Source: Candidatus Woesearchaeota archaeon (GTDB lineage Archaea; Nanobdellota; Nanobdellia; SCGC-AAA011-G17; JACPNG01). Taken from it: 64,000 nt of DNA. The translations under genes were made by a program, and so were the position numbers. Positions 1 to 64,000 of this stretch are shown here, in pieces. Location: positions 1,157-65,156 of the forward strand of contig JACQNI010000078.1 of assembly GCA_016203135.1 (NCBI GenBank). The letters are read 5' to 3'. The number at the start of each line of letters is the position of its first letter. Positions within the stretch are counted from its first letter, which is position 1. Under the pieces are notes generated by a model, which was not told the origin of the DNA, searched no databases, and saw only the letters and a list, made by a program, of their open reading frames with translations.

Positions 1-201
1 GCCAGAAGCAATAAAATTTATTATAGGAATTATGCTTAATACCAAGCCAATTAACAATTTTTTTACATCAGTAAATGGTCTCTTCAATGCTTCATTATAG
101 TCAAGCATTAATTTATCACCCCTTTTTCCCAGAATAAGCCCCAGTTTTAATTATATAAACATTTAGAACAACTATAGAGTATTGAATTTGTTTTTATTTG
201 G

Positions 202-1014
202 CTAAGGATCTAATCTAAAAAATCTTGTTTGCCACATTGGAGATTTAAGAACATCTCCATATTTTTGAATTAATTTTGGAGCCTTGCCAAAAAGATTCAT
301 CATTTGGTGATATATTACTTGAGCATCAAATGACAAGCACGGGCCATCTACTTCTTTTAATCTTTCAACTAAATCAGCTTTTGCTTCTTCAATCATGCTC
401 TTATCCTTTGCTTTTAGTTGCCTGAAATATACTACACCAAGATTTTTGGTCTTAACTGTTTTTTCTGTATGTTGAATCTGTCCATCTACAATAGCTAATT
501 CTGCATAATTCTCTGGCATTTTTGAATCTAATTCTTCATATAATCTTTTCATTTCTCCCAGTGTTTTTTCTCTATCAACCCTGCCAACTAAATGTCTTTT
601 ATCAAACTCATCAAAAACTTTATCTGGATCAGCTAAATCCCTCTGAATGTCTTTCCAAAGACCCATTTCTTTTGGACTTTCTATTGTTGCAGCAGCAACA
701 AGATAGTTTAAATCAAATAACGCAGCTGCATCATTTGTTATTCCACCAAAACCAGTATATTCTTCTAATCCTCTTTTAGCAATAACATCTAAATATTCCC
801 TAAATGGAACAGTATAACACTTTGTATTCTTACACTTTCCAGATTTAGCAACTTCCAAATCTGATTCTTTTACTTTTAGAATTCCAATATGTTTTTCGAT
901 TACTTCATTAACAGACCTACTTACTTGAATAACATCAGATCTATCAATGCCAAAATATACTTCATCTTTAACTACATATAAATTTGGTTTTACAACATCA
1001 TATTCTAATTTCAT
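202..1014 (-). CDS. conserved hypothetical protein (270 aa), function not recognised
   Basis: Long ORF with regular composition, upstream of infB. No motif I can assign. Confidence 0.45.
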   Translation of the reverse strand: MKLEYDVVKPNLYVVKDEVYFGIDRSDVIQVSRSVNEVIEKHIGILKVKESDLEVAKSGKCKNTKCYTVPFREYLDVIAKRGLEEYTGFGGITNDAAALFDLNYLVAAATIESPKEMGLWKDIQRDLADPDKVFDEFDKRHLVGRVDREKTLGEMKRLYEELDSKMPENYAELAIVDGQIQHTEKTVKTKNLGVVYFRQLKAKDKSMIEEAKADLVERLKEVDGPCLSFDAQVIYHQMMNLFGKAPKLIQKYGDVLKSPMWQTRFFRLDP

Positions 1015-1115
1015 ATCGGTTATTTTAATACTAAATCTTATAAATGTTTTGATTTTATAATTACTTTTGAGTTAATAATAAAAAACTTTATAAATACCAA
1101 GAGTATTTTAAACTA

Positions 1116-1415
1116 TTGAATAAAATGCCAAAACTTTTAATTTTTCAGAGATTTGATTTGGATTTAGAAGCGATGACTCAATTAAGCAAAGAAGAGTTAT
1201 CGAATCTTCTGGGGGCTGGAAGAAACTTGACAAGAGGACTACTGGAAGAAGGATATTCTGTATTAGAATCAAATGAAAGTTTTTGTGGCATTAATAATAG
1301 CATTATTGTTGGTGGAGAATATGGCCAAGATCATAAAGTTGATTTTTACGGCCTTGCCAATATCTTAGGTTTAAGATATTATAAATCTGGACAATATTAT
1401 ACACAGAAACAATAA
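1116..1415 (+). CDS. small hypothetical protein (99 aa) with leader-like N-terminus (LSKEELSNLLGAG)
   Basis: ORF only. N-terminal segment resembles a double-glycine-type leader (LS.EEL..LLGAG). Speculative. Confidence 0.3.
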   Translation: MNKMPKLLIFQRFDLDLEAMTQLSKEELSNLLGAGRNLTRGLLEEGYSVLESNESFCGINNSIIVGGEYGQDHKVDFYGLANILGLRYYKSGQYYTQKQ

Positions 1416-1490
1416 ACATTCATTTAACTTCTATAATTTTATTATTCTACAATCAAAAACCTTTAAAAACACTTTTTCTTTGCTTTTTAA

Positions 1491-3203
1491 ATGATTAGAC
1501 AGCCAATAGTTGTACTGGTAGGCCATGTAGACCATGGCAAGTCAAGTATTTTAGAGAAATTAAAAGATATATCTATATTAAAATACGAGCCTGGAGCAAT
1601 AACCCAGAAGATTTCTTCAGTCAACATACCATTTGAAGACATAAGAAGAATCTCAGGAAGCCTATTAGATCAATTAAAAATAAAATTGACAATTCCTGGT
1701 TTATTGCTCATAGACACCCCAGGACATGCAAGCTTCACAAATTTAAGAAAACGAGGAGGCAGTATTGCAGACATAGCAATTCTTGTTGTGGATATTAACG
1801 AGCTAGTAAAACCGCAGACAGAAGAGGCAATAGAAATTTTAAAAGCATACAAAACACCATTCATAGTTGCACTAAACAAAATAGATTCTATATATGGCTG
1901 GAAAACAACCAAAGACCAATTAATAAAAAGCATTTCAACCCAAAGTGAAAATGTAAGAAAAAAACTTGATGATCAGCTTTATACCCTAGTCGGAAAACTA
2001 CATGGTTTTAACATAACATCTGAAAGATTCGATAAGATAGACAATTTTACAAAGCAGGTTGCAATAGTTCCTTGCAGTGCTAAGACCGGTCAAGGTATTC
2101 CAGAAATAGTAATGGTAATAGCTGGACTAGCCCAGAAATATCTTGAAGATAAATTAAAAATCCATGAAAAAGAAGAGACAAAAGGGACTATTTTAGAAGT
2201 AAGGGAAGAAAAGGGCTTAGGAATAATCATAGAGGTAATAATATATAGCGGATCATTAAAAGTAAACGATCAGCTTGTAATAGGCAACATAGACAAGCCA
2301 ATTATAACAAGAGTAAGATCATTATTTGTAAAAGACAATAAATCATTAAAGAATTCCAATCAAGTAAATGCAGCATCCAGCGTAATTATATTCGCGCCAG
2401 ATATAAAAGAAGCAATTGCAGGCATGCCCTTGATTGTAGCAAATAAAAATACAGAAGAAGCAGAAAAAAAGGTTCAAAAAGAAGTCCAGGAAATAGTTAT
2501 AGAAAGGGATCAAGAAGGAATAATCATAAAGGCAGATTCTCTCGGTAGTTTAGAAGCCTTAATTTCTTTGTTAAAAGAAAAAAACATTCAGATAAAAAGG
2601 GCAACAATAGGAAACATAACAAAAAAAGACATAACAGAAGCCCTTGCATCAAAAGATCCATTAAACAAAGCAATCCTTGCCTTTAATGTAAAAAGCGAAG
2701 ACAGCTCAGTAAAAATAATTTCAAGCGATATAATATACAAGATAATTGAAGATTTTGAAAAATGGAGGGAAGATTCTAGTAAAAACATAGTAAAAACAGA
2801 GTTAGGAGAATTAACCCCTTTATGCAAGATCGAATTGATGGAAGGTTATGTATTCAGGCAAAGCAACCCAGCTGTTATCGGCGTTGATATAATTTCAGGC
2901 AATTTAAAAACAAATATCACTTTATTAAATCTTGAAGGCAAAGAAATAACTCGAGTAAAAAGCATTCAGCATGAAAAGAAGAATATAAATGAAATAGCTT
3001 CAGGAAATCAGGTAGCCCTAGCTTTATCAGGAGTGACCATAGGCAGACAAATAAAAGAAAAAGATATACTCTATTCAGACCTGACAGAAGAAGAATTCAA
3101 GAAATACAAGAAATTAAAAAGATTTTTAAATCCTAGTGAAATCAAAATACTAAAAGAAATAGCAGAAATCAAAAGAAAGGATAACCCATCTTGGGGAATG
3201 TAA
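1491..3203 (+). CDS. infB: translation initiation factor aIF5B / IF-2 (GTPase)
   Basis: GTPase motifs GHVDHGKSS (G1), DTPGH (G3), NKID (G4). Domain order and length typical of archaeal aIF5B. No intein. Confidence 0.9.
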   Translation: MIRQPIVVLVGHVDHGKSSILEKLKDISILKYEPGAITQKISSVNIPFEDIRRISGSLLDQLKIKLTIPGLLLIDTPGHASFTNLRKRGGSIADIAILVVDINELVKPQTEEAIEILKAYKTPFIVALNKIDSIYGWKTTKDQLIKSISTQSENVRKKLDDQLYTLVGKLHGFNITSERFDKIDNFTKQVAIVPCSAKTGQGIPEIVMVIAGLAQKYLEDKLKIHEKEETKGTILEVREEKGLGIIIEVIIYSGSLKVNDQLVIGNIDKPIITRVRSLFVKDNKSLKNSNQVNAASSVIIFAPDIKEAIAGMPLIVANKNTEEAEKKVQKEVQEIVIERDQEGIIIKADSLGSLEALISLLKEKNIQIKRATIGNITKKDITEALASKDPLNKAILAFNVKSEDSSVKIISSDIIYKIIEDFEKWREDSSKNIVKTELGELTPLCKIELMEGYVFRQSNPAVIGVDIISGNLKTNITLLNLEGKEITRVKSIQHEKKNINEIASGNQVALALSGVTIGRQIKEKDILYSDLTEEEFKKYKKLKRFLNPSEIKILKEIAEIKRKDNPSWGM

Positions 3204-3205
3204 AT

Positions 3206-3601
3206 ATGCCAGAATTTATTTTAACAATAAGCAAGGATAAGAAAAGTTACAAGAAAGCAATAGATACAGATTTATTCAAAGGTAAAAAAATAGGAGACCT
3301 AGTTCCAGGAAATTCCCTTGGTTTAGAAGGTTATGAATTAAAGATTACTGGAGGCTCAGATACCTCAGGATTTCCGATGAGGCCAGACTTAAAAATAGTC
3401 GGCAGAAGAAAAATATTGATAGTAAAAGGAATTGGCTTAAGAAAAAATAGAAAGGGTATAAAAAGAAGAAAAACAGTAGTAGGCAATCAGATAAGTTTAA
3501 ACACAAAGCAGATCAATCTTATGGTTACAAAAGAAGGTTCTAAAAGCATAGACGAAGTTTTTGGTGTAAAACAAGAGGAGAAAAATGAACTACAAAGTTA
3601 A
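3206..3601 (+). CDS. rps6e: 30S ribosomal protein S6e
   Basis: MPEFILTISKDKK...GKKIGDLVPG..LGLEGYELKITGGSDTSGFPMRPDL matches the S6e signature. Start moved to the ATG at 3206, just after the infB stop. Confidence 0.9.
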   Translation: MPEFILTISKDKKSYKKAIDTDLFKGKKIGDLVPGNSLGLEGYELKITGGSDTSGFPMRPDLKIVGRRKILIVKGIGLRKNRKGIKRRKTVVGNQISLNTKQINLMVTKEGSKSIDEVFGVKQEEKNELQS

Positions 3602-3878
3602 AAGCATTATCATAGGAAGGAAAAAAAATGAAAGTAAGTCTTTACAAGGAAGGCCTTGCTTTATCTCAATGTTTGACATAAACGATCCCCATATAAAAAA
3701 CATTTCCCCAAAAAAAATATTAGATTTCAAGTCAATTAAAAAAATAATCCTGAAGGGTTTTGAAGTAAACTACCTTCTTGAAGGGAATGATATATTGGTA
3801 AATAATTTGTCTTCTTTAGTCATCCAGGAAAACCAGAAAAATGGGTATTTAGTGCTTTCAGGAAAACAAGATTTATAA
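3585..3878 (+). CDS. hypothetical protein (97 aa)
   Basis: ORF between rps6e and aIF2-gamma. No recognisable motif. Confidence 0.3.
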   Translation: MNYKVKSIIIGRKKNESKSLQGRPCFISMFDINDPHIKNISPKKILDFKSIKKIILKGFEVNYLLEGNDILVNNLSSLVIQENQKNGYLVLSGKQDL

Positions 3879-4011
3879 ATATTCATTCTTAAAAATATTA
3901 ACTTCAGCCAAAACAAGATTAAGAGAAATAAAGTTTATAAAGAAAACAATTTATCCTTTTTTAACTCACAATGACAAAATCAATAAATTCGATCAATTGG
4001 AGGCAAATGAC

Positions 4012-5289
4012 TTGAATAAAAAAACCGTAGAAGGGTTGCAACCCACAATTAACATTGGTCTCGTTGGACATTAAATAATTAAGGTTATTTAAACCAAAGA
4101 CGTAGACAATGGTAAGACCACCCTGCTTCAAAGAATTAGTGGAATATGGACAGACACCCATTCTGAGGAAATAAAACGAGGAATAACAATAAGATTAGGA
4201 TATGCAAACACAGCCTTCTATAAATGCAGCAAGTGCAAAGATCTAGATATATATAAAACCAAAGACATATGTGATATTCATAAGACAAAATGTGAAGTCA
4301 TAAAAAAAGTTAGTTTTGTTGATGCCCCTGGACATGAAACATTGATGGCAACTATGCTTTCTGGTGCAGCAATAATGGATGCAGCATTGCTGCTTATAGC
4401 TGCAAATGAGCCATGTCCACAACCACAAACAAAAGAGCATCTTATGGCCCTAGAAATTATCGGAATAAAAGATATTATCATAGTTCAAAACAAAATAGAT
4501 CTAGTTTCAGAAGAACAGGCTAAGGAAAACTATAACCAAATTAAGAATTTTGTAAAGGGAACAATAGCAGAGCAAGCACCAATAATACCAATATCAGCCC
4601 AGCATAATACAAACATAGATTATTTAATAAAAACAATAGTTGAAAATTTCAAGATTCCAAAAAGAGATCCAAAAAAACCACCAATAATGTTGATAGCAAG
4701 AAGCTTTGACATTAACAAGCCAGGAACAGAAATCAAAGACTTGGTGGGAGGAGCTTTAGGAGGATCTTTAAAGCAGGGGATTCTTAAGCAGGGCGATGAA
4801 ATAGAAATAGTTCCTGGTTTAAGGAAAGAAAAAGACAACAAAATAATATATCAGTCAATAAAAACAGAGATAGTAAGGATAATGACAGGAAAAGAAGAGA
4901 TTGACCAAGCATCTCCAGGGGGATCCATTGGCATTTCTACCAAACTTGATCCAAGCATTGTAAAAGCAGATTCATTGATAGGCAATATAATAGGCCATCC
5001 AGGAAAACTGCCAAAAGTCTGGGATTCTTTTAAGTTAAAGCAGCATCTTCTTGAAAAAGTAGTCGGCCTAAAAGACGAACTAGCTGTTGAACCCATAAAA
5101 AAAGGGGAAACTTTGATGTTGAACGTAAATTCAGCAACAACAGTAGCAACAGTAACAGATCTTAGTAAAGATAAGATAAATCTAAAATTAAAGCTTCCTG
5201 TTGCTGCTGATTTAACAGATAGAATAACTATTTCTAGATTAATTGGATCAAGATTTAGATTGATTGGCTGGGGCCAGATTGAGAATTAA
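4012..5289 (+). CDS. eif2g: translation initiation factor aIF2 gamma subunit, reading frame interrupted by a 30-nt in-frame insert carrying two TAA stops
   Basis: Upstream frame translates to ...VEGLQPTINIGLVGH, then insert TAAATAATTAAGGTTATTTAAACCAAAGAC. Frame then resumes as VDNGKTTLLQRISGIWTDTHSEEIKRGITIRLGYA..CSKC..CDIHKTKC..VSFVDAPGHE and continues into the 315-aa ORF 4342..5289. Collinear with archaeal aIF2-gamma, including the zinc ribbon. Probable TTG start at 4012; 3997 or 4036 are alternatives. No in-frame ATG upstream. Confidence 0.85.
4072..4101 (+). other. 30-nt in-frame intervening sequence inside the aIF2-gamma P-loop (GHVD^NGKT); perfect 8-bp hairpin 4071-4078/4085-4092, two TAA codons
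   Basis: Removing exactly 30 nt (three equivalent placements, 4070-4099 to 4072-4101) restores a canonical G1 motif GHVDNGKT. Stem TTAAATAA / TTATTTAA with loop TTAAGG. Confidence 0.6.
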
Positions 5290-5950
5290 TATCTTTCCTA
5301 ACTCTAAACCTAATATATCTTTCTATACTTGGAAAATCAGTTCCGTTGGATAAAACTTCCTCTTCATAATTTACAATTAAATTTTTTTTGCCCCTAGCTA
5401 AATTGGCTCTTAGAGTATTAGGATTCATTTTCCTAGATCTAGAAATCTCTGCTATACTTAAGTTATTTATGATTCTGTCTATCAATATAGGTCTATAATT
5501 TCTATGTACCCTATTTAAAGAACGATTCAACAATTTAGAATATTCATCAATTCTTATTTTATCTCCAGGGATAGCCCTAGTATCACGAAGATATAAACTA
5601 TCCTTACCTAAGTCATCTAAATTTAATTCTTGATTTATTTTTCTTTCTCTTCTCATAAGTTGATATGCTTCATTTCTAGCTATTCTATAAACCCAATTTA
5701 TAAATTTACTTTCATCCTTTAAATCAGAAATTTTTTGATATGCTAAAATAAAAGTTTTTTGTGTTAAGTCTTCTGCATGATCTCTTGGATTATTAAGACG
5801 AAATTTAAAAAGTAAAGTTTGAAGATATCCAAATACTTGTGGTGAATATTCTTTATATAATGATGAAAAGGCAGCTTGATCCCCTTGCTTTGCTTTAATC
5901 ACTATTTCTTCTAAATCACTTTGTGCTTCCATTTTTAACAGTCCTTGCAA
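5255..5950 (-). CDS. ECF-type sigma-70 family protein (bacterial-type sigma factor homolog); likely start at Met7 (5932)
   Basis: Region 2 DLTQKTFILAYQKISDLKDESKFINWVYRIARNEAYQLMRRERK matches the ECF pattern DLxQETF...F.(N/T)WLYRIARN...RR.R. Region 4 LSIAEISRSRKMNPNTLRANLARGKKNL matches the HTH of ECF sigma. Directly downstream of gyrA, same strand. Confidence 0.7.
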   Translation of the reverse strand: MQGLLKMEAQSDLEEIVIKAKQGDQAAFSSLYKEYSPQVFGYLQTLLFKFRLNNPRDHAEDLTQKTFILAYQKISDLKDESKFINWVYRIARNEAYQLMRRERKINQELNLDDLGKDSLYLRDTRAIPGDKIRIDEYSKLLNRSLNRVHRNYRPILIDRIINNLSIAEISRSRKMNPNTLRANLARGKKNLIVNYEEEVLSNGTDFPSIERYIRFRVRKDINSQSGPSQSI

Positions 5951-8326
5951 CAGTAGTTACTTTATCCCCTTCCCTTAATTTCATTAAAGTAACACCTTGT
6001 GTGTTTCTTCCAATAGATGAAACATTTATCATAGGCATTCTTATAACTATTCCACTCTTGCTTATTATCATAACTTCATCATCATCTCTAACGGTTTTTA
6101 TTCCAACGACTTTTCCATTTCTTTCATTGATCTTAATATTTATTACTCCGCTTCCCCCCCTTCTGATCAATCTATAATCATCCATATCAGTTCTCTTGCC
6201 AAACCCATTTTCAGTAACGGTCAATAATGTTGCATTTTTCAAAGCTACTTCTAATCCAACAACTTCATCATCTCCCCTCAACTTTATTCCCCTGACTCCA
6301 GTAGCATTTCTTCCCATTTGTCTTACATCGTTTTCATTGAACTTTACAGCCTGGCCGTTTTTGCTTGCCAAGATAAATTCCAGATTTCCAGGAGTTAATC
6401 TAACACTAACAAGTTCATCATTATCCCTTATGTTTATAGCCCTAATTCCACCATGCCTTGGTCTTGAATATTCCTCAAGGGATGTTTTCTTTAACAATCC
6501 TTTTTTAGTTACAAATATCAAATAATGTTGATTGTTAAAATTAGCTAATGGCAATATTGCATTTAACTTTTCATCCTTTTCCAGATTTATAAGATTAACA
6601 ATCGCTTTTCCCTTTGCTATTCTGCTTCCAGGCGGTATCTGATATGCCTTTAGCCAGTGAACTTTTCCTTTGTTTGTAAAAAATAATAAAGTGCTATGAT
6701 TATTTGTGATAAACATATGTTCAATTAAATCATCATCTGAAACATTGACTCCTTTTACCCCAATTCCCCCCCTAGCCTGGCTTCTGTATAATGCTAAGGA
6801 AGTCTGTTTTATATATCCAGAATAAGTTGCAGTGATAACAACATCTTCCTTTTGTATTAAATCCTCTACAAGAATCTCTTCTTCTATATCCAATATTTCT
6901 GTTCTTCTATCGTCTCCAAATTTGTTTTTTATTTCTAAAAGTTCTTTCTTTATAATATCAAATATCTTTTCTTGGGAATTTAATATGCTTTGAAGTTCTT
7001 TTATCAAGCTTTGAAGTTCTTTTATTTCATTTTTTATTTTATCCTGCTCTAAAGAAGTTAATCTCTGTAGTCTCATTTCAAGGATTGAGTTGCTTTGTAT
7101 TTCAGTTAAGTTATATTTTTCAATCAATCCTTTTCTTGCTATTGCAACATCTTTGCTGTTTTTAATTAACTTTACTACATCATCAATATTGTTTAATGCT
7201 ATTGCCAGCCCTTCAAGAACATGAAGCCTATTTTTTGCTTTTTCAAGATCAAACTTTGTCCTTCTTGTTATAACTATTACTCTATGATCAATAAAACTCT
7301 GCATTGCCTGCTTTAGATTAAAAATAATTGGCTGGTTTTTATCCAAGGCAATTAACATGGCCCCAAAAGTAACTTCCATTTGGGTATTTTTATAAAGCTG
7401 ATTTAAAATTACCTCTGCATTATACCCTTTTTTAATTTCAATCATAATTCCCATTCCCTTGCTATCACTCTCATCCCTTATGTCAGAAATTCCTTCTACG
7501 CTTTTTTCTCTTACTAAAGTTGCAATATTTTCAATCAAAGAATTCTTATTTACTTGATAAGGGATTTCAGTTATGATTATTTTGTTTTCTTCTATTTTAG
7601 TTTTGGCTCTTAATTTAATATGCCCCCTTCCGTTTTTATACATGTTTAGGATTCCATTTCTTCCAACAATCATTCCAGCGGTAGGAAAATCCGGTCCCTT
7701 GACAAACTGCATTAACTGATTAATGTCTGCCTCTTTATTATCAATCAAATGAATAATTCCATCAATGACTTCCCTTAAATTATGCGGTGGAAAATTAGTT
7801 GCCATTCCGACAGCTATTCCAGAACTTCCATTGACTAATAAATTTGGAATCTTAGAAGGAAAAACAACTGGTTCCTTATTTGTTCCGTCAAAATTAGGAA
7901 TAAAATCTACTGTATCTTTTTCTATATCTTGAAGTAATTCTTCTCCAAACTTGCTTAATCTTGACTCTGTATATCTTTGGGCCGCAGCAGAAAATCCTTC
8001 TATTGATCCAAAATTACCATGACCGTCTATTAATGTATATCTTAAAGAAAATGGCTGAACCATCCTGACTAATGCATCATAAACAGCCATGTCTCCATGA
8101 GGATGTCTTTTTGCAATAACATTTCCAACAGCAGCTGCACTTTTTCTAAATTGCTTGTCGCTAGTCATGCCTTCTTCATACATTGTATATAAAATTCTTC
8201 TATGAACTGGTTTTAAACCATCATTTATGTCCGGTAAGGCTCTTGAAACTATTACAGACATTGCATAATCCATATATGCTTCCTTCATCTCCTCTTCAAT
8301 CAGTTTTTGTTGTATTTCTTCTGCCA

Positions 8327-8327
<1 letters not shown>
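5916..8327 (-). CDS. gyrA: DNA gyrase subunit A
   Basis: N-terminal domain with active-site Tyr in AAQRYTESRL. C-terminal beta-pinwheel with GyrA box QARGGIGVKG. 803 aa. Confidence 0.95.
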
Positions 8328-10880
<2,553 letters not shown>

Positions 10881-11282
10881 CTAGCTACCTTGTTTAAATT
10901 AACCCCTTGGTTTTTACAATAAATAAATTAAAATTAGCTTTAATTTCAAAAGCTAACAATCTTTTAATTTCAGCTTTTAAAAATCTTTCTCTGTCTAAAA
11001 GTGCATTTTATTGCATCTACAAGACCTATAGACCTATGTTTTCATTGAATATTGAAAAATATATGCAAAAATTATGAAAATAAAGTAAAAAATGAAAAGG
11101 TTTATAAAGTGAAATTTGAAAATGAAAAAATTGCAAAAACAAGCACCATAAGACCTAGTTTAATGAGATTTTGATAGGCAAAATATGGTTTGGCAACAAA
11201 ATTCTAAACCTTCTTAAAATAATTAATTTAAATCACTTAAGAATGGCATCTTTTATAAATACTTTTTATTTTATTTTTAATT

Positions 11283-12563
11283 ATGAAAGGCCATAAACTC
11301 AAGAAAAGACCCAAGAAAGAAACAATTCAAATTATGAAAAGGCTATTAAAAAAAGGAATCAAATCTTCAGAAGCAATATCAAAAAAACTTGGAACAATAA
11401 ATCCAATAACTACTTACCAATATGCTTCATCAGCCAATATAAAAATAAATATGCCCAAAGATTATTGGATATATAACAAAGCAGCTATGAAGAAATATAG
11501 CGTTAAAAAAGCTAAAGAATTATCTAAATTAGTTGATGAGATTTTAAATGATGGAAGTGTAACTTCTTTAGAAGATCTTTGTATTAGACTAGAAACAACA
11601 CCAAGGACACTTTTTCGTTTTGGTTTACATAAACATAAATTAATAAGTAATTTAACCCCTTATAAAACCAATCCAAATATTGATAATTTAGCTGATTTAG
11701 GTTTTTCTCAAACAAAAATTGCAATAAAAAATAATTGCACTATAGAAAATGTAAGACAGCACCTTTTAGCAACTTTGCAATATAAAACATGGGAGAAAAA
11801 AAGGCAAGAAGTAAAAGATAAAGAAAAGTTATTATTATATCAAGAAAAGGCATTGCTAAAAACAGAGAGATTAGAAAAAAACCAAGCAATAAAAAATTTG
11901 CTTTTGGTTTTAAAATATAGATTATTAAAATTAGGGGAAGAGAAAGGATTTGCCTATGAAAAAGCAGCAGAATATATTTATAAAACACCTACAAATCAAA
12001 ATAGTAATTCTTTCAATTCTTTGGTAGCTGCGTTTAAAAGATATGAAAAAGCTAAAAAATCAGGTAAAAAAATAGGATTAGAGAAAATTGTATATGGTTT
12101 AAATATTAGTTTTACCCAAATGGGAAACATTTTAAATAAACTAAACCTAGAACCAATTTATGGAAAAAAACATAGACATACAACCCCAAAAGGAAAAAAG
12201 GCAGCTATCCAAAGAAGTTTTCTTCTTAATTGGTACTATTCAGATATTGGTTACTTCCTTGATTTACCAGATTATATAGTACAACATAATTTGATTGGAA
12301 CTAAACAAAAACGTAATAGGCCTATTAAAAAAGGAAGAAGACTTTTAACTAAAAGGCTAGAAAGCGAGATATATGAAGCAAAAGATCTAACAAAATTAAA
12401 GAATAAAGAGATAATTTTGGCATTGGACATAAACAAAGCGCTTTTCGATTATGTAATTGAATATAGAAATAAAATCGAACCAGAAATAATAAAAGGACTA
12501 AAAATTATTTATGGAAACCCAAACATAGAAAATTCTTATAGGGATTTATCAAAACTACAATAA
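11283..12563 (+). CDS. lysine-rich hypothetical protein (426 aa)
   Basis: Long ORF with basic N-terminus. No recognisable catalytic motif. Preceded by an AT-rich intergenic region with repeated AATGAAAA motifs. Confidence 0.4.
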   Translation: MKGHKLKKRPKKETIQIMKRLLKKGIKSSEAISKKLGTINPITTYQYASSANIKINMPKDYWIYNKAAMKKYSVKKAKELSKLVDEILNDGSVTSLEDLCIRLETTPRTLFRFGLHKHKLISNLTPYKTNPNIDNLADLGFSQTKIAIKNNCTIENVRQHLLATLQYKTWEKKRQEVKDKEKLLLYQEKALLKTERLEKNQAIKNLLLVLKYRLLKLGEEKGFAYEKAAEYIYKTPTNQNSNSFNSLVAAFKRYEKAKKSGKKIGLEKIVYGLNISFTQMGNILNKLNLEPIYGKKHRHTTPKGKKAAIQRSFLLNWYYSDIGYFLDLPDYIVQHNLIGTKQKRNRPIKKGRRLLTKRLESEIYEAKDLTKLKNKEIILALDINKALFDYVIEYRNKIEPEIIKGLKIIYGNPNIENSYRDLSKLQ

Positions 12564-12601
12564 TCCAAAAGATTTAAAAATTCATTTTAAAAATACTTAT
12601 A

Positions 12602-12952
12602 ATGGATATTATCTTAGACACAGATTTTTTAATAAACTGTCTAAAAAACAAGATAGACATATTCTCTGAATTTTCCAGAATATTAGATGAAAAATTCAAA
12701 GTCAATATCCTTGACAAAACCCTGGATGAATTAAATGGTAAAAATCTAGAAAAGCTATGCATTGCCTTTATCAAGGCCAAAAACATAAACATGATAAAAA
12801 CAGATAGGCTTAAAAACGTCGATAATCTGATTTTAGACTTAGTAGGCAAAGATACAATAGTAGCTACCCAAGACAAAGATTTAAAAAGGAAGCTTAAGAA
12901 AAAAAATATACAGGTAATAACAATAAGGCAAAAAAAATATTTAGCAATTTAA
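12602..12952 (+). CDS. PIN-domain nuclease, Fcf1/Utp24-like
   Basis: ILDTDFLINCL at the N-terminus and IVATQDKDLKRKLKK, resembling the Fcf1 motif VATxDxxLxRRx. Directly upstream of rpoE, as in many archaea. Confidence 0.6.
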   Translation: MDIILDTDFLINCLKNKIDIFSEFSRILDEKFKVNILDKTLDELNGKNLEKLCIAFIKAKNINMIKTDRLKNVDNLILDLVGKDTIVATQDKDLKRKLKKKNIQVITIRQKKYLAI

Positions 12953-12953
12953 A

Positions 12954-13517
12954 ATGTTTTACAAAATAAAAGTCAGAACCCATGTCAGAGTATCCCCAGA
13001 TAAATTTAGCGAAGATATAAAGAAAGCCGTGCTTGATACACTAAACAAGCAGTTTGAGGGATATATATCAAAAGATCTTGGGGCAGTGATAGCAGTATCA
13101 GAGATAACAGATATTGGGGAAGGAGTTATTATTTCTGGTGATGGTGCTGCTTACTATGATACAGAATTCAATATATTTACATTCAAGCCAGAACTTCAAG
13201 AGGTTGTTTTGGGAAAAATAAATGATATAACAGATTTTGGCGCTTTCATGGACATAGGTCCCTTAGACGGCATGATCCATGTATCTCAAACAATGGATGA
13301 CTTTGTTTCCTTTAGTAAAGGAAATGTACTAACAGGAAAAGAAAGCAAGAAAAATTTAAAGGTTGGAGACAAATGTCGAGCAAGGATAATAGCCATAAGT
13401 TATAAAGACCAGACAAGTCCAAAAATAGGCCTTACTATGAGGCAACTTAAACTTGGTTCATTATCATGGATCGAGCAAGATCTTAAAAAAGAAAAAAAGG
13501 TAGTTAAGAAAAAATGA
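12954..13517 (+). CDS. rpoE: DNA-directed RNA polymerase subunit E' (Rpo7)
   Basis: Collinear with archaeal Rpo7: ...DIGEGVIISGDGAAYYDTEFNIFTFKPELQEVVLGKI..FGAFMDIGPLDGMIHVSQ..D..V......GDKCRARIIAIS...KIGLTMRQ. Confidence 0.85.
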   Translation: MFYKIKVRTHVRVSPDKFSEDIKKAVLDTLNKQFEGYISKDLGAVIAVSEITDIGEGVIISGDGAAYYDTEFNIFTFKPELQEVVLGKINDITDFGAFMDIGPLDGMIHVSQTMDDFVSFSKGNVLTGKESKKNLKVGDKCRARIIAISYKDQTSPKIGLTMRQLKLGSLSWIEQDLKKEKKVVKKK

Positions 13518-13696
13518 AGAAAGTATGCAAGGATTGTAAAATATTTGTAAAAGGAAATGAATGCCCTATCTGCAAGGGAAGTAAATTCACAGAAAACTGG
13601 CAGGGCAGAATAAACATACTGGATTCAAATATTTCAGAGATAGCAAAAAAAACAGGCATTAAAGTTAAAGGAGAATATGTAATAAAAATAAGATGA
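13514..13696 (+). CDS. spt4: transcription elongation factor Spt4 / RpoE''
   Basis: 60-aa zinc ribbon CKDC...CPIC. Start overlaps the rpoE stop (ATGA). Conserved rpoE-spt4 gene order. Confidence 0.7.
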   Translation: MKKVCKDCKIFVKGNECPICKGSKFTENWQGRINILDSNISEIAKKTGIKVKGEYVIKIR

Positions 13697-14007
13697 TGCT
13701 TAAAAAAATTGAAGAAAAAAACATGCCCATGCTTAACAGAAAAAGAATAAGCTTTGAAGTGGAATTTTCAGGAACCACCCCAAAAAAAGAAGATTTAATG
13801 AAAAGCATTTCTTCTATGATTAAAACACCAGAGGAATTGATAGCGTTAAGGCACGTATACCAAAAATATGGAATAAACAAGGCAAAAATTATCACTAATG
13901 TTTATGAAAAAAAAGAAGATTTAAAACAATTTGAGCCAAGGAAAAAAATTCCTGGAGAAAAAAAAGCAGAAGTAAAACAAGATGGCAAAGAAGAAAGTAA
14001 AAAATAA
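13693..14007 (+). CDS. rps24e: 30S ribosomal protein S24e
   Basis: [46 protein letters not shown] fits S24e. Position between spt4 and S27ae is conserved. Confidence 0.75.
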
Positions 14008-14164
14008 GGTTTCTCCAAAAATATGGAAAAAATACAAGGTATCAGGAGATAAGCTAGAAAGATCAAAAATCTGCCCAAGGTGCGGTCCAGGAACATTCAT
14101 GGCAGATCATAAAGACAGATATTATTGTGGAAAATGCCATTATCTTGAGGTTAGACCTAAATAG
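13982..14164 (+). CDS. rps27ae: 30S ribosomal protein S27ae
   Basis: [24 protein letters not shown] zinc ribbon typical of S27ae. TAG stop at 14162-14164. Confidence 0.85.
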
Positions 14165-15002
14165 GAGCGTGTCTAACAATTCCTAATAATTTTCCCACTA
14201 TTCTTATAATCAACTTAACTTGATGAACAATTACCCTTGCTATACTTCTAGTTTGTGTTGCTAGTTTAGTAAGAGTTTTAATTCTATCTCCATATTCATT
14301 AGTTAAGCTGCCAAATATAGATTCTCCTCTTCCACTTTGCCTATATCCAAGCCTATTCTTAATGTTTCTATATAGCTTTCTAGCTTTCTTCCTATAGTAT
14401 CCATGCCATCTATTCTTGTTAGGACAGATAATAGGAATATATCCCTTGCCAAATAAAATGCCAATTGTCTTGTTGTCATCATACCAAGCATCGCCATATA
14501 AATTTCCTTTTCCATTTGGAGTTGCTTCTTCTACTGGGCTAGCTACAGTTTTAGTGATTAAACTGATGCCAATTGGATAAACAACACCCATCTTAATCCT
14601 GTTTACAATATGAAACTCAACTTCTTCATTATGCCAGTTGCTAAATTTAGTTGAATCAACCATAGAGAATTCATATCCTAGCTTATTTTGCAGATTAATT
14701 CCAAGCTCTTTTACAATTAGATTAAGAATCTCAGTTACCTCTTGCTTTTTCTCCCAATAAGAGATTACTGAATGGTCTACCCTTTCATTACATATTAACT
14801 TGCTTAATCTAGCTTCTGCCCCTCTTAGGCTCTTTTTATCCTCTTCCTTTGCTATAAGCAAAAGCAGGTAATCTTCTATGGCATGTTTTGTAGGCCTACC
14901 TCTTTTGTTTTTCAATTTAGAACATACTTTCTTAATATGCCTCTTGGCTGTCTTAATAAAAAGGTTTAAATCTTCAATCAAACTATTCCATCTATGTAGC
15001 AT
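14157..15002 (-). CDS. DDE transposase (IS4/IS5 family-like)
   Basis: 281-aa [14 protein letters not shown]-terminal HTH. C-terminal ...[17 protein letters not shown] resembles the IS4/IS5 (E)xxF..LK catalytic tail. ORF runs through the left IR; its stop codon lies in the TSD. Confidence 0.75.
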
Positions 15003-15109
15003 GGGGAGTTCACCTCTTAATTATTTACTATTAAGAGTGTGACCCCCTTTTACACACTCTTTAAGGATAATAATTAACTAGAATAAATAGCTATTTATTA
15101 GACACGCTC
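14165..15109 (-). mobile_element. IS4/IS5-like insertion sequence (945 bp) with imperfect terminal inverted repeats and 8-bp target site duplication CTAAATAG
   Basis: Left end GAGCGTGTCTAACAA (14165-) vs right end TTATTAGACACGCTC (-15109). Reverse complement of the right end shares the 12-bp core GAGCGTGTCTAA. Flanked by CTAAATAG at 14157-14164 and 15111-15118. Single DDE transposase ORF inside. Confidence 0.8.
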
Positions 15110-15184
15110 TCTAAATAGCAATGTTTATATATTTTCTAATTCTATAAAATTACATTAAAAAAAGGCTTCAAGCCAGAATTTAAA

Positions 15185-15607
15185 ATGGATCTAGCGACTT
15201 ACCCATTAAGGGTTTTTGAGATTGAATTAGAAACGCAGTATCCCAGGATAGCGTCATATCTAAGTGGCTATTTAAATGGTTTATATGATTCAGATGTTAT
15301 TAAATATTTTCATAAAGAAGAATTTACAGAAAACAATAAATATAGATGGAAGATAGCAGTAAATGGAGAAAGTATTCTGCATGAAAGGCTTCCATTCTTA
15401 ATTGAGCCCATTGAAAATATAAATCAAGAGTTTATTTCACATATATCTTCAAGCTTAAACTCACTTCTTAAAGTAGATTATTCTAAAGACAGAGATTACA
15501 CCCTTAAAATCAATGAATTTAAACTTAAAATTCCATCAGCTAGCTCAATAGAAGATATATTAGGAAAAGGTAGTATAAGTAACCCAACATTGAGCTTTAA
15601 TTTCTAA
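15185..15607 (+). CDS. hypothetical protein (140 aa)
   Basis: ORF only. Confidence 0.35.
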   Translation: MDLATYPLRVFEIELETQYPRIASYLSGYLNGLYDSDVIKYFHKEEFTENNKYRWKIAVNGESILHERLPFLIEPIENINQEFISHISSSLNSLLKVDYSKDRDYTLKINEFKLKIPSASSIEDILGKGSISNPTLSFNF

Positions 15608-16037
15608 CGATTTTAACATCATGCCCTAGTTCTTTAGCTTCATTAAAACAAACATCCATTATTTCAGCCTCAACATTCTCTTCAATTTTTTCTTTACTAT
15701 ATTTTCTTTTCTTCAATCTTTTTCTAAGCTCATTGACATCGCATTTAATAATAAAAACTTTATCTACATATTTTTTATCTAAATAATAGCTTAGATGTGA
15801 GTCAATAACTAATTTTTTCTTTGATTTTATAATAATCCTTGTCAAAACTTCTTTAAGCTTGTCTATGTCAATTATTTTTGTCTTTAGCTTCTTGTCATAG
15901 CCAGATATTACTTGTTTATTCTTGCCTATTATCATATTGACATCTAAATACCTATAATCCTTGCTTCTTGCAAGCCTTCTAGCAAACTTAGTCTTCCCGC
16001 TGCCAGCAACACCAGTTACACATACTGCCTTTATCAT
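15597..16037 (-). CDS. Fap7-like adenylate kinase (AK6 family, ribosome biogenesis NTPase)
   Basis: Walker A VTGVAGSGKT. Spacing and C-terminal KENVEAEIMDVC segment strongly resemble archaeal Fap7/AK6 (EENVEAEIxDVC). Confidence 0.7.
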   Translation of the reverse strand: MIKAVCVTGVAGSGKTKFARRLARSKDYRYLDVNMIIGKNKQVISGYDKKLKTKIIDIDKLKEVLTRIIIKSKKKLVIDSHLSYYLDKKYVDKVFIIKCDVNELRKRLKKRKYSKEKIEENVEAEIMDVCFNEAKELGHDVKIVRN

Positions 16038-16048
16038 ATATAATCAAT

Positions 16049-16914
16049 ATGAAAAATACTTATAAATGTACTTTTTTATTGAATTATATGGAAATAATTT
16101 CAAAAGCCGCAAAACTAAGTTTAGAAGGCAAAATAAGGGAAGGTTTAACACTAGAAGAGCTAGAACTTTTAATTAAAAACTCATGTGATAGCTTTGGTTT
16201 AACGCCAATAGATCCTTTTTTAGTTTCAAACCTAAGCTGCCAGCAGAGGTAGTAGCTAATACATCAAAAATAGATTCTATAATAACAGGTTTTCCTAGAC
16301 CTTATACACATAGCAGAAAATTTAATCTTGCGGGCCTAAACTTAGGAAAAGTAATAGAAATAAATGGCAAACAACCTGAACATGAATTATATATTGTTGC
16401 TACAATCCTTGCACAACTTAATAGAATTCCAAGAGAGTATAGTGAAGTGACTCTTTTAGATAAACACTTAGCCAAAGACCCTAGATTTAAAACTGCCAAC
16501 CTTAGTAAGGTTTTAAGCCCAAATGGTTTCATCCTAGGAGATTATTTTAGTTTAGTCAGAGATAAGCCTTATCAACATGATAGATTAAAACTGGAAAGAA
16601 AAAAAGTAGAAAATGGACCAATATATCCAACAATAAAAGAATTACATATATTTTCTCCTATAGGGGACGCTGCTTTTATTTTAACAACTCAAGGAATAAT
16701 CAATGACGAATTCAAAAACGTTAGTCATATCAGGCTAAACAAAACATATCCTGGAAAAATATTAGAAAGTCTAAAATTATTTATAGAAGAAAATAAAATA
16801 AATAATCATTTTCTGAATTCATTTAATCCTGGAACATATACTGATATGGAGTCAAATTTAAGGGATGATTATTACAAACCTATTCAGAATAAGCAAACAA
16901 CCTTGAGTCTTTAA
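16049..16914 (+). CDS. hypothetical protein encoded in two frames joined at a U-UUU-UUA slippery site (frameshifted gene / candidate programmed -1 frameshift)
   Basis: ORF 16049..16252 (frame 2) and an open frame 16192..16914 (frame 1) overlap by 60 nt. Six consecutive T at 16216-16221 form T TTT TTA in the upstream frame. The downstream frame has no ATG for about 255 nt, only the GTG at 16447. Confidence 0.4.
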
Positions 16915-17179
16915 CCCTAAACAATCCTAATTTCACACCAGCATCCAGCCATCCATGTGCATAGTTCAATGCGGCAAAGGCAGTAACTTCATCCCCTTTA
17001 TTCTGAAAATGTTTGGCATCAGAAAAATAATTTTTGGCGACTTCTAGAAATTCCTTTGCAATATCATCAAGATTTATGCAAACACCTTTAGCCTTTGTCA
17101 AGTTTTTCTGTGCTTCCTTTATGGCCTGTTCAGTTGTAGAAAAATACTTATCTAGCTTTGCTTTTTTAATCTCATTCAT
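16880..17179 (-). CDS. hypothetical protein (99 aa)
   Basis: ORF only. Confidence 0.35.
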   Translation of the reverse strand: MNEIKKAKLDKYFSTTEQAIKEAQKNLTKAKGVCINLDDIAKEFLEVAKNYFSDAKHFQNKGDEVTAFAALNYAHGWLDAGVKLGLFRVKDSRLFAYSE

Positions 17180-17317
17180 CTTACTTTATCTTTCTCTTTC
17201 TCTTTTCCCTCTTCATTCTCTTTCTCTGCCATTTCCATCTCATTTGGCCTTTTTTCTTCCATCGTCTAGAACTTCTCTTCATTCTCTAAGAAAAAAATCA
17301 GGCATTTATAAATTTTC

Positions 17318-18133
17318 TTATTTTAATTGGTTTAAAATAGCCCTAGTTACTTTATCCTTTCTCTGATTTAAGTCTTCTAATGAATGCCTAATCATGTCTT
17401 TGGAATTGTTTAGTCTTTCAAATAATTCTTCATTTATCAACAAGTCTTTCTTAATAATCTCAATGTTTGAATCGCTTTTCCATCTTATCTTATAATGATC
17501 TAAAATTACTATCAATTCATGTAATTTTTCTAAAGACTGCAATAAGCTGTTAAATATTATTTCTGTGTTCATCGGATCAAGCTGCTTTATGAAGCTCCCC
17601 TTATTATTTTTAGCAACTAAACCTAAAGAGTCTTGAAATATGTTCTCAAGATAGACAAGATAAAAATCAACATTGTTTATTATCCTTCTCTCGTTCCTAT
17701 TCCCTTCCTGCATGTTATGAATTATATTGTTTACATTTTGCCTGAATAATAACAAAGAAGATCTTAGCTTGGTTATTCTTTCTTGGAATGAAATATCATA
17801 TAACTCAGATAATATAACATCCTGCTTTATTGAAACCAGCTTAGATGTTACAACAGCAAGCAAAAGAAACCCAAACAAAACCTCGATTATGGCTACCATC
17901 TTAAATAATCCAAATGGCACGATGTCACCAAATCCAGTAGTCGTAGCAGTTACAAAGCTAAAGTAAACTGCATCAAGTAAGCTGCTAACGGGCTTTGCCT
18001 TCTGGTTATAATAAAGCATTGAAAAATCATTCATTAAATAAAAATAAAAAAATCCAAAAAGAACTACTATTAACACCCAAATTATTAATATATGCTTAAA
18101 TGTTATCCTGTCAAGTAGATTTCTTAAATTCAA
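17318..18133 (-). CDS. potassium channel (2-TM pore with cytoplasmic C-terminal domain)
   Basis: Selectivity-filter-like FVTATTTGFGDIVP between hydrophobic helices, then a soluble C-terminal domain. Confidence 0.65.
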   Translation of the reverse strand: MNLRNLLDRITFKHILIIWVLIVVLFGFFYFYLMNDFSMLYYNQKAKPVSSLLDAVYFSFVTATTTGFGDIVPFGLFKMVAIIEVLFGFLLLAVVTSKLVSIKQDVILSELYDISFQERITKLRSSLLLFRQNVNNIIHNMQEGNRNERRIINNVDFYLVYLENIFQDSLGLVAKNNKGSFIKQLDPMNTEIIFNSLLQSLEKLHELIVILDHYKIRWKSDSNIEIIKKDLLINEELFERLNNSKDMIRHSLEDLNQRKDKVTRAILNQLK

Positions 18134-18258
18134 ATATATAACCTCTTTTAATTAAAATTAAAAAAAGTCAAGAGGTTATATATAAGTCTTATGGCCAACA
18201 GCCAGTATTTGCTTCCATGATCAATAAGTTGATTATGCTATAAGCATTATTCAGGAAA

Positions 18259-19059
18259 TTAAGTTTTATTGGCTTTCCTTCCCAAATATATTCCATATAA
18301 AAATAACATGATATATAAAATTGTTATGATAAAACTTATGGCTAAAAATGCCTCGCTGTTTTCTATAAATCTATTTCCCAAATAAGACTGTATAAATGAC
18401 AAGGGAGCTAAGCCAAATAAAGTTGCAATTATAAAATGAGTTAATTTCATGTTTGTAAATCCAGATAAATAGCTAAAAACATCTGTAGATGTAAAAGGAT
18501 TTAATCTTAAAATAAACAAGGCAAAAGCCCCATACTTTTCTGAATATTTGTCAAATCTAGCAAGCTGTTTTTCATTTATCATCTTTTCAAATATATGCCT
18601 GCCATATCTCCTTGCAATTAAAAAAGCGATTATGCTTCCAACCAGATTTCCAAGTAAACCAATTAAACCCCCCAAAAAACCCCCAAATACAACCCCAGCA
18701 GCAGAAAACAATACTATGCTTGGCAATGGCGCTAAAATAACCTCAAATATCGTTATTATAAAAAAGATTAGAATAGAATATTTTCCAAACGATTTCAAAA
18801 GATTGATTGTATCTTCTGTATCGCTGTTTATCAAGTTATATATTAATCCTTTATGAAGATAGTTGTATAGTAAAACCAATAGTAAAATTATTACTATTGA
18901 TAAAAATACTCGATGTTCTATTATTTTATATCTTATATCTTGTTCTATTTTTTTAGATTTTTCTTTGATTTTTATGGATTCAACTTTAATTCTCTCAGAG
19001 CTTTTTTTAATTCTTTCCTCAATTTTTTTCCTTTTTTCTTGTATCTTTTTTTTGTACAT
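18259..19059 (-). CDS. DedA / TVP38-TMEM64 family membrane protein
   Basis: Multiple TM helices with VFGGFLGGLIGLLGNLVGSIIAFLIARRYGR motif. K/R-rich N-terminal tail. Confidence 0.65.
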   Translation of the reverse strand: MYKKKIQEKRKKIEERIKKSSERIKVESIKIKEKSKKIEQDIRYKIIEHRVFLSIVIILLLVLLYNYLHKGLIYNLINSDTEDTINLLKSFGKYSILIFFIITIFEVILAPLPSIVLFSAAGVVFGGFLGGLIGLLGNLVGSIIAFLIARRYGRHIFEKMINEKQLARFDKYSEKYGAFALFILRLNPFTSTDVFSYLSGFTNMKLTHFIIATLFGLAPLSFIQSYLGNRFIENSEAFLAISFIITILYIMLFLYGIYLGRKANKT

Positions 19060-19113
19060 GTTAATATTAATTACTATGCCTCTTTTTAAATATTGTTTGA
19101 GTTAGTTATTAAC

Positions 19114-19377
19114 TTATTTAAAAATTCTGTTATGATGGTCATAATCTTCTAGTGTTACGCTCTTTTTACCTTCATCAACTGAGAAAGTGAGCACAAAGTG
19201 TTTGTCTATATGAACCTCTCTTAAAAATTGCAAAGGAGACCTAAAATTTTTATAATGTTGCGGATTTTGAATAATATCCTGAACCTTTTTCATAATTATT
19301 TCATATTGCTTTTTATTTTTCTTTAAGAGTTTAGACAGTTTCTTATCATGTTCTGGCTTGATACCCAAAGAATACAT
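19114..19377 (-). CDS. RelE/ParE-family toxin
   Basis: 87 aa. ..KNFRSPLQFLREVHIDKHFVLTFSVDE..VTLEDYDHH fits the RelE/StbE fold pattern. Immediately downstream of a small antitoxin-like ORF with a 1-nt overlap. Confidence 0.6.
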   Translation of the reverse strand: MYSLGIKPEHDKKLSKLLKKNKKQYEIIMKKVQDIIQNPQHYKNFRSPLQFLREVHIDKHFVLTFSVDEGKKSVTLEDYDHHNRIFK

Positions 19378-19616
19378 TATTTTTCATGCCTCTTCCTAAG
19401 GTTCTCTACAGAACCAATTTTGATAGAAGGCTGTTTATGTATCCTTAAAGCTTTTGCAAGATATTCAGGTCTTAATTCCGGCTCCAAATGATTTTCTTCA
19501 TAGTCGCTAACAACTAGATTTATAGCTTCAGACTTATCTTTTAGACCATATTTGGCCTTAACTATATTTAATACCCTATTGGCATTTTCATTAATATTTA
19601 TCATTGCTTGTACCAT
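19377..19616 (-). CDS. putative antitoxin partner of RelE-like toxin
   Basis: 79-aa ORF overlapping the start of the toxin gene. Confidence 0.45.
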   Translation of the reverse strand: MVQAMININENANRVLNIVKAKYGLKDKSEAINLVVSDYEENHLEPELRPEYLAKALRIHKQPSIKIGSVENLRKRHEK

Positions 19617-19704
19617 ATTTATATCACATATACACTAATATATATCTAATATATAAGCATTTTGCTTTTTACTCTGTCCTCTAGAATGTCACAAGAAGTA
19701 GTAG

Positions 19705-19817
19705 TGCTCCGGCCGAGATTCGAACTCGGGTCTCCGCCTTTCTTTGTTTTTGATTAAACCTTTCTAAAAAGTTTACTCGAAAGGGCAGAATCCTTGGCCG
19801 GACTAGACTACCGGAGC
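19705..19817 (-). tRNA. tRNA-Glu (anticodon UUC) with 38-nt intron at the canonical 37/38 position
   Basis: Sense sequence GCTCCGG..TAGTCCGGCCAAGGAT.CTGCC-CTTTCG-[38 nt]-A-GGCGG-AGAC-CCGAG-TTCGAAT-CTCGG-CCGGAGC-A. 7-bp acceptor, T-loop TTCGAAT, anticodon stem CUGCC/GGCGG. No encoded CCA. Confidence 0.75.
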
Positions 19818-20144
19818 TTGTTTTCAAAGCTAATCTTTGTTCTTTTAAATTTATCTGTTTATAACCACTATGTTCTATCCTGAAATAGTTGGACTTAAAT
19901 AAAAACAGCGGTTTGATCCCCTTAATAAGGAGTTCAGTATGAAGCACCAAGATTAGGAATGAGCTTTAAGAAATATGTTTATTATTGGAATAATAAAAGA
20001 CCTCACCAAGAATTAAAATATAAGTTTCAAATTCAAGTTTATTTAAAAGATTTTAAAAAGGAGGATTAGTCTGGACATTTAGGGATAGAACAAAATAAAA
20101 TCTGATGGAAATCTTTATATAGGAGTGTTTTTGAATCTGAGAAA

Positions 20145-20615
20145 ATGAGAAATGAAAAAAATATGACTAGAATCTTAAAAGAATTACATGGTGTTAATGA
20201 TAGACAACTTGACTTGGTTAGCATAATATATGATTTGGAAAACGACCATGAAAGGGTAAGAAGTGTTCATACTATGGAAATACTTTCTCAAGAACGCGAC
20301 TTAGATAAAGAACACATTGGGAAGTCTTGGATATATATTGATGTTAATCTAATAAAAAAATTTGGAAATACTGATGAACTGAAAGATTATTTGGATAGAT
20401 ATTCAATACCAGTAGAAAGTATAGAGGACACTGGTGAATGGTATACTGTTAATACAAACGGAATATATGCTAGGTTTGGCAATGAACTTGAAGAAGATCA
20501 TTTACATATAATTGTAAAATATGATGTATCTGCTATATCTGATGATGAGCCTTTAGATAAGAATTTTAAAGATGATTACCAAAAAAGTGATATTCCAGCC
20601 AGCGATTATTATTAA
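20145..20615 (+). CDS. hypothetical protein (156 aa)
   Basis: ORF only. Confidence 0.35.
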   Translation: MRNEKNMTRILKELHGVNDRQLDLVSIIYDLENDHERVRSVHTMEILSQERDLDKEHIGKSWIYIDVNLIKKFGNTDELKDYLDRYSIPVESIEDTGEWYTVNTNGIYARFGNELEEDHLHIIVKYDVSAISDDEPLDKNFKDDYQKSDIPASDYY

Positions 20616-20711
20616 ATATAGCAACTAGTTTACTATATATTAGATTAACATAAATTATTTATATAGATACAAATAATTTTGTTACAATAAATAAAAAAAA
20701 GGGGGTAAAAA

Positions 20712-21698
20712 ATGAGAAAGTATCTAATTTTATTGGCAGTTTTGTTTTTAGTGCCTATCTTAGTAGAAGCTACTGCAACTTGTACTTTTACTAATGTTGG
20801 AAATGTGATGAACTTAGATGGTGATTGTACAACTGATGAGACTCTATTGATTCCTGATGGATTTACATTGGATGGAAATAACCATGTTATAACAGCAATA
20901 GATCCTGTTGGAAATCATTTTAAGGGAGCAGTTGTAAGCAATTCTGGATCTACAGCAAATGTAGAAAACCTAGTAGTTGATACAGATAATCTAGCTAATG
21001 TATGTGATGGTGGAAGTGATAGGCTAAGAGGAATTATGTTTGAAGCAGCTTCAGGAAGCATCATGCATAATGAAGTAAGAAACATAAACCAAGGTGCTAG
21101 TGGATGTCAGGAAGGAAATGCAATTGAGGTAAGAAATGCTCCTTTTGATGGAACTCATCCAGATACAAAAAACGTAGAGATAGCACATAATAAAATTGTT
21201 GATTGGCAGAAAACTGGCATAGTTGCTAACGGCGATGTTGATGTTAATATACATCACAATCAAGTAGACGAAAGTGCAACTCAAGCAAATCTAGCTGCTA
21301 ATTCAATACAGCTCGGTTTTGGAGCTACTGGAATAGTAACTCAAAACTTAGTTGAAGGTAATCAATGGTGTGGGCCAAGTGATTATGTTGCAACAGCAAT
21401 CTTGATATATCTTGCTGATAATTCAGTTGTTAGCAAAAATGTTATAACTGGAAATGCAGATGTCGGGATCTATGGAGAAGGAGATGCTTTGGAAATTGAT
21501 AACAATAAGGTATTTGACGATATATCAATAGCTGACTGCAATGCATTTGGATATGACTTTGGAGTATTCAATTATGGAACAGGAAATTTAGTGACAAATA
21601 ATAAAGTCAGAGACTATGCAACGTCTTATGATGGAGTTTCTGGAGGAAAAAACAAGGTTATTCCTGGACCACAACCTGGAAATGATTTTTGGGATTAA
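20712..21698 (+). CDS. secreted protein with right-handed parallel beta-helix repeats
   Basis: Signal peptide MRKYLILLAVLFLVPILVEA. Repetitive N/G/V-rich segments (IHHNQVDES..., VEGNQW.., VITGNADVGIYGEG) typical of PbH1 beta-helix repeats. Confidence 0.55.
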   Translation: MRKYLILLAVLFLVPILVEATATCTFTNVGNVMNLDGDCTTDETLLIPDGFTLDGNNHVITAIDPVGNHFKGAVVSNSGSTANVENLVVDTDNLANVCDGGSDRLRGIMFEAASGSIMHNEVRNINQGASGCQEGNAIEVRNAPFDGTHPDTKNVEIAHNKIVDWQKTGIVANGDVDVNIHHNQVDESATQANLAANSIQLGFGATGIVTQNLVEGNQWCGPSDYVATAILIYLADNSVVSKNVITGNADVGIYGEGDALEIDNNKVFDDISIADCNAFGYDFGVFNYGTGNLVTNNKVRDYATSYDGVSGGKNKVIPGPQPGNDFWD

Positions 21699-21777
21699 TT
21701 TCCCTTTCTTTTTCTTTTTTTTAAGTAGCTTTAAAACACAATAATATTTATATAACTTAAATTTCTTATTATTTATA

Positions 21778-22512
21778 ATGAAAAAGTGGATTTTTTTACT
21801 AATGTTTTTAATTGTATTTATTTCTGCATGCGAAAACATAGATAGAATAAATAGAAATTCAATTCCTAATGAAGTTGTAAAATGTGGGGATGAAGTATGC
21901 GATAGTTCTGAGTCTTGTGATTGCAGGGATTGTGAAAATGATAAAAGATGCTTTCAACAGCCAAAAGACAATATTGGAATAGTAAAAGAAAGCAATTTGT
22001 GCGGGAATGATAGATGTGAATCTGAAGAAAGATGCAATCTTGAGACTTATGAAACTATCTGCCCTGAAGATTGTGCAAGACAATGCCCAACAAAATTGGT
22101 ATTAACTGAAAACAACGGAAATATATTTTCTTGCAGTGGAAAATGCAATTTAACCGATGGAAGATTTTTAGTTTATGGGAATTCAAAGATAACTGCAAAA
22201 ATTGAAAACATTGGAGAAAGGGCAAGCAATATAGTTACAAGCAATTTTAACTGCTATACAAACGGGGAATTATTGACAAGAACAGACAATAGCGGAAACT
22301 ATGGAATAACTGTCAATGATTACTTTAACAACAAAGAAGATGAAATGGATTCTATAAATTCAAGAATTACTGGAGGTAACATAGCTAACTATACTTTAGA
22401 AATAAATCTCAAGAATATCGTTACTACTAGAAATGTTGATTGTTCTATATCTATAGCTTCTGTACCAGACATACAAAGCACAAATTGGATATATTTAAGA
22501 ATATTAAAGTAA
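21778..22512 (+). CDS. cysteine-rich secreted lipoprotein
   Basis: Signal peptide with lipobox-like FISAC. Many Cys in CxxC-like spacing. Confidence 0.45.
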   Translation: MKKWIFLLMFLIVFISACENIDRINRNSIPNEVVKCGDEVCDSSESCDCRDCENDKRCFQQPKDNIGIVKESNLCGNDRCESEERCNLETYETICPEDCARQCPTKLVLTENNGNIFSCSGKCNLTDGRFLVYGNSKITAKIENIGERASNIVTSNFNCYTNGELLTRTDNSGNYGITVNDYFNNKEDEMDSINSRITGGNIANYTLEINLKNIVTTRNVDCSISIASVPDIQSTNWIYLRILK

Positions 22513-22839
22513 TTTAAGATTTTTAGTAACTAGATCTATTTTTTCTTCCTTATCTGGACCTATAGCTAAACAGGTTATAGAGGCTTTTATCTGGGTTTTA
22601 CCAGCGTCTTTTATAAAAGAATTCTGTATTTTGTTTTTATTGGCTTTTTCCTTATAGAATTGAAGCTCTTTAATATCTTTAACCTTTAAAATAATTTTTT
22701 TCATGCCTTTTTTAATCCAGATATCCCTGGTTAAAGGATCTGCATTTAGAGCAGCTTCTACAGATGCATGGCCAACTTGGCTTGCTATCTTACCTTTGCT
22801 CATTTTTAAATCAGTTCTGACTAATATTGCCAGCTTCAT
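22504..22839 (-). CDS. pth2: peptidyl-tRNA hydrolase, archaeal Pth2 type
   Basis: MKLAILVRTDLKMSKGKIASQVGHASVEA ... ITCLAIGP matches the Pth2 signature. Start trimmed to Met14 of the ORF. Confidence 0.8.
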   Translation of the reverse strand: MKLAILVRTDLKMSKGKIASQVGHASVEAALNADPLTRDIWIKKGMKKIILKVKDIKELQFYKEKANKNKIQNSFIKDAGKTQIKASITCLAIGPDKEEKIDLVTKNLKLL

Positions 22840-22940
22840 GGGAAATAAGTAAAATCCAAAGAATAAATAGTTTTCCAAGTTATGTTACCACTTATATGAT
22901 TTTACGAAAATATTTAAAGAATTATAATCTATGGCATTTA

Positions 22941-23825
22941 ATGAAAAAGGTATTTTTAGCTTTTGTATTTGCTATATTGCTAGTTGTTTCTGTTTATGCT
23001 GCCTCAAGGGGAAGTGGTGGGAGTTTAGATGATGATGTTAATGAAATTGATGCAGACGATAATGATACAGATAGTGATGATTCATTAAATGAAGCTAGAG
23101 GAAATATGATAGAAGAAAGGGGAGAGATTAGAGAAGAAAGAAGACAAATTAGATCAAAGATGATGGAAGATAAGTTAAAGACTCCTAGGGCTATGGAAAT
23201 AAGAAGAAAATTAAATGATATAAAATTAGAAAGAGTAGAAACTTCTGGACTAAGGTGTTTTGAGGAAGATGATATAGAAGATAGAGTGAGATGCAGATTA
23301 AATCTAAGTAGGGTAGAGCTTAGAAAAGAATACAAGCTTGAATATTTGCCTGAAGAATGCAGAACTATTGATAATATGACTGAAAGACAGAATTGTGTAA
23401 GAAGATATGCTCAATTGCAGAAATGCTGGAAGTTTATTGGCGATGAAAGGATGAGATGTGTTGATCATGAATTGAACATAACAAAAATTAAGGAACAAAA
23501 AAGGGAATGCAATCTTTTAGATGAAAATGAAAAACAAGAATGTAGAAAAAGGCTAAAAGACAATGTTTATCATAGAATTAAGTTTAAGTTCTATAATCTT
23601 GAAGATAAGGCTGAAAGATTTTTAGATAGGGGATGGGTTGATAATGAAACAGTTGCAGTCTTTATAGCTAATTTAGAAATAAAAAAGGCAGAATTTAATG
23701 AAGCAGCAACAAAAGAAGAAAAAAGGAAAGTGATATTGGAAGTAAGAGAATTATGGAAAGAATTCTTAAAGAGTGTAAACTGGCCAGACAAAGAAGTGGA
23801 GGAAGAAAATGAAACAGAAGGTTAA
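22941..23825 (+). CDS. secreted acidic, cysteine-containing protein
   Basis: Signal peptide MKKVFLAFVFAILLVVSVYAAS. Asp-rich segment, several Cys, coiled-coil-like K/E/R repeats. Start moved to the ATG at 22941. Confidence 0.45.
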   Translation: MKKVFLAFVFAILLVVSVYAASRGSGGSLDDDVNEIDADDNDTDSDDSLNEARGNMIEERGEIREERRQIRSKMMEDKLKTPRAMEIRRKLNDIKLERVETSGLRCFEEDDIEDRVRCRLNLSRVELRKEYKLEYLPEECRTIDNMTERQNCVRRYAQLQKCWKFIGDERMRCVDHELNITKIKEQKRECNLLDENEKQECRKRLKDNVYHRIKFKFYNLEDKAERFLDRGWVDNETVAVFIANLEIKKAEFNEAATKEEKRKVILEVRELWKEFLKSVNWPDKEVEEENETEG

Positions 23826-24003
23826 ATTAATTTTTATAGTTTTAGTCGCTGCAATGTTTTTAATAGGATGCACTCAGAAACAAGAAGCTAAGGATAAAGA
23901 GCCATCTATGGAAGAAATACAAGGCGGACAAGTAGCTCCTGAAGAGCTTGATGATGAATTAGATGGGGCTTTACAAGATCTTGATGATATTGAAGAGCCG
24001 TAA
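23809..24003 (+). CDS. small acidic lipoprotein (64 aa)
   Basis: Signal peptide with lipobox LIGC followed by an acidic tail. Confidence 0.4.
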   Translation: MKQKVKLIFIVLVAAMFLIGCTQKQEAKDKEPSMEEIQGGQVAPEELDDELDGALQDLDDIEEP

Positions 24004-24045
24004 GGTTTTACAGATAATTTTATAAATTAAACTTCTAAATTTATT

Positions 24046-24894
24046 TTAAAGGGATTGTCGGCTAGCTTGGTTTAGGCTTCGAGGTTTGGGACCTTGCGAC
24101 CCAGGTTCAAATCCTGGCAGTCCCATTATCTTCAATAGACCCTCTTCCTTTCTTTTATTGCTAAAACCAATATTCTTATAGTATATTTCCAAATATTTTC
24201 TTGGAATTCTAAGCAGATACAGGTCTTTTCGATTATCTCTTTTTCTTACTGTTATTCTAGGAACAATCTTCAAAATTAAAAGTATCTTTCTAAGGTCTTC
24301 TATTAGCTCCTTGGAAACAACCCCACAAGAGATATTTATGTTTTCAACAAACCCATCTGTATCCATTAAACCTCTAGCAAAACCAAATAAGAATGATTTA
24401 TTATGAGATTCTATCTCTTTGGCAAGACGTATTGAGTATACTTTTCTGTTTTCCCAATGCAAATAATCTTTAATAAAATTTGATAGATTTATTGAACTTA
24501 TTCTTATTTCAAATGAACTAGGATTTCCTTTATAATTTTTAACATACACTTTTGGATTGAGCCCCATTTTCTTGAAAAGAGAAACTAAATAATTCTTATA
24601 TTCTTTATCATCTTTATAAGAAAGGAAATACCTTGTATAGTATTTACTACTCCTACCATTCTTATCATGGTAATATGAACCATCCCCCGCAAACGAACCT
24701 ATAATTTCCCCTTTTATGAAGTCTGGAAATAGTAGATTAATTTGTTTTACTCTTTTTACTTTTTTATTTACATTTAGATTATACTGGATAGTACTAAGAG
24801 TAATATTTGTTTTCTTTTGTATCTTTCTTAAACTTAATCCATTTTTAGAAAGATTTTTTATTAATCTTATCTGAATTTTTGATAATCTCTTCAT
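24046..24894 (-). CDS. LAGLIDADG homing endonuclease (double-motif, with N-terminal HTH)
   Basis: Motifs IIGSFAGDGSYY and FLFGFARGLMDTDGFV. N-terminal HTH LSLRKIQKKTNITLSTIQ. Last 27 codons are antisense to tRNA-Pro. Confidence 0.8.
   Translation of the reverse strand: MKRLSKIQIRLIKNLSKNGLSLRKIQKKTNITLSTIQYNLNVNKKVKRVKQINLLFPDFIKGEIIGSFAGDGSYYHDKNGRSSKYYTRYFLSYKDDKEYKNYLVSLFKKMGLNPKVYVKNYKGNPSSFEIRISSINLSNFIKDYLHWENRKVYSIRLAKEIESHNKSFLFGFARGLMDTDGFVENINISCGVVSKELIEDLRKILLILKIVPRITVRKRDNRKDLYLLRIPRKYLEIYYKNIGFSNKRKEEGLLKIMGLPGFEPGSQGPKPRSLNQASRQSL
24051..24125 (+). tRNA. tRNA-Pro (anticodon UGG)
   Basis: GGGATTG acceptor pairs with CAGTCCC. Anticodon arm CGAGG-TTTGGGA-CCTTG. T-arm CCAGG-TTCAAAT-CCTGG. 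Discriminator A. 75 nt, no intron. Confidence 0.75.
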
Positions 24895-24913
24895 ATAACT
24901 TAAGAAGATTTAA

Positions 24914-24927
24914 CCTTTATATATTTT
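24914..24927 (-). promoter_or_regulatory. TATA-box-like element (AAAATATATAAAG on minus strand) about 25 nt upstream of the homing endonuclease start
   Basis: Archaeal TATA-like motif at the expected distance for a leaderless transcript. Confidence 0.3.
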
Positions 24928-24957
24928 TCGACCCCGGTTCAAATCAGGGCAGCTCCA
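24926..24957 (+). repeat. degenerate direct repeat of the tRNA-Pro 3' end (variable loop, T-arm, acceptor 3' strand); 26/32 identical
   Basis: TTTCGACCCCGGTTCAAATCAGGGCAGCTCCA vs tRNA-Pro 24094-24125 TTGCGACCCAGGTTCAAATCCTGGCAGTCCCA. The homing endonuclease gene lies exactly between the tRNA and this partial copy. Confidence 0.5.
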
Positions 24958-25088
24958 CTTTTTATGACTAATGCTTAATATCTTGCCATAATATCTGTGT
25001 AATTATATAGGAGATGTTTGAATTAGGAATAGATGCGAAGTTTAATCAAACAAATGATTTAAATAACCAATAACATTATCAAAATAAA

Positions 25089-25514
25089 ATGAATAAGAAA
25101 ACGGTAGCACTTATTTTACCGTATAATAATAAATTTGAGATTATTATGCAGAAAAGAAAAGGCTTCGTAGACAAACCTGTTGAAGTAGACTATGGTTTTT
25201 TTGGCGGTCATTTGGAAGAAGGAGAGACAGTAAAACAAGCATTAAAACGGGAAATAAAAGAAGAATTAAATATTGATATAAGAGATATTAAAAGTCTAAA
25301 ATTCTTTAATAAGTATCAATATGAAGTCAAAGAAAAAGAAATTTTAGTCGAACTCTATGTCTTTTTATGTAAGATGAAAGATGTTAAAAATATGAAAGTA
25401 AATGAAGGGAAACCCGCAACACTTAAACTAAGAGAAGCAATTAATCTTAATATATCTAAGATGGATAAAAAAATATTGGGGGAGGTTTATAATTTTCTGT
25501 TTAAAAAGTCATAA
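25089..25514 (+). CDS. NUDIX hydrolase
   Basis: Nudix box GGHLEEGETVKQALKREIKEELN. Confidence 0.75.
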   Translation: MNKKTVALILPYNNKFEIIMQKRKGFVDKPVEVDYGFFGGHLEEGETVKQALKREIKEELNIDIRDIKSLKFFNKYQYEVKEKEILVELYVFLCKMKDVKNMKVNEGKPATLKLREAINLNISKMDKKILGEVYNFLFKKS

Positions 25515-25604
25515 ATCTGTTAAAAAAGTATCTCTCTTCTGATAATTATTAAACAAAGTCCAATTCTTGCAAAAATTTAAATAGGAGTAATAATTTTTAA
25601 ATAG

Positions 25605-25751
25605 ATGACAAGAGGAAAACATCATGAAAAAAGAACAACTTTACCAAAGTTTGTGGAAAAAAGTACTGAAGGAAAGTGCAAATATTGTAATAAACACGTA
25701 AAAAATCTAGAAGCGCATATAAGATCAAGACATAAAGACAAGTTAAAATAA
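25605..25751 (+). CDS. small C2H2-like zinc-finger protein (48 aa); not in the supplied ORF track
   Basis: MTRGKHHEKRTTLPKFVEKSTEGKCKYCNKHVKNLEAHIRSRHKDKLK, with C-x2-C-x9-H-x4-H spacing. Basic, intergenic. Confidence 0.35.
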   Translation: MTRGKHHEKRTTLPKFVEKSTEGKCKYCNKHVKNLEAHIRSRHKDKLK

Positions 25752-25755
25752 ATTT

Positions 25756-26769
25756 CTATGTTAAAATCATTGCTTCTAACTCTTTTGATGCATCTACCAG
25801 GCTTAATTTACTCCCAAACATACCTTCAATAAACAAAGGAGATAAATTAGAAAGATGTCTTGGACCTATTAAATCCTGCCAGAAATCAATTTTAATATTA
25901 TTTTCTCTATCTTCTATTACTTCTTCTAAATTGTTTTCTTCTTTCAGATCATAACAATCTGCTAGATCTGTCAATTCACCAGCAGTTGTTATGTTTCCAG
26001 TGCTTGGACAAAGATGTAAATAGCCTAATTCTATTAATTTATAGAAGGTTTTTCCAGCTGTTTTTGCTATTTCAATAATCCTTTCATTTAATTTATATTT
26101 ATCTTCTGGATCTCCTAATCTAAATGGAGACAAAGGGGCTCTTATGATGAAACCAGCATCATCATCTTGCTTAAAAGCCCCAAGTGGATTTTTACTTATT
26201 GGTAAATCTAATTCAGCTTTAAGATATTCTTCTAGCAAATCAAGATTTGACATAGAGAATCTATTCTCTAAATTATTTTCAGAATCAGATCTTGATAAAA
26301 TTATGCTAGATGCAACTTTTAATCCTGATTTTAACCATTCTTCCTTATATATTCTTCCTAGCAATAATGGCATTGGTGTATTTAAGCCTGAATTAAATGC
26401 TTTTTCCAATATTAAATATTCTCTTTCAGCTTTCTTAAAAAATGTTCCAAAGAGTATATCGTTAGATGAATGGAGCCATAGGCACATATCTTGACCGTCT
26501 TGGCCATATCCTTTTACTTCAATAAATCTTGAAGGATTATTATAGACTTTATATGGATAAAAAAATGTCCTGCCCCAGCCTACTTCTCTTTGGGTCATTA
26601 ATATTCCAGAGAGGGAATATTCTTTTTTTTCCTCAAATGTTAAAAACTCTTGAGAATATATTTTTTCTACAATAAATTTTTTAGGAGTTATTGTATGTTT
26701 GCCACTATAGTAAGGATGATTTAAGACATAGTTTAATTTTGAGTTTATAATTTCATCTAATTTTTGCAT
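25756..26769 (-). CDS. hypothetical protein (337 aa)
   Basis: Long ORF. No motif I can assign with confidence. Confidence 0.4.
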   Translation of the reverse strand: MQKLDEIINSKLNYVLNHPYYSGKHTITPKKFIVEKIYSQEFLTFEEKKEYSLSGILMTQREVGWGRTFFYPYKVYNNPSRFIEVKGYGQDGQDMCLWLHSSNDILFGTFFKKAEREYLILEKAFNSGLNTPMPLLLGRIYKEEWLKSGLKVASSIILSRSDSENNLENRFSMSNLDLLEEYLKAELDLPISKNPLGAFKQDDDAGFIIRAPLSPFRLGDPEDKYKLNERIIEIAKTAGKTFYKLIELGYLHLCPSTGNITTAGELTDLADCYDLKEENNLEEVIEDRENNIKIDFWQDLIGPRHLSNLSPLFIEGMFGSKLSLVDASKELEAMILT

Positions 26770-26855
26770 AAATATAGGGATATAGAAAAATTTATATTGG
26801 TTGTTTTAAAATTAATAATAGAAACATTTTTAAATCATTCTTTGATATTTTTTGA

Positions 26856-27065
26856 ATGGCAAGGAAAGTTGGCTCTGCAGGGAGATTTGGAACAAGATAC
26901 GGAAGAAGCGTAAGGACTTTAATTGCTGATATAGAGAAAAAGCAAAAGGTAAAACACAAATGTCCATACTGCAGCAAGACTGCAGTAAAAAGGCTTGCAT
27001 TCGGAATATTTAAATGCAATAAATGCAATTCAAAATTTGCAGGAAAGGCTTATTTTATAGAGTAA
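26856..27065 (+). CDS. rpl37ae: 50S ribosomal protein L37ae
   Basis: GRFGTRYGRSVR...CPYCSK.AVKR.AFGIFKCNKC...FAGKAY zinc ribbon typical of L37ae. Confidence 0.9.
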   Translation: MARKVGSAGRFGTRYGRSVRTLIADIEKKQKVKHKCPYCSKTAVKRLAFGIFKCNKCNSKFAGKAYFIE

Positions 27066-27067
27066 AA

Positions 27068-27220
27068 ATGGCAAAGATAAAAGAAGGATTATACAAATGT
27101 TTTTACTGTGGTAAGAGCATATCTTATGATGATGTAAAGAAAAGAATAAGGTGTGTTTATTGCGGTAGCAAGATATTATATAAAACTAGACATATTGGAA
27201 CAACAGTAAAGGCAGAATGA
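27068..27220 (+). CDS. rpoP: DNA-directed RNA polymerase subunit P (Rpo12)
   Basis: MAKIKEGLYKCFYCGK...IRCVYCGSKILYK zinc ribbon. Immediately downstream of L37ae (conserved pairing). Start trimmed to Met16 of the ORF. Confidence 0.7.
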   Translation: MAKIKEGLYKCFYCGKSISYDDVKKRIRCVYCGSKILYKTRHIGTTVKAE

Positions 27221-27552
27221 AACTTGACAAAGATACAGAACAAAAAATTGCACAGCTCCAAATATTTGAGCAAAATCTGCAGAATTTCTTTATTCAAAGG
27301 CAAACATTTCAAAACCAAGCTGCTGAAATTGAAAATGCCTTGAAAGAACTTGGCAATCTTAAAGAGGATACTGCTTTTAAATTGGTTGGAAATATAATGC
27401 TAAAGAAGAAGAAAAAGGATTTAACTGAAGATCTTAAATCAAGGAAAGAAGTTTTAGAATTAAGAATAAAAAACATAGAAAAACAAGAGAATAAAATCAA
27501 GGAAAAATCAAAAGAGATAAGAGACGAGGTTATGAAAGAACTGGAGAAGTAA
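27217..27552 (+). CDS. pfdB: prefoldin beta subunit
   Basis: Coiled-coil with IAQLQIFEQNLQNF..Q..AAEIENALKELGNLKEDTAFKLVGNIMLKK..K..L.E.KE.LELRIKNIEKQE pattern. Confidence 0.75.
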   Translation: MKLDKDTEQKIAQLQIFEQNLQNFFIQRQTFQNQAAEIENALKELGNLKEDTAFKLVGNIMLKKKKKDLTEDLKSRKEVLELRIKNIEKQENKIKEKSKEIRDEVMKELEK

Positions 27553-27554
27553 AA

Positions 27555-27797
27555 ATGAATATTACAGAGGTGGTGCAATTATTAAATCAAATTGAGGAAG
27601 ATCTGTCAGTTCCTAGGAATGTCAGAAGCAGAATTTGTTCTATGAAGATTATGTTTGAAAAAGACAATGCAGATATTAGAATAAAAATAGACAAGTCATT
27701 ACAGGAATTAGATGAGATAAGCGATGATCCTAATATTCCTGGTTTTATCAGAACACAAATATGGAATATTGTCAGCTTGTTAGAAAGCAGGAAATAG
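27555..27797 (+). CDS. UPF0147-family small protein
   Basis: VVQLLNQIEEDLSVPRNVRSRI...LDEISDDPNIPGFIRTQIWNIVSLLES resembles the archaeal UPF0147 family, usually found in this cluster. Confidence 0.5.
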   Translation: MNITEVVQLLNQIEEDLSVPRNVRSRICSMKIMFEKDNADIRIKIDKSLQELDEISDDPNIPGFIRTQIWNIVSLLESRK

Positions 27798-28043
27798 CTA
27801 TATTTTTTGGAATATTTCTTTTAATCTTTGATGGGAATGATATGGGTCAATGGTAAACTTTTCTAGATTTACTAAAGAGGCTTGATTATTATCAAAGTAT
27901 CCAACTGGCATTTCAATTGGAGATTCGCCATTATTTATGTAAACGTGGCCAGTTATTCCAACTAGGAAACCAGATGTTTTTAAAACTTCTTCTAAGGTTT
28001 TTATCTGTTCATTAGATAGGCTTTCTCTGATTTTTTCTTGCAT
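27798..28043 (-). CDS. hypothetical protein (81 aa)
   Basis: ORF only. Confidence 0.3.
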   Translation of the reverse strand: MQEKIRESLSNEQIKTLEEVLKTSGFLVGITGHVYINNGESPIEMPVGYFDNNQASLVNLEKFTIDPYHSHQRLKEIFQKI

Positions 28044-28268
28044 ATATCTTTAGTAGACAGAAAATATATAAAACTTACGTAGTAACATTTAAATACTAAT
28101 AATCAATAAAAAATATATGAATAATTACAACAATCATTCAATGGAATACATGAATTCTGGATATAATTTAGAAGGCATTATCAGCAATTATACAAGCCCT
28201 AGAAAGGAGCATGAAAATCATAACTTCCAAGTGCCTGGATGCCCATACTGCAGGATTTAATCATAATA

Positions 28269-29630
28269 ATGGCTCTAAAGTTTTATAACACATTGACTAG
28301 GAAGAAGGAATTATTAAAGCCTAGAAAGGGCAATAAGGTAGATATGTTTATATGCGGACCAACGGTTTATAATTACAGCCATCTAGGCCATGCAAAGACT
28401 TATTTACAATTTGATATTATTGTAAAATATTTGAGATATAGAAAATATAAAGTGTTCTATTTACAAAACATTACTGATATAGACGACAAGATAATAAAAA
28501 AGGCTTTAGATGAAAATATTAATACTGAGAAAATAGCGAGAAAATATGAAACTGAGTATTATAAAGACATGAAGGTTCTTGGAATTAACTCAGTAAATAA
28601 ATATGCAAGGGCAACAGACCATATAAAAGAGATAATAAACCAGGTTCAAGGATTAATGAATAAGGGTTTTGCTTATAAAATAGACGATGGAATATATTTT
28701 GATCTTTCTAAGTTTAAAGACTATGGGAAATTATCTGGAAGGACAACTTTAGAAGCTGAGGATTCTGTTTCAAGAATAGATGATAATAAAGACAAAAGAA
28801 ATAAAGGAGATTTTTGTTTATGGAAGTTTTCAAAAGAAAATGAGCCTTCATGGAAAAATCCCTTTGGAAAAACTGGCAGGCCGGGCTGGCATATCGAAGA
28901 TACAGCGATAACAGAAAAGTATTTTGGACAACAATATGATATCCACGGAGGAGCACGAGATTTAATATTTCCGCATCATGAGGCTGAGATTGCTCAGATG
29001 GAATCTCTATCTGGAAAAAAGCCTTTTGTAAAATACTGGCTTCATACTGGCTTTTTGAATATTGAAAGCAATAAAATGTCTAAATCTCTTGGAAACTTCT
29101 TAACCATAAGAGAAGTTCTTGAAAAACATGATGCAAAAACATTGAGGTTTTTTTATATTTTAACACATTATAGAAGTCCTATTGATTTTAGCGAAGAAAA
29201 TTTAAGAAACGCTGAAAATTCATTAAGAAGAATAAATGATTTTGTCTTGATTGCAAAAAAAAGCAAGGAAAAAGCTGATAAAAAAATCATTGAAAAAGCA
29301 AAGAAGAAGTTCATTGAAGCAATGGATGATGACATTGACACGCCAAAAGCATTTGCTGTCTTGTTTGACTTTATGAAAGAGATAAACAAAAAAGGCACTG
29401 GCAAAAATGTATATGAATTTTTTAGTGAAATAGATAAAATCTTTGGAATATTAAACTTAGATGAAACTGAGCTAACAAAAGAAGAGGAAAAATTAATAAA
29501 AGCTAGAGAAAACGCCAGGAAGAAAAAAGACTATGGCTTGTCAGACAAGATAAGGCAAGAGTTAAATAAAAAGCATGGAATAATCTTAGAAGATACTTCA
29601 GAGGGAATCAGATGGAAAAGGCAAAAATAA
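28269..29630 (+). CDS. cysS: cysteinyl-tRNA synthetase
   Basis: CGPTVYNYSHLGHA (HIGH), WHIEDTA, NKMSKSLGN (KMSKS). Start trimmed to MALKFYNTLTR. Confidence 0.9.
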   Translation: MALKFYNTLTRKKELLKPRKGNKVDMFICGPTVYNYSHLGHAKTYLQFDIIVKYLRYRKYKVFYLQNITDIDDKIIKKALDENINTEKIARKYETEYYKDMKVLGINSVNKYARATDHIKEIINQVQGLMNKGFAYKIDDGIYFDLSKFKDYGKLSGRTTLEAEDSVSRIDDNKDKRNKGDFCLWKFSKENEPSWKNPFGKTGRPGWHIEDTAITEKYFGQQYDIHGGARDLIFPHHEAEIAQMESLSGKKPFVKYWLHTGFLNIESNKMSKSLGNFLTIREVLEKHDAKTLRFFYILTHYRSPIDFSEENLRNAENSLRRINDFVLIAKKSKEKADKKIIEKAKKKFIEAMDDDIDTPKAFAVLFDFMKEINKKGTGKNVYEFFSEIDKIFGILNLDETELTKEEEKLIKARENARKKKDYGLSDKIRQELNKKHGIILEDTSEGIRWKRQK

Positions 29631-29986
29631 AGGCAATAATTGATAGCCTTCGATCTGCTGGATTGAGCAATATATACCTGCTTAAGGAAGAAGACAAAGA
29701 TATAATTCTCAATATGGAAGAAGATGAGAATATAGGGGTAAAAGAATGCATTGAAAGGGAGTTTACATTGGTTTTAACTCATGATTCAGGATTTAGAAAA
29801 CCACAAGGAAAAATTGTAAATGAACACAATGGAAAAATAATATTTCCAGCTGTGCCTTTTTTAGAAGTAAATGCAAAGAGAGTAGTATCTAGCTCTCCTG
29901 GCAAGGATGTTCATAAGTTTCTTGTTAAAAGATTTAATTTAGGATTGAAAGATGATGCTACTTTACTTATTGGGTTTGATCTTTAA
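29612..29986 (+). CDS. hypothetical protein (124 aa)
   Basis: ORF only. Confidence 0.35.
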   Translation: MEKAKIKAIIDSLRSAGLSNIYLLKEEDKDIILNMEEDENIGVKECIEREFTLVLTHDSGFRKPQGKIVNEHNGKIIFPAVPFLEVNAKRVVSSSPGKDVHKFLVKRFNLGLKDDATLLIGFDL

Positions 29987-30315
29987 TATTGTCTTGATGG
30001 ATAAGACATTAGTTCTCTTGATGAAAATTTATCCAAATGAAAGAGGATGATATTTTTATATTTCTTAACCATTTCATCCCTAAAGTTGCTGTTTATGCAT
30101 AATTGTCTTAAATAAAGTTCTATTTTTGCGGCTTCATTATTTGTGCTATATGACAAAATGATCCCTTCTATTTTTGAGTCTAAATTATCAGAACTTAATT
30201 CATTCTTTCCTTTTTTAGTAAGCCAGTCCAATGTTGTAAATAATACTCTTTCTTCTTCAGGCAGCTGCAAGAAGTTATATACAATCATTCTTTTGATAAA
30301 TCTTGGAACAAACAT
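29983..30315 (-). CDS. hypothetical protein (110 aa)
   Basis: ORF only. Confidence 0.3.
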   Translation of the reverse strand: MFVPRFIKRMIVYNFLQLPEEERVLFTTLDWLTKKGKNELSSDNLDSKIEGIILSYSTNNEAAKIELYLRQLCINSNFRDEMVKKYKNIILFHLDKFSSRELMSYPSRQY

Positions 30316-30316
30316 T

Positions 30317-31009
30317 TTAACTAGTGGGCCTTACAAAGACTTCCCTGTTTATTTTTTCTTGAGGAATATTTAAATCTTTTATGATTTTTACTGTCGCTTC
30401 TACGAATTCATTTGGGCCTGAAATATAAAATGTAGCATCTTTTATGTTTAAAGTATCTTGAATCATTTTTTTATCTATTCGGCCTTTAAGACCATTCCAG
30501 TCTTCTTGGGTTAAATTAAAATAAGGCTTGAAATTTTTATTTTTTTCAGCTAAATTTAAAAATTCATCATAAAAGATAATTTCATTTTTTGTTTTATTGC
30601 TGTAAAGCAACTGCATGTTAATGTCTAGTTTTTTATCAATAATATAGTTAATCATGCTTCTTAATGGTGTTATTCCATTGCCTGCTGCGAGAAATATAGA
30701 ATTTTTATCCTGTTCCTTTAAAATAAACCTTCCTAGAGGGCCTTTGATTAAAACTTCATCATTAATTTTAAGGGAATGCATTTCAGCAGCTACTTTGCTA
30801 TCCGGGTATTTTTTTATTGATAGTTCTATATGGTTTTTTACTATTGGAGAACTTGATATGCTAAAAGATCTTGTTCCTGATGGTATAGTAAGCATTATGT
30901 ATTGGCCTGGCTTAAAATCAAGATCCTGTCTTGAAACTTGTAGAAAAAATGTCTTTACACTTTCTGTTTCCTGCTTTATATTTAGGATCTTAACTTTTTG
31001 GTTGAACAT
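30317..31009 (-). CDS. FAD/NAD(P)-binding oxidoreductase (ferredoxin-NADP reductase-like)
   Basis: RSFSISS (RxYS FAD-binding motif) and GNGITP (NAD(P)-binding GxGxxP). No C-terminal Fe-S cysteines. Confidence 0.6.
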   Translation of the reverse strand: MFNQKVKILNIKQETESVKTFFLQVSRQDLDFKPGQYIMLTIPSGTRSFSISSSPIVKNHIELSIKKYPDSKVAAEMHSLKINDEVLIKGPLGRFILKEQDKNSIFLAAGNGITPLRSMINYIIDKKLDINMQLLYSNKTKNEIIFYDEFLNLAEKNKNFKPYFNLTQEDWNGLKGRIDKKMIQDTLNIKDATFYISGPNEFVEATVKIIKDLNIPQEKINREVFVRPTS

Positions 31010-31010
31010 G

Positions 31011-31373
31011 TTACCTTTTAAGCTGTTGTAGAACTATTTTTGCATTTAAATCTACATATTTAAATAGAATCTCATCTACATCCCTATTATCCATTTCTGC
31101 TATTAAAGAAGGATAATAATCTCCAAAAAATTCCCTATAGTGATAAAGAAACGCCATGAAGTCTGAATATTCTATTAATTGAGTTTCTTTAGATGCATTA
31201 CTATTTTCTACTAATGCTGAAGCAAACCAGTCAAGATTGCTTCTATAATCTTCGTAACTATTCCCAAAATCTTTGATCGAAGCTGGATTATAATTAATTA
31301 ATCTAGTTCTTAGAGGACTCATCATTACCATAACAATTTCTTGCAACTCAGAATCCATTAACATTTTAAGCAA
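31011..31373 (-). CDS. hypothetical protein (120 aa)
   Basis: ORF only. Confidence 0.3.
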   Translation of the reverse strand: MLKMLMDSELQEIVMVMMSPLRTRLINYNPASIKDFGNSYEDYRSNLDWFASALVENSNASKETQLIEYSDFMAFLYHYREFFGDYYPSLIAEMDNRDVDEILFKYVDLNAKIVLQQLKR

Positions 31374-31602
31374 GCCTGTCTGTTATATTTTCTCCCTTTT
31401 TCTTTGGAGTTTTTGTTTTTTTTATTAGATCATTTGCTTCTTTTGCTTCCTTTTCCAGATCAACACCCAGTTCTTTTAAGGATTTTAAGTGAGCCTGCAT
31501 CAATTGCTCTACTATTGTTAGAATTCTTATTAATTCTTCCCTTTCTTTTGCAAGGGTTGTTAAAGATCCCTTATGAAAGCCAATTGTTTCTTCGTCTGAC
31601 AT
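31366..31602 (-). CDS. hypothetical protein (78 aa)
   Basis: ORF only. Confidence 0.3.
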   Translation of the reverse strand: MSDEETIGFHKGSLTTLAKEREELIRILTIVEQLMQAHLKSLKELGVDLEKEAKEANDLIKKTKTPKKKGENITDRLA

Positions 31603-31691
31603 AGAAAATATAAGAATAAAAAGTTATTTAAGGATTTCTAAAAAGCGCCTAGGCAGAAGATGTATAATCTATTCTTCTGCAATGAATTTTA

Positions 31692-31919
31692 TTATAAATG
31701 TTTTAAAAACTCTTCTCTGCTAATACCCAAATCTTTCTTTATGATCTTATTTAATAAATGTCTATCAACAACATCTGCTGGATGATTTGGTATAACTGTG
31801 GTCCTTCCATCTGAGTGCTCAAAAAACATATGGCTTCCTCTTTGTCTTTTAAATTCAAAGCCCAATTTTTCAAGAACTTTTATTACCTCTCTCGCCTTAA
31901 TGAGAGGTACCTTTGTCAT
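31692..31919 (-). CDS. hicA: HicA toxin
   Basis: KAREVIKVLEKLGFEFKRQRGSHMFFEHSDGRTTVIPNH matches the HicA/YcfA pattern. Confidence 0.75.
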   Translation of the reverse strand: MTKVPLIKAREVIKVLEKLGFEFKRQRGSHMFFEHSDGRTTVIPNHPADVVDRHLLNKIIKKDLGISREEFLKHL

Positions 31920-32132
31920 TTAACCTACCTCAATTTGTTGCAACCCTAGAAATTTTGTTTCTATTTTTAATGGCTTTTTAACGTCTAAGTAGAGTTCTAT
32001 TGCTTCTTTAGTTCTCTCTATTAATTCATCATAAGTTTTAGCTTGGGTATGACATCCAGGAAGTTCAACTACCTCAGAAACTAAGTATCCATCTTCACCT
32101 TGCTCCACAATAACATTAAATATCTTGGCCAT
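31920..32132 (-). CDS. hicB: HicB antitoxin
   Basis: MAKIFNVIVEQGEDGYLVSEVVELPGCHTQAKTYDELIERTKEAIELYL (UPF0150/HicB fold). Adjacent to hicA. Confidence 0.7.
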   Translation of the reverse strand: MAKIFNVIVEQGEDGYLVSEVVELPGCHTQAKTYDELIERTKEAIELYLDVKKPLKIETKFLGLQQIEVG

Positions 32133-32442
32133 ATTTGTATTATATTATTTGAGTTTATATAATTTTCGGAGAAAAGTATCCGTTAGCTAACTCCAGATGA
32201 AACATATCCCAAAAAACCTACTAAGAGACAGAGAAGATCTAAAGAAATAAGGATATAGGTTTCACAAAAACTTTTCATTTTTCCTATGGAACCTATGGAA
32301 AATCGAATTTAGTTAAAAATAGTTTTCAATGCCTATAATGCCTATTAATTAAAGATTCTCCATTTCATGAAAGGTTAATTAGCTAAACGGATACAAAAAA
32401 TAGAAAGATATATAAGTAAGATATAGTTTACTTATCCTACCG

Positions 32443-32715
32443 GTGATTCATATGCAAGTCGAACTTACTAGGATATCTGAAAAAGGACAGGTTGTTATAC
32501 CATCCTCATTAAGGAAGGAAATGGGAATTAAGAAATCTGATCAATTTATGATATTTGGAGAAGGGGGAACATTAATTTTAAAAAAAATAGAAACTCCTGC
32601 AATGAAGAGAACATTTGATGAAATTGTAAAACCATTACAAAAGGCAGCAAAGAAGGCAGGATTAACAAAAGAAGATTTAAAGATAGCAATTAAAGAAGTT
32701 AGAAATGTCTCCTAA
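32443..32715 (+). CDS. AbrB/SpoVT-type antitoxin (VapB-like)
   Basis: ISEKGQVVIPSSLRKEMGIKKSDQ swapped-hairpin motif. Overlaps the downstream PIN gene. Confidence 0.65.
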   Translation: MIHMQVELTRISEKGQVVIPSSLRKEMGIKKSDQFMIFGEGGTLILKKIETPAMKRTFDEIVKPLQKAAKKAGLTKEDLKIAIKEVRNVS

Positions 32716-33124
32716 ATTAGTTCTTGATACCAATACAATTGTTTCTGCATTCTTTTGGAAAGGAAATGAATCAAGGTTATTTAGGAGGGTTGAACAGGGC
32801 AAGGCAAAGTTATATACTACTATTGAAATTCTTAATGAAATTGAAGATGTAATAAGGAGACCAAAATTTAATGATGTTATGGTTAAAGCAAATTTAACTC
32901 CAGATCAGATCATACAAAAAATTGTTTCACTTTCTCATTTGGTTATTGCTCCAAAATTGAATATAAAAGTTTGCAGGGATGAAAAAGATGATAAATTTCT
33001 TGAATGTGCTGAAAGTGCAAAAGTAGATTATATCATTAGCGGAGATAAAGATTTGCTTGATTTGAAAGAATACAAAGGAATTCTTATTATCAGGACTACT
33101 AGGATATTGGAGTTGTTGAAGTAA
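32705..33124 (+). CDS. PIN-domain toxin (VapC-like)
   Basis: LVLDTNTIVSAFF ... CRDEKDDKFLECA ... IISGDKDLLDL conserved acidic positions. Confidence 0.7.
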   Translation: MSPKLVLDTNTIVSAFFWKGNESRLFRRVEQGKAKLYTTIEILNEIEDVIRRPKFNDVMVKANLTPDQIIQKIVSLSHLVIAPKLNIKVCRDEKDDKFLECAESAKVDYIISGDKDLLDLKEYKGILIIRTTRILELLK

Positions 33125-33137
33125 TGAAAGGATAGTA

Positions 33138-33150
33138 CGCCGAGGCAGGG
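33138..33150 (+). repeat. 13-bp direct repeat CGCCGAGGCAGGG identical to the 3' end of tRNA-Ser(CGA) at 48519-48531; putative distal attachment site
   Basis: Exact 13-mer, GC-rich in an AT-rich context. Left flank GATAGTA equals the 3' flank of the paralogous tRNA-Ser(GCU) gene (51881-51887), consistent with an original chromosomal tRNA flank. Confidence 0.55.
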
Positions 33151-33286
33151 CACTTAGAAATTGTTTAATGCCTTTCTTATTGGTATAGTAGATTAAGGGC
33201 TATATAAAGGTTGCTCCAGCTAGTTATTAAATAGAATAAATACCCAAAACGCAATATTAATAAACAATAATTACATTACTTAAACT

Positions 33287-33511
33287 ATGGCAAAAAACTT
33301 TCATGTAATAATAGAACAAGACGAAGACGGAGTCTATGTAGGCAAGGTATCTGAACTAAAAGGATGCCTAACTCAAGGCGATACTTTGGATGAGCTTATG
33401 AAAAACATCAAAGAAGCCATTGAATTATGCTTAGAAGTACAAGCAGAAGAAAAAACAGAAATTGAAGAGGACCAGATAAAGTTTGTTGGAGTGCAAGAAG
33501 TCGAGGTATAA
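33287..33511 (+). CDS. hicB: HicB antitoxin (second copy)
   Basis: MAKNFHVIIEQDEDGVYVGKVSELKGCLTQGDTLDELMKNIKEAIELCLE, paralogous to the 31920..32132 product. Confidence 0.7.
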   Translation: MAKNFHVIIEQDEDGVYVGKVSELKGCLTQGDTLDELMKNIKEAIELCLEVQAEEKTEIEEDQIKFVGVQEVEV

Positions 33512-33513
33512 CC

Positions 33514-33741
33514 TTGAAGCTTCCCATACTATCTTCTAAAGAAGTATGCAAATTCTTAGAGAAAGAGGGATTCATAGCTATAAGGCAGAAAGGCAGCCAT
33601 AAATTCTATAGACATCAAGATGGGAGAACAACATTAGTGCCTATGCATACAAATAAACCAATAAGCAGGGGACTTCTTAGAGGGATATTAAAAGAGATTA
33701 AGATGGAAAGAAAAGAATTTTTAAGAAAGTATGAATTTTAA
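33514..33741 (+). CDS. hicA: HicA toxin (second copy)
   Basis: SKEVCKFLEKEGFIAIRQKGSHKFYRHQDGRTTLVPMH. Confidence 0.75.
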   Translation: MKLPILSSKEVCKFLEKEGFIAIRQKGSHKFYRHQDGRTTLVPMHTNKPISRGLLRGILKEIKMERKEFLRKYEF

Positions 33742-33747
33742 TAACAT

Positions 33748-35730
33748 TCAAATGCCTTCTATTAACATCTTCTGAGCTTTTTGTATTATCCCTTGTAAAT
33801 TCTTTTCTAACTCTGCCTTGTTTTTATAACCATATTTAATTTTCATCTCCTCTGGAGATAAACTTTCTTTTCCTTCTAAACCATAGTTATCCACGAGTAA
33901 ATTATATTCTGGTTTTGTAAGGTTTTCTTTAAGTCTACTTGATACATATTCAATTAGGTCTCTTTCTATAAGTCTTTCATCGAATCTATCATAGGATGCT
34001 ATAGTGTCTTCTAATAAGGTCTTGTTTCCATCTTTATAAGTATGAACTACTTTCTGTAAAGAAACAAGATTTACGTCTTTATAATGTTGGGATATTTCAT
34101 ATTGCATACATCTATAACAGTAAGCACCAAAATCATCTAAATCAAACCCTGGATTTGTAAAATGCTTAATTGCGCCAAACAAACCAATCCTTGCAAAAGA
34201 GTTCTTGTCTTCAATAGGAGCATCTCTATAATGATTAAAAGTAAGATTTTTTATCTTACTTTCATAATGTTTCAATAAAGTTTCTATTGCTTTCTGATTA
34301 TTTCTTTTAGCTGCAAGCAGAACATGTCTAAAATCTTCATTTCCAGAGATTCCCTGTACAAATGCTCTTTCAACTAAAGATTCATCAATTTCTTCTTTTT
34401 GAAAATCTCTGTTTGCTTTAGCAATTCTTAACGTAATTGGTTTTACAAAAGTAGCTTTTGGATCTATTTCTATGTCATATTCATTTCTAAGAAGGTTTCT
34501 AATAAATAAATCATATTTCATATCCTCCAATCTTTCTCTTAAATGAGTTATGTCTCCTTCAGGAATCAGCCATATTTTTTTATCGACATCAAATCCAAAT
34601 TCTTTAATTAATCCCACGCTTTCTTCCAATTTTTTTAAACTATGTCTATTGAGATCGCTCCATAATTTTTTTGAAACATTATCTTCAGTAATTCCATTAT
34701 TAACTAACAATTCAATTTTTCCATTTCTTCTAACTTCCCATGTTGGAGGGACATTAGGTTGCTCTTTTCTCTCTGTTTTAAAATGTTCATGTACATATTC
34801 TCTAAACTTTGGTACTCCACCATAATGCTTCCATAAGTATAAATTGAGGCTTTCTTTACTAGAACTCTTAAGTTGATCTTTAGTTGGAACTACAAAATAT
34901 CTTTCTTTTCCTCCTTTATCAACAAATTTATAACCAAACCCTTGTAAATGTTCTTTTGTATAATATTTTTCACTTACTTCTGCACATATTTCTATTATAG
35001 CCTCTAAAATATTTTCTTTGCTAGCACCAGAATTGACTCCTAGTTTATGGTAAGGGGAACTGTCATTCACTCTTTTACTTGCTTCTGCAGCTCTCTTTAT
35101 AGTTGATGGACTTTCTAATAATATCCAAGGTCTGTCTGCTGGATGCAACCCGACTTCACGTATGAATCCTAACCTGCTTTCAAGAGTTTTTATTGAAGGT
35201 TTCTTATATTTTTTAAAATGATCTTCAGTTATTTTTCCAACCCCTGGTTTTATTCCATGTGCAAGTAGAAAATTTTCTCTATCCTCTTCATTATCTCTTT
35301 CGACATTATAAAAAGGGTTTGTTCTTCCTGTTTTGTCTGTTTTTGGTAGAATTAGGGATACTAATATTTTATTTCCATGAAATTCTTTAATAGCATTAGC
35401 TAAATCTGTGTAATTTTGAGATACCAGAAAATCTATAGAGAAAGATTTTCCACTTAATTCACCTTTATATGTGTTGTATATCCTAAGTAATTCATGTCTA
35501 GTTCTTTCATAATCTTCATATTGGTTCTCCTGAGAAGGTTGTTCTTGAGTTTGTAAAACCTCTTCAAAAGGGAATTCTGGTTTTTCAGTAGTGCTATAGG
35601 CTAAACCTTCTTTAATTTGCCTAGCTTTTTTAATAGATCTCTCTAGTTCTAGTTCTTGTTTCCCAGGAAATCTCTTCCTTCCAACCCTTCTACTATTGAG
35701 CCTTCTCCTTCTTTTCTTGGTTATTCCCAT
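33748..35730 (-). CDS. large (660 aa) protein with C-terminal sigma-70-family-like region (regions 1.2/2 and 4) and Arg-rich N-terminus
   Basis: AFVQGISGNEDFRHVLLAAKRNNQKAIETLLKHY resembles region 1.2-2.1 (A..GD..A...L...N.RLV..iAk.Y). IEDKNSFARIGLFGAIKHFTNPGFDLDDFGAYCYRCMQYEI resembles region 2.2-2.4 (DLIQEGNIGLMKAVEKFD...F.TYA..WIRQAI). LTKPEYNLLVDNYGLEGKESLSPEEMKIKYG..AELEKNLQGIIQKAQKML resembles the region 4 HTH. The roughly 430-aa N-terminal part is unassigned. Confidence 0.5.
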   Translation of the reverse strand: MGITKKRRRRLNSRRVGRKRFPGKQELELERSIKKARQIKEGLAYSTTEKPEFPFEEVLQTQEQPSQENQYEDYERTRHELLRIYNTYKGELSGKSFSIDFLVSQNYTDLANAIKEFHGNKILVSLILPKTDKTGRTNPFYNVERDNEEDRENFLLAHGIKPGVGKITEDHFKKYKKPSIKTLESRLGFIREVGLHPADRPWILLESPSTIKRAAEASKRVNDSSPYHKLGVNSGASKENILEAIIEICAEVSEKYYTKEHLQGFGYKFVDKGGKERYFVVPTKDQLKSSSKESLNLYLWKHYGGVPKFREYVHEHFKTERKEQPNVPPTWEVRRNGKIELLVNNGITEDNVSKKLWSDLNRHSLKKLEESVGLIKEFGFDVDKKIWLIPEGDITHLRERLEDMKYDLFIRNLLRNEYDIEIDPKATFVKPITLRIAKANRDFQKEEIDESLVERAFVQGISGNEDFRHVLLAAKRNNQKAIETLLKHYESKIKNLTFNHYRDAPIEDKNSFARIGLFGAIKHFTNPGFDLDDFGAYCYRCMQYEISQHYKDVNLVSLQKVVHTYKDGNKTLLEDTIASYDRFDERLIERDLIEYVSSRLKENLTKPEYNLLVDNYGLEGKESLSPEEMKIKYGYKNKAELEKNLQGIIQKAQKMLIEGI

Positions 35731-35870
35731 TTAGGCTTATAAGTTGGCTATATTTATAAAACTTTTGTTATTAGTTTCTTTTTAGTAGTAACTAAATAGG
35801 CTCTGTCCTAAATCTTAATATCTATCAATTTTAAGATAGAGTCATCTATAGGCTTTACTGCAGAACCTAA

Positions 35871-36092
35871 ATGATATTAATATATAAACCATTAAATTTT
35901 ATCAATAATATGGATAGGTACTTACGAGAATATTTCTTAGTCTTTCTTTCTGCAATGGATGGTGCAATAATTGGGGCTTTATTTAATCTAACGGTTAATA
36001 TTAATTTCTCTGGAGCAGCCATTTTTTTATTATTTAGTTTCTTTATTATTATAACTATTTTTGTTGGATTAATTGCTTTTCGTATAATTTAG
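35871..36092 (+). CDS. small membrane protein (73 aa)
   Basis: Two predicted hydrophobic helices. Weak. Confidence 0.25.
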   Translation: MILIYKPLNFINNMDRYLREYFLVFLSAMDGAIIGALFNLTVNINFSGAAIFLLFSFFIIITIFVGLIAFRII

Positions 36093-36157
36093 GAAGAAAA
36101 ATTGAAAAATGAGATTATAATGATCATGGTGAGTCTAATAAATCAGAAGTTTATTAT

Positions 36158-37198
36158 TTAAGATAATGTGGTTGTTTTAATGTAGTCTATTAGTTTTTTC
36201 CCTCTATTATATAATTCAGTATAAGTAATAATTTCTACATTGCTCAGATGGCTTGAGAAGATTCTTCTGTCTTGAATTTTATCTGTTTTTTGTTTACCTA
36301 TAACAATAAGAGATTTTGGTTTAAAGATATTTTTAATATTTTTAGTATCACATATGTGTAGATAAGTAAAAACTTGACCGATTGCTTCTGAAAACTTTTG
36401 ATTTGGTTTGCTTCTTTTTTCAGTTCTTCGGTCAAATAGATTCTCATTTGGGCCTTTTAACTCTACTAAATCATAAAAGTTATCATATCTTTGTAACATT
36501 ATATCAAATTGATAATCTTTTTTGCCAGGTGGGAACCAAACTTTATGCTCAATTCCAATATATTCTAAACCAAAAATCCAAAAGATATCTTTATTAGCAA
36601 TAAAATAATTGTGAACATCGGTCTCTGTTGATTTAGAACTATCGATAAGAGTCTTGAATTTTTTAAGCTTATTCTCGTAGTCTTTGACATTAGACTTCAT
36701 TATGTTAAATCGTCTTTTGAAAATATTTAACTGGACAATATTTGATGATTCTAGGTCTTTAATTTTTTTGAATTTTGCATTGAGCTCACTAATCTCATCT
36801 TTTTTCCTTAAAAAGTTTTTATATTTTTCTTTTGGAAGAACAACAAAATTTGGGTTGCTAAGCCCATCTCCAATAATTGCGTTTACTATTTCAGAAGTGA
36901 GGGACCATTCTTCCATTGATCTTATATTGTAACTTCTAAAAATTCTCCAGTATTTAATTTTCTTATTTTTCTTATCATTAATTGCTCTCCATTTTGTTAC
37001 TCTAATAACTCTTTTATCTGTCAATTTGCCAGAAGTTCTATCTCTTTCGTAGCATTCATCTACACTATAAAGCCAGACACTATTACTTGATAAAAGAACT
37101 GGATATCTGTTAATTAATTCATAGAACTCACTTTCAATAAATGTCCTCTCATTGCAAGTTAAAATTTTATCCATAACATTCTGGATGGGGTGTAGCAT
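36158..37198 (-). CDS. Shedu-like (DUF4263) PD-(D/E)xK nuclease, candidate defence gene
   Basis: C-terminal YQFDIMLQRYDNFYDLVELKGPNENLF...KFSEAIGQVFTYLH...PKSLIVIGK matches the DUF4263 pattern (D..D..ELK / ..A.sQ...Y / iIVIGr). Variable N-terminal domain. Confidence 0.5.
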   Translation of the reverse strand: MLHPIQNVMDKILTCNERTFIESEFYELINRYPVLLSSNSVWLYSVDECYERDRTSGKLTDKRVIRVTKWRAINDKKNKKIKYWRIFRSYNIRSMEEWSLTSEIVNAIIGDGLSNPNFVVLPKEKYKNFLRKKDEISELNAKFKKIKDLESSNIVQLNIFKRRFNIMKSNVKDYENKLKKFKTLIDSSKSTETDVHNYFIANKDIFWIFGLEYIGIEHKVWFPPGKKDYQFDIMLQRYDNFYDLVELKGPNENLFDRRTEKRSKPNQKFSEAIGQVFTYLHICDTKNIKNIFKPKSLIVIGKQKTDKIQDRRIFSSHLSNVEIITYTELYNRGKKLIDYIKTTTLS

Positions 37199-37356
37199 TT
37201 AAATTTATTGAAAAATAACCTAATTTCCCTGAAATTGATTTGCTCTAAAAATTTTGTAACCGTTAAATTGCCGTTAGGCGTCCAGAACGAAATATGAACT
37301 TATAAGGCGAACTGGGGAGTGAAACGACAAATAGTATGACGCAGATGGCTACCTTA

Positions 37357-38097
37357 TTAATTGTATGTGAACTTCCTTATTTCAATTAACAAAAAAAGAA
37401 TGCCTGCCCAAGCTAATAATAAAAGAAGATTTTTAGCAAGTACTATCCAAAAATTTGGTCTAACATATATTTCTGCAGTGATTTCGTTCCATCCTTTCAC
37501 TTGTAGTTCTGGGCAATCTTTTATCGGATTAGATTTTAAATACTCAACAACCATATCATCAGGAGGATATCTAATTTTATTGTTAATTCTTAAGTTGATT
37601 CCTTTTTTTGTATTGTGAAGTTCACATTTCTCTTTTCTAGGATACACATAAATATCTCTTTCACTTTTTCCATTCATACTAGTTTCATAAATAGTAAAAA
37701 TGGTTGGAGATTCAAGGGTTGTTGGAATTTTACAAATATATAATTTAGCATCAAAATTATGGTAGCAAACATCATGCCAACCTAATCCTATTACATTAAA
37801 TAAATTATTAAAAATAGTTCTGATCACTGATGGATTTTTTAGTTCATCAGTTTGAATTGAAAAAATATTATTTTCTAAAGTGATAATATCTGAATTTTTA
37901 AAATAGTCATAACTATAATTAAAACTATCTATTTGTGAGGCGCTTTCTTTATAATTTATTGTTGTATTAGCATAAATTAAACGCTGCTTTTCAAAAGGTG
38001 TAATGATAAATAGGAATGAAATCAAAATTGGAAGTATTAGTATCAATAAATTTATCCACTTAATTCTTTTTTTATCTTTATTTTTCATAATAGACAA
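37357..38097 (-). CDS. membrane protein with N- and C-terminal TM helices (246 aa)
   Basis: Hydrophobic segments near both ends. Confidence 0.4.
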   Translation of the reverse strand: MSIMKNKDKKRIKWINLLILILPILISFLFIITPFEKQRLIYANTTINYKESASQIDSFNYSYDYFKNSDIITLENNIFSIQTDELKNPSVIRTIFNNLFNVIGLGWHDVCYHNFDAKLYICKIPTTLESPTIFTIYETSMNGKSERDIYVYPRKEKCELHNTKKGINLRINNKIRYPPDDMVVEYLKSNPIKDCPELQVKGWNEITAEIYVRPNFWIVLAKNLLLLLAWAGILFLLIEIRKFTYN

Positions 38098-38198
38098 ATA
38101 ATCTGATTAAATATAAGTTTTTGCATATTTCGGGTGGTCGTTGAGTAATATTTCACATAATAGGTTATTTTTAATTATTTTATTTAATTCTACAAATT

Positions 38199-41100
38199 TT
38201 ATTCTTTTTTTTTAAATAATCTTTTAATTCTAAACCTTAATTTTCTTACTATTCTTGTGCGAGTTAAAAATGTTAGTGTCAAAATTAACACAACCCAAGA
38301 GATTATAGTAGACCATACCCCATTATTTCCAGAAAGAACACCTATTGCAGCCCCAGTTGGAGGTCCTGGATTAGTAAAGAATGCTTTAATTCCATTCCAT
38401 ACTTTAGCAAAGAATCCTTGGGTAGTTTGTTCTTGAGCTTCTAAAACTGGTTCTTCTTTAGGTTCTTCTTGTAATGTTTCAGGAACCGCTTCTTGTGGTT
38501 CTTCTCCATCAGGTATAGGAAAATCAAATGTTGGAGTTGGTTGAGGTGTAGGCGTTACACTTCTAGAGCTACTACTTCCCCCACCACCGCCTCCCCCTCC
38601 TCCCCCAGAAGATCCGCCTGGAGATCCAGTATCTACTCCAGTACTACAACTTTGGGATTCTTGGGGTTTATTATTTGTAGTTCCACATAAATTAGAGTCA
38701 GTACAGGTTCTAGTTTGGGTTCCACTAGTACAAGAGCTCCATTCAGAACATGTCCATGACTCATCGCAAGATTCTTGTTCTTTAATTCCTGAATGTTTTA
38801 AACCGCTTATTTTATACGAGTTATTTACAATCTCACAACTGTAAGTAAAGTTTGAACCTGGGCATAAAACTAATAATTCATCTTCTTTAATACAAGAATT
38901 ACTAATCTCTGTTAGATTAGTAATTTCTTGATCTTTAAGGCATAGTTTACTTGTATTTGATATAATGTCTACGTATACCGTCTTATTACTTCCATTCAGA
39001 TCTAAACCACGAATAAGAAGAGAACCAAAACTACTGTTATTTTCTTGTTTTTTAATAGTTAAATTCTTTATGTTGATTGTAATATTTGGTAATTCTATTC
39101 TTGTTTTATTATTTTCTTTTAAAATTAATTTATCCTTTATTTTTCCTAGATTTATATTATCTAAATTATTTTTAATTTCAGTTATATTTCCAATAAAGCC
39201 ATCATTATCAAAATCACAGGAATAAGTGTTGTTTTGAGGTCTACCTAATAAATCTGAATTCAAACCAGTCTTATTATAACAAGAATTATTGTCAATGAAA
39301 TAATTTTTAAATATTTCATCTTTTTGACATGGTGTAAATGATTCTATCCATTTTGGAGTGCAAAAATCGCATATTAAAGGTTCAAATTCAGAAAAATTTC
39401 CTAGATATAAGTCAGATTCTAAACCAGTTTTATTATAACAACTAAAGGTATCATTGACTAAATTACATGATTGTGTATCATTTGCTGAACATTTATTATA
39501 CCCCCCACAAGTAAAATTCGGTTTACAAAAATCACATTTCCCAATGATGTTCAATGGTTTGTTTTTATTATCATTACAACTATTAATATCAAAATAATTT
39601 TTAAATTGTTGATCATTAGAACTACATTCTGACCAGGTGTTATTTAAGACCCAATTTGGAGTGCATAAATTAATTTCATAAAGACTAGTTTCTGCGGCTT
39701 TTATTTCTACTTTTCTGTTAGTGTCTTGACCATTTACAAATAACGAATAATTTCCTTCTGGAATAGTTAAGCCATAATCTTCCTTATTATCATCATAATT
39801 AAAGTGATAAAATATTTTTGATGTTGGGTTTTGTGTAAATTGATACTCTATTGAACTATTAACAATTTTGACTTGACCATTAAAGGTTTCATTTACTTTA
39901 ATCAAAGCAGTCCCTTCTCCAAAAGGATTATTCGCATTATTTGAATTAATATATACTTCATCATGGTTAAGATAACTACCAAAATTATTTTGATTAGTCA
40001 TAAATTGGTCTATCAAACCAATCACGTTATCTAAGTTAGTTGTTGTGTTTAGATAATCTTCAATTAGAGGTCTTAGAACTGAAGACCAAGCCTGTCCCGT
40101 ATAATGGTCTAAAATCATATCCCAAAAACCATGTTCCCATAATTCTATTTGTGTATATATTGTTTTGTGATTTCTATTTATAACTATTAATGGAAGATTG
40201 TTATTTATCCTTGATGCACTAGAGACTGAAACTAAATCATCTGAGTCATCAGCTTCAAAAGGTAAACATGGGATATCTTGATTTTTACCAGCAATAATCA
40301 AAGTATCAACATTTGATGTGGTGTTTTTTATATTCAACTTCCAAATAAAATCACTACCTATCGCAAGGTCTGTATATGCTGGCGCATCTTGATTCCAACT
40401 AATAAAAGGTTTTCCAAACAATAACCATCCGCCGACCTCATTTATTACTTGACACGCTAAATTCATGCCTTCATCATATATTATTCTATTTGCTAAATAT
40501 GAACCATAATTCGGTGGGGCAAGCATTAGCAACTTACTCACATCATCATGATAAGATATGTTTTTACCGTTTGGGTCGGTAGCAATTCCTTCGATGTAAG
40601 ACCTTGTTACTAATCCCCCCATACTATGAGATACAATTTTAACTTTTGAAGAAGTGTAAAAAGAATTAACATAAGAAATTCCATCAGACAACAAAGTACC
40701 AGAATAATCTATCTTTTGGTCATTTGGATAATAAAATTTCCAAACATCATAACCTTTTGCGATTAATTTATCTTCAAAGTGTCCATCAAAATATCCACTT
40801 TCTCCATTTAATCCATGAACTAAAATTAATGGTTCATTATTAACATTCAAATTCTTTCTTGGTGCTTCTAAGAATGAAACCTGATAAAAACTAGAACTTA
40901 TGCTTGCAACAGAAAAAGCGTTGGTATTGATAGAATTTGTAGTTTCTAACAATTCATTAAGTTCTTTTTCTTCTTTAAACTTTTCAAATGGTTTTATCTC
41001 TAGTGAAGAGTTTATTTTATAATATTGGTAATTGAAAGATTCTTTTATGAGGTTTGAACTTGGAACTAAATAAAAACTTTCTTCACTACCTCTTTTCCAC

Positions 41101-42482
41101 ATTAGATTGGGAGATTCTCTCTCAATTAAGTGAACATATTCAATAGTGATATTATGTTCTCCTTCTGTTAAATGACTAGGAAAAGAAACAACTTCATCTG
41201 AATAAAGAGAGTCTATAACCATTTCTTCATCTAATATTATCTTATACCCTCCCAAAATTGTAGCGTTAAAGTAATATGAATTTTCATTCCCAATCATCAA
41301 TATACCCTTCCAGGAGTTATACAATATTTCCTCTTCTTTTTCTACGTCTTGTTCTTCAGGGTCTGTGCTACTAGCCGAGAAAGTTTTGGTTAAGTCGTCA
41401 GTTTCTGATTCTGTTAACAATGGTACTATTTTATTTTTAATTAAATTAAGTTGCGAGTTTTGTTCTTCTGTTAAGTGAATTTCTTCATCATCTTTTATAT
41501 TCTCATTTTGAATATTTTCAGAAGATGTTAAATTGTTTATTTCAAAACTATCAGAGGTTTGTTTCCAATAAGGTTTATCTGTATGAATTCTAACTCTTTG
41601 GTCTATATAGTCTAACCCTTTCTTGTATTTATCATTGTCATTTGTGTAACTATTTGTCCAACTAGCAATAGGGTTATTGTTGTTGTCTAATGCAAAAACT
41701 TTAATGTTCCAATCAAATAAAATATTTGAGTTCCATTCTGTTTGCCTATTAAATTCAGGGTTGTATTTGAAATTACCATTAGAGTCAGATTGAACATAAT
41801 CAGCAAAAACTGGATTTGTAATTCTTCCCAATAATGAAGAGTCATCATAAACAACAAAAAATAAACTTATGTTTGAGTAAGGTTGTGAACTGAAAGTATT
41901 TTGTTGATTTGTAACAACATTAAAGACTTGTCCCTTTATTGCATAATTACAAAAGTTTTGATTAACATTCCAGTTTTCATAATCAAAACAACAACCATCC
42001 CCTAAAGAACCTCCTCCGCCCGCAGAAAAAATAGGAATACCTTCACAATATAATTTATTTTGGCATGAGGAATCTAAGTTACAATCACCTTCATTATGTT
42101 CTAAATTACCACTAGCTTTAAAATCCATATTCCAAGAATTTCTTTGTACATTTCCAATCTTTACTTTTGCATAATATTCTGCGTTGTTAAATCCATCTTC
42201 TCCATTAGCACCACCCCATTTTGCGATTATACGGTTATTCTTCACTCCACCAGAAAAATTAGCGATAAAATCATCATCAAGAAAGTCGTCTTCCCATATC
42301 TCAATTATAACAGAAGTTCCGTCAGAATAACCAGAAGTCTTAGCTAAAACATATCTTTCTTCAAAAGATTTTGTTAAATATTTATCCCAATCAACGCTGT
42401 CAATAGTAGCCGCATTAACAAAACTACTAAGTGAAATTAATAGGATAAAAGTAATCAAGTAACTTTTATAAACCATACCCAA
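38199..42482 (-). CDS. giant secreted / surface-anchored protein (1427 aa) with alpha/beta-hydrolase (lipase-like) domain, Cys-rich modules, poly-Gly/Ser linker and C-terminal TM anchor
   Basis: Signal peptide. LILVHGLNGESGYF and VSHSMGGLVTRSY (lipase GxSxG with upstream HG). GSSGGGGGGGGGGSSSSRSVTPTPQPTP linker. C-terminal hydrophobic helix followed by a KR-rich tail. Confidence 0.7.
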   Translation of the reverse strand: MGMVYKSYLITFILLISLSSFVNAATIDSVDWDKYLTKSFEERYVLAKTSGYSDGTSVIIEIWEDDFLDDDFIANFSGGVKNNRIIAKWGGANGEDGFNNAEYYAKVKIGNVQRNSWNMDFKASGNLEHNEGDCNLDSSCQNKLYCEGIPIFSAGGGGSLGDGCCFDYENWNVNQNFCNYAIKGQVFNVVTNQQNTFSSQPYSNISLFFVVYDDSSLLGRITNPVFADYVQSDSNGNFKYNPEFNRQTEWNSNILFDWNIKVFALDNNNNPIASWTNSYTNDNDKYKKGLDYIDQRVRIHTDKPYWKQTSDSFEINNLTSSENIQNENIKDDEEIHLTEEQNSQLNLIKNKIVPLLTESETDDLTKTFSASSTDPEEQDVEKEEEILYNSWKGILMIGNENSYYFNATILGGYKIILDEEMVIDSLYSDEVVSFPSHLTEGEHNITIEYVHLIERESPNLMWKRGSEESFYLVPSSNLIKESFNYQYYKINSSLEIKPFEKFKEEKELNELLETTNSINTNAFSVASISSSFYQVSFLEAPRKNLNVNNEPLILVHGLNGESGYFDGHFEDKLIAKGYDVWKFYYPNDQKIDYSGTLLSDGISYVNSFYTSSKVKIVSHSMGGLVTRSYIEGIATDPNGKNISYHDDVSKLLMLAPPNYGSYLANRIIYDEGMNLACQVINEVGGWLLFGKPFISWNQDAPAYTDLAIGSDFIWKLNIKNTTSNVDTLIIAGKNQDIPCLPFEADDSDDLVSVSSASRINNNLPLIVINRNHKTIYTQIELWEHGFWDMILDHYTGQAWSSVLRPLIEDYLNTTTNLDNVIGLIDQFMTNQNNFGSYLNHDEVYINSNNANNPFGEGTALIKVNETFNGQVKIVNSSIEYQFTQNPTSKIFYHFNYDDNKEDYGLTIPEGNYSLFVNGQDTNRKVEIKAAETSLYEINLCTPNWVLNNTWSECSSNDQQFKNYFDINSCNDNKNKPLNIIGKCDFCKPNFTCGGYNKCSANDTQSCNLVNDTFSCYNKTGLESDLYLGNFSEFEPLICDFCTPKWIESFTPCQKDEIFKNYFIDNNSCYNKTGLNSDLLGRPQNNTYSCDFDNDGFIGNITEIKNNLDNINLGKIKDKLILKENNKTRIELPNITINIKNLTIKKQENNSSFGSLLIRGLDLNGSNKTVYVDIISNTSKLCLKDQEITNLTEISNSCIKEDELLVLCPGSNFTYSCEIVNNSYKISGLKHSGIKEQESCDESWTCSEWSSCTSGTQTRTCTDSNLCGTTNNKPQESQSCSTGVDTGSPGGSSGGGGGGGGGGSSSSRSVTPTPQPTPTFDFPIPDGEEPQEAVPETLQEEPKEEPVLEAQEQTTQGFFAKVWNGIKAFFTNPGPPTGAAIGVLSGNNGVWSTIISWVVLILTLTFLTRTRIVRKLRFRIKRLFKKKE

Positions 42483-42843
42483 TACCCCTAAAGTTTATTA
42501 TATCAATCCCCAAAAAATGAAGTGGCCATAAAATTAAAGTAATTAAGAAATCAGAAGGTTTTTTAAGATACAAATAAAAATACCAAGATATTCGTGTAGG
42601 CTCATCTATATGGAACTTATCAAATCCATCTACACACCATTGAGCTAGAGGAACAGGATTATCACGATTAGATTCTATACATCGGTTTTCCCAGTAGGAG
42701 TTTCCATTATCTTCTAAACTATCCTCTTCAACTAAGAAGTGATTGTAGTAAGCATTCGCCCTAAATATAGTAAAAAGAAGTCCGATAAAGAGATATAATA
42801 AAAGTGTTAAAACTAGTTTCTTTTTCATTTCATTTTCACTCAT
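42466..42843 (-). CDS. membrane protein (125 aa)
   Basis: N-terminal TM helix. Immediately upstream of the giant protein gene. Confidence 0.35.
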   Translation of the reverse strand: MSENEMKKKLVLTLLLYLFIGLLFTIFRANAYYNHFLVEEDSLEDNGNSYWENRCIESNRDNPVPLAQWCVDGFDKFHIDEPTRISWYFYLYLKKPSDFLITLILWPLHFLGIDIINFRGIGYGL

Positions 42844-42927
42844 TATTACCAGATAAATGCTTTTAGGTTAATATTGCAGTAAGCTAAGATATTTATTAAT
42901 CTTATTATTTTTAAGAATAAAAAAAGC

Positions 42928-43185
42928 CTATTTCTGTAATAATTTGTTTAATATCTTTCTTCCTTGCTTAGTGATACTTACTATAAAATATGGCCTACCA
43001 GTAGCCTTATGGTTTTCTTTTTTAGTTATATTGATAGCCCAAAATTTTTCAAGCTCTGTACAATTAGTTTTTATAGTCCTAAATCCAGTATTGATTTTTC
43101 TTTCTAGTTGAGCAAAGGTTAGGTCCTTTTTGTTTAATTCTTTTAGAATAAGCATCTTGATATCTTTGCTTTGCCTTTTAGTCAT
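42928..43185 (-). CDS. winged-helix transcriptional regulator
   Basis: 85-aa basic protein with HTH-like LTFAQLERKINTGFRTIKTNCTELEK. Confidence 0.45.
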   Translation of the reverse strand: MTKRQSKDIKMLILKELNKKDLTFAQLERKINTGFRTIKTNCTELEKFWAINITKKENHKATGRPYFIVSITKQGRKILNKLLQK

Positions 43186-43236
43186 ACTACAATAAGGCAG
43201 TAAGCTTTATATAGTGCTAACTCATAATATTGCAGT

Positions 43237-44151
43237 ATGAAGGGATGGGTAGACTTGCTAAAAAGCCTAAAATGGTATGAAAAGTTAGTTTATTTTCTTG
43301 GTTTATTATTGGTTATCTTATTAACTCAATATTTCATAAGTGGTTATATACATTCAAGTGTTAACTATGAAGATTTTGATATTAGTGCTACTTGGGAAAA
43401 CAAAATTGATGATACCTTTTATTTTGATTATAGTGAGGGAGTATTTCATTCTTGGTTTGAATTAAAAGTTACTTCTCTTAGAGATGATTTATACTACAGG
43501 GTTTATGATAAATCTATAAATATTGAGCTAACAGAGTATGGTGGTGTCAGAAATTTAGCTAGACTTAATCAGGGTGCTGTTTATGTTGATATTTTTAATG
43601 CTGATGCTAAATTAAAAACAATTGACCAATTAAAAGAAATTGAAGTCTGTGTTTCGTCTAAACAAGATTTTACAAAAAGTACAGAAGGAATAGTATGTAA
43701 ATCTACTTTCTTACAACCAAGAAATATAAATATTGAAGTAAATTCAGATCCATTAACCTTTATTAGCTCTAAATCCTCTTTTGAACAACAATATAAGTGG
43801 CTAACTGTTAAAAATATAGGAGATACAACAATAAATGTTTGTGTGTTCCTTCCATCATATGCATCATATGCTAATGAAAAATTAGATTACCCAAGATATA
43901 AACCACAATACGGAACTCGGTGGGGATTTGGACCTGAAGGAGAAGGAACTCAAAATTGTGAAATATTGGAACCAAGTGAGAGCTCTAAGTACGAAGTAGC
44001 TGTTTTTGTAGGAAATGTGGGTGAGTTTGATACACCATTAGGCACACATACATCTCAAGGAATTGTGGGTGCTGTATTTGGTGAATATCTTGGGTTAGGT
44101 TATGCACATTATAAAAAGTCGTTTACTTTAGAAACAACTGTTATTCAATAA
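43237..44151 (+). CDS. membrane-anchored hypothetical protein (304 aa)
   Basis: N-terminal TM helix, rest beta-rich. Confidence 0.4.
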   Translation: MKGWVDLLKSLKWYEKLVYFLGLLLVILLTQYFISGYIHSSVNYEDFDISATWENKIDDTFYFDYSEGVFHSWFELKVTSLRDDLYYRVYDKSINIELTEYGGVRNLARLNQGAVYVDIFNADAKLKTIDQLKEIEVCVSSKQDFTKSTEGIVCKSTFLQPRNINIEVNSDPLTFISSKSSFEQQYKWLTVKNIGDTTINVCVFLPSYASYANEKLDYPRYKPQYGTRWGFGPEGEGTQNCEILEPSESSKYEVAVFVGNVGEFDTPLGTHTSQGIVGAVFGEYLGLGYAHYKKSFTLETTVIQ

Positions 44152-44210
44152 AAAAATTCATTGTAATTAATAAATTCAAAAATAAAATCTTTCCTCTTTT
44201 TAACAATATA

Positions 44211-44576
44211 TTAATTTGTGATTCTGGGAATGGACATTGTTCTTTTGAACCTCTTTAATTTATCATAATCAATTTCTTCTGCTTTATTTACTTGAAATAC
44301 CTCGGCTTCAGGATATCGCTTCTTAAATTCTGTTAAATCAGACCTATTAGACTCTTGTTGAGGTTTTGAGGAGCCACATTCACATTCCACTGCTATTGGT
44401 TTAAGGTAAGGCCTATCTTTATGTGGAAATCCTACAGTATCAATAAAATGTACATTTCCTTCTCTAAAAATTGGGAATTCCTTAAAACATTGGTGCGTTG
44501 ATTTCAATCTATTATGAACGCCTTGCACGCATTTTTTATGCTCTTTTTGTTGCCCCATTTTCACTAATCCATTCAT
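44211..44576 (-). CDS. hypothetical protein (121 aa)
   Basis: ORF only. Confidence 0.3.
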   Translation of the reverse strand: MNGLVKMGQQKEHKKCVQGVHNRLKSTHQCFKEFPIFREGNVHFIDTVGFPHKDRPYLKPIAVECECGSSKPQQESNRSDLTEFKKRYPEAEVFQVNKAEEIDYDKLKRFKRTMSIPRITN

Positions 44577-44799
44577 TTAAATTGTTAAATTCTTTAAAAC
44601 ATGGTGATTTCTTATTTTTGTCTTTTTTATGAATTACGTAGTAACACTTCTCCTTTTGTGCACCATCTTCAAAACGTAGACGTTCGAGAATTATCCATTT
44701 CTTATCTTTTATTGTGTTAATTTTTCCTTTTCTATTTTTAGTTAAATAATAAGATATTAAAACTACTGTCAAAGATAATATAGCTAAAATAAAATACAT
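44536..44799 (-). CDS. hypothetical membrane protein (87 aa)
   Basis: N-terminal TM helix. Confidence 0.3.
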   Translation of the reverse strand: MYFILAILSLTVVLISYYLTKNRKGKINTIKDKKWIILERLRFEDGAQKEKCYYVIHKKDKNKKSPCFKEFNNLNEWISENGATKRA

Positions 44800-44800
44800 A

Positions 44801-45208
44801 TTACGCCTCTCCTAGGTATCTGTCTGTATTAATTATTTCCCTCTTTACTTCAACAATTTTATCCATATACTTAGGTTTACTGGACTTAATAAGTGGACCT
44901 TCTTCACTATTAAACCCATACCATAGATTATAATATTTTTTAGCTCCTTCAGAAAATTTATAATAGTAAACCCCTTTTTTATACCTTCGAGTAAACCATC
45001 CTTGTCTATACATGCGCCAGAGTTTTAAGCGTGTTGCATTACCACTTATAATGTTATTAAATAATTCGCAAAGATTATTGGAAGTAAACTCACTATTCAA
45101 ATCATAATTTCTCCTAATGAACTGAAGGAATTCTGGAGTCCACTTTATTACTGCCTTGATTGTTAATCCAGAATATCTATCTGTATAATGCTTTATTGCA
45201 TAATCCAT
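44801..45208 (-). CDS. hypothetical protein (135 aa)
   Basis: ORF only. Confidence 0.3.
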   Translation of the reverse strand: MDYAIKHYTDRYSGLTIKAVIKWTPEFLQFIRRNYDLNSEFTSNNLCELFNNIISGNATRLKLWRMYRQGWFTRRYKKGVYYYKFSEGAKKYYNLWYGFNSEEGPLIKSSKPKYMDKIVEVKREIINTDRYLGEA

Positions 45209-45232
45209 TTTATTTAAATAAATAATAATGGA

Positions 45233-46057
45233 TTATAAATTGCGCCTATTTATTTTGGAAACATCAAGCTTTTTTAAGATTTCTTGTAGAAGTTTAGAAT
45301 TCATTGATTGATATTTAAGTATCAGTTCTTCATTATGTTTATGTTTGATCGTTTCATCGTATAATTCCAGGAATCTATCTTCATTTATTAACATATTGAA
45401 GATAGCTTCTAATTTGATCGGGAGCTTTAGTTTATGCTCGGATCTTAGTGACTTAGCTGATTTATTGTGATAGAGTTTAAACTGTTCTGATAGTGAATCT
45501 ATGCTTATACTATTTAAGCCGTCTAATTTAATACCTTCCATATCATTATTAATTTCTATGCTAGTTAAATAAACCCTAGAGGGTACTGGTTCTTCATTGC
45601 AAAAATTATGAATCAATTCACAAAATAGTAAATAGCAGGTATAAATCGAAGTTATATTCAAAGGATATTGTGTAGAAACCCTTAAACTGGCTTTTTTACT
45701 AGTACTACCAATTTCAAATTTTAGGTTAAGTAATGAATTTCCCAAATTTTTTGTTATTCTTTGACCGTTATATTTTGGTAATTTATAAGAAAGGATTGCA
45801 TTGTGAAAATTCCATTTAAAAATAGCACCATGCCTATCATTATCAACTAAGACATAAAGTCCAGCGTACCCCTTATGTTTTACTCCATCCATATCAGGAA
45901 GCATTGACTTTATTGTATTATGGTTGATCCCAGTATAATAACTTATGGCTTTGGGGGTGAGCCCTTCGGGATGATTTTTAAGGGCTTGCATAATTTTATT
46001 AATTTTTTCTTGTTTATTCCTGTTGTTAGTTGTAACTTTGGGTTGCTTATGACTCAT
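45233..46057 (-). CDS. hypothetical protein with N-terminal HTH-like region (274 aa)
   Basis: GLTPKAISYYTGINHNTIKSML HTH-like. Confidence 0.35.
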   Translation of the reverse strand: MSHKQPKVTTNNRNKQEKINKIMQALKNHPEGLTPKAISYYTGINHNTIKSMLPDMDGVKHKGYAGLYVLVDNDRHGAIFKWNFHNAILSYKLPKYNGQRITKNLGNSLLNLKFEIGSTSKKASLRVSTQYPLNITSIYTCYLLFCELIHNFCNEEPVPSRVYLTSIEINNDMEGIKLDGLNSISIDSLSEQFKLYHNKSAKSLRSEHKLKLPIKLEAIFNMLINEDRFLELYDETIKHKHNEELILKYQSMNSKLLQEILKKLDVSKINRRNL

Positions 46058-46385
46058 TTTTAATCCGATAATTTATCTTTATTCCATGCCCATAATGGAT
46101 ATTTATAAAACCTAAATCCTTTAAAAAGAGCAAAACATCCCACACTTGCTTTTTTTGTATTGAAAAAGAGGACGCAAGCTTTGAAATTGCATCAGGAAAG
46201 CTTATTATCCCAGCTTTTGAGGTTTTACATTCTGCTAATCTTTCCAAACATATTAAGTATAGGCCTTTTCTTGGCATTCTTAATCTTAGGAGATAATTAG
46301 GATGAACATTTGCTAAATCCTGTTTTTCAATTTTAGATTTATTTTTAATATTATTAATTTTTTCGATCCATAATTGGTTTGTCAT
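46047..46385 (-). CDS. hypothetical protein (112 aa)
   Basis: ORF only. Confidence 0.3.
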   Translation of the reverse strand: MTNQLWIEKINNIKNKSKIEKQDLANVHPNYLLRLRMPRKGLYLICLERLAECKTSKAGIISFPDAISKLASSFSIQKKQVWDVLLFLKDLGFINIHYGHGIKINYRIKNES

Positions 46386-46444
46386 TTAAATGACAAACCT
46401 TATATACTTATATAGCCTTTTTATTAAAAAAACGATAAGTCGAT

Positions 46445-47293
46445 ATGATGAAAGAATCTATTAAAATAAAAAGAGATAGAAAATTAAATAGGTTTGTTAT
46501 AAAATCCCTAATTAAAAGACCTTTGTCAGCTGATCAGATTCTTGATAAAATTAAACTATCTAAAAAGTTTAAAATTAACACCCTACCTGGATTAGAAAAA
46601 TATCATTTAGCATATCTAGAAAAGAAAAATGTTATACTTAGATTAGATAGAAAAGCTAAAAATTTTATAAATAATTTATCTGTTGAAGACTTTATGGAAA
46701 AAACTTGGTTTAGGTGGGAGAGAAGTATTAAGAAAAATAAATGGGGAAGTAAAAGTAATAATCCTTATCATTCATATTATTTTGCTACTCCTATAACAGC
46801 TAAATGGACAAATATTTTTAATAAAATTATTAGAGAGAGAATTTTAGTTAAACTCAGCGAATTTATTACTGATAGGGATGAGATTGAGTTATGTTTGAAT
46901 GAAATTATTAATACTATGAAAAAAATTGAAACCCTTTCTAGGAAAAAAATAAAAATTTATAAAAGATTACAACAAGAAACCGATGATTTTTTAGGAGTCA
47001 AGGGAATTAATTATTTAGAAAGCAAAATTAAAAAAATCAAAAAATTTCAAAAAAAAGACGGTATGTTTTTACCTTTTGGATTTGCTGATTATATATTATC
47101 TGATTTTGATAGTTTTATGAGACCTATGGATGATATTAAATTTGTTCTCTTTAGCAGACTACTTAATAAATTAGGTACCCTTCACTATTTATTAAATCAA
47201 AGAATTAAAATAATAAGTATTTTAGATTATGAATTTAAAAAAGAAAATTTTGTTGAACCCAATGAATATCTTAAGAATTTAACTTCTTCTTAA
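46445..47293 (+). CDS. hypothetical protein (282 aa)
   Basis: ORF only. Confidence 0.35.
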   Translation: MMKESIKIKRDRKLNRFVIKSLIKRPLSADQILDKIKLSKKFKINTLPGLEKYHLAYLEKKNVILRLDRKAKNFINNLSVEDFMEKTWFRWERSIKKNKWGSKSNNPYHSYYFATPITAKWTNIFNKIIRERILVKLSEFITDRDEIELCLNEIINTMKKIETLSRKKIKIYKRLQQETDDFLGVKGINYLESKIKKIKKFQKKDGMFLPFGFADYILSDFDSFMRPMDDIKFVLFSRLLNKLGTLHYLLNQRIKIISILDYEFKKENFVEPNEYLKNLTSS

Positions 47294-48488
47294 TCAATTC
47301 TAAAATTTCTGGATCTTTAACAAGTTTATCCATAATTTCATCTGCCTGTTGTCTTTCAAAATCTTCCTTTAATATATTATCAGCTTCTTCTTTATCCAAT
47401 ACTAAACCACATAGTTTACAAAATTTATTACTATTTTCATTATTAGTCTTACATCTGATGCAATTTTGTGGTTTTAAAATAATCTTTGTTTTTTTATTCT
47501 CAACTTCCATTCCATTAATTTTTAAAATAGCTTGATCTGTATCTCTGCCAGACATATGGATATAAATACCAGCCATCCTAGAGCCTTGAGTCCAACCAAG
47601 ATATTGTTTCATTACAGCTTCTCCAACACTGTTTGAAGCCATCCAAGTTGCTCTTGAATGCCTTAATAAATGAGGATAGACTCTTTTCTTAATTCCTGCT
47701 TTTTGAGCTGCTCTTTTAAGAATGTGATTGATTTGAGCATAACATAATAATTCTCCACCATTGAAATTATACCATAAGAAAGCCTCTGGATTATCATTGT
47801 CTGGATGTTGGTTTATCCATTCTTGTAGATAAGGAGTACTACTTATAATGAGAATTTTTCTTGAACCAGTTTTTCCATGAATATTTATCCTTGCCCCATA
47901 TTCTTCAAAGGATATATGTTTAATCTTCATTGTGCCTATTTCTGAACATCTAGCTCCAGATTCAGCTAGAACAGATAATAGGGTTTTATCTCTAAGACAA
48001 TCAGCTGATCTAACTATTTTTTCTATTTCTTCCTCAGTCAAAAGCTCTTCTGGCAGTTTTTTATGATTATCTTTTAAGCCAATCTTAATCCATTTGACTT
48101 CTGCGGGTAATTCATCTGAATCTTCTAAGCCCCTTACAATCTTATATAGCCTCTTTACCATAACTTTAAATGTAGTTTTGCTTTGTTCTGTCATCGCTGT
48201 TTGATTTAGACTAGCCATTACTCTTACTATATCTTCTTTTGTAGCATCTTTTATATGCTTTCCTAACATATTAACGAACTTCATAGCGTAGAATACATAG
48301 GAATCTATCTTGCCATAACTAATTCCTCTACATAGGCAATAATCTTTAAATTTATGTATCCATTCTTTATCTTCATCAGAAATATCAGATTCCTTTAATC
48401 TTTCTAATATCCTATCAAATCTCCTTTTGTAATTATGTAAATCCATTTTTACCTTAAATAAGTCGTGATTTTCTAGATAATAAACCAC
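47271..48488 (-). CDS. int: tyrosine recombinase / integrase (XerC/D-like) with C-terminal zinc ribbon
   Basis: Catalytic-region motifs HLLRHSRATW and GIYIHM. N-terminal SAM-like domain. C-terminal CIRCKT...CKLCG. 30 nt from tRNA-Ser. Confidence 0.85.
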   Translation of the reverse strand: MVYYLENHDLFKVKMDLHNYKRRFDRILERLKESDISDEDKEWIHKFKDYCLCRGISYGKIDSYVFYAMKFVNMLGKHIKDATKEDIVRVMASLNQTAMTEQSKTTFKVMVKRLYKIVRGLEDSDELPAEVKWIKIGLKDNHKKLPEELLTEEEIEKIVRSADCLRDKTLLSVLAESGARCSEIGTMKIKHISFEEYGARINIHGKTGSRKILIISSTPYLQEWINQHPDNDNPEAFLWYNFNGGELLCYAQINHILKRAAQKAGIKKRVYPHLLRHSRATWMASNSVGEAVMKQYLGWTQGSRMAGIYIHMSGRDTDQAILKINGMEVENKKTKIILKPQNCIRCKTNNENSNKFCKLCGLVLDKEEADNILKEDFERQQADEIMDKLVKDPEILELIKKKLNS

Positions 48489-48518
48489 GACTAAAGAAGG
48501 CGTTAAACAAAATCAAAG

Positions 48519-48614
48519 CGCCGAGGCAGGGATTTGAACCCTGATATCCTTGCGGAAACCGGTTTTCGAGATTCGCCTTTTATCCAGCGCACTACCGGAT
48601 TATGCGACCTCGGC
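48519..48614 (-). tRNA. tRNA-Ser (probable anticodon CGA), long variable arm, 12-nt intron at non-canonical position 30/31
   Basis: Sense sequence GCCGAGG-TC-GCAT..GTGC-G-CTGG[ATAAAAGGCGAA]T-CTCGAAA-ACCGG-TTTCCGCAAGGATAT-CAGGG-TTCAAAT-CCCTG-CCTCGGC-G. Collinear with the intron-less tRNA-Ser(GCU) at 51888..51971 apart from the 12-nt insert. Confidence 0.65.
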
Positions 48615-48653
48615 AAAGAAAAAGTACTTGTGTTATTTAAAACTCTTTTGAAT

Positions 48654-49190
48654 TTACATTGATTCCCAGGTTTCTATGGTTTTATCCACAAGTGAATCCA
48701 AAAAACTTTCTTTATAGATTATCAATAATTTGATAATTTCTTCTTCATCTATTAATAATTTATAAACATTTTTTCTACCAGTTTTAATATAGGTTATAAT
48801 ATTATTTTCAATCAATTTCTTGATATGCCAAGATACTGTAGAAGGAGAAACTTTAACTGCTTGGACTATTTGTTCATGATTGCAGTTAGGATGTGTTAAA
48901 ATAAATAGAATTATTTCTCTAAGGCTTTTTTGCCTTAATAAACCCAATAATTTTTTATTTTCTGACTTAAACTCTCGTGGAAAGTACCTTATATTGTTTT
49001 TATCCTTTTCTTCTCTTATAAGGCCTTGTTTTGCCAAGAAAGAAAGGTGATATCTTACTAGGCCAGTAGATAAATTGCTTTTTCTTTCAATTTCCCTGAA
49101 ATGACAGCCAGCAAATTTCTTGACAACTTCATAAATTTTTCTTCTAGCTTCTAATTCAAGAATTTTTTTCTCTTTTTCATCAAGAAACAT
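48654..49190 (-). CDS. ArsR-family / tandem winged-helix transcriptional regulator
   Basis: Two HTH-like segments (FREIERKSNLSTGLVRYHLSFL and HEQIVQAVKVSPSTVSWHIKKL). Confidence 0.55.
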   Translation of the reverse strand: MFLDEKEKKILELEARRKIYEVVKKFAGCHFREIERKSNLSTGLVRYHLSFLAKQGLIREEKDKNNIRYFPREFKSENKKLLGLLRQKSLREIILFILTHPNCNHEQIVQAVKVSPSTVSWHIKKLIENNIITYIKTGRKNVYKLLIDEEEIIKLLIIYKESFLDSLVDKTIETWESM

Positions 49191-49201
49191 TATTCAAGAC
49201 C

Positions 49202-49555
49202 TCATTTCTTAATGATTCCAAAGAAGAAACTTAAGAGTATTGCAAAATCCAGAACACTAGAAACTGGATCAACCCAGGGCCAATCACCAAAAAACATTTC
49301 CATAGATACTAGAATTCCTTTTACTGCGAACAAGAGAAAAGCATAGCTAACATAAAGAAGCCTTTTATTTCTATTTCTTTTATAGGCATACAAAGTTATT
49401 ATAAATAATGCTAAAGCTAGTAGACCGCTGCCTAGATTTAAGACTTTTTCAAGCTCAAATCTTCCTATGAATACATCGCCATCATTTTCTGCCAGAGCAA
49501 AAATAGGCAGCTGAATCAGCAATATTGCAATCAAACCAAGTAATTTCTTTTTCAT
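49202..49555 (-). CDS. membrane protein (117 aa)
   Basis: Three hydrophobic helices. Confidence 0.35.
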   Translation of the reverse strand: MKKKLLGLIAILLIQLPIFALAENDGDVFIGRFELEKVLNLGSGLLALALFIITLYAYKRNRNKRLLYVSYAFLLFAVKGILVSMEMFFGDWPWVDPVSSVLDFAILLSFFFGIIKK

Positions 49556-49627
49556 AAATCCTCCATTAACCTATAATTATAGCGTTTAATCTATTTATAA
49601 AGATTATAGAAAAATAAAAAAAGGAAA

Positions 49628-50323
49628 TTAATCCTCTTCTTCCTCGTCAAGGTCGCTTTCAATTTCTATAACCTTGCCTATTTTAGCATCTATCTTTACA
49701 TCTGTTTCAATGTTATTTTTTGTGAATTCAACAGCGTAAACCACAATGCCGTTTTCTTTTTCAAGCTCAACATCTGTTATTTTTCCGACAATAGACATAT
49801 CTACTTGGGTTTTTGCAATTTCAATGGCTTGCTCTTCTGTTATTTTACCTTCTATTTGAGCTAATGCTTCATCAGATAACTCTTCTTCATTTTCATCATC
49901 ATCCTTTTCTTCATTGTCATCTTGGTCAGTTTCAGTAAGATCATTTTCAATTACAAGAATGTTACCATTTTTTGCATCAATCTTAACATCTGTTTCTATG
50001 TTATCTTTTGTAAATTCTATTGAATAGATAACATCTCCATTCTCGTTTTCAATTTCAGCGTCTGTTAATTTGCCAACTTTATTCATATCGACTGCATTCA
50101 ATGCAATCGTCTTTGCTTGTTCTAGAGAGATTTGCTGATCGTCATTGGAAACCTGGATTTCTTGGGGTTTTTCATTGTTCATTCCAGCTATAATCTGAGT
50201 TGTTACTCCAATAATGGCAACTATTAAAACTCCAAAAATTATTTTTTCTATGGTTTTTGACATTTTATCCTCCTGATTTATTAGACTAATGAATTGTTTT
50301 TGTTTAAATACATAATAGTTCAA
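49628..50323 (-). CDS. membrane-anchored protein with two PepSY domains
   Basis: Duplicated module ...EQAKTIALNAVDMNKVGKLTDAEIENENGDVIYSIEFT... and ...EQAIEIAKTQVDMSIVGKITDVELEKENGIVVYAVEFT.... N-terminal TM. Confidence 0.6.
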   Translation of the reverse strand: MNYYVFKQKQFISLINQEDKMSKTIEKIIFGVLIVAIIGVTTQIIAGMNNEKPQEIQVSNDDQQISLEQAKTIALNAVDMNKVGKLTDAEIENENGDVIYSIEFTKDNIETDVKIDAKNGNILVIENDLTETDQDDNEEKDDDENEEELSDEALAQIEGKITEEQAIEIAKTQVDMSIVGKITDVELEKENGIVVYAVEFTKNNIETDVKIDAKIGKVIEIESDLDEEEED

Positions 50324-50812
50324 TCATAGAATAGTCTTTATTGATAAAATAAAGGTTATAACAAGAAATCGCTTTTATAGATGAGGCCTAAATGGATCAA
50401 AGTATTTTATACGCTTTAGCGTGTCTTTTTAATAAAGTATTCTTTTCAATGTCTTCTTTGGTCAAGTTTCTTTTAACAACCCAATATTCTCCTTTTAAAG
50501 GATCTCTTTGCATGTATCCAAAATTAATTAATTCTCTTCTTAATAGCGTGTCTTCATTGAAATGTCTTCTTATTTTATTATTTACTTCTTCCTCTGTATA
50601 TATTATTCATCTTTAAACTCTTTTATTAAACTGATTAATATGGCTTGTTTTTTAAAATCATTCTTTGGGATATTTTGATGTTTTATACTTTTTTTAAAAA
50701 ATTTATCCACATCAAAAGGAAATTTTATTGCTTTCATTAAAATATTTTATAATTCAATCTTTTTATTAGTTTCGAAAAAAAAACTTATGGACTGGGACTT
50801 AACAAAGCCGTG

Positions 50813-51046
50813 CTACCCATGTGAAATTTTCTTCAATTTATTATCCCTAATATAATCGATTTTTTTAAATCCTGACCAAGGGAAGTTTTTACCCAACTCT
50901 TTTAGTCTTTTTTGCTCTTCATAAAAATGTTTTCTACATAGATAGTTCCATCCACTTTTTCTGCTTCCTTTAATTAAACTTGGGTATACTTCCCTAAAAG
51001 CTTTATTTTTGCATTTCCCTTCGAAATCACAATGTACCCTTACCAT
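50813..51046 (-). CDS. hypothetical zinc-binding protein (77 aa)
   Basis: CDFEGKC...CRKH cysteine spacing. Confidence 0.3.
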   Translation of the reverse strand: MVRVHCDFEGKCKNKAFREVYPSLIKGSRKSGWNYLCRKHFYEEQKRLKELGKNFPWSGFKKIDYIRDNKLKKISHG

Positions 51047-51354
51047 CTAACTACTATTTCATTCTTTTCTAAAGGGGTTATTATTACTTCTTTGTGCATT
51101 TTTCCTTGCGTTAATTCATTAGGCAATCTAAAAATATAATTGGTTCCGTCATAGCTTAATTTTCTCTTAAAGCTAAATGCATTATCTGATAATAACCTAT
51201 TAATCATTAATGCTTTGTCTAATTTTTGTGCTTGGTCCAATCCAATCATCTCCTCATGATTTTTTGGGCATTTAAAGATATCTAATAAAATCCTGATATT
51301 TTCAGATATTGAGATCTCTTTTGTTGCTTTTTTCATCTTTGGAGAAAAATCCAA
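51040..51354 (-). CDS. hypothetical protein (104 aa)
   Basis: ORF only. Confidence 0.3.
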   Translation of the reverse strand: MDFSPKMKKATKEISISENIRILLDIFKCPKNHEEMIGLDQAQKLDKALMINRLLSDNAFSFKRKLSYDGTNYIFRLPNELTQGKMHKEVIITPLEKNEIVVRW

Positions 51355-51412
51355 AAAATTTTTAAAGATGCCGGAACTGAAGGTAGCCCTTCTGTCTTCA
51401 TGCCGAGAGTTT

Positions 51413-51619
51413 TTAGGATGCTTGGGCTTGCAGAAGTGTTTTCTTATTCAAAACTTTACTGGCATTAAGAATTTCTACTCCAAGCAACTTGCCTTTTTCA
51501 TCAAAATCAACAATTATATCTTCATTTAATTCTATTGTCTTTTTTACTTCTCCATCCTTTATAGGATATTCTAGGTAAATATATGCGGCATCTACTTCCT
51601 TGTCGTATTCAAATTTCAT
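51413..51619 (-). CDS. DUF2283-family protein (putative antitoxin)
   Basis: YDKEVDAAYIYL...DIIVDFDEKGKLLGVEILNAS matches the DUF2283 pattern. Confidence 0.55.
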   Translation of the reverse strand: MKFEYDKEVDAAYIYLEYPIKDGEVKKTIELNEDIIVDFDEKGKLLGVEILNASKVLNKKTLLQAQAS

Positions 51620-51622
51620 ATT

Positions 51623-51832
51623 TTAGATTACAGTTATTATCTTTATATAGTTTTTCTTTTCTGCTAATTTCACTTTAATTGTCCTGTTTTTTATTTCTCC
51701 TACAACTTCTTTTGTTCCATCAAAAGATTTCTTTATGTAAACTGGATATTTTAATATGTGTTCAACTTCTAATTTTGTTATACCTCTTTGTTTTATCCTT
51801 TTTTCTGCATGATCAGAATATTCAATCTCCAT
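51623..51832 (-). CDS. DUF4258-family protein (putative toxin)
   Basis: YSDHAEKRIKQRGITKLEVEHIL...KIITVI matches the DUF4258 pattern. Forms a pair with DUF2283. Confidence 0.55.
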   Translation of the reverse strand: MEIEYSDHAEKRIKQRGITKLEVEHILKYPVYIKKSFDGTKEVVGEIKNRTIKVKLAEKKNYIKIITVI

Positions 51833-51887
51833 TAATTGATAAGAAGTTTTATTGGTTTATATTGTTTCTTATTCATGTTTGATAGTA

Positions 51888-51971
51888 CGCCGGAACTGGG
51901 ATTTGAACCCAGATATCCGTAAGGAAACAGGATTAGCAATCCTGCGCTATACCAAGTTAAGCGATTCCGGC
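51888..51971 (-). tRNA. tRNA-Ser (anticodon GCU), long variable arm, no intron
   Basis: GCCGGAA-TC-GCTTAACTTGGTATAGCG-CAGGA-TTGCTAA-TCCTG-TTTCCTTACGGATAT-CTGGG-TTCAAAT-CCCAG-TTCCGGC-G. Confidence 0.75.
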
Positions 51972-52007
51972 ATATAGAAAAAGGGAAAAAATTCTTTTTA
52001 AACCTTT

Positions 52008-52418
52008 CTAAGAAATATCCCCAACTTTTATTAAAAACTTTATGTTTGGGGCTACATCATGCTTTCCTTGCTTGATTTCTCTTATTGAAATCCATTTAAC
52101 TTCTTTAATTGGAGGCATTGGTTTTATGCTTGTTTTATTCTTTAATTTCGCAAGATAATGAATAAGAACTATGACCATTTTTTCTTTTGTTTTTGGATTT
52201 TTCCATAAAATCATTGGATGCAAAGGCCTTATAATTTCAATCTCAGCATTATTCTCTTCTTTTACTTCTCTATGACAAGCCATTTCTAGACTTTCTACTC
52301 CTTCTTCTATTGTACCTCCAGGAAGCTTATAGAAATCATCCTTATCATCTTTATTAACCAGTAACTTTCCAGATTCTATTATTACTGGTCCTGATGCAAT
52401 GATAAATTTTCCTTCCAT
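52008..52418 (-). CDS. NUDIX hydrolase
   Basis: GGTIEEGVESLEMACHREVKEENN Nudix box. Confidence 0.7.
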   Translation of the reverse strand: MEGKFIIASGPVIIESGKLLVNKDDKDDFYKLPGGTIEEGVESLEMACHREVKEENNAEIEIIRPLHPMILWKNPKTKEKMVIVLIHYLAKLKNKTSIKPMPPIKEVKWISIREIKQGKHDVAPNIKFLIKVGDIS

Positions 52419-52419
52419 T

Positions 52420-53103
52420 TTATATATTCTCGTTAAGCCATTCTATTATCTTTTTACTTAAATCCCTTTCTTCTAAAAACATATAGGTTCCATGGGCTTT
52501 TCCTGGATAAATATCAAGCTTTATATTTTCATTCAATTCTTTTAGTTTTTTTGAAGATTTAAAACTATACTCGTCTTGCTCTGTTGCTATAATAAATGCT
52601 TTTTTTATTTTTTTTATGGCTTCTTCTGTTTTTATACCTTTATAATCTAAACCAGGTGATAATGCAACAACTGGAAGCTTATTCTCTGAGCCATATATAA
52701 GGGCTGTATTTGCTCCTATGCTTGAGCCAACAAATGCAATTCTTGTAATTGCGGCATTTCTCATAAAATCATGGCCTGCTTTTGCATCTAAAATCATGTT
52801 AATAAAATCTTTTTCACCTTCACTTTCGCCATGACCTCTTAAGTCAATAGCCAGAACATAATAATTTGCTTTGTTTAATTCTTTAATCAATTCATGCCAT
52901 GAACTTTTATCTAGGTTTAATTGATGTAGCAAGACAATACCTCTATCTAGTTTTCCCGGATAGTATAAACCAGCAAGCTTAATACTATCACTAGTTATTA
53001 GGGTTACTTCTTCTTCCTCTAATGGTTGATCAGTCATTTTATTGGTTTTTGTACATGAGATTAATAATATTGATAAAAACAATAACAATAAAAGTTTTTT
53101 CAT
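52420..53103 (-). CDS. alpha/beta hydrolase lipoprotein (dienelactone hydrolase/esterase-like)
   Basis: Lipobox LLISCTK. AFVGSSIGAN nucleophile elbow. DLRGHGESEG. Confidence 0.65.
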   Translation of the reverse strand: MKKLLLLLFLSILLISCTKTNKMTDQPLEEEEVTLITSDSIKLAGLYYPGKLDRGIVLLHQLNLDKSSWHELIKELNKANYYVLAIDLRGHGESEGEKDFINMILDAKAGHDFMRNAAITRIAFVGSSIGANTALIYGSENKLPVVALSPGLDYKGIKTEEAIKKIKKAFIIATEQDEYSFKSSKKLKELNENIKLDIYPGKAHGTYMFLEERDLSKKIIEWLNENI

Positions 53104-53137
53104 AGGATTTAAAAAGCATTGTTATATTTAAATATGG

Positions 53138-54145
53138 ATGATACACATTGATGGTAAAGAAGCTGGGGGACAGATTTTAAGATCTGCATTGTCTTTATCC
53201 GCAATAACTAAGGAACCATTTGAAATAGTAAATATAAGGGCTTCTAGAAATGAAGGGGGGTTAAAGCAGCAGCATCTAGAAGGTGTTAAGGCAATGGCTA
53301 GTATCTGCAATGCTGATGTAAAAGATGCTTTTATTGGATCTAAGGAATTAAGTTTTTATCCAAGAGATATTTTGGGAGGTAATTATAAAATAGACATAGG
53401 AACAGCTGGATCTATCACTTTGGTTTTACAAACTTTAATACCTGCTTTATTGTTTGCAGATAAAAAAACCTATTTGGAAATAAAAGGCGGGACAGATGTA
53501 AAATGGAGCCCAAGTTTTGACTACTATTATAATGTTCCAATGAGATATCTTGAGATGTTTAATGTAGATTTAAACCTAGAGTTAATAAAACGTGGTTTTT
53601 ATCCTAAAGGAAATGGTATTGTTAAACTAGAGATAAATCCATGCAGGAAATTAAGGGTTTTAAATCTAGTAGAAAGGGGAGATTTTGAAAGGATAGACCT
53701 TTTTAATTATGCAACTAGTGACTTGAAAAAGGCTGATGTTATAGAAAGACAAAGAAAAGGATTTGAGGATGAAATGAAAATGAAAGAAACATATCATATG
53801 AATGGATATGTTGATGCATTATCTACTGGAACTGTAATGCATGCACATGCTCATTATGAAAAGTGTATACTTGGTGTTGATATTTTAGGGGATAAAGGAA
53901 AAAAAGCTGAAGATGTAGGAGAGGAATTAGCTAAAAAATTAAAATTTGAAATCAATAGCAAGGCAACTGTTGATCAATATATGGCTGATCAAATATTAAT
54001 CTTTATGGCTTTAGCTAAAGAAGGGAGTTTTATTACTTCTAAGATAACTGATCATGTCTTGAACAATATAAAAGTCATAGAGAAATTTTTAGATGTGAAA
54101 TTTAAGATCAGCGATTGTTCTGTTAGTTGTTATGGAAAAAATTAG
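53138..54145 (+). CDS. rtcA: RNA 3'-terminal phosphate cyclase
   Basis: IDGKEAGGQILRSALSLSAITKEPFEIVNIRASR..GGLKQQHLEGV, the RtcA signature. Confidence 0.85.
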   Translation: MIHIDGKEAGGQILRSALSLSAITKEPFEIVNIRASRNEGGLKQQHLEGVKAMASICNADVKDAFIGSKELSFYPRDILGGNYKIDIGTAGSITLVLQTLIPALLFADKKTYLEIKGGTDVKWSPSFDYYYNVPMRYLEMFNVDLNLELIKRGFYPKGNGIVKLEINPCRKLRVLNLVERGDFERIDLFNYATSDLKKADVIERQRKGFEDEMKMKETYHMNGYVDALSTGTVMHAHAHYEKCILGVDILGDKGKKAEDVGEELAKKLKFEINSKATVDQYMADQILIFMALAKEGSFITSKITDHVLNNIKVIEKFLDVKFKISDCSVSCYGKN

Positions 54146-54639
54146 TGATGATTTACTAGTTCTTCTAATGCCTTACATTTTTCAGGAAGATATAAAATAT
54201 GCTCTTTAATTGCAAGCGTTTTAAATTTTCCAGGAAAATGTTTCCTTCCTATGTAAACAAAAGGCCCGGACTTTGGATAATTAACAGGCTTATTTTTAAT
54301 CCAATCCCAATTAATGAACCATGCTTCTACATTCCTTACTAATTTTATTAAGTTTTTCTCATCTTGGTCTGAAACTTCTTTAACTTCTTTTGTTAAATCA
54401 TATAAAACAAACATCCAAAAAAGTTTCCATCCAGGATATTCTTCTTTGTAATCATTAAATTGATAATGATGTACTCTCCAGTTGGTATTATATTTCCTAA
54501 GCCTTGATTTTATTTCTATCCCAACGACAGGGTCTAGGATATCAATTCCATGAGTTCTATTGTCTTCTACGCCAAAAAATCCACGAAAATATTTTTTAAA
54601 GGCCCTATCTATTGCTGAACGATAAGCTTCTGATTCCAT
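54142..54639 (-). CDS. hypothetical protein with PD-(D/E)xK-like motif (GIDILDPVVGIEIKS)
   Basis: D...D...(I)E(I)K spacing resembles a restriction-endonuclease-like fold. Weak. Confidence 0.35.
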   Translation of the reverse strand: MESEAYRSAIDRAFKKYFRGFFGVEDNRTHGIDILDPVVGIEIKSRLRKYNTNWRVHHYQFNDYKEEYPGWKLFWMFVLYDLTKEVKEVSDQDEKNLIKLVRNVEAWFINWDWIKNKPVNYPKSGPFVYIGRKHFPGKFKTLAIKEHILYLPEKCKALEELVNHH

Positions 54640-54709
54640 ATTTTTAAAAATACCAGAAAGTTTTTAAAGAATTCTAAATATTTTAGCCATATTTTAACTC
54701 TAAAATCTG

Positions 54710-55588
54710 GTGGATTCATATCAAGTAGAAAAACAGAGGGTTTTTAATCATTTTTATATTGTAACATATATGGGCAAATGGGCAAAGAGATTATTTGGAC
54801 AGGAAAGTTTTGGAGATATTGGCATAGTTATTGCTGGAACCATTACAAAAGAATTTGAGAAAGAAATACTTGATTTATTTGATGAAGTTATTTCTAGCAA
54901 AGATTCTGCGTATCATGCTCATCTTGTTAAAAAGAATGGGATTGCTTATCCAGTAGTCTTTAATATTTATGGAGCTCCAGCGATGGTTGATGTTATTACA
55001 GAGATGCATGATGGAGGTTGCAGGACTATTTTGTTCTTTGGCTCTGCTTATGGGGGATTTCAAAACTTAGAAGTTGGGAGTATAGTAATACCAGAAAAAT
55101 CATACCATTTTGATGGGATTTATCATCCAATAGAACCTGATAGAAAATTGGCTTATGCAGACAAAGAATTAAAACAAAAATTAGAAGAACTATTTAAGAA
55201 AAACAATATAACCTATGTTATTGGTACAAATATTTCTGTCCCAGCAGTTACATTTCAAATACCTCATGCCAATGAAGAATATCAAGAAATTAAACCAGCG
55301 ACAGTAGAGATGGAATTAGCATCTTGTTATTCTAGGGCAAAAGACATTGGAATTAGGGCAGTAGGAACATTAATAATAAGCGACAATAGGAAATCCAGCA
55401 TTGGCGATGATACAAAAAGGGAATTAAGACATAAATCAAAGATTAAAGTTCTAGAGACAATAATAAATAATATAACCTATTTTGAGTTGCCGAAATTATC
55501 AATAGATAAAGAATTTAATATTGATGAGCATTTGGCTAGCATCATTGAAGATCCAGAAGATGTTACAAATATTTATAGAAAAAACTAA
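54710..55588 (+). CDS. nucleoside phosphorylase family protein (PNP/UDP/MTAP superfamily)
   Basis: IGIVIAGTI..., GAPAMVDVITEM, CRTILFFGSAYGG...VGSIVIPEKS, the phosphorylase family 1 pattern. Confidence 0.55.
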   Translation: MDSYQVEKQRVFNHFYIVTYMGKWAKRLFGQESFGDIGIVIAGTITKEFEKEILDLFDEVISSKDSAYHAHLVKKNGIAYPVVFNIYGAPAMVDVITEMHDGGCRTILFFGSAYGGFQNLEVGSIVIPEKSYHFDGIYHPIEPDRKLAYADKELKQKLEELFKKNNITYVIGTNISVPAVTFQIPHANEEYQEIKPATVEMELASCYSRAKDIGIRAVGTLIISDNRKSSIGDDTKRELRHKSKIKVLETIINNITYFELPKLSIDKEFNIDEHLASIIEDPEDVTNIYRKN

Positions 55589-55631
55589 TAACCATAATCT
55601 TTTTAAATGATCTTTTTGTAGATGTAATTAT

Positions 55632-55749
55632 AGCGGGATAGGGCAGAAAGTCTTAAAACTTGCCTAACCAGGAGTGCCCGTCGAACCTTATCTTAAGGCG
55701 CGGAAGGCTCATAACCCGGAGGTCGTTGGTTCAAATCCAACTCCCGCTA
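55632..55749 (+). tRNA. initiator tRNA-Met (anticodon CAU) with two introns: about 21 nt in the D-loop and 22 nt in the anticodon stem (29/30)
   Basis: AGCGGGA (A1:U72 with TCCCGCT), GGGC/GCCC D-stem, D-loop AGCCAGGAGT after removing about 21 nt. Anticodon arm TCG[22 nt]GG-CTCATAA-CCCGG with three G-C pairs next to the loop. T-arm GTTGG-TTCAAAT-CCAAC. 118 nt = 75 + 21 + 22. Confidence 0.7.
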
Positions 55750-55820
55750 TTTTTTATCTGAAATATTTACTGAATTTTTCTAAGAATATTTATAAATACC
55801 TAAGACTTATATAAGCTACA

Positions 55821-56438
55821 ATGGAATTAAACAAAGACTTTGCAGAATTAATTGGAATTTTACTCGGAGATGGTTCTATAAATATATACCCTTCAAATAA
55901 ATATTCTACATATTATCGTGTTAAGGTTAGTTTTAATTCTAATGAAGAGGCTTATGTTGGTTATGTTAGTGATCTTATGTTCAAAACATTAAATGAAAAA
56001 CCAAAAAGATATGATAGAAAAAACGAAGATACTTCTGAATTATTAATCTTTAAAAAAAGTGTAGCAAATAAACTCTTATCTATTGGTTTAAAGAAATCTC
56101 CAAAATGGAATAGAGCAGTAATCCCAGAAAAATTTATGAAAAAAAGATTAGGCAAATATGTTTTGAGGGGTTATTTTGATACTGATGGTAGTGTGGTTTT
56201 GGCAAATAATAATGGAACTTTATATCCTCGCTTAGAAATGAAAATATGTCCTTCTCCAATGCAATCTCAGATATTAAAATTATTAAATGAATACAATTTA
56301 AACTATAATTATTATAATATTGGTAAAGGTAAAATTCGTATTCAGATGAATGGGAAAAAAGCATTAAAAATATGGACTTCAAAAATAGGTTTCAGTAATT
56401 CAAAGCATATTGAAAAGGCTTCTTATTTTCTGAATTAA
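55821..56438 (+). CDS. LAGLIDADG homing endonuclease (double-motif)
   Basis: LIGILLGDGSI and LRGYFDTDGSV motifs. 205 aa. 72 nt downstream of the initiator tRNA. Confidence 0.8.
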   Translation: MELNKDFAELIGILLGDGSINIYPSNKYSTYYRVKVSFNSNEEAYVGYVSDLMFKTLNEKPKRYDRKNEDTSELLIFKKSVANKLLSIGLKKSPKWNRAVIPEKFMKKRLGKYVLRGYFDTDGSVVLANNNGTLYPRLEMKICPSPMQSQILKLLNEYNLNYNYYNIGKGKIRIQMNGKKALKIWTSKIGFSNSKHIEKASYFLN

Positions 56439-56872
56439 GCCCCGGCAAATTGCTCTCCAAGAACTTCTTCAAGAAAATTAATTACTTTTTCATTATCGCC
56501 TAGATAAAGAACAATAAGCTCATTTTTTTTATACAAATGCGGTGGCTTAAACCACACCATAATAGAACCAGCCATTCTTGATGCATCTCCAGAAATTTTG
56601 GAAGCATCAAGCTCTGCGGATTCAACATTTTCATATTCAAAAACAAATACTGACTCATATTCTATTCTTATGTGCTTTTTAATTGGTGCTGAAAAAGAAA
56701 CGTGCTGATAATCACCTACTATCTCAACTTTTGCACCTTTTTCTTCTAAATCTTTTACAAGTTTATTATACTCATTAGTTTCTTGATATTTTATGAAAAA
56801 AATCATAAAAGATAATAATAAAACAATAATTAATCCTATTATTGCTGGCTTGATATTTGCTTTCATATTCAT
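56435..56872 (-). CDS. membrane-anchored hypothetical protein (145 aa)
   Basis: N-terminal TM helix. Confidence 0.35.
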   Translation of the reverse strand: MNMKANIKPAIIGLIIVLLLSFMIFFIKYQETNEYNKLVKDLEEKGAKVEIVGDYQHVSFSAPIKKHIRIEYESVFVFEYENVESAELDASKISGDASRMAGSIMVWFKPPHLYKKNELIVLYLGDNEKVINFLEEVLGEQFAGA

Positions 56873-56897
56873 TTATCTTAATGGTTAATATAAAAAT

Positions 56898-58598
56898 TTA
56901 ACTGATATCAAAAAACTTCTTAAAATTTGTTAAACTTAAAGTATTTACTATGTCTTTTTTTTCAGCCCAGCCCCTTCTTGCTGTTGCAATTCCAAATTTC
57001 ATGTAGTTTAAACTATTAGTGTTATGGGCATCTGTGCTTATAATTAATTTACATTTGTTTTCTACAGCTGCCTTTACATCAATATCTTTTAAATCAAGCC
57101 TTTCTGGCTGTGCATTTATTTCTAGAATAACATTGGTTTCATTTGATTTCTTGAATAATTTTTCAAGATCAAGTTCATAACCTTTTCTTGCATTTATTAT
57201 TCTTCCTGTAGGATGACCTATTACCTTTACATATTTATTTTCCATGGCCTTCAAGATTCTTTTTGTCATCAAATCTTTTGTTTGCTTAAAATTTGAATGA
57301 ATAGAAGCTACAACGAAATCAAATTTTTTTAATATATCATTTTTTAAATCTAAGTCTCCATTTGGCTTTATGTTTACTTCGCAGCCCTTAAATATTTTAA
57401 TTTCAGTTTTTGCCTTTTCAAATGCCTTTAGATAATTATCAATTCTTTTTTCTGTAATTGAATTTGCTATGCTTAAGTTTCCAACATGATCTGTTATGGC
57501 AATATATTCATAGCCAAGTTCTTTGGCTTTTTTAGCCATTGCTTGTATTGTATCTATACCATCGCTAAAATTTGTATGTATTTGTAGATCTCCTTTTATA
57601 TCATTATAGTTTATTAGTTTTGGTAAACTATGTTTTTTCGCAGCTTCTATTTCGCCGTTGTTTTCTCTTAGCTCTGGCTCAATATAATCCAAACCAAGCT
57701 TATTGTAAATTTCTTTTTCGTCTTTTCCTGCTATTTTTTTACTGCTTTTAAACAAACCATACTCGTTTAGTTTATAGCCTTTAGAAATAGCAATTTTTCT
57801 TGTTATAACATTATGTTCTTTATTTCCTATGAAATACTGCAAAGCTGAGCCAAATTCATCTTCCTTTACAACCCTTAGATCAACTTGAATTCCAGAGTTT
57901 AATCTGATGCTGGATCTTGTTGGGCCTTTTGAAATAATATCTTTTGCATCTTTTAAATTAACAAATAAATCCATTGTTTTTTTAGGATCTTTACTAGTAA
58001 CTAAGATATCTATGTCTCCAATTGTTTCCTTCATTCTTTTTATAGAACCGGCTAGGCTTACTTTAGTAACTTCTCTTGAATTTTTAAGCTGGTTTTCTAT
58101 AGACAATGCAATATCATAAATATGGCCAAGCAAGAATCTTTTTCCTGAAGATTTTGCAAAGTCTATCCCTTGAAGAATTTGGTTTTCGCTTTTTTCTCCA
58201 AAACCTTCAAGCTTTTTTATTTTTCCTTTCTTAGCTGCTTTTTCCAAGTCATTAAGGTTTTTTATATTCAGTTTTTTATATAAAACCTTGACTGATTTAG
58301 GACCTAGACCTTCGACTGCAAGCAAAGACTCATAGTCTATTGGAATGGATTTCTTTAAAGATTCAAACTCCTTGCAAGTTCCTGTTTCTAGTATTTCTAT
58401 AATTTTTTTAGAGATTCCTTGGCCTATTCCTGGAAGATCTTTTAACTTGCCTTGTTTTGCAATATCTTCTATATTCTTGTTTAAAGACTCAATTGTTCTT
58501 GAAGCTTTTCTATAAGCAGAAGGTTTAAATTCAATTCCTTTTATATCTAATAGATCTGCTATTTGGTTTAATATTTTTATAACCTCAAGATTCTTCAT
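56898..58598 (-). CDS. polX: DNA polymerase X family with C-terminal PHP phosphoesterase domain
   Basis: HhH motifs (GIGQGISKKI, GLGPKS). Nucleotidyltransferase GSIKRMKETIGDIDIL. PHP domain DLQIHTNFSDG...AITDH. Confidence 0.85.
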   Translation of the reverse strand: MKNLEVIKILNQIADLLDIKGIEFKPSAYRKASRTIESLNKNIEDIAKQGKLKDLPGIGQGISKKIIEILETGTCKEFESLKKSIPIDYESLLAVEGLGPKSVKVLYKKLNIKNLNDLEKAAKKGKIKKLEGFGEKSENQILQGIDFAKSSGKRFLLGHIYDIALSIENQLKNSREVTKVSLAGSIKRMKETIGDIDILVTSKDPKKTMDLFVNLKDAKDIISKGPTRSSIRLNSGIQVDLRVVKEDEFGSALQYFIGNKEHNVITRKIAISKGYKLNEYGLFKSSKKIAGKDEKEIYNKLGLDYIEPELRENNGEIEAAKKHSLPKLINYNDIKGDLQIHTNFSDGIDTIQAMAKKAKELGYEYIAITDHVGNLSIANSITEKRIDNYLKAFEKAKTEIKIFKGCEVNIKPNGDLDLKNDILKKFDFVVASIHSNFKQTKDLMTKRILKAMENKYVKVIGHPTGRIINARKGYELDLEKLFKKSNETNVILEINAQPERLDLKDIDVKAAVENKCKLIISTDAHNTNSLNYMKFGIATARRGWAEKKDIVNTLSLTNFKKFFDIS

Positions 58599-59409
58599 TA
58601 TAACACCTCTGTTTAAACTCGCAATGATTACATTTCCATAAATCTTGTGTTCTTAAAGCAGGCCTTTTTTCAAGCCAATATTCCTCTATGAAATTGTATA
58701 TTTCAATAAATTTTTCTTGGTTAAAAATGAAATTATGTTCCTTAATAATATTATCTTTATATCTGTATCTTAAGACTAAATCATCTGATATTTCTGGAAG
58801 TTCTTTAAACCTTAAAAATGTTTTTTTAGCAAGAGACATTATATTTTTGTCTTCTAGGTTTAATTCTTTTGAGAATTCATCGCTAATTTGATGGTTATAT
58901 CTTAGATTGTAATATTTCATGAAATGGATGTAATTAAAATTACCTTTTTTTAGATTGTCAAGTAAAAACTTATAAAGTGTTAATTGAAATTCAGCAGATA
59001 TTACTTGTTCCTTTGAAGGCATTGAATCAGAATGCCTTGTTTTTGTATCTAGAAGCATTATTTTGTTTTCTTTTATTATTAATTCATCTATCATTCCTTT
59101 AATGAATATCTTGTTGATTTTTCCTAGAACAGGGATTTCTCTTATTAATCCTTGACTTAAAAGAATATTAATTGCTTCATTCATATTTATCAATTTTAAT
59201 GCAAGAAAATCATGAAATGTTAAGGGAGAAACCTCTATAATGTCTACTACTTCTTTTTGCAGGTCTTCATGTATTTTCTCTCCTTGAATCATCTCTTTTG
59301 TTTTTTCTTTTCCTAAGTATAGGGAAAACTCAAGCTGTTTTTCACACCATAATTGAGAGCTTAAATCAGTAACATTTACACCAGATTTCCTAAAACTAAT
59401 GGGCTGCAT
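58585..59409 (-). CDS. Cas4-like / RecB-family PD-(D/E)xK nuclease with 4-Cys cluster (DUF83-like)
   Basis: N-terminal Cys (LWCEKQLEF). IHEDLQ, IDEL, LLDTKT (D/ExK), QLTLYKFLL (QhxxY). C-terminal CNHCEFKQRC. No cas genes or CRISPR array nearby. Confidence 0.55.
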   Translation of the reverse strand: MQPISFRKSGVNVTDLSSQLWCEKQLEFSLYLGKEKTKEMIQGEKIHEDLQKEVVDIIEVSPLTFHDFLALKLINMNEAINILLSQGLIREIPVLGKINKIFIKGMIDELIIKENKIMLLDTKTRHSDSMPSKEQVISAEFQLTLYKFLLDNLKKGNFNYIHFMKYYNLRYNHQISDEFSKELNLEDKNIMSLAKKTFLRFKELPEISDDLVLRYRYKDNIIKEHNFIFNQEKFIEIYNFIEEYWLEKRPALRTQDLWKCNHCEFKQRCYNEES

Positions 59410-59498
59410 ATCTGATATAATATTTTATTGGTATTTAATTTTTATGATTAAAGATTTCAATAGATATATTTATTAATTGGAATTGTTTATAGCTTATT

Positions 59499-59813
59499 AT
59501 GGCTGAAAATAAACATAAAAAAGAACTTATTGATGGGATTTTCAAGCAATTTGAGATGCTTTTTGAAAATTCCCAGAATGCCATCTATATTTTTATGGAT
59601 GATACATACAAGGTATGCAACAAAAAGTTTTCTTCACTTTTAGGATATAAATCTCCTGATGAATGGGCAAAGGTAAATAAAAATATACCATCAGTTTTTG
59701 TTGCTGATAAGAGCGTAAGCACTTTGATTAATGCTTATCGCAATGCAATGGAGAAAATGATAGGTTCTTTTAACTTTAACAAGTTTATTAATTTTCCTAT
59801 ATTGCCCAAATAA
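59499..59813 (+). CDS. hypothetical protein (104 aa)
   Basis: ORF only. Confidence 0.3.
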   Translation: MAENKHKKELIDGIFKQFEMLFENSQNAIYIFMDDTYKVCNKKFSSLLGYKSPDEWAKVNKNIPSVFVADKSVSTLINAYRNAMEKMIGSFNFNKFINFPILPK

Positions 59814-59821
59814 AATTAATA

Positions 59822-60379
59822 TCAAACAAACAACAATACTATTGCAGGAATCAATATTAAAATCCAAGCTAATTTACTCCAGGCAAAAACCTTGCTTCCA
59901 TCTAAGTTAAGAATAGGAATCAGGTTAAAAACAGCAAGCCATGCGTTTATCTGCAAGCCATAAGATCCTATTAAAGCTAAAAAACCAGAGGAATAAAACT
60001 TTAAAGGTAGGAATAATAAGGCTAAAATAATGTTTATTAAAGGGCCTATTGCTGAAATCTTTCCATTTTTTTCTTTATTTATGTTGCCATGGATAAAAAC
60101 AGCTCCTGGGGCTGCAAAAATAAAACCAAGAAAACTCAAGGCTATTGCAAGTACTAACATGAAATCAAAAGACCTAAATTCAGCAAAACAGCCATATTTT
60201 TGGGCAAGGTATTTATGGCCTAGTTCATGCAATAAAAAGCCTATGCCAACTGTAAAAATAGACAATATAAAAGTGGTAAATATGCTGTCTGTTAAGCCCC
60301 TTAATAGTATTGCAAAGGCTATGGAAATAGCTAACCAGGCCTTTATTATGTCTATTACCTCTTCTCTTGAGTATTTCAT
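59822..60379 (-). CDS. membrane metalloprotease (HExxH, site-2 protease / M50-like)
   Basis: LLHELGHKYLAQKYG within a polytopic membrane protein. Confidence 0.55.
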   Translation of the reverse strand: MKYSREEVIDIIKAWLAISIAFAILLRGLTDSIFTTFILSIFTVGIGFLLHELGHKYLAQKYGCFAEFRSFDFMLVLAIALSFLGFIFAAPGAVFIHGNINKEKNGKISAIGPLINIILALLFLPLKFYSSGFLALIGSYGLQINAWLAVFNLIPILNLDGSKVFAWSKLAWILILIPAIVLLFV

Positions 60380-60778
60380 AATGATGATTTAACTGATGTT
60401 TTTAAAAACCTTAGTGTTTAACTGAAAAATAGTCCCATAAAGTTTATATATAATCGGGCATATATGAGAATATAGGGGTGTTATTACTTTTTATCATATT
60501 TATAACGCATTGACCCAACCCAGCTATGTTGGTTTTAGTAGCCTCTTTTTCCTACATAAATTGGGTTGGGGTTTTTATTCCTAAGATATAGATAGTTTTT
60601 ACTGGTATGTTGAAAATTTGTTTAATAAGCAAAATAGAAATTCTTGATTTCTTAATAGATTTTTTAAGTAACATTATTAATTATAATGATGATTGAATTA
60701 ATATAAAAAGGTTTCGGAATAATGTTTTTTTTTGTTTTTGGTAAATAAATTTAAAAAGATGGGAAAAAATTAAAATAA

Positions 60779-61429
60779 ATGGTTAATATATGTGGGATAG
60801 ATGAAGCTGGAAGGGGACCTGTAATTGGACCTTTAGTTATTTGTGGGGTTATGGTTAAAGAAGAAAAAATAGGAAAATTAAAAGATATAAAAGTAAAGGA
60901 TTCAAAGCTATTAAGCAGCAAGCAAAGGGAAGATCTTTTTGATAAGATTAAAAAGATAGCTGATAAAATTCTTATTATAGAAATTCAGCCAAAGGAAATT
61001 GATGAAGCTTTAGAAAGCGATAGTTTAAACTTGAACTGGCTGGAAGCTGTTAAAACTGCAGAGATATTAAATAAATTAAAACCTAATAAGGCAATAATAG
61101 ATTGTCCTAGTCCAAATATTAAAAAGTATGAAGAGTATTTGAGAAATTTGCTTGATAATAAAAACTTAGAAATCTTACTACGTCATAACGCTGAGGTATA
61201 CGAAGTTGTTGCGGCTGCTTCGATATTGGCAAAAGTAACCAGAGATCGAGAGATAGAAAAGCTTCAGAAAAAATATGGTAATTTTGGTCCTGGATATCCA
61301 AGCAATCCGATAACACAAAAATTTTTAAAAGAAAACTGGGATAAATATCCTGGATTATTTAGAAAAACATGGGTATCTTGGAAAAATCATAATAATATGA
61401 AAAACCAGAAAAAGATTGAAGAATTTTGA
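60779..61429 (+). CDS. rnhB: ribonuclease HII
   Basis: ICGIDEAGRGPVIGPLVICGV at the N-terminus. Collinear with RNase HII. Confidence 0.9.
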   Translation: MVNICGIDEAGRGPVIGPLVICGVMVKEEKIGKLKDIKVKDSKLLSSKQREDLFDKIKKIADKILIIEIQPKEIDEALESDSLNLNWLEAVKTAEILNKLKPNKAIIDCPSPNIKKYEEYLRNLLDNKNLEILLRHNAEVYEVVAAASILAKVTRDREIEKLQKKYGNFGPGYPSNPITQKFLKENWDKYPGLFRKTWVSWKNHNNMKNQKKIEEF

Positions 61430-61432
61430 TTT

Positions 61433-61825
61433 TTATTTAGATTTTATATCTTCTTTTGTTAACCTAAATTCAGAAAATAAATATCCAAACATTGTTAGAG
61501 ACATAGTGAGGCCAAATAAGGCCACACCACCATCACTTTTACTACGGTAATCTCTAAATTCCTGCATTCTTGTATTTATTTCTGGCCTTTGTTTTAATGT
61601 TGAATATTCATTTTTTATATTTGGTAAATTCATATGATCTTGAGTTGTTAATGATTGGAACGGCATGGATAACTTTTTTTCTAAGCTAACAGCTCTTTCT
61701 ATATCTTGAGAATAAGGCATATTTGTCATTAACCTATTATTGAGGTAAGAATAATATACCCCAAAAATCATACCACTTAGCCCGGCTAAGATTAATCCTT
61801 TAGATATTTTAGTTTTTAGTCCCAT
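61433..61825 (-). CDS. hypothetical membrane protein (130 aa)
   Basis: Two hydrophobic helices. Confidence 0.35.
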   Translation of the reverse strand: MGLKTKISKGLILAGLSGMIFGVYYSYLNNRLMTNMPYSQDIERAVSLEKKLSMPFQSLTTQDHMNLPNIKNEYSTLKQRPEINTRMQEFRDYRSKSDGGVALFGLTMSLTMFGYLFSEFRLTKEDIKSK

Positions 61826-62111
61826 CTTAATTTAACAAACCTTGCTTTTAATAAATATTTCTATTAGATAAATAGGGAATAGGAATCTTATAAACCTAAG
61901 TTAATATCTATTAACTATAGTATATATAAAAACAAGAGTTAACTATTCTTCAATAAGAAATATTAAGATTGTTGTTTATTAAGTCAGGAATGTCTTTAAA
62001 TTAATTAATTGATTACCTGTTGTGATTAAAACTTAGGATTGCACTAAAGCTATATTTAGAAACTTTTTTAAATCAAGAAAAAATTACTTCTTTTGAGGTT
62101 TTCTCAATACA

Positions 62112-64000
62112 ATGACGGCAATAAAGCAATTAAGATTAAGGGGTTTTAAATCTTTCAATAAACTAACTGAGATACCATTTGGAAATGGCTTCAATATGAT
62201 CATAGGCCCAAATGGTGCTGGGAAAACAAATTTGTCAGATTCAATATGTTTTGTTCTTGGAAAAACTTCTGCAAAATCATTAAGGGCTGAAAAATCTGCA
62301 AACTTAATATTTCATGGTGGAAAAAAAGGCAATCCAGCAAAAGAAGCACAAGTAGATATTGTATTTGATAATTCTAAAAAAAGTTTTCCTGTTAATGAAA
62401 AAGATGTAAAACTAAGCAGAATAGTCAGATCTAGCGGGAATTCTATTTATAAAATAAATGATGATACTGTAACAAGACAACAGGTTGTTGATTTACTTTC
62501 TGCTGCAAGGGTAGATCCTGATGGGCATAATATTATCTTGCAAGGAGATATTGTAAGATTTGCAGAGATGAAGCCAGATGAAAGAAGATTGATAATAGAA
62601 GAGGTATCTGGGATATCTGTTTATGAAGATAAAAAATTCAAGGCCTTAAATGAGCTTGATAAGGTAGACAAGAAATTAAATGATGCTTCTATTATACTAA
62701 CTGAAAGGGAAACACATCTTAGAGAATTAAAAAAAGACAGAGACCAGGCTTTAAAATACAAGGAACTAGAAGAAAATATACAAAGAAACAAGGCTACTTA
62801 TTTAAGCTTACAAATAAATGAGAAAAATGAAAAGAAAGAACAATTTGAGAAAAATCTTAACCAGGTTAATTCTGAGTTATTACAATTAAACAAAAACATA
62901 GCTGAGATAAGCAAGGATATAGCAAACAAAAAAGAAGAAATCAAGGAATTAAATAAGGGCATAGAGGAAAAGGGAGAAATAGAGCAAAAAAAACTTTACA
63001 AGGAAATTGAGGATTTAAAGACTGAATTAGTAAAATTAAATTCTAGAAGAGATGTCTGCAAGAATGAAGTTGAAAAAATAGATTCAAGAAAAAAGCAGCT
63101 AGATAAAAATCTTAAGGATATAGATTCAAAGCTTGAAGAACTAGAAAAGGAAAGAAAAAGACTTGAAAAGCAGGAAAATTTAATCAAGATAGAAGAAAAA
63201 AGGCTTTCTGAGGAATTAAAAGGCATAAGACCTGGGATTTTTGGGCAAAAAGAGCTTGAGATCTTAGAAAAAGAAATAGAGAAAAAAGAAAAGGAAATCA
63301 ATGAATTAAATAACTTTATACAAAAAAACATAAGGGAAAAGGATCAATTGGAGTTTCAGCTTTCAAATGTTGATGTAAAAGATACAGTAAATAATATCAA
63401 CAAACATAAAGCTGATTTTAAAAGAGTAACTGTAGAATTAAGCAAGTCATTGAATGATGATTCTTCTTTGTCTGGACAATTAAACAATGCAAGAACCAGC
63501 TTGATAAAAAACAGGGAAGAACTAAGCAAATTAGAGATGAGAAATATTTCCTCGCAAGAAATTTCCAGCTTGGCTGTAAAAAAGGTTTTAGGATTGGGAA
63601 AGGGGATATATGGAACAGTTACTGATCTTGGGAAAGTAAATTCTAAATATTCTATTGCTTTAGGGGTTGCTGCCGGGCAAAAAATGAACAGTGTTGTTGT
63701 TGAGGATGATAAGGTTGCTGAAAAATGCATTCAGTATCTTAAAGACAACAAACTTGGGGTTGTTACTTTTTTGCCTTTAAACAAGATAAGGGCAAGGCCT
63801 ATTGACAATACAGCAAATTCACTAAAAAGCAATAATGGGGTTGTTGATCTTGCAATTAACTTGGTTAAATTTGATTCAAAATTTAAAGATGTTTTTTCCT
63901 ATGTGTTTGGCTCTACTTTAATTGTTAATCATATAGAAGATGCAAGAAAATTAGGGGTTGGAAGAGCTAGAATGGTTACTATTGATGGGGATTTAATGGA
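62112..64000 (+). CDS. smc: chromosome segregation protein SMC (N-terminal part, runs off the window)
   Basis: IKQLRLRGFKSFNKLTEIPFGNGFNMIIGPNGAGKTNLSDSICFVLG Walker A head, long coiled coil, hinge (GTVTDLGKV..., GVAAGQKMNSVVVEDD). Confidence 0.85.
   Translation, partial: MTAIKQLRLRGFKSFNKLTEIPFGNGFNMIIGPNGAGKTNLSDSICFVLGKTSAKSLRAEKSANLIFHGGKKGNPAKEAQVDIVFDNSKKSFPVNEKDVKLSRIVRSSGNSIYKINDDTVTRQQVVDLLSAARVDPDGHNIILQGDIVRFAEMKPDERRLIIEEVSGISVYEDKKFKALNELDKVDKKLNDASIILTERETHLRELKKDRDQALKYKELEENIQRNKATYLSLQINEKNEKKEQFEKNLNQVNSELLQLNKNIAEISKDIANKKEEIKELNKGIEEKGEIEQKKLYKEIEDLKTELVKLNSRRDVCKNEVEKIDSRKKQLDKNLKDIDSKLEELEKERKRLEKQENLIKIEEKRLSEELKGIRPGIFGQKELEILEKEIEKKEKEINELNNFIQKNIREKDQLEFQLSNVDVKDTVNNINKHKADFKRVTVELSKSLNDDSSLSGQLNNARTSLIKNREELSKLEMRNISSQEISSLAVKKVLGLGKGIYGTVTDLGKVNSKYSIALGVAAGQKMNSVVVEDDKVAEKCIQYLKDNKLGVVTFLPLNKIRARPIDNTANSLKSNNGVVDLAINLVKFDSKFKDVFSYVFGSTLIVNHIEDARKLGVGRARMVTIDGDLM

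What the first reader, a model, noticed from the sequence alone, without database searches (positions are those of the whole stretch)
4057..4120. aIF2-gamma P-loop split by a 30-nt in-frame insert with two TAA stops and a perfect 8-bp hairpin
aIF2-gamma is essential. Translated in a single frame from its TTG start, it is collinear with archaeal homologs except for exactly 30 nt (TAAATAATTAAGGTTATTTAAACCAAAGAC, 4072-4101). These sit between the His and Val of the G1 motif; the encoded motif is GH | VDNGKT.

The insert length is a multiple of three. It contains two in-frame TAA codons. It forms a perfect stem TTAAATAA/TTATTTAA (4071-4078 with 4085-4092). On its 5' side a 3-nt ACA bulge and a short UUGG/CCAA helix give a partial helix-bulge-helix shape.

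Possible explanations:
- a mini-intron excised at the RNA level, as for crenarchaeal cbf5 and split genes reported in ultrasmall archaea;
- a recent small hairpin-element insertion that makes this a pseudogene;
- a homopolymer-independent assembly artefact.

A T4 gene-60-style ribosomal hop looks unlikely, because no His codon is available as a landing site. The rest of the gene is intact and under obvious constraint, which argues against a long-dead pseudogene.
Basis: seen in the sequence. Interest (0 to 1): 0.72.

Follow-up and report, generated by a model that had tools for sequence, protein, structure and literature searches.

The report
Spliced mini-intron in archaeal aIF2-gamma gene
The 30 extra bases that break the GTP-binding loop of this essential archaeal translation factor gene are very probably a tiny tRNA-type (bulge-helix-bulge) intron cut out of the mRNA. 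Only one other archaeal protein gene is known to have such an intron, and here it travels with a homing-endonuclease gene.

Summary
aIF2-gamma (4012-5289, +) is collinear with its homologs except for 30 nt carrying two in-frame TAA codons, and five independent SRA assemblies reproduce them.

The insert is not private to this genome. At least 19 distinct alleles from Woesearchaeota-type metagenome contigs carry an insert at the same nucleotide. Lengths are 27, 29, 30, 31 and 32 nt, mostly not multiples of three.

All of them fold into a canonical archaeal bulge-helix-bulge motif:
- central helix UUGG:CCAA;
- bulges ACA and AGA;
- an exon-exon outer helix;
- a variable inner hairpin with compensatory changes.

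Cutting after the second bulge nucleotide (C4069|A4070 and G4099|A4100) restores GGA-CAC-GUA, the universal G-H-V-D, and a full-length ORF in every complete locus.

The window also holds two intron-containing tRNA genes, so the splicing machinery must be present. Bypassing, pseudogene and artefact readings are rejected.

Unexpectedly, an I-DmoI-like LAGLIDADG homing-endonuclease gene sits directly upstream of exon 1 in several intron-bearing relatives. The window keeps a 46-codon remnant of it (3871-4008). No intronless locus has it.

No transcript evidence was available, so splicing is inferred.

The parts
4012..4069 (+). aIF2-gamma exon 1. It runs from the TTG start to the first base of the P-loop His codon and encodes MNKKTVEGLQPTINIGLVG plus the C of His.
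   Evidence: Translation. The spliced protein matches the NCBIfam aIF2-gamma equivalog at 632 bits. The exon-1 end GGUCUCGUUGGAC is shared by all intron-bearing alleles.
3999..4003 (+). Shine-Dalgarno-like GGAGG, 8 nt upstream of the TTG start.
   Evidence: Read from the sequence. The same GGAGG-spacer-start arrangement is present in L040, L041 and L042.
4070..4099 (+). 30-nt BHB mini-intron (AUUAAAUAAUUAAGGUUAUUUAAACCAAAG). The predicted cuts are C4069|A4070 and G4099|A4100.
   Evidence: The boundaries are fixed by alleles whose first intron bases differ (L040 CAA, L042 CUU) and whose lengths are 27-32 nt. Splicing there restores 404-431 aa ORFs. The rule that cleavage falls between the 2nd and 3rd bulge nucleotide comes from PMC2738675.
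4064..4067 (+). Central 4-bp helix H, 5' strand (UUGG, exon 1). It pairs with CCAA at 4094-4097.
   Evidence: Invariant in all alleles.
4094..4097 (+). Central 4-bp helix H, 3' strand (CCAA, intron).
4068..4070 (+). 5' bulge ACA, cut after the C.
4098..4100 (+). 3' bulge AGA, cut after the G.
4071..4092 (+). Inner helix h' with its loop: UUAAAUAAU / UAAG / GUUAUUUAA. A4093 is one extra unpaired base.
   Evidence: Fold. Seven of 8 modelled pairs show changes on both sides across alleles.
4058..4063 (+). Outer helix h, exon-1 strand (GUCUCG). It pairs with 4101-4107.
   Evidence: In L070 the closing pair G:C is A:U, a compensatory change.
4101..4107 (+). Outer helix h, exon-2 strand (CG[U]AGAC).
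4100..5289 (+). aIF2-gamma exon 2: AC of the His codon, then VDNGKTT... through to the TAA stop.
   Evidence: Translation. pN/pS = 0.10 against L062 over 314 codons.
3871..4008 (+). 46-codon remnant of the C-terminus of an I-DmoI-like LAGLIDADG homing-endonuclease ORF, in the same frame as aIF2-gamma.
   Evidence: tblastn: 65% identity over 46 aa to P0131 residues 396-440, E = 6e-11, and 49% to the L043 ORF. Full-length copies occupy the same place in L043, L044, L048, L057, L067, L068 and L070.
19705..19817 (-). Context: tRNA-Glu(UUC) gene with a canonical 38-nt BHB intron at position 37/38. It shows that this genome depends on the BHB splicing machinery.
   Evidence: Rfam tRNA hit with 41 nt in place of 3 in the anticodon loop. 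Fold and parse: CUGCC-CUUU-CG|intron|A-GGCGG.
48519..48614 (-). Context: a second tRNA gene with about 23 extra nt in the anticodon arm. Its intron was not parsed in detail.
   Evidence: Rfam tRNA hit with 38 nt in place of 15 model positions.
53138..54145 (+). Context: RNA 3'-terminal phosphate cyclase (RtcA). By general knowledge this enzyme belongs to the RtcB-type RNA repair and ligation pathway.
   Evidence: Pfam RTC, 272 bits.

Best explanation
**What it is.** Bases 4070-4099 are an archaeal bulge-helix-bulge (BHB) intron inside the coding sequence of aIF2-gamma.

**How it most likely works (inferred).**
1. In the pre-mRNA, exon 1 (GUCUCG-UUGG) pairs with the intron's 3' end (CCAA) and with exon 2 (CG-U-AGAC).
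2. This presents two 3-nt bulges (ACA and AGA) on either side of a 4-bp helix, closed by a 9-bp intron hairpin.
3. The tRNA-splicing endonuclease cuts after the second nucleotide of each bulge.
4. An RtcB-type ligase joins ...GGAC to ACGUAGAC....
5. The join creates the His codon CAC and an intact P-loop, GHVDNGKT.
6. Unspliced RNA yields only a 20-residue peptide.

**Origin (less certain).** The intron belongs to a homologous family spread patchily through Woesearchaeota-type DPANN archaea. In the window it is probably the surviving half of a decayed mobile unit. The other half is an I-DmoI-like LAGLIDADG homing-endonuclease gene that sits immediately upstream of exon 1 in relatives and survives here as a 46-codon remnant.

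**Shown.**
- The structure and its conservation.
- Covariation in the helices.
- Restoration of the reading frame.
- Linkage of the endonuclease gene to intron-bearing alleles.
- Presence of tRNA introns in the same window.

**Inferred.**
- The cleavage and ligation themselves.
- The enzymes that carry them out.
- Any homing activity.
For: 1. **Same site, many lineages.** Relatives whose genes were called truncated carry inserts at the identical nucleotide. A metagenome scan added 17 loci. Loci found through the endonuclease protein, not through DNA, add L068 and L070.
2. **Lengths.** The inserts are 27, 29, 30, 31 and 32 nt, so most shift the frame. Removing exactly GGAC|...AAAG|AC restores 404-431 aa ORFs in every complete locus, whereas unspliced ORFs stop within a few codons.
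3. **Fold.** RNAfold recovers the BHB or a near register. The canonical BHB lies within 0.8-3.5 kcal/mol of the MFE in all 17 alleles.
4. **Frame prediction.** The published cleavage rule, between bulge nucleotides 2 and 3 (PMC2738675), independently predicts the only junction that gives the invariant His.
5. **Covariation.** Seven of 8 inner-helix pairs change on both sides. The score is 0.240 against 0.098 in shuffles (0 of 500 reach it), and the slid controls are lower. In the outer helix G:C becomes A:U in L070.
6. **Exon flanks.**
   - They are frozen at synonymous sites in the six alleles retrieved independently of DNA pattern (window, L040, L041, L042, L068, L070).
   - They vary freely in 35 intronless relatives.
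7. **Gene under selection.** pN/pS = 0.10. The RBS and start are intact.
8. **Machinery implied.** There are two intron-bearing tRNA genes in the window, one with a textbook 37/38 BHB, plus RtcA.
9. **Reproducibility.** Five independent assemblies agree.
10. **Endonuclease link.**
   - The family has 33 members, and 17 of them end in the aIF2-gamma exon-1 peptide followed by an intron stop codon.
   - The AlphaFold2 model has pLDDT 88, and the best PDB fold match is I-DmoI.
   - The catalytic D and E are invariant.
   - The gene or a remnant lies next to 8 of 18 intron alleles and 0 of 36 intronless loci, Fisher p = 4e-5.
Against: - No transcript or cDNA evidence. Exact look-ups of ten predicted spliced proteins found nothing in the protein collection.
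- No EndA or RtcB gene lies among the window ORFs that were scanned, and the rest of the genome is unseen.
- A second intact aIF2-gamma copy elsewhere in the genome cannot be excluded from one window.
- The folding energy of the window sequence alone is not significant (z = -1.4).
- MFE folding often prefers a register shifted by 3 nt, with U4064 pairing A4100 instead of A4097.
- 13 of the alleles were retrieved with a DNA pattern that fixed the flanks, so flank conservation in those is by construction.
- In alleles with CUU-Leu the outer helix next to the 3' bulge is weakened.
- One relative (L067) has its interruption 8 nt downstream and only a relaxed motif.
Confidence: 0.88

Rival explanations
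1. Programmed translational bypassing of the T4 gene-60 or mitochondrial byp type. The ribosome takes off at GGA or CAU before the UAA and hairpin, and lands 30 nt downstream.
For: A stop codon directly follows the interrupted codon, and a hairpin starts at the take-off site. The gap is short.
Against: - There is no matching landing codon.
- The codon after GGA is CAU, CAA or CUU in different alleles, so no decoding path gives the invariant His. Landing to read GAC would give GDVD instead.
- The conserved elements are exactly those of a BHB (4-bp helix, two 3-nt bulges, exon-exon helix), which bypassing does not need.
Confidence: 0.03
2. A recent small hairpin insertion has killed the gene, so this copy is a pseudogene and another copy or a host supplies aIF2-gamma.
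For: There are two in-frame stops in an essential motif. DPANN archaea are host-dependent and have reduced genomes. The rest of the genome is unseen.
Against: - The same site is interrupted in at least 19 diverged alleles, and all have otherwise intact ORFs of about 400 codons.
- pN/pS = 0.10.
- RBS and start are conserved.
- Structural covariation shows that the insert itself is under selection.
Confidence: 0.04
3. The segment is removed at the RNA level, but not by the tRNA-splicing endonuclease. It could be another nuclease and ligase, or a self-cleaving activity.
For: The enzymes were not identified in the window, and no biochemical test was possible.
Against: - The motif meets every sequence-level criterion of an EndA substrate.
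- The canonical cleavage rule predicts the correct frame.
- A 27-32 nt RNA is too small for known ribozyme introns.
- No Rfam family matches the region.
Confidence: 0.04
4. Assembly or amplification artefact.
For: The insert contains sequence complementary to the upstream exon, as chimeric reads can.
Against: - Five separately assembled runs are identical.
- The same element is present in samples from other sites and projects.
Confidence: 0.01

Closest known systems
cbf5 pre-mRNA intron of Crenarchaeota (Watanabe 2002; Yokobori 2009, PMC2738675)
   Same: - A short BHB-type intron inside a protein-coding gene.
[quoted passage not shown]
- Cleavage predicted between the 2nd and 3rd bulge nucleotides.
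- Patchy gain and loss across the lineage.
   Different: - The host gene is aIF2-gamma, not cbf5.
- The lineage is DPANN/Woesearchaeota, not Desulfurococcales/Sulfolobales.
- The cbf5 motifs are mostly relaxed and tied to heteromeric EndA, whereas this motif is canonical hBHBh' in most alleles.
- I know of no homing-endonuclease gene reported next to the cbf5 intron.
Archaeal rRNA BHB introns encoding LAGLIDADG endonucleases (for example the Desulfurococcus mobilis 23S intron with I-DmoI)
   Same: - BHB splicing combined with an I-DmoI-fold, two-motif LAGLIDADG enzyme.
- Insertion in a highly conserved functional site.
   Different: - The endonuclease ORF lies outside the intron here. It sits upstream of exon 1, often reads in frame through exon 1, and ends at a stop codon in the intron.
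- The intron is only 27-32 nt.
- The host is an mRNA, not an rRNA.
[quoted passage not shown] 2009, as described in PMC6083498)
   Same: - A free-standing endonuclease gene next to a gene that carries an ORF-less intron.
- This offers a model in which the intron splits the enzyme's target and the enzyme mobilises both.
   Different: - Group I self-splicing intron there, protein-spliced BHB intron here.
- Phage there, archaeal chromosome here.
- Here the target and the immunity effect are untested inference.
HVO_1309 5'-UTR BHB intron of Haloferax volcanii (PMC7714728)
   Same: An mRNA substrate of the archaeal splicing endonuclease.
   Different: It lies in the untranslated leader, so it does not interrupt a reading frame.
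Inteins in P-loops of translational GTPases
   Same: A selfish insertion in the same conserved motif. One relative (L046/L050) carries both an intein after GHVDHGK and this intron.
   Different: An intein is removed at the protein level and is encoded in frame.

Membership tests
Archaeal BHB intron (substrate of the tRNA-splicing endonuclease) | Two 3-nt bulges on opposite strands, separated by a 4-bp helix | tested here: met
   UUGG(4064-67):CCAA(4094-97), with bulges ACA (4068-70) and AGA (4098-4100). The definition comes from PMC7714728 and PMC5829648.
Archaeal BHB intron (substrate of the tRNA-splicing endonuclease) | Flanking outer (exon-exon) and inner (intron) helices | tested here: met
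   Outer helix 4058-63 with 4101-07, with one bulged U. Inner helix 9 bp, 4071-79 with 4084-92. The outer helix is weaker in CUU-Leu alleles.
Archaeal BHB intron (substrate of the tRNA-splicing endonuclease) | Cleavage between bulge nucleotides 2 and 3 yields a functional joined product | tested here: met
   In silico only. The junction GGAC|ACGUA restores His and a full ORF in all complete alleles, for intron lengths 27-32 nt.
Archaeal BHB intron (substrate of the tRNA-splicing endonuclease) | The structure is conserved through compensatory change | tested here: met
   Seven of 8 h' pairs change on both sides. The covariation score is 0.240 against 0.098, with 0 of 500 shuffles reaching it. 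An outer-helix pair changes from G:C to A:U in L070.
Archaeal BHB intron (substrate of the tRNA-splicing endonuclease) | Spliced RNA, and a linear or circular excised intron, exist in vivo. EndA cuts the transcript in vitro. | not testable with these tools
   No RNA data were available. Exact look-up of the predicted spliced proteins found nothing.
Archaeal BHB intron (substrate of the tRNA-splicing endonuclease) | The host encodes EndA and an RNA ligase | tested here: inconclusive
   Neither was found among about 57 window ORFs scanned with Pfam or NCBIfam. They are implied by two intron-bearing tRNA genes in the window. RtcA is present.
aIF2-gamma (translation initiation factor 2, gamma subunit) | Full-length match to the curated equivalog model above its cut-off | tested here: met
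   NF003077 scores 632 bits (cut-off 315) and TIGR03680 scores 622 bits (cut-off 514.5) for the spliced protein.
Homing-endonuclease-driven mobile intron (collaborative homing type) | An endonuclease gene adjacent to the intron-bearing gene | tested here: met
   Full ORFs lie directly upstream of exon 1 in L043, L044, L048, L057, L067, L068 and L070. The window has only a 46-codon remnant at 3871-4008.
Homing-endonuclease-driven mobile intron (collaborative homing type) | The ORF has a homing-endonuclease fold with catalytic residues | tested here: met
   - AlphaFold2 model with pLDDT 88.
- Foldseek best hit I-DmoI, E = 2e-6, TM 0.6-0.65 normalised to the target.
- Invariant D189 and E302 in the two LAGLIDADG motifs.
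- Pfam LAGLIDADG_3 matches 14 of 30 members.
Homing-endonuclease-driven mobile intron (collaborative homing type) | The enzyme cuts the intronless allele at or near the insertion site, and the intron protects its own allele | not testable with these tools
   This needs enzyme assays.
Homing-endonuclease-driven mobile intron (collaborative homing type) | Patchy distribution with co-converted flanks | tested here: inconclusive
   - Intron alleles are scattered in a neighbour-joining tree.
- The window and the intronless strain L062 are 94% identical on both sides. They are only about 65% identical over roughly 3891-4155, which covers the remnant, exon 1, the intron and the first 55 nt of exon 2.
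- This is one pair only, and the direction of transfer is unknown.
Programmed translational bypass (T4 gene 60 / mitochondrial byp) | Matched take-off and landing codons flanking the gap | tested here: not met
   No landing codon matches GGA or CAU, and the take-off-side codon varies between CAU, CAA and CUU.

The most novel reading that the evidence does not exclude
The mini-intron and the upstream I-DmoI-like LAGLIDADG gene may form a two-part selfish element that invades aIF2-gamma genes of DPANN archaea by collaborative homing.

**Proposed mechanism**
1. The endonuclease cuts the conserved P-loop-coding DNA of intronless alleles.
2. Repair copies both the endonuclease gene and the intron into the cut allele.
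3. The BHB intron splits the recognition site and so makes its carrier immune.
4. The endonuclease gene then decays, as in this window.
5. The intron is left stranded, because only a precise deletion can remove it.

This would be the first case of collaborative homing with a protein-spliced intron, and a route by which BHB introns enter protein-coding genes.

**Observations that fit**
- A second insertion site 8 nt away, next to the same endonuclease family (L067).
- An intein in the same motif (L046).

Both suggest that this short stretch of DNA is a contested homing target.
Probability: 0.45. Interest if true: 0.88.

Novelty: new variant of a known kind. Interest (0 to 1): 0.8.

Why it matters
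[quoted passage not shown] The papers I could search still cite only cbf5 in Crenarchaeota, plus one 5'-UTR case (PMC2738675, PMC7714728, PMC12397907). This would be a second coding-gene host. It lies in a different superphylum (DPANN), in an essential translation factor, and has a fully canonical BHB.

**Annotation.** Gene callers truncate the gene. GenBank MBI4157019.1 starts at CTG 4123 and lacks the P-loop. That truncation can distort marker-gene completeness estimates and phylogenies for these genomes.

**Origin of such introns.** The tight link with an I-DmoI-like endonuclease gene placed outside the intron gives a testable model of how protein-spliced introns reach coding genes and persist there.

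**A natural test substrate.** The minimal substrate is 27-32 nt of intron plus about 20 nt of exon, which suits studies of splicing-endonuclease specificity.

Tried and rejected
- **First BHB attempt.** I initially tried to fit a BHB with the bulge 5' of the central helix on each strand. This was a wrong recollection of the topology, and nothing fitted. The numbering of the 37/38 tRNA intron, and the window's own tRNA-Glu intron, gave the right topology.
- **GTDB representative genomes.** The scan returned 38 relatives, none with the insert. They served only as intronless controls.
- **Exact protein look-up of the TTG-start ORF.** It found nothing. The ATG-start version worked.
- **Exact look-ups of ten predicted spliced proteins.** These could have revealed cDNA-derived assemblies. 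None was found.
- **Generic BHB scan of the whole window.** It gives as many hits as shuffled sequence (1116 against about 1100). With a broken-ORF filter, nothing but the aIF2-gamma intron stands out. I have no evidence for further mRNA introns here, but the scan is weak.
- **Rfam.** No family matches the region.
- **EndA and RtcB in the window.** A search of about 57 ORFs found neither.
- **PDB sequence search with the endonuclease profile.** No hits. The fold search was needed instead.
- **Rejected readings.** Stop-codon reassignment is excluded because other genes, and this gene itself, end in TAA and are intact. Two-polypeptide expression is excluded because there is no in-frame start between 4093 and 4342. 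Ribosomal hopping was also rejected.
- **Literature searches.** No report of an aIF2-gamma intron was found. The library lacks most subscription papers, so absence there is not proof.
Full report
**1. The observation**

Reading from TTG 4012, the frame gives LNKKTVEGLQPTINIGLVGH*IIKVI*TKDVDNGKTT... and then runs open to TAA 5287-5289. With 30 nt removed, the 415-aa product matches the curated aIF2-gamma equivalogs far above their cut-offs: 632 bits against 315.

The 30-mer occurs once in the window. A GGAGG lies 8 nt before the start. The neighbours are aIF5B, S6e and gyrase, and the closest relatives are Woesearchaeota/Nanoarchaeia MAGs.

**2. It is in the DNA, not an artefact**

A Logan assembly of SRR12113383 is 100% identical to the window over 4.4 kb, insert included. 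Four further runs, assembled separately, agree. GenBank holds the same gene annotated as a 388-aa protein starting at CTG 4123, so it lacks the P-loop (MBI4157019.1).

**3. The same site is interrupted in many lineages**

Among the 120 best protein hits, several were N-terminally truncated. Their contigs show inserts at exactly the same place:
- L040, 30 nt;
- L041, 27 nt;
- L042, 31 nt.

All share the architecture ...GGTCTNGTTGGAC | variable hairpin ... CCAAAG | ACGTAGAC....

A metagenome scan with that pattern returned 17 loci, all in aIF2-gamma genes. Together these give 17 distinct alleles of 27, 29, 30, 31 and 32 nt. Most lengths are not multiples of three, so the window's in-frame 30 nt is a coincidence.

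The base after GGAC differs between alleles: CAT in the window, CAA in L040, CTT in L042. Only one junction, GGAC|...AAAG|AC, gives a sensible product everywhere. It yields GGA-CAC-GTA, that is G-H-V. Splicing there restores ORFs of 404-431 aa in every locus long enough to judge, whereas the unspliced ORFs end within a few codons.

All 35 intronless relatives read GH[V/I]D.GK[T/S] without interruption.

**3a. Why the junction must be made in RNA**

No decoding path through the insert can produce His in alleles that have CAA or CUU at that position, so the join has to be made at the RNA level.

**4. The structure is a canonical bulge-helix-bulge motif**

The elements are as follows:

| Element | Coordinates and sequence |
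|---|---|
| Outer helix | exon 1 4058-4063 (GUCUCG) with exon 2 4101-4107 (CG-U-AGAC) |
| Central helix | 4064-4067 (UUGG) with intron 4094-4097 (CCAA) |
| Bulges | ACA 4068-4070 and AGA 4098-4100, on opposite strands |
| Inner hairpin | 4071-4092 |

This matches the definition of the archaeal splicing-endonuclease substrate: a 4-bp helix flanked by two 3-nt bulges (PMC7714728, PMC5829648).

The published cleavage rule places the cuts between the second and third bulge nucleotides (PMC2738675). That puts them at C4069|A4070 and G4099|A4100, which is exactly the junction demanded independently by the reading frame.

The canonical fold lies within 0.8-3.5 kcal/mol of the MFE in all 17 alleles. 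The MFE often chooses a register shifted by 3 nt at the 3' bulge.

A covariance model aligned the alleles. In the inner helix, 7 of 8 pairs change on both sides. The covariation score is 0.240 against 0.098 in shuffles (0 of 500 reach it), and it is well above the slid controls.

**5. The exon parts of the structure are under RNA-level constraint**

The six intron alleles retrieved without any DNA pattern are the window, L040, L041 and L042 (via aIF2-gamma protein) and L068 and L070 (via the endonuclease protein). All keep GGTCTN[G/A]TTGGAC and A[C/T]GTAGA[C/T]. The 35 intronless genes vary freely at the synonymous positions of the same codons.

In L070 the outer-helix pair next to the 3' bulge has changed from G:C to A:U. 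The exon-1 side changes Val GTT to Ile ATT, and the exon-2 side changes His CAC to CAT.

**6. The gene is alive and the machinery is present**

Against the intronless strain L062, the last 314 codons show pN/pS = 0.10.

Rfam finds four tRNA genes in the window. Two of them were missed by ARAGORN because they carry insertions in the anticodon arm. The tRNA-Glu(UUC) gene at 19705-19817 (-) has a textbook 38-nt BHB intron at 37/38: CUGCC-CUUU-CG|...AAAG-AA|A-GGCGG. This organism therefore must splice BHB introns.

The window encodes RtcA. No EndA or RtcB was found among the ORFs scanned.

**7. Rivals**

- Bypassing fails for lack of matched codons and because it cannot make His (section 3a).
- A pseudogene is contradicted by conservation across alleles and by the pN/pS value.
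- An artefact is excluded by the independent assemblies.
- A non-EndA removal mechanism cannot be excluded formally, but nothing calls for it.

**8. Distribution**

In a neighbour-joining tree of 157 aIF2-gamma sequences, the intron-bearing genes are scattered among intronless Woesearchaeota-type genes.
- The window groups with L040 (intron) and P0001/L060 (no intron).
- L048 is nested among intronless P0048, P0102 and P0112.

The introns share a recognisable consensus, A[A/T]TAG..AAG-loop-CTT..CTA.A-CCAAAG. That argues for common descent with repeated loss, lateral transfer, or both.

The strain pair window/L062 is informative. The two sequences are about 94% identical upstream of 3890 and downstream of about 4155. 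They are only about 65% identical in between.

**9. An unexpected partner: a homing-endonuclease gene**

In L043 and L044 the frame upstream of exon 1 stays open for about 420 codons. This ORF has homologs directly upstream of exon 1 in L048 and L057. The window has a C-terminal remnant of it at 3871-4008, in the aIF2-gamma frame: 65% identity over 46 aa to P0131, E = 6e-11.

What the family looks like:
- It is small, with 33 proteins among 5.8 billion.
- 17 of the 33 end in the aIF2-gamma exon-1 peptide (...QPE.NIGLVG[H/Q]) followed by 0-13 residues and a stop. They read through exon 1 and terminate inside the intron.
- An AlphaFold2 model is confident (pLDDT 88, pTM 0.84), except for that exon-1-derived tail.
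- Its best PDB matches are I-DmoI, the LAGLIDADG endonuclease of an archaeal rRNA intron (E = 2e-6, TM 0.6-0.65 normalised to the target).
- The acidic residues of both LAGLIDADG motifs are invariant.

Three members whose contigs I fetched all sit next to an interrupted aIF2-gamma gene.

Counting only alleles that were not retrieved through the endonuclease:
- the gene or a remnant accompanies 8 of 18 intron alleles;
- it accompanies 0 of 36 intronless loci;
- Fisher p = 4e-5, although the lineages are not independent.

The divergent tract between the window and L062 coincides with remnant, exon 1, intron and 55 nt of exon 2.

I read this as a composite selfish element of the collaborative-homing kind (PMC6083498) that has decayed in the window to the intron plus a remnant. 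That reading is inference. Neither the enzyme's target nor any immunity effect was tested.

**10. A loose end**

L067 has the endonuclease gene, but its interruption lies 8 nt further downstream (GHVD|31 nt|HGKT). Only a relaxed motif fits the frame: a 3-bp central helix plus a G-A apposition, a canonical 5' bulge, and a 3' site in a larger loop. It may be a second insertion site.

**11. Novelty**

The reviews and primary papers I could search name cbf5 as the only coding-region BHB intron, and HVO_1309 as a 5'-UTR case. I found no report of an aIF2-gamma intron, nor of an endonuclease gene placed outside a BHB intron. The mechanism is of a known kind. The host gene, the lineage and the architecture are new.

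**Verdict**

The finding is real. The main gap is direct RNA evidence.

Noticed in passing
L046 4776-4841 and downstream (also L050): This aIF2-gamma allele carries the BHB intron and, 17 nt further on, a 557-aa intein with a LAGLIDADG domain, inserted after GHVDHGK (C...HN|T). Pfam Intein_splicing scores 76 bits. Two different kinds of intervening element therefore sit in one P-loop.
   Followed up: partly
L067 1772-1850: This aIF2-gamma gene lies next to the same endonuclease family, but its 31-nt interruption lies 8 nt downstream (GHVD|...|HGKT). Only a relaxed BHB fits the frame. It may be a second insertion site.
   Followed up: partly
window 5255-5950 (-): A bacterial-type ECF sigma-70 factor gene sits in an otherwise archaeal contig, overlapping the 3' end of aIF2-gamma. 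It matches NCBIfam sigma-70-ECF and SigW-like models. It is conserved in the same position in relatives (L040, L063-L065).
   Followed up: partly
window 24046-24894 (-) and 55821-56438 (+): Two further LAGLIDADG-family ORFs (Pfam LAGLIDADG_3 and LAGLIDADG_2). They are unrelated in position to aIF2-gamma. The first overlaps tRNA-Pro (24051-24125) on the opposite strand.
   Followed up: no
window 47271-48488 (-) and 48519-48614 (-): A tyrosine-recombinase (phage integrase family) gene lies directly beside the intron-bearing tRNA gene, as at an integration site. Upstream of it lies a run of ORFs with no family match (43237-47293).
   Followed up: no
window 36158-37198 (-): An ORF with a Shedu SduA C-terminal nuclease domain (Pfam SduA_C, 59 bits), which is a candidate anti-virus defence gene. 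It sits next to a 1427-aa ORF (38199-42482) that has a lipase-like domain.
   Followed up: no
L062 about 430-470: The intronless close relative has a one-base deletion in a C run (GATGCC-CTGG), which splits its aIF2-gamma gene call. This is probably an assembly error rather than biology.
   Followed up: no
L041 3147-4951 (-): The gyrase A gene next to aIF2-gamma in this relative contains an intein, according to the precomputed Pfam Intein_splicing hit within DNA_topoisoIV.
   Followed up: no
window 3585-3878 (+): A 97-aa ORF between S6e and aIF2-gamma has no family match but is conserved in the same position in L060, L063 and L066.
   Followed up: no

Follow-up and report, generated by a model that had tools for sequence, protein, structure and literature searches.

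Transcription initiation in bacteria has the sigma factor as its hallmark; archaeal initiation relies on TBP, TFB, and TFE. What, then, is an ECF-type sigma-70 gene doing at the end of a gyrase operon in a Woesearchaeota archaeon, where did it come from, and does the cell use it? A census of 69 archaeal genomes in 2009 recorded no ECF sigma factor (PMC2808908). The locus lies in a 64,000-nucleotide stretch (hereafter the window, meaning the whole stretch analyzed) of contig JACQNI010000078.1 from Candidatus Woesearchaeota archaeon, and the features relevant to these questions are as follows (window coordinates).

4012..5289 (+): aIF2-gamma, convergent neighbor of the sigma gene (Pfam eIF2_C and GTP_EFTU; translations)
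5255..5932 (-): gene for an ECF-type sigma-70 family protein of 225 aa, ATG at 5932 (open reading frame list, Pfam/NCBIfam, PDB, nr/Logan)
5255..5344 (-): tail at the C terminus, residues 197-225 and the stop codon (low pLDDT)
5345..5569 (-): sigma4 helix-turn-helix domain, residues 122-196 (pLDDT >90; Sigma70_r4_2 19.8 bits)
5570..5617 (-): sigma2-sigma4 linker, residues 106-121, about 15 of them disordered, no sigma3 (pLDDT <50 at residues 107-121; ECF profile alignment)
5618..5932 (-): sigma2 domain, residues 1-105 (Sigma70_r2 48.3 bits, pLDDT >90)
5916..8327 (-): gyrA, directly upstream of the sigma gene (Pfam DNA_topoisoIV 537 bits; DNA_gyraseA_C)
8327..8995 (-): HD-domain phosphohydrolase (YedJ/PRK10119-like), overlapping gyrB and gyrA (Pfam HD, E = 4e-16)
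8985..10868 (-): gyrB, opening the four-gene operon (Pfam DNA_gyraseB, Toprim, HATPase_c)
10869..11282 (no strand): AT-rich intergenic region upstream of gyrB, presumed operon promoter region

The original prediction had read the open reading frame at 5255-5950 as an ECF sigma-70 homolog with a clear region 2 and a region 4 helix-turn-helix (HTH), and family searches bore this out for the protein as a whole. The frame as listed by program (5255..5950, minus strand) begins with a TTG at 5950 and encodes 231 aa; the ATG at 5932 is the likelier start, and its 225-aa product is also the one on record in nr and Logan. The protein passed Pfam Sigma70_r2 (PF04542; E = 8.6e-13, 48.3 bits against a gathering score of 24) and NCBIfam TIGR02937 sigma70-ECF (59.9 bits versus a cutoff of 42.9, covering profile positions 2-161 of 165). 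A PDB search matched it over its full length to B. subtilis SigW (5wuq; E = 1.9e-13), with sigma4 included in the alignment, and phrog_1740 “RNA polymerase sigma factor” was matched at E = 2.6e-20; the nr label is [quoted passage not shown] None of the NCBIfam equivalog cutoffs (SigW, SigM, RpoE, SigX, and others) was reached, the best scores being 81.1 against 204 for PRK11922, 79.5 against 209 for SigW PRK09641, and 53.3 against 236 for RpoE TIGR02939. Size and architecture are those of ECF group IV, whose members are small at about 180-220 aa (here 225 aa, regions 1.1 and 3 absent, no further Pfam domains), and the two motifs quoted in support of the assignment, DLTQKTF and WVYRIARNEAYQLMRRERK, are both present. 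In an AlphaFold2 model (mean pLDDT 83.8), sigma2 (residues 1-105) and sigma4 (residues 122-196) each scored >90, and the best Foldseek matches to the model were all ECF sigmas. Sigma2 bears the canonical region 2.1-2.4 signature (AEDLTQKTFILAY ... KFINWVYRIARNEAY) and superimposes on region 2 of E. coli sigmaE (4lup) with a TM of 0.78 and an rmsd of 3.0 Å (Foldseek). Region 4 held up only in part: its fold is kept in the model and it lies within the TIGR02937 match, but its sequence (VHRNYRPILIDRIINNLSIAEISRSRKMNPNTLRANLARGKKNL) is atypical, and Sigma70_r4_2 (PF08281) scored 19.8 bits, under the gathering score of 25.7. The product is thus confirmed as a genuine two-domain (sigma2 plus sigma4) ECF-type sigma-70 homolog, and its gene is chromosomal in this member of the Woesearchaeota (DPANN).

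The sigma gene is the last member of a tightly packed gyrB-HD-gyrA-sigma operon and, as had been described, is co-oriented with and abuts the gyrase genes: its start overlaps the gyrA stop by 17 nt with the ATG or by 35 nt with the TTG. The HD protein scored 120.9 bits against NF007515, under that model's cutoff. At the other end, the sigma gene and aIF2-gamma converge and overlap, so that the final 35 nt of the former are antisense to the latter's 3′ end. The archaeal setting claimed for the locus was also found, since aIF5B, S6e, aIF2-gamma, and Rpo7 on the same contig were identified by Pfam matches; small Spt4-, S24e-, and S27ae-like ORFs in the window were identified by reading the sequence rather than by HMM. 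Two tRNAs (113 and 96 nt) were detected by Rfam only and are for that reason taken as intron-bearing. GC content and codon usage are uniform across the sigma region, and the sigma gene itself has a host-like codon choice (GC3 = 0.155).

A separate observation concerns the convergent neighbor. A conserved stretch of 30 nt (4070-4099) interrupts aIF2-gamma within its P-loop codons and is a candidate bulge-helix-bulge (BHB) intron. To our knowledge, crenarchaeal cbf5 is essentially the only archaeal protein-coding gene with BHB introns on record, and this candidate mRNA intron could be of interest by itself.

To place the origin of the sigma gene, its product was compared with 1.84 billion cluster representatives. 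The closest relatives are 33-37% identical, none exceeding 37%, and those that carry names belong to diverse bacteria; for the 20 matches that were closest or richest in AT, looking up their clusters gave few names, all bacterial. A profile search with 22 ECFs gave 5503 matches, of which the best 120 listed were mostly bacterial ECFs and included no other archaeal-named protein. A word-indexed homolog search with the sigma protein returned only the protein itself, and a pattern scan of viral contigs with both orthologs (the second is described below) found no relatives. Scans anchored on gyrA, which depend on exact 8-mer peptides, covered 80 loci from GTDB genomes and 57 from JGI metagenomes. 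Among the gyrA sequences retrieved, the closest were archaeal (59 and 57% identical), with bacteria at ≤53%, and DPANN gyrases have been placed inside archaeal clades, most Woesearchaeota possessing gyrase (PMC9348778). No archaeal locus in these 80 GTDB and 57 JGI loci had a sigma near gyrA, and where archaeal gyrA was 47-59% identical, no sigma was found within 6-10 kb; five bacterial loci had ECFs in their flanks, unrelated to the window sigma. The gyrB/gyrA arrangement varies among the archaeal loci of 47-59% gyrA identity. Because these distant neighborhoods are not conserved, the absence of a sigma near gyrA says little about sigmas elsewhere in the same genomes. Nonetheless, the presence of more distant archaeal gyrA loci without a nearby sigma argues against the suggestion that the sigma was acquired from bacteria as one block with the gyrase, and the archaeal affinity of gyrA speaks against it too. 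A recent, not yet decayed acquisition is likewise disfavored: codon usage is host-like, no relative exceeds 37% identity, and a positional ortholog at 30% identity sits beside neighbors that are 70-77% identical. Retention and repurposing of the factor appears to be the better reading.

That ortholog was found in a second organism, in an unrelated ENA assembly (locus L142), through a tail motif of one match (protein P0007) and then its contig; the gyrA-anchored scans had missed it. Gene order is as in the window (gyrA, then sigma, then convergent aIF2-gamma), answering the original call to look for the gene in related archaea: a sigma stands at the same position, 30% identical, while gyrA (71%), aIF2-gamma (77%), S6e (73%), and aIF5B (70.5%) are far more similar. 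The convergent 3′ overlap between sigma and aIF2-gamma is 39 nt in L142 and 35 nt in the window. Both sigma copies are intact (225 and 244 codons) in DNA of about 30-36% GC, and by our own estimate from base composition the chance of an unconstrained 225-codon frame staying open is about 1e-8. This comparison, of two sequences (n = 2) that are 30% identical, points to a gene held long under selection while diverging fast, and since the relative keeps its sigma at the same position, the gene is probably in use in the archaeon.

Conservation differs between the two domains. In a domain-wise HMM comparison with the 149 nearest ECFs, the sigma2 score of the window protein fell in the 23rd percentile (22-23rd percentile for the two orthologs), whereas its sigma4-only score fell in the 1st percentile and that of P0007 in the 10th; a leave-out HMM comparison was biased by the choice of test set and was given little weight. 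Residues of sigma2 that are invariant among ECFs (E54, D55, Q58, T60, F61, A64, Y65, F77, W80, I84, A85, and N87) are identical in both orthologs, and sigma4 likewise keeps its core HTH residues in the two. The sigma2 invariance may stem in part from fold stability and not from a kept partner surface. The C-terminal tail had no significant match among 289 collected proteins, although the window sigma and P0007 share a weak tail motif, NG..(F/L)PS(I/L)E. An autoinhibitory role for the tail, like that of ECF41/42 extensions, was considered and is unsupported, with no tail homologs in those 289 proteins.

Searches for functional partners were negative within their scope. No anti-sigma gene was found in the operon or among the Pfam matches to the ∼55 larger window ORFs; the sigma gene is flanked by gyrA upstream and convergent aIF2-gamma downstream in the window and in L142 alike, and neither has an adjacent anti-sigma. 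The window contains no second sigma-like ORF, and no bacterial RNA polymerase (RNAP) gene was seen in Pfam scans of the ∼55 larger window ORFs, nor among the genes tabulated for the 4.7 kb by which contig L001 extends the sequence. A scan for sigma-70-type promoters gave 28 against 31.3 expected, showing no enrichment. ECF operons typically carry an autoregulatory promoter with AAC at -35 and a CGT-like -10 element. SigmaW- and sigmaE-type promoter patterns were not above chance in the window, though such models may not fit the window sigma's own specificity. Upstream of gyrB (10869..11282), no promoter signal of ECF or sigma-70 type is evident, and the direct repeats there are weak, two-copy matches.

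With moderate confidence, we propose that the sigma protein is a domesticated regulator, retained by selection and active in the archaeal cell. Under this proposal, a bacterial ECF gene would have been gained by the ancestor of one narrow sublineage of Woesearchaeota and then been kept at one site (gyrA, sigma, convergent aIF2-gamma), diverging about five times faster than its neighbors and becoming a domesticated transcription-associated factor. In bacteria, the conserved surface of sigma2 contacts RNA polymerase at its clamp helices and, within the melted -10 element, the non-template strand; the window sigma2 would still use that surface, and the diverged sigma4 HTH would provide contacts to duplex DNA. 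The preferred partner would be the host transcription machinery, meaning either the archaeal RNAP at its clamp coiled-coil, the docking site of TFE-alpha and Spt5, or the promoter DNA itself. With no anti-sigma gene found in the operon, the protein would in this scheme be constitutively active, its dose tracking gyrase expression. A more specific form of the proposal, in which sigma2 docks on the archaeal clamp coiled-coil at the TFE-alpha/Spt5 site and helps open or select promoters, is tentative and on its own unlikely; sigma4, released from the beta-flap, would then be drifting or re-specializing. An initiation factor of bacterial type would in that case operate within an archaeal, eukaryote-like transcription apparatus. 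Structurally, the archaeal clamp coiled-coil corresponds to the beta-prime clamp helices of bacteria, and TFE-alpha, judged from bacterial holoenzyme structures, is presumably the functional analogue of sigma2. TFE-alpha contacts the non-template strand as well as the clamp coiled-coil of the archaeal polymerase (PMC7289017).

Other explanations were weighed against the domesticated regulator. An assembly or binning artefact, in which a bacterial fragment was fused to archaeal sequence, has the bacterial affinity of the protein family in its favor and nothing else. On a single contig, the sigma gene overlaps gyrA at one end and aIF2-gamma at the other, the region is uniform in GC and codon usage, and four independent assemblies from different runs are 100% identical in DNA across both sigma junctions, with no SNPs between them. 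Because the junctions recur in all four assemblies and in a second organism, we take a mis-bin as excluded, in agreement with the original prediction, and an artefact of any such kind as extremely improbable. A neutral passenger, horizontally acquired from bacteria, functionless in the archaeon, and with its decay still to come, would be consistent with the bacterial nearest named relatives, with the very fast divergence (30% versus 70-77% for the neighbors), and with a sigma4 under the Pfam threshold; moreover, we know of no partner for a sigma in archaea. However, the gene is intact at one locus in two lineages whose housekeeping proteins are 70-77% identical, in DNA so AT-rich that stop codons would build up fast; the family-invariant residues are preserved, codon usage is fully host-like, and DPANN genomes are small and streamlined. 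We regard this as quite unlikely.

Two further readings grant the protein a function of another kind. It could be a stand-alone factor linked to DNA topology and gyrase, making no contact with RNAP, with sigma2 on unwound or single-stranded DNA and sigma4 on duplex, and sensing or modulating supercoiling together with gyrase. Sigma2 domains do bind single-stranded non-template DNA, and such a role would account for the gene's stay in the gyrase operon, directly after gyrA in both organisms; the gyrA/sigma overlap in the window suggests translational coupling. Adjacency is, however, the sole link to gyrase, and in small DPANN genomes genes often share an operon without a functional tie. Had RNAP contact been lost, the core-binding residues of regions 2.1/2.2 (D55 and Q58 among them) should moreover have drifted, yet they are invariant between orthologs at 30% identity, which makes this role improbable, even though sigma4-like HTH domains of the LuxR, Tfx, and HTH_10 types serve as stand-alone archaeal regulators (PMC5413776). 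Alternatively, the protein might work as an ordinary sigma with a bacterial-type core RNA polymerase, encoded elsewhere in the genome or belonging to a bacterial partner or host that receives the protein. Both sigma domains are present, folded in the model, and equipped with the family-conserved residues, and Woesearchaeota are thought to be symbionts, with horizontal gene transfer tied to such partnerships (PMC8204110; PMC9348778). Several findings make this rather doubtful: no bacterial RNAP gene occurs in the ∼55 larger window ORFs or the L001 extension, the survey of DPANN genomes describes only an archaeal TBP/TFB/TFE apparatus beside these sigmas (PMC8204110), and inspection of the sequence showed no signal peptide or transmembrane segment. 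Sigma4, which would be needed for beta-flap docking and for reading the -35 element, is also the most degenerate part of the protein.

Compared with known systems, the window protein resembles bacterial ECF (group IV) sigmas such as SigW (5wuq) and E. coli RpoE/sigmaE (1or7, 6jbq) in its sigma2-linker-sigma4 layout without sigma1.1 or sigma3 and in its conserved DLxQxTF and FxxWxxxIAxN motifs. It differs from them in its host, an archaeon whose RNAP and initiation factors are archaeal, in its outlier sigma4 and unique 29-residue C-terminal tail, and in genetic setting, as bacterial ECF genes typically form an autoregulated operon with a co-transcribed anti-sigma factor, whereas this gene lies in a gyrase operon and has none. 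Nuclear-encoded plastid sigmas and phage sigmas (phrog_1740) are likewise sigma genes in a non-bacterial or mobile genome. These still serve a bacterial-type core polymerase (the plastid PEP or the host's RNAP), and the window locus differs from them in being a housekeeping one rather than a mobile element. Archaeal regulators with a sigma4/LuxR-like HTH (Tfx, HTH_10/Bat, and LuxR solos; PMC5413776) share a sigma-region-4-type HTH and operate without bacterial RNAP but lack sigma2, which in the window protein is complete and is the best-conserved part.

The nearest precedent is the report that sigma-70 genes are “particularly prevalent in Woesearchaeota,” occur without anti-sigma factors, and are not products of mis-binning (Castelle 2021, PMC8204110). 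With these DPANN sigma-70 genes (fam00359) the window gene shares a Woesearchaeota host, archaeal neighbor genes, and the lack of an anti-sigma factor, a likeness drawn from the short description given there. The window sigma is therefore less new than first assumed; the position in the gyrase operon, the 30% identical positional ortholog, and the contrast in conservation between sigma2 and sigma4 are additions beyond that report. DPANN sigma factors have been noted before but never explained, and this locus adds evidence that at least one of them has been maintained across considerable evolutionary time, with the sigma2 signature tied to RNAP and DNA melting intact. What sigma2 binds in a cell without bacterial RNAP has thereby become a testable question. 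Should the partner prove to be merely DNA, with the protein acting as a DNA-binding regulator, the locus would be a modest case of a horizontally transferred gene being domesticated; should it be the archaeal polymerase, it would be a first case of an initiation factor reused across domains.

An open reading frame spans 5255..5950 on the minus strand, where the original prediction had placed an ECF sigma homolog, and from its first in-frame ATG (5932) it encodes a 225-aa product that is identical to the nr entry [quoted passage not shown] and is also on record in four Logan assemblies. Of the two regions predicted, region 2 passed its HMM (Pfam Sigma70_r2: 48.3 bits, E = 8.6e-13; gathering score 24) and region 4 fell short (Sigma70_r4_2: 19.8 bits, under the gathering score of 25.7). 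The NCBIfam superfamily model TIGR02937 (sigma70-ECF) was covered over its whole length (59.9 bits; cutoff 42.9), and scores against the named NCBIfam equivalogs (SigW, RpoE, SigM and others) came nowhere near any cutoff. The top PDB match was B. subtilis SigW (E = 1.9e-13, residues 11-185). In an AlphaFold2 model built on a 53-sequence alignment (mean pLDDT 83.8), the two domains, sigma2 (residues 1-105) and sigma4 (122-196), had pLDDT >90, with a disordered linker (residues 107-121) and a 29-residue C-terminal tail of low model confidence and without homologs among the 289 proteins collected. Foldseek searches of the PDB with this model returned sigma factors only (6jbq and 4lup among them), and sigma2 superposed on region 2 of E. 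coli sigmaE (TM 0.78, 3.0 Å). The protein is thus an ECF-type sigma homolog, and a chance motif match is excluded.

The setting of the gene is archaeal. GC is uniform along the window at ~30%, Pfam identified aIF5B, ribosomal protein S6e, aIF2-gamma and Rpo7 (RpoE'), and further small archaeal ORFs were recognized by reading their sequences (a Spt4-like zinc ribbon, S24e, S27ae); two long tRNA genes, presumably intron-bearing, also count among the archaeal markers. The predicted position in the gyrase operon was confirmed, with a 17-nt overlap between the sigma gene and the stop codon of gyrA; the sigma 3' end overlaps the convergent aIF2-gamma 3' end by 35 nt (5255-5289). Four assemblies from different sequencing runs were 100% identical to the window across both sigma junctions, and the same gene order occurs in a different organism (contig L142) in an unrelated ENA assembly, so mis-binning or chimerism of the locus is excluded for practical purposes, in agreement with the earlier argument from the archaeal neighbors.

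A positional ortholog lies in L142 (4.45 kb, GC 0.36), where the 3' end of gyrA is followed by sigma and then, on the opposite strand, by aIF2-gamma, S6e and aIF5B. The L142 sigma protein, P0007 (244 aa), was among the top matches and shares with the window protein a small insertion that follows region 1.2, an HTH variant with “EISR” and the tail motif NG..(F/L)PS(I/L)E. In L142, too, sigma and aIF2-gamma overlap convergently, by 39 nt (1629-1667); because the last ~11 codons of sigma are antisense to the conserved aIF2-gamma C-terminus, similarity at the end of the tail is not independent functional evidence.

Identity of L142 proteins to those of the window (tblastn with window proteins)
gyrA: 71%
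aIF2-gamma: 77%
S6e: 73%
aIF5B: 70.5%
sigma: 30%

With Kimura correction, sigma has diverged four to six times faster than its neighbors (~1.6 versus 0.28-0.37 substitutions per site), and the simplest reading of these sequences is vertical inheritance from a common ancestor of both organisms, followed by rapid divergence. Both sigma ORFs are intact; stops would make up an estimated ~8% of random codons at this base composition, giving an unconstrained 225-codon frame a chance of ~1e-8 of staying open. The ECF signature residues of regions 2.1/2.2 (E54, D55, Q58, T60, F61, A64, Y65) and 2.3/2.4 (F77, W80, I84, A85, N87) are identical in both orthologs, as is the sigma4 HTH core (R147, L150, R153, L158, S159, E162, I163, T173, R175, L178, L185). 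Intact frames and invariant signatures at 30% identity argue against a decaying pseudogene, and the pattern is, as far as two sequences tell, that of a protein whose sigma fold and key surfaces are kept by purifying selection.

The original prediction had further proposed a block acquired from bacteria together with gyrase, possibly recent and not yet decayed; neither reading survived. The closest gyrA sequences retrieved were archaeal (59% identity in Woesearchaeota, 57% in a MAG labelled Methanosarcinales), and the bacterial ones were ≤53% identical. Gyrase is found in most Woesearchaeota, and DPANN gyrases derive from within Archaea (Villain et al. 2022, PMC9348778). No sigma-like ORF was found within 6-10 kb at archaeal or metagenomic loci with gyrA 47-59% identical to ours, neighborhoods that share nothing else with the window and whose genomes could carry sigma elsewhere; in these loci gyrB lies elsewhere or is parted from gyrA by unrelated small genes. 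A fresh import is ruled out by host-like composition (GC 0.286, GC3 0.155), a fully host-like synonymous-codon likelihood and long retention at the same site in L142. In the window, gyrB and gyrA are separated by one gene, whose stop and start codons overlap with both:

8327-8995 (-): HD-domain phosphohydrolase (YedJ/PRK10119-like)

Two other archaeal gyrase loci (L071, L089) have different small genes or none at this position, which makes the gyrase operon a site of variable insertion in these genomes. The 414-nt AT-rich intergenic region (10869-11282) that separates gyrB from a divergent 426-aa ORF lacking Pfam matches contains weak, imperfect direct repeats (e.g., 11010-11030 and 11130-11150, 120 nt apart, 71% identical).

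We searched 1.84 billion cluster representatives exhaustively with phmmer and obtained 37,203 matches at E<=0.001. The sole match below 1e-30 was the protein itself, the next best being 33-37% identical, and the few named entries among the top matches were all bacterial (Hydrogenedentota, Paludibaculum, Rhodocyclales). Matches listed from a profile search were ordinary ECFs of bacteria, for example SigW-like proteins from Clostridia and Bacillota. The protein is thus a member of the ECF family at large, with neither an identifiable donor lineage nor a close family.

In bacteria, sigma4 has to engage the tip of the beta-flap as well as the -35 element; the contacts of sigma2 are the clamp helices of beta-prime and the melted -10 element (PDB 6jbq and 4lup are examples). 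One HMM for each domain was built from 117 ECFs of the profile search (the named ones bacterial), and percentiles were taken relative to the 149 nearest neighbors of the window protein. Its sigma2 stood at the 23rd percentile and its sigma4 at the 1st (25.7 bits versus a median of 64); P0007 stood at the 22nd and 10th, respectively. In this archaeal lineage, therefore, sigma4 is unusually diverged and sigma2 ordinary, which suggests a surviving partner for sigma2 and a changed one for sigma4.

We infer that the protein has been domesticated as a transcription-associated factor and acts within the archaeal cell; it would be produced each time the gyrase operon is transcribed, unrestrained by any anti-sigma factor. 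No anti-sigma gene adjoins sigma, which is flanked by gyrA and aIF2-gamma in both organisms; the window contains no second sigma-like ORF, and Pfam detected neither anti-sigma nor bacterial RNAP domains in ~55 of its larger ORFs. Action on a bacterial polymerase is, like the lack of any function, a less likely alternative. Sigma-70-type promoters were not enriched between 4800 and 11400 (28 found, 31.3 expected), nor were sigmaW-type and sigmaE-type ECF promoter patterns in the window. Bacterial site-2 proteases cleave the anti-sigma factors of ECF systems, and their Peptidase_M50 class is common in archaea; an ORF at 59822-60379 (-) matched Peptidase_M50 weakly, and no link between it and the sigma gene was found. 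The protein could plausibly be a classical RNAP-independent DNA-binding regulator or, given its place in the gyrase operon, a DNA binder linked to gyrase or topology. In the mechanism we prefer for a domesticated factor, sigma2 would dock on the clamp coiled-coil of archaeal RNAP, the sole homologous docking site in an archaeon; the TFE-alpha winged helix binds this coiled-coil while touching the non-template strand (PMC7289017). This mechanism is weakly supported, and its strong version is improbable.

The convergent neighbor of sigma carries an unusual insert, and two tRNA genes were detected by Rfam and missed by ARAGORN:

4012-5289 (+): aIF2-gamma, insert at 4070-4099
19705-19817 (-): tRNA gene, 113 nt
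48519-48614 (-): tRNA gene, 96 nt

The P-loop codons of aIF2-gamma are split between GH and VDNGKT by 30 in-frame nucleotides with two stop codons (uninterrupted translation GLVGH-stop-IIKVI-stop-TKDVDNGKTT), and L142 has a 30-nt insert of different internal sequence at the same place (2819-2848 (-)). Removing the 30 nt restores GGA CAC GUA GAC, the GHVD of the invariant GHVDxGKT, in both organisms, and in both a GGAGG Shine-Dalgarno sequence precedes exon 1, lying 8 nt (window) or 10 nt (L142) upstream of a TTG or GTG start. Minimum free energy folds of 50-nt segments were one base-pair register off the helix-bulge-helix-bulge-helix shape in both, with a 3-bp rather than 4-bp central helix beside the 3' bulge. 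The canonical BHB fold, costing 0.8 (window) or 3.5 (L142) kcal/mol more, would comprise, from the outside inward, an outer helix between the exons, a 3-nt bulge AGA with the predicted 3' splice site after AG, a 4-bp central helix UUGG:CCAA, a 3-nt bulge ACA with the predicted 5' splice site after AC, and an inner hairpin, two pairs of which covary between the organisms. The insert thus looks like a candidate BHB-type mRNA intron. The two long tRNA genes presumably carry introns, which fits an archaeal splicing endonuclease being active in this organism. BHB introns in archaeal protein-coding genes are essentially known only from crenarchaeal cbf5 (PMC2738675).

Elsewhere, 33748-48614, with many ORFs lacking Pfam matches, is possibly a defence island or an integrated element, and two free-standing LAGLIDADG homing-endonuclease-like ORFs were found:

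24046-24894 (-): LAGLIDADG ORF, overlapping tRNA-Pro (24051-24125) on the opposite strand
33748-35730: 660-aa ORF, weak HTH_16 match (a domain on which many ECF sigmas score as well)
36158-37198: Shedu SduA_C-like nuclease, near the integrase
38199-42482: 1427-aa protein with lipase-like domain
47271-48488: tyrosine integrase, abutting the tRNA gene at 48519-48614
55821-56438 (+): LAGLIDADG ORF

Sigma factors in archaea are already published as a phenomenon; a conserved one is still intriguing to specialists, and its role is a question within experimental reach. In 2009, MiST2 listed zero ECF sigma factors across 69 archaeal genomes (PMC2808908). Castelle et al. (2021; PMC8204110) reported sigma-70 family genes in DPANN archaea, “particularly prevalent in Woesearchaeota”, excluded mis-binning, did not find anti-sigma factors and described the mechanism as unclear. 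The original observation was thus real and correctly described, its interpretation right in part: the window protein is a highly divergent member of this already reported, unexplained kind, to which we add the gyrase-operon position, long retention as shown by a positional ortholog, the unequal conservation of sigma2 and sigma4, and the rejection of a co-transferred block and a recent arrival.

Follow-up and report, generated by a model that had tools for sequence, protein, structure and literature searches.

The tRNA-Pro gene and its two 3' ends

The window, the whole 64,000-nucleotide stretch of archaeal DNA analysed here, carries a complete tRNA-Pro(UGG) gene on the plus strand at 24051-24125, recovered by both ARAGORN and Rfam (RF00005, 50.3 bits, full length) in agreement with the first-pass annotation. 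The gene has no intron and CCA is not encoded. A putative TATA box, TTTATAAA, can be read on the same strand at 24019-24026; it ends 25 nt before tRNA position 1 and would serve as the promoter of the tRNA gene, and a similar box, ATTTATAAAA, lies upstream of the tRNA in L072, a relative without the endonuclease gene described below.

The 3' end of this gene is present twice. A second copy of tRNA positions 44-75 lies at 24926-24957 on the plus strand (TTTCGACCCCGGTTCAAATCAGGGCAGCTCCA, against TTGCGACCCAGGTTCAAATCCTGGCAGTCCCA in the resident tRNA), and alignment bears out the 81% identity first reported for it (26/32), and the longest run shared exactly is the 11 nt made up of GGTTCAAATC and adjoining bases. 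In the 64-kb window, on both strands, it is the sole other match of at least 21/32 to the tRNA tail; over 200 whole-window shuffles the best match averaged 18.8/32 and reached a maximum of 22. Between the two copies is an insert of about 830 bp whose only open reading frame is a LAGLIDADG gene, and local alignment against the 110 nt upstream of that frame gave z = 9.3. The start of remnant similarity in seven loci sets the probable junction at about position 47, and alignment of the two copies places the duplicated resident segment, positions ~47-75, at 24097-24125 on the plus strand, covering the end of the variable loop, the T arm and the acceptor 3' strand. We propose that this resident segment either arrived with the cassette as a replacement 3' end or is a copy made immune by divergence, and that the downstream copy is the native 3' end, now displaced and decaying.

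The downstream copy has private changes at positions 46, 62 and 70, one of which (C62A) breaks the T stem, and as RNA it shows no stable fold (z = +0.5). Its membership in another complete tRNA gene, named at first pass as a finding that would refute the reading, is ruled out: an Rfam scan of 23000-26000 at permissive settings (E up to 10) yielded no tRNA beyond the resident, ARAGORN found none around the copy, and the gathering-threshold Rfam scan of the whole window had no match at 24926-24957. Around the endonuclease gene, Rfam returned neither a group I intron nor any further RNA family. Directly 3' of the discriminator base of the copy, a T-run at 24959-24963 (plus strand) probably once terminated the original tRNA gene and is now orphaned. 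The locus is neighboured by a NUDIX gene, a 48-aa zinc-ribbon gene and genes for lineage-specific proteins.

The LAGLIDADG gene and its relatives

The homing endonuclease gene (HEG; 24046-24894, minus strand, 282 aa) converges on the tRNA-Pro gene and runs into it antisense, so that residues 257-282 are read from the opposite strand of the tRNA; the overlap was correctly noticed at first pass, with a count of 27 codons that should be 26. The protein matches Pfam LAGLIDADG_3 (PF14528; E = 5.8e-19, 68.6 bits against a cut-off of 22.5). Residues 1-45 form a three-helix HTH, residues 58-257 a double LAGLIDADG core, and residues 258-282 an unstructured read-through tail from the antisense tRNA; the AlphaFold2 model has a pLDDT of 91.1 and a pTM of 0.79, with residues 272-282 below 50. 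Its order of helices and strands is that expected for the pseudo-dimeric alpha-beta-beta-alpha-beta-beta-alpha fold with a beta-sheet DNA-binding saddle. The best Foldseek match was I-DmoI (2vs7, E = 1.8e-10, TM 0.77); I-DmoI-DNA complexes made up the top matches (TM 0.76-0.78), followed by PI-PfuI, I-SceI, I-Tsp061I and I-OnuI. A profile match linked the protein to PI-PfuI as well, and the N-terminus matched HTH and transposase PAI domains (HTH_38/PAI-like). Both LAGLIDADG motifs end in a catalytic acidic residue, and both acidic positions are kept: across 36 aligned homologues G70-D71-G72 of motif 1 (IIGSFAGDGSY) are invariant, as are D178, T179 and G181 of motif 2 (ARGLMDTDGFV), with D180 conserved in at least 90%. 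Sequence and model together are consistent with an apparently intact LAGLIDADG nuclease.

The TATA-like element noted earlier upstream of the HEG is present at 24916-24923 (TTTATATA on the plus strand, TATATAAA on the strand of the ORF), its near end 22 nt from the ATG at 24894, and is followed on its upstream side by an A-run resembling a BRE (24924-28), giving a putative minus-strand promoter at 24916-24928. The spacing fits an archaeal promoter that would give a leaderless mRNA.

Around 30 homologues in Woese-, Pace- and Nanoarchaeota MAGs all adjoin tRNA-Pro(UGG) in a conserved L11 / L37Ae neighbourhood, and sister branches with a like layout adjoin tRNA-Glu (L023, L037, L039), tRNA-Gly (L025, L036) and tRNA-Asp (L040). 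The homologues are 258-271 aa long and lack the long C-terminal tail. In convergent loci the conserved C-terminus stops 8-12 codons past the invariant K249, at the tRNA 3' end, and antisense T-arm translations (..RI*, GFEP, DLN) form the C-terminal ends of at least 19 of 50 close homologues and of 16 of 105 full-length representatives. The recurrent unannotated “hypothetical / LAGLIDADG” gene beside tRNA-Pro in these MAGs can now be understood as a member of this family, and the odd C-terminal tails of such ORFs as translated antisense tRNA.

Synteny of the locus is kept in ~20 lineages and is strong across DPANN, and HEG identity correlates with host-protein identity, positively but only weakly to moderately (Spearman 0.38); much of the family history may therefore be vertical. 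The HEG lies on either side of the tRNA depending on lineage, in a placement that does not track the rough protein tree, and the copies in L009 and L015 are pseudogenised, being frameshifted or truncated. A scan of IMG/VR for viral carriers gave four weak partial LAGLIDADG matches only, and no family member on viral contigs.

Remnants of the tRNA 3' end lie 27-58 nt before the ATG and touch the TATA box in the window, L022, L015, L076, L037 and L039 (p <= 0.01 each), with borderline cases in L079 and L023; they are detectable in ~6-8 of ~20 convergent loci. The order of T-arm remnant, A-run, TATA box, ~22-25 nt and ATG is shared by the window with L022, L015, L076, L079, L037 and L039, and the remnant of L039 includes the acceptor strand. 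Beside tRNA-Glu the remnants are Glu-type, which marks them as gene fragments and not as a family-wide operator.

None of the ~13 tandem loci (HEG then tRNA on the same strand) has a detectable remnant. Whether scored strictly or permissively, and in either orientation, the DNA upstream of the HEG in 10 tandem loci gave no significant match to a displaced piece of the tRNA 5' end. An apparent reverse-complement T-arm remnant (11/15) in tandem L019, L020 and L005 was lost on alignment to each locus's own tRNA and is better described as the separate motif CACTGG(A/T)C, conserved upstream of tandem loci and operator-like in appearance. The homing model proposed below leaves the origin of these tandem loci outside its account.

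Empty sites and a proposed homing cycle

In L072, which shares with the window a neighbouring 337-aa protein at 86% identity, the gene order is lipoprotein gene, tRNA-Pro, 48-aa gene: the flanking genes and the tRNA are kept and the HEG is absent, giving the synteny break between relatives on which the original reading of this locus hinged. In three more lineages without the HEG, tRNA-Pro directly precedes L37Ae, and in two of these L11 lies on its other side. Presence and absence at one site, a sporadic distribution and decayed copies are thus all found, as in mobile elements. L072 is the one close empty site, and since it also lacks the NUDIX gene and its AT-rich spacers do not align, the difference is not cleanly a matter of the cassette only; loss of a cassette in L072 by recombination between repeats could equally have produced it. 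The NUDIX gene was considered as cargo and rejected, as it lies outside the repeats and no homologue of it adjoins the HEG elsewhere. In L073-L075, homologues of the 337-aa protein (45-51% identity) have another context and no tRNA-Pro, and these loci were likewise set aside as empty sites; in the L37Ae loci of L081, L090 and L093-L095 no tRNA-Pro adjoins L37Ae, which made them uninformative.

The resident tRNA-Pro differs from that of L072 at positions 4, 5 and 69 in the acceptor stem, at one D-loop base and at T-stem pair 51:63 (C:G to A:T), and lacks the intron that L072 has after position 3. The remnant is closer to the L072 tail (29/32) than to the resident one (26/32) and sides with L072 at all three discriminating sites (51, 63, 69), a comparison of limited power because it involves one relative and a 32-nt segment.

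Based on these observations, we think it probable that the locus holds a free-standing LAGLIDADG homing cassette specific for the tRNA-Pro(UGG) gene, inserted at about position 47 and displacing the native 3' end. Five observations carry this reading: the anatomy of the locus, the fold of the protein, linkage to tRNA genes throughout the family, a single empty site, and a remnant that is native-like and recurrent. From them we infer cleavage, the exact target, immunity and the direction of gain or loss. As an I-DmoI-like monomer whose N-terminus bears an additional HTH, the enzyme would cut a naive tRNA-Pro allele (GACCCCGGTTC) at the boundary of variable loop and T stem, near position 47, in a site that probably reaches from the 3' strand of the anticodon stem to the T loop and includes GACCCCGGTTCAA. 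The break would be repaired from a cassette-bearing allele, copying in, in the sense of the tRNA, a working tRNA 3' end (or a whole tRNA) followed by the antisense HEG and the TATA promoter of the HEG. Positions 47-75 of the recipient would end up beyond the cassette, next to the HEG promoter, where they would decay. Without an integrase or an identical att core in the repeats, such double-strand break repair is likelier than site-specific recombination.

A T-stem 5' strand that departs from the naive sequence would spare the resident tRNA a second cut, and the remnant would be spared because it has no left half of the site; in relatives, an intron splitting the target stretch may confer the same immunity. 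Within the predicted ~22-bp site, a single base separates the resident from naive L072 (C51A), which alone may be too little for immunity. An uninterrupted ACCCCGGTTC occurs in 5/5 tRNA-Pro remnants and 3/4 HEG-less tRNAs but in only 1/28 HEG-linked resident tRNAs (Fisher p = 0.003, with no phylogenetic correction), and that single resident has a 37/38 intron.

In a different view, the gene is a domesticated, vertically inherited neighbour, settled in the L11 / tRNA-Pro / L37Ae locus (e.g., a DNA-binding regulator or a tRNA-gene-associated factor) and the T-arm-like box is an operator, kept because the protein binds T-arm-like DNA. Synteny in ~20 lineages, the positive correlation of HEG and host identities, the fixed position of the box by the TATA box, an 11-nt core (CCCCGGTTCAA) identical in five lineages whose proteins are 44-60% identical, the operator-like CACTGG(A/T)C upstream of tandem loci and the absence of copies on viral contigs are all consistent with it. 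We nevertheless hold it unlikely: the copy in the window spans 32 nt and runs on well past a T-arm box, covering the acceptor strand and reaching the discriminator base and a T-run, that of L039 also takes in the acceptor strand, and the copies are specific to the adjoining tRNA, Pro-type or Glu-type. Presence and absence between close relatives, pseudogenised copies, catalytic residues conserved as in active nucleases and a side of insertion that varies without following the rough protein tree also speak against domestication.

The 3' ends of tRNA genes are classic integration sites, and direct repeats of such an end flank the insert, so the locus might be read as the scar of a recombinase-mediated integration, with attL and attR as the repeats and a virus or plasmid that has lost all but the HEG; the adjacent NUDIX gene, absent from the HEG-less relative, could then be left-over cargo. 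This we consider very improbable. Apart from the HEG, the ~830-bp insert carries neither an integrase nor any further gene of an element; the 81% identity of the repeats falls short of the identical core to be expected; and the NUDIX gene lies outside them. Moreover, many lineages, and other tRNAs, show this one minimal unit, in which the HEG C-terminus is joined to the tRNA end and the remnant to the HEG promoter, a pattern that independent decay of large elements would not yield. The att-like footprint of the first-pass annotation thus stands as an insertion into the 3' part of tRNA-Pro with a displaced tail, and falls in its recombinase sense; of the two origins offered there, the minimal tRNA-targeting selfish element is supported and the remnant of a larger integration is not, for numerous lineages share one compact arrangement of tRNA, convergent HEG, TATA box and T-arm remnant, and it is found at a second tRNA species as well.

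Split tRNA genes and heavily interrupted ones are a known trait of DPANN archaea, many tRNA-Pro genes linked to the family have one to three introns, two of the four tRNA genes in the window have one, and a TATA box lies just upstream of the downstream piece. It is nonetheless extremely unlikely that this piece works as the 3' half of a split (trans-spliced) tRNA, or that it is left over from a separate tRNA gene nearby with no connection to the endonuclease. A complete tRNA-Pro stands 800 nt away, the piece begins at 44-47, which is not a known split site, and the TATA box is at a distance that suits the HEG and not the piece. A split-tRNA half would carry an intact T arm, an acceptor strand and a pairing leader, a set not found here: the T stem is broken (C62A), and there is no leader helix, stable fold or tRNA model match. 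The acceptor strand itself is Pro-type, matching the relative's tRNA-Pro over the 32 nt at 29 positions.

Known cassettes and interrupted tRNA genes

HEGs are known from introns, inteins, phage genomes and the 3'-end replacement cassettes of fungal mitochondria. The last of these, mORF gene hybrids, have been described in Allomyces macrogynus atp6, in atp6, atp9, cox2 and nad3 of Glomus sp., in Rhizopus atp9 and in Mortierella cox2, where closeness of the native remnant to a relative is also in use as a test (PMC3630166). Like the window, they combine a host gene, a replacement 3' end with an endonuclease ORF (LAGLIDADG or GIY-YIG) and a displaced native 3' end that is closer to a relative, and the host gene still works despite the insertion. 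The host 3' end in resident and displaced copies is likewise found in the window and in the six other loci that share its promoter arrangement. Whereas mORFs reside in mitochondrial protein genes and are fused in frame and co-transcribed, here an archaeal chromosomal tRNA gene is the host, the HEG is antisense with its own promoter and an extra N-terminal HTH, and the duplicated segment is only ~29-32 nt. By this comparison the cassette may be regarded as mORF-like in its working, a tRNA counterpart placed outside the mitochondrial group because its host encodes RNA and its ORF lies on the opposite strand with its own TATA box.

The two-domain fold is shared with I-DmoI and other archaeal monomeric LAGLIDADG enzymes, encoded by introns in rRNA genes, and with the intein-encoded PI-PfuI. 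Conserved acidic catalytic residues and a stable-RNA gene as predicted target further liken the window HEG to the I-DmoI type, but it is free-standing, 17-22% identical to these enzymes, has an HTH_38/PAI-like N-terminus and is predicted to target a tRNA gene and not rRNA. SegB of phage T4 is a free-standing GIY-YIG homing endonuclease of the intronless homing kind, encoded in a tRNA gene cluster. Both are nuclease genes beside their presumed target in a tRNA gene region, and would be inherited by co-conversion of flanking DNA. Unlike SegB, this family consists of LAGLIDADG enzymes encoded on DPANN chromosomes, without a viral-contig member in the IMG/VR scan, and we know of no duplication of the target gene's end described for SegB. 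Tyrosine-recombinase elements insert into the 3' part of tRNA genes, restore the 3' end and leave flanking direct repeats, as in the window, which differs in having no integrase, no identical att core and a single nuclease gene as cargo. Group I introns with homing endonucleases also occur in bacterial tRNA genes; one example, in cyanobacterial tRNA-Arg(CCU), carries a LAGLIDADG HEG that is similarly tied to one tRNA species with host function preserved (PMC13011429). There, function is kept by splicing of a self-splicing intron in the anticodon loop, whereas in the window the tRNA is uninterrupted, has no Rfam group I match and keeps its function through duplication of its 3' end.

A full-text literature search found no description of a tRNA-dedicated archaeal HEG family. 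A chromosomal family of this kind, each branch tied to an individual tRNA gene whose function is kept by 3'-end duplication, thus appears to be undescribed. It offers natural nucleases with predictable ~20 bp targets in tRNA genes.

Introns in the T arm, around 53/54, occur in the tRNA-Pro genes of L006, L007, L008, L009/L028 and L015 and in the tRNA-Gly gene of L036, an intron lies in the T loop of tRNA-Glu in L039, and 37/38 introns are present in many HEG-linked tRNAs. We tentatively raise the possibility, which we rate below even chances, that an arms race between tRNA genes and tRNA-specific HEGs yields the interrupted tRNA genes of DPANN, with T-arm and 37/38 introns as immunity alleles that break the DNA target while splicing restores the tRNA. 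If true, the genomes would directly document the protection of tRNA genes from mobile elements by introns and gene splitting, the agent being a nuclease and not an integrase. The old hypothesis that tRNA introns and gene fragmentation serve as such a defence becomes testable, with naive, immune and intron-bearing alleles in hand. In the minimum-free-energy fold of the L008 precursor, which has no clean bulge-helix-bulge motif, the cloverleaf arms form and the intron makes a hairpin stacked on the T stem.

The tRNA-Pro locus and its endonuclease

The complete tRNA-Pro(UGG) gene at 24051-24125 (+), reported by the first-pass annotation, is recognized by both ARAGORN and the Rfam tRNA model. The ORF call gives the free-standing homing endonuclease gene (HEG) 282 codons, running 24894-24046 (-); its end is antisense to this resident tRNA as described, which encodes the last 26 rather than 27 of its codons. 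Beyond the HEG lies the proposed degenerate copy of the tRNA's last 32 nt, here called the remnant (TTTCGACCCCGGTTCAAATCAGGGCAGCTCCA, 24926-24957), matching tRNA positions 44-75 at 26/32. The match stands above shuffled sequence: the best tail match in shuffled windows (n=200) never exceeded 22/32, local alignment of the remnant region against shuffled upstream sequence gave z = 9.3, and apart from the remnant nothing in the window matches the tail at 21/32 or better. Scans with tRNA models show that the remnant is not part of a second complete tRNA gene, a possibility raised earlier, and it does not fold as an RNA. Between remnant and start codon, a putative TATA box (TTTATATA, 24916-24923) agrees with the TATA-like promoter first noticed; 22 nt separate its near end from the ATG, a distance that fits an archaeal TATA box ahead of a leaderless mRNA.

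The remnant is closely followed by a NUDIX hydrolase gene (25089-25514). L072, a close HEG-less relative in which a 48-aa zinc-ribbon gene directly follows the tRNA, lacks this gene, a second indel where the cassette lies. Elsewhere in the window, Rfam finds two more intron-bearing tRNA genes missed by ARAGORN, at 19705-19817 (-) and 48519-48614 (-), of which one has a canonical intron and an acceptor stem of Glu type (GCTCCGG...CCGGAGCA).

The HEG product belongs to Pfam LAGLIDADG_3 (E = 5.8e-19). Its AlphaFold2 model, built on 36 homologues (pLDDT 91), predicts a three-helix N-terminal domain (residues 6-41), then, past a linker of lower confidence, a double alpha-beta-beta-alpha-beta-beta-alpha core (58-257), and an unstructured tail (272-282, pLDDT <50) within the stretch read from the tRNA antisense. 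Foldseek ranks I-DmoI-DNA complexes best (E = 1.8e-10, TM 0.77), then PI-PfuI, I-SceI and I-Tsp061I, while profile searches of PDB sequences relate the second LAGLIDADG domain to PI-PfuI and the N-terminus to HTH and transposase PAI domains. The acidic residues at which the two LAGLIDADG motifs end vary little or not at all among the aligned homologues, and with no sign of lost catalytic capacity the nuclease gene is apparently intact.

A gene family beside tRNA genes

Homologues at 37-60% identity occur in Woesearchaeota, Pacearchaeota and 'Nanoarchaeota' MAGs, and 1.84 billion cluster representatives, searched exhaustively, yielded 140 clusters at E <= 1e-10, mostly full length. The alignment gave the first clue to a tRNA link, as many homologues end in ..ARI*, ..GFEP.. 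or ..DLN.., which are the translations of GGATTTGAACC, a reverse-complemented T loop, in its three frames. Homologue loci were examined by eye and with BLAST; ARAGORN misses many intron-bearing tRNA genes. A tRNA-Pro(UGG) gene adjoins essentially every close homologue, in one of two layouts: the HEG lies either antisense and downstream of the tRNA (convergent) or sense and upstream (tandem), its 3' end always toward the tRNA. In the convergent layout (the window and about 17 other loci), the conserved C-terminus stops 8-12 codons past the invariant K249, at the tRNA 3' end. At about 13 tandem loci, the stop codon is part of a conserved box, TTAAAAAGC, that lies 23-30 nt ahead of tRNA position 1 (for example L020 2205-2240, L035 ~685-715, L038 ~385-415, L021 ~4785-4820 and L018 ~3020-3050). 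This box is evidently the tRNA's own TATA box, so the HEG 3' end is joined to the tRNA transcription unit at tandem loci as well. More distant branches (about 33% identity) are convergent with tRNA-Glu (L023, L037, L039) or tRNA-Gly(GCC) (L025, L036), and one (L040) is tandem with tRNA-Asp.

Clustering the ORFs of 22 loci yielded a conserved block of FtsZ, SecE, Spt5, L11, tRNA-Pro with or without the HEG, L37Ae, prefoldin beta, UPF0147 and SepF, in which the tRNA has the orientation of its neighbours except for an inverted unit in L009. The relative L072, whose 337-aa neighbour protein is 86% identical to the window's, carries the same lipoprotein gene, tRNA-Pro and the 48-aa zinc-ribbon gene and no HEG; the proposed comparison with related tRNA-Pro loci thus did not refute an insertion. 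In three more HEG-less lineages (L082-85, L086-89, L092), tRNA-Pro lies directly upstream of L37Ae. Two loci with an intron at the T-stem/T-loop boundary of the adjacent tRNA-Pro hold HEGs split into two ORFs by a frameshift or stop (L009 4001-4963, L015 4001-4767), as expected for the decay phase of the homing-endonuclease life cycle. HEG identity tracks host-protein identity loosely (Spearman 0.38), with discordant pairs both ways, and a rough neighbour-joining tree suggests that the tandem layout arose at least twice. In three convergent loci (L008 3718-3930, L010 3716-3928, L014 3712-3927), a 70-aa HTH-like gene divergent from the HEG lies between it and L37Ae, occupying the remnant region of other loci.

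Displaced tRNA ends and the predicted target

The tRNA-Pro 3' end of L072 is TTGCGACCCCGGTTCAAATCCGGGCAGCCCCA. The window remnant matches it at 29/32, as against 26/32 for the resident tRNA, and carries the L072 base at 3/3 of the sites where resident and L072 differ (51, 63, 69); it has three private changes, one breaking the T stem. Since the remnant sides with L072, it retains the native state, and the resident 3' end either is foreign or diverged later. Further differences between the resident and L072 are found in the 5' strand of the acceptor (positions 4 and 5, complementary to position 69), and the resident has no counterpart of the intron that follows position 3 in L072; co-conversion may have included the entire tRNA.

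A similar fragment, the reverse complement of the T-arm 5' half, touches the A-run and TATA box at 27-58 nt upstream of the start codon in L022, L015, L076 and L079 (tRNA-Pro) and in L037, L039 and L023 (tRNA-Glu), with p <= 0.01 against shuffles in 6/8 fragment-bearing loci, window counted. The L039 fragment is Glu-type and extends through the acceptor strand, and that of L015 shares an unusual TTCGAA loop with its resident tRNA; these fragments thus come from the local tRNA gene and not from a motif inherited with the protein. Similarity always starts at tRNA position ~47-49, which points to the insertion junction. No tRNA fragment is detectable at the tandem loci, a layout that may represent plain 'intronless homing' from a position beside the target, nor is a remnant at many convergent loci, where it may have decayed in AT-rich DNA. 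At tandem loci and at L009 and L028, all without a T-arm remnant, a CACTGG(A/T)C motif, possibly a regulatory site or operator, lies 40-70 nt before the HEG start, sometimes as a direct repeat, ACTGGACA..ACTGGACA (L009 3925-3965, L028 ~845-890, L007 ~3935-3965, L019 ~1640-1660, L020 ~1340-1360).

LAGLIDADG genes normally lie at the centre of their own ~22-bp site, so the predicted target is roughly tRNA positions 37-58, a site that would join the isoacceptor-specific anticodon stem and variable loop to the T arm. All five tRNA-Pro remnants (5/5) read CCCCGGTTC(A/G)A. The same ACCCCGGTTC, uninterrupted, is present in 3/4 HEG-less lineages and in 1/28 HEG-linked resident tRNA-Pro genes (L038, with a 37/38 intron); most other residents have a substituted T-stem 5' strand (e.g., CCCAGG, CCCCAG, TCCAGG, CGCAGG), and L006, L007, L008, L009/L028 and L015 have an intron directly after the T-stem 5' strand. 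This distribution (Fisher p = 0.003, uncorrected for phylogeny and with four HEG-less lineages only) is what would be seen if every carrier needed a tRNA allele resistant to cleavage, and is suggestive rather than proof; the window's resident has a single-base difference within the predicted site. Interruption of tRNA-Pro genes is heavy in these archaea, each of the following having one to three introns (L005, L006, L007, L008, L009, L015, L016, L018, L024, L072, L076, L077, L079, L082), and most were missed by ARAGORN. Intron sites include one after acceptor position 3 (L005, L072, L076; always starting ACT), the D arm (L077), 37/38, the boundary of T-stem 5' strand and T loop, and the T loop itself (L082, 55 nt).

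A candidate homing cassette

We consider homing of a cassette the probable explanation for an apparently intact nuclease gene fused to a tRNA 3' end, a displaced and native-like tRNA end joined to the nuclease promoter, the recurrence of the tRNA-HEG-promoter-remnant unit, and one empty site (L072). The predicted nuclease would cut naive tRNA-Pro genes near position 47; the left break end would be repaired from the donor's tRNA, and the right, starting with positions 47-75, would pair with the donor's remnant. The stretch copied in between them would comprise the HEG with its promoter and either a substitute 3' end or the entire tRNA. A remnant still matching naive alleles would provide homology right at the break; at the element level this would help to preserve it, and would account for the sharing of one remnant sequence by distant lineages whose resident tRNAs are different from one another. 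The cassette would be cleanly lost if the two repeats recombined, so L072 could be a never-invaded or a cured allele. The main uncertainty is that cleavage is inferred only and HEG-less relatives are few.

The footprint at the tRNA 3' end had been likened to att sites; the footprint stands, and recombinase-type tRNA integration was rejected, there being neither an integrase nor an identical core. An intron-borne HEG was likewise rejected for the window cassette. The comparisons support the earlier suggestion of a minimal tRNA-targeting selfish element and carry it over to a whole family. By function, the closest analogue is the fungal mitochondrial 'mORF' cassette, known from Allomyces atp6 and Glomus atp6, atp9, cox2 and nad3, in which an endonuclease ORF is accompanied by a host-gene C-terminus of foreign origin that displaces the native one; the literature recognizes these cassettes, as was done here, by setting them against a close relative (PMC3630166). 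Unlike mORFs, the window cassette resides in an archaeal chromosome and targets a tRNA gene, and its HEG is antisense, with its own putative promoter and an added HTH. Among papers searched on free-standing LAGLIDADG genes, tRNA genes, DPANN, Woesearchaeota and Pacearchaeota, we found no description of this family.

Distant relatives of the endonuclease core (25-33% identity) are found in metagenomic loci (L046-L071). In 19/31 distant-relative loci, the LAGLIDADG gene lies just upstream, on the same strand, of tRNA-Ser or tRNA-Val (e.g., L047 2501-3198, L060 2501-3156, L064 2501-3208). At least L060 is bacterial, as it carries a tmRNA, and linkage between LAGLIDADG and tRNA genes may reach well beyond DPANN archaea.
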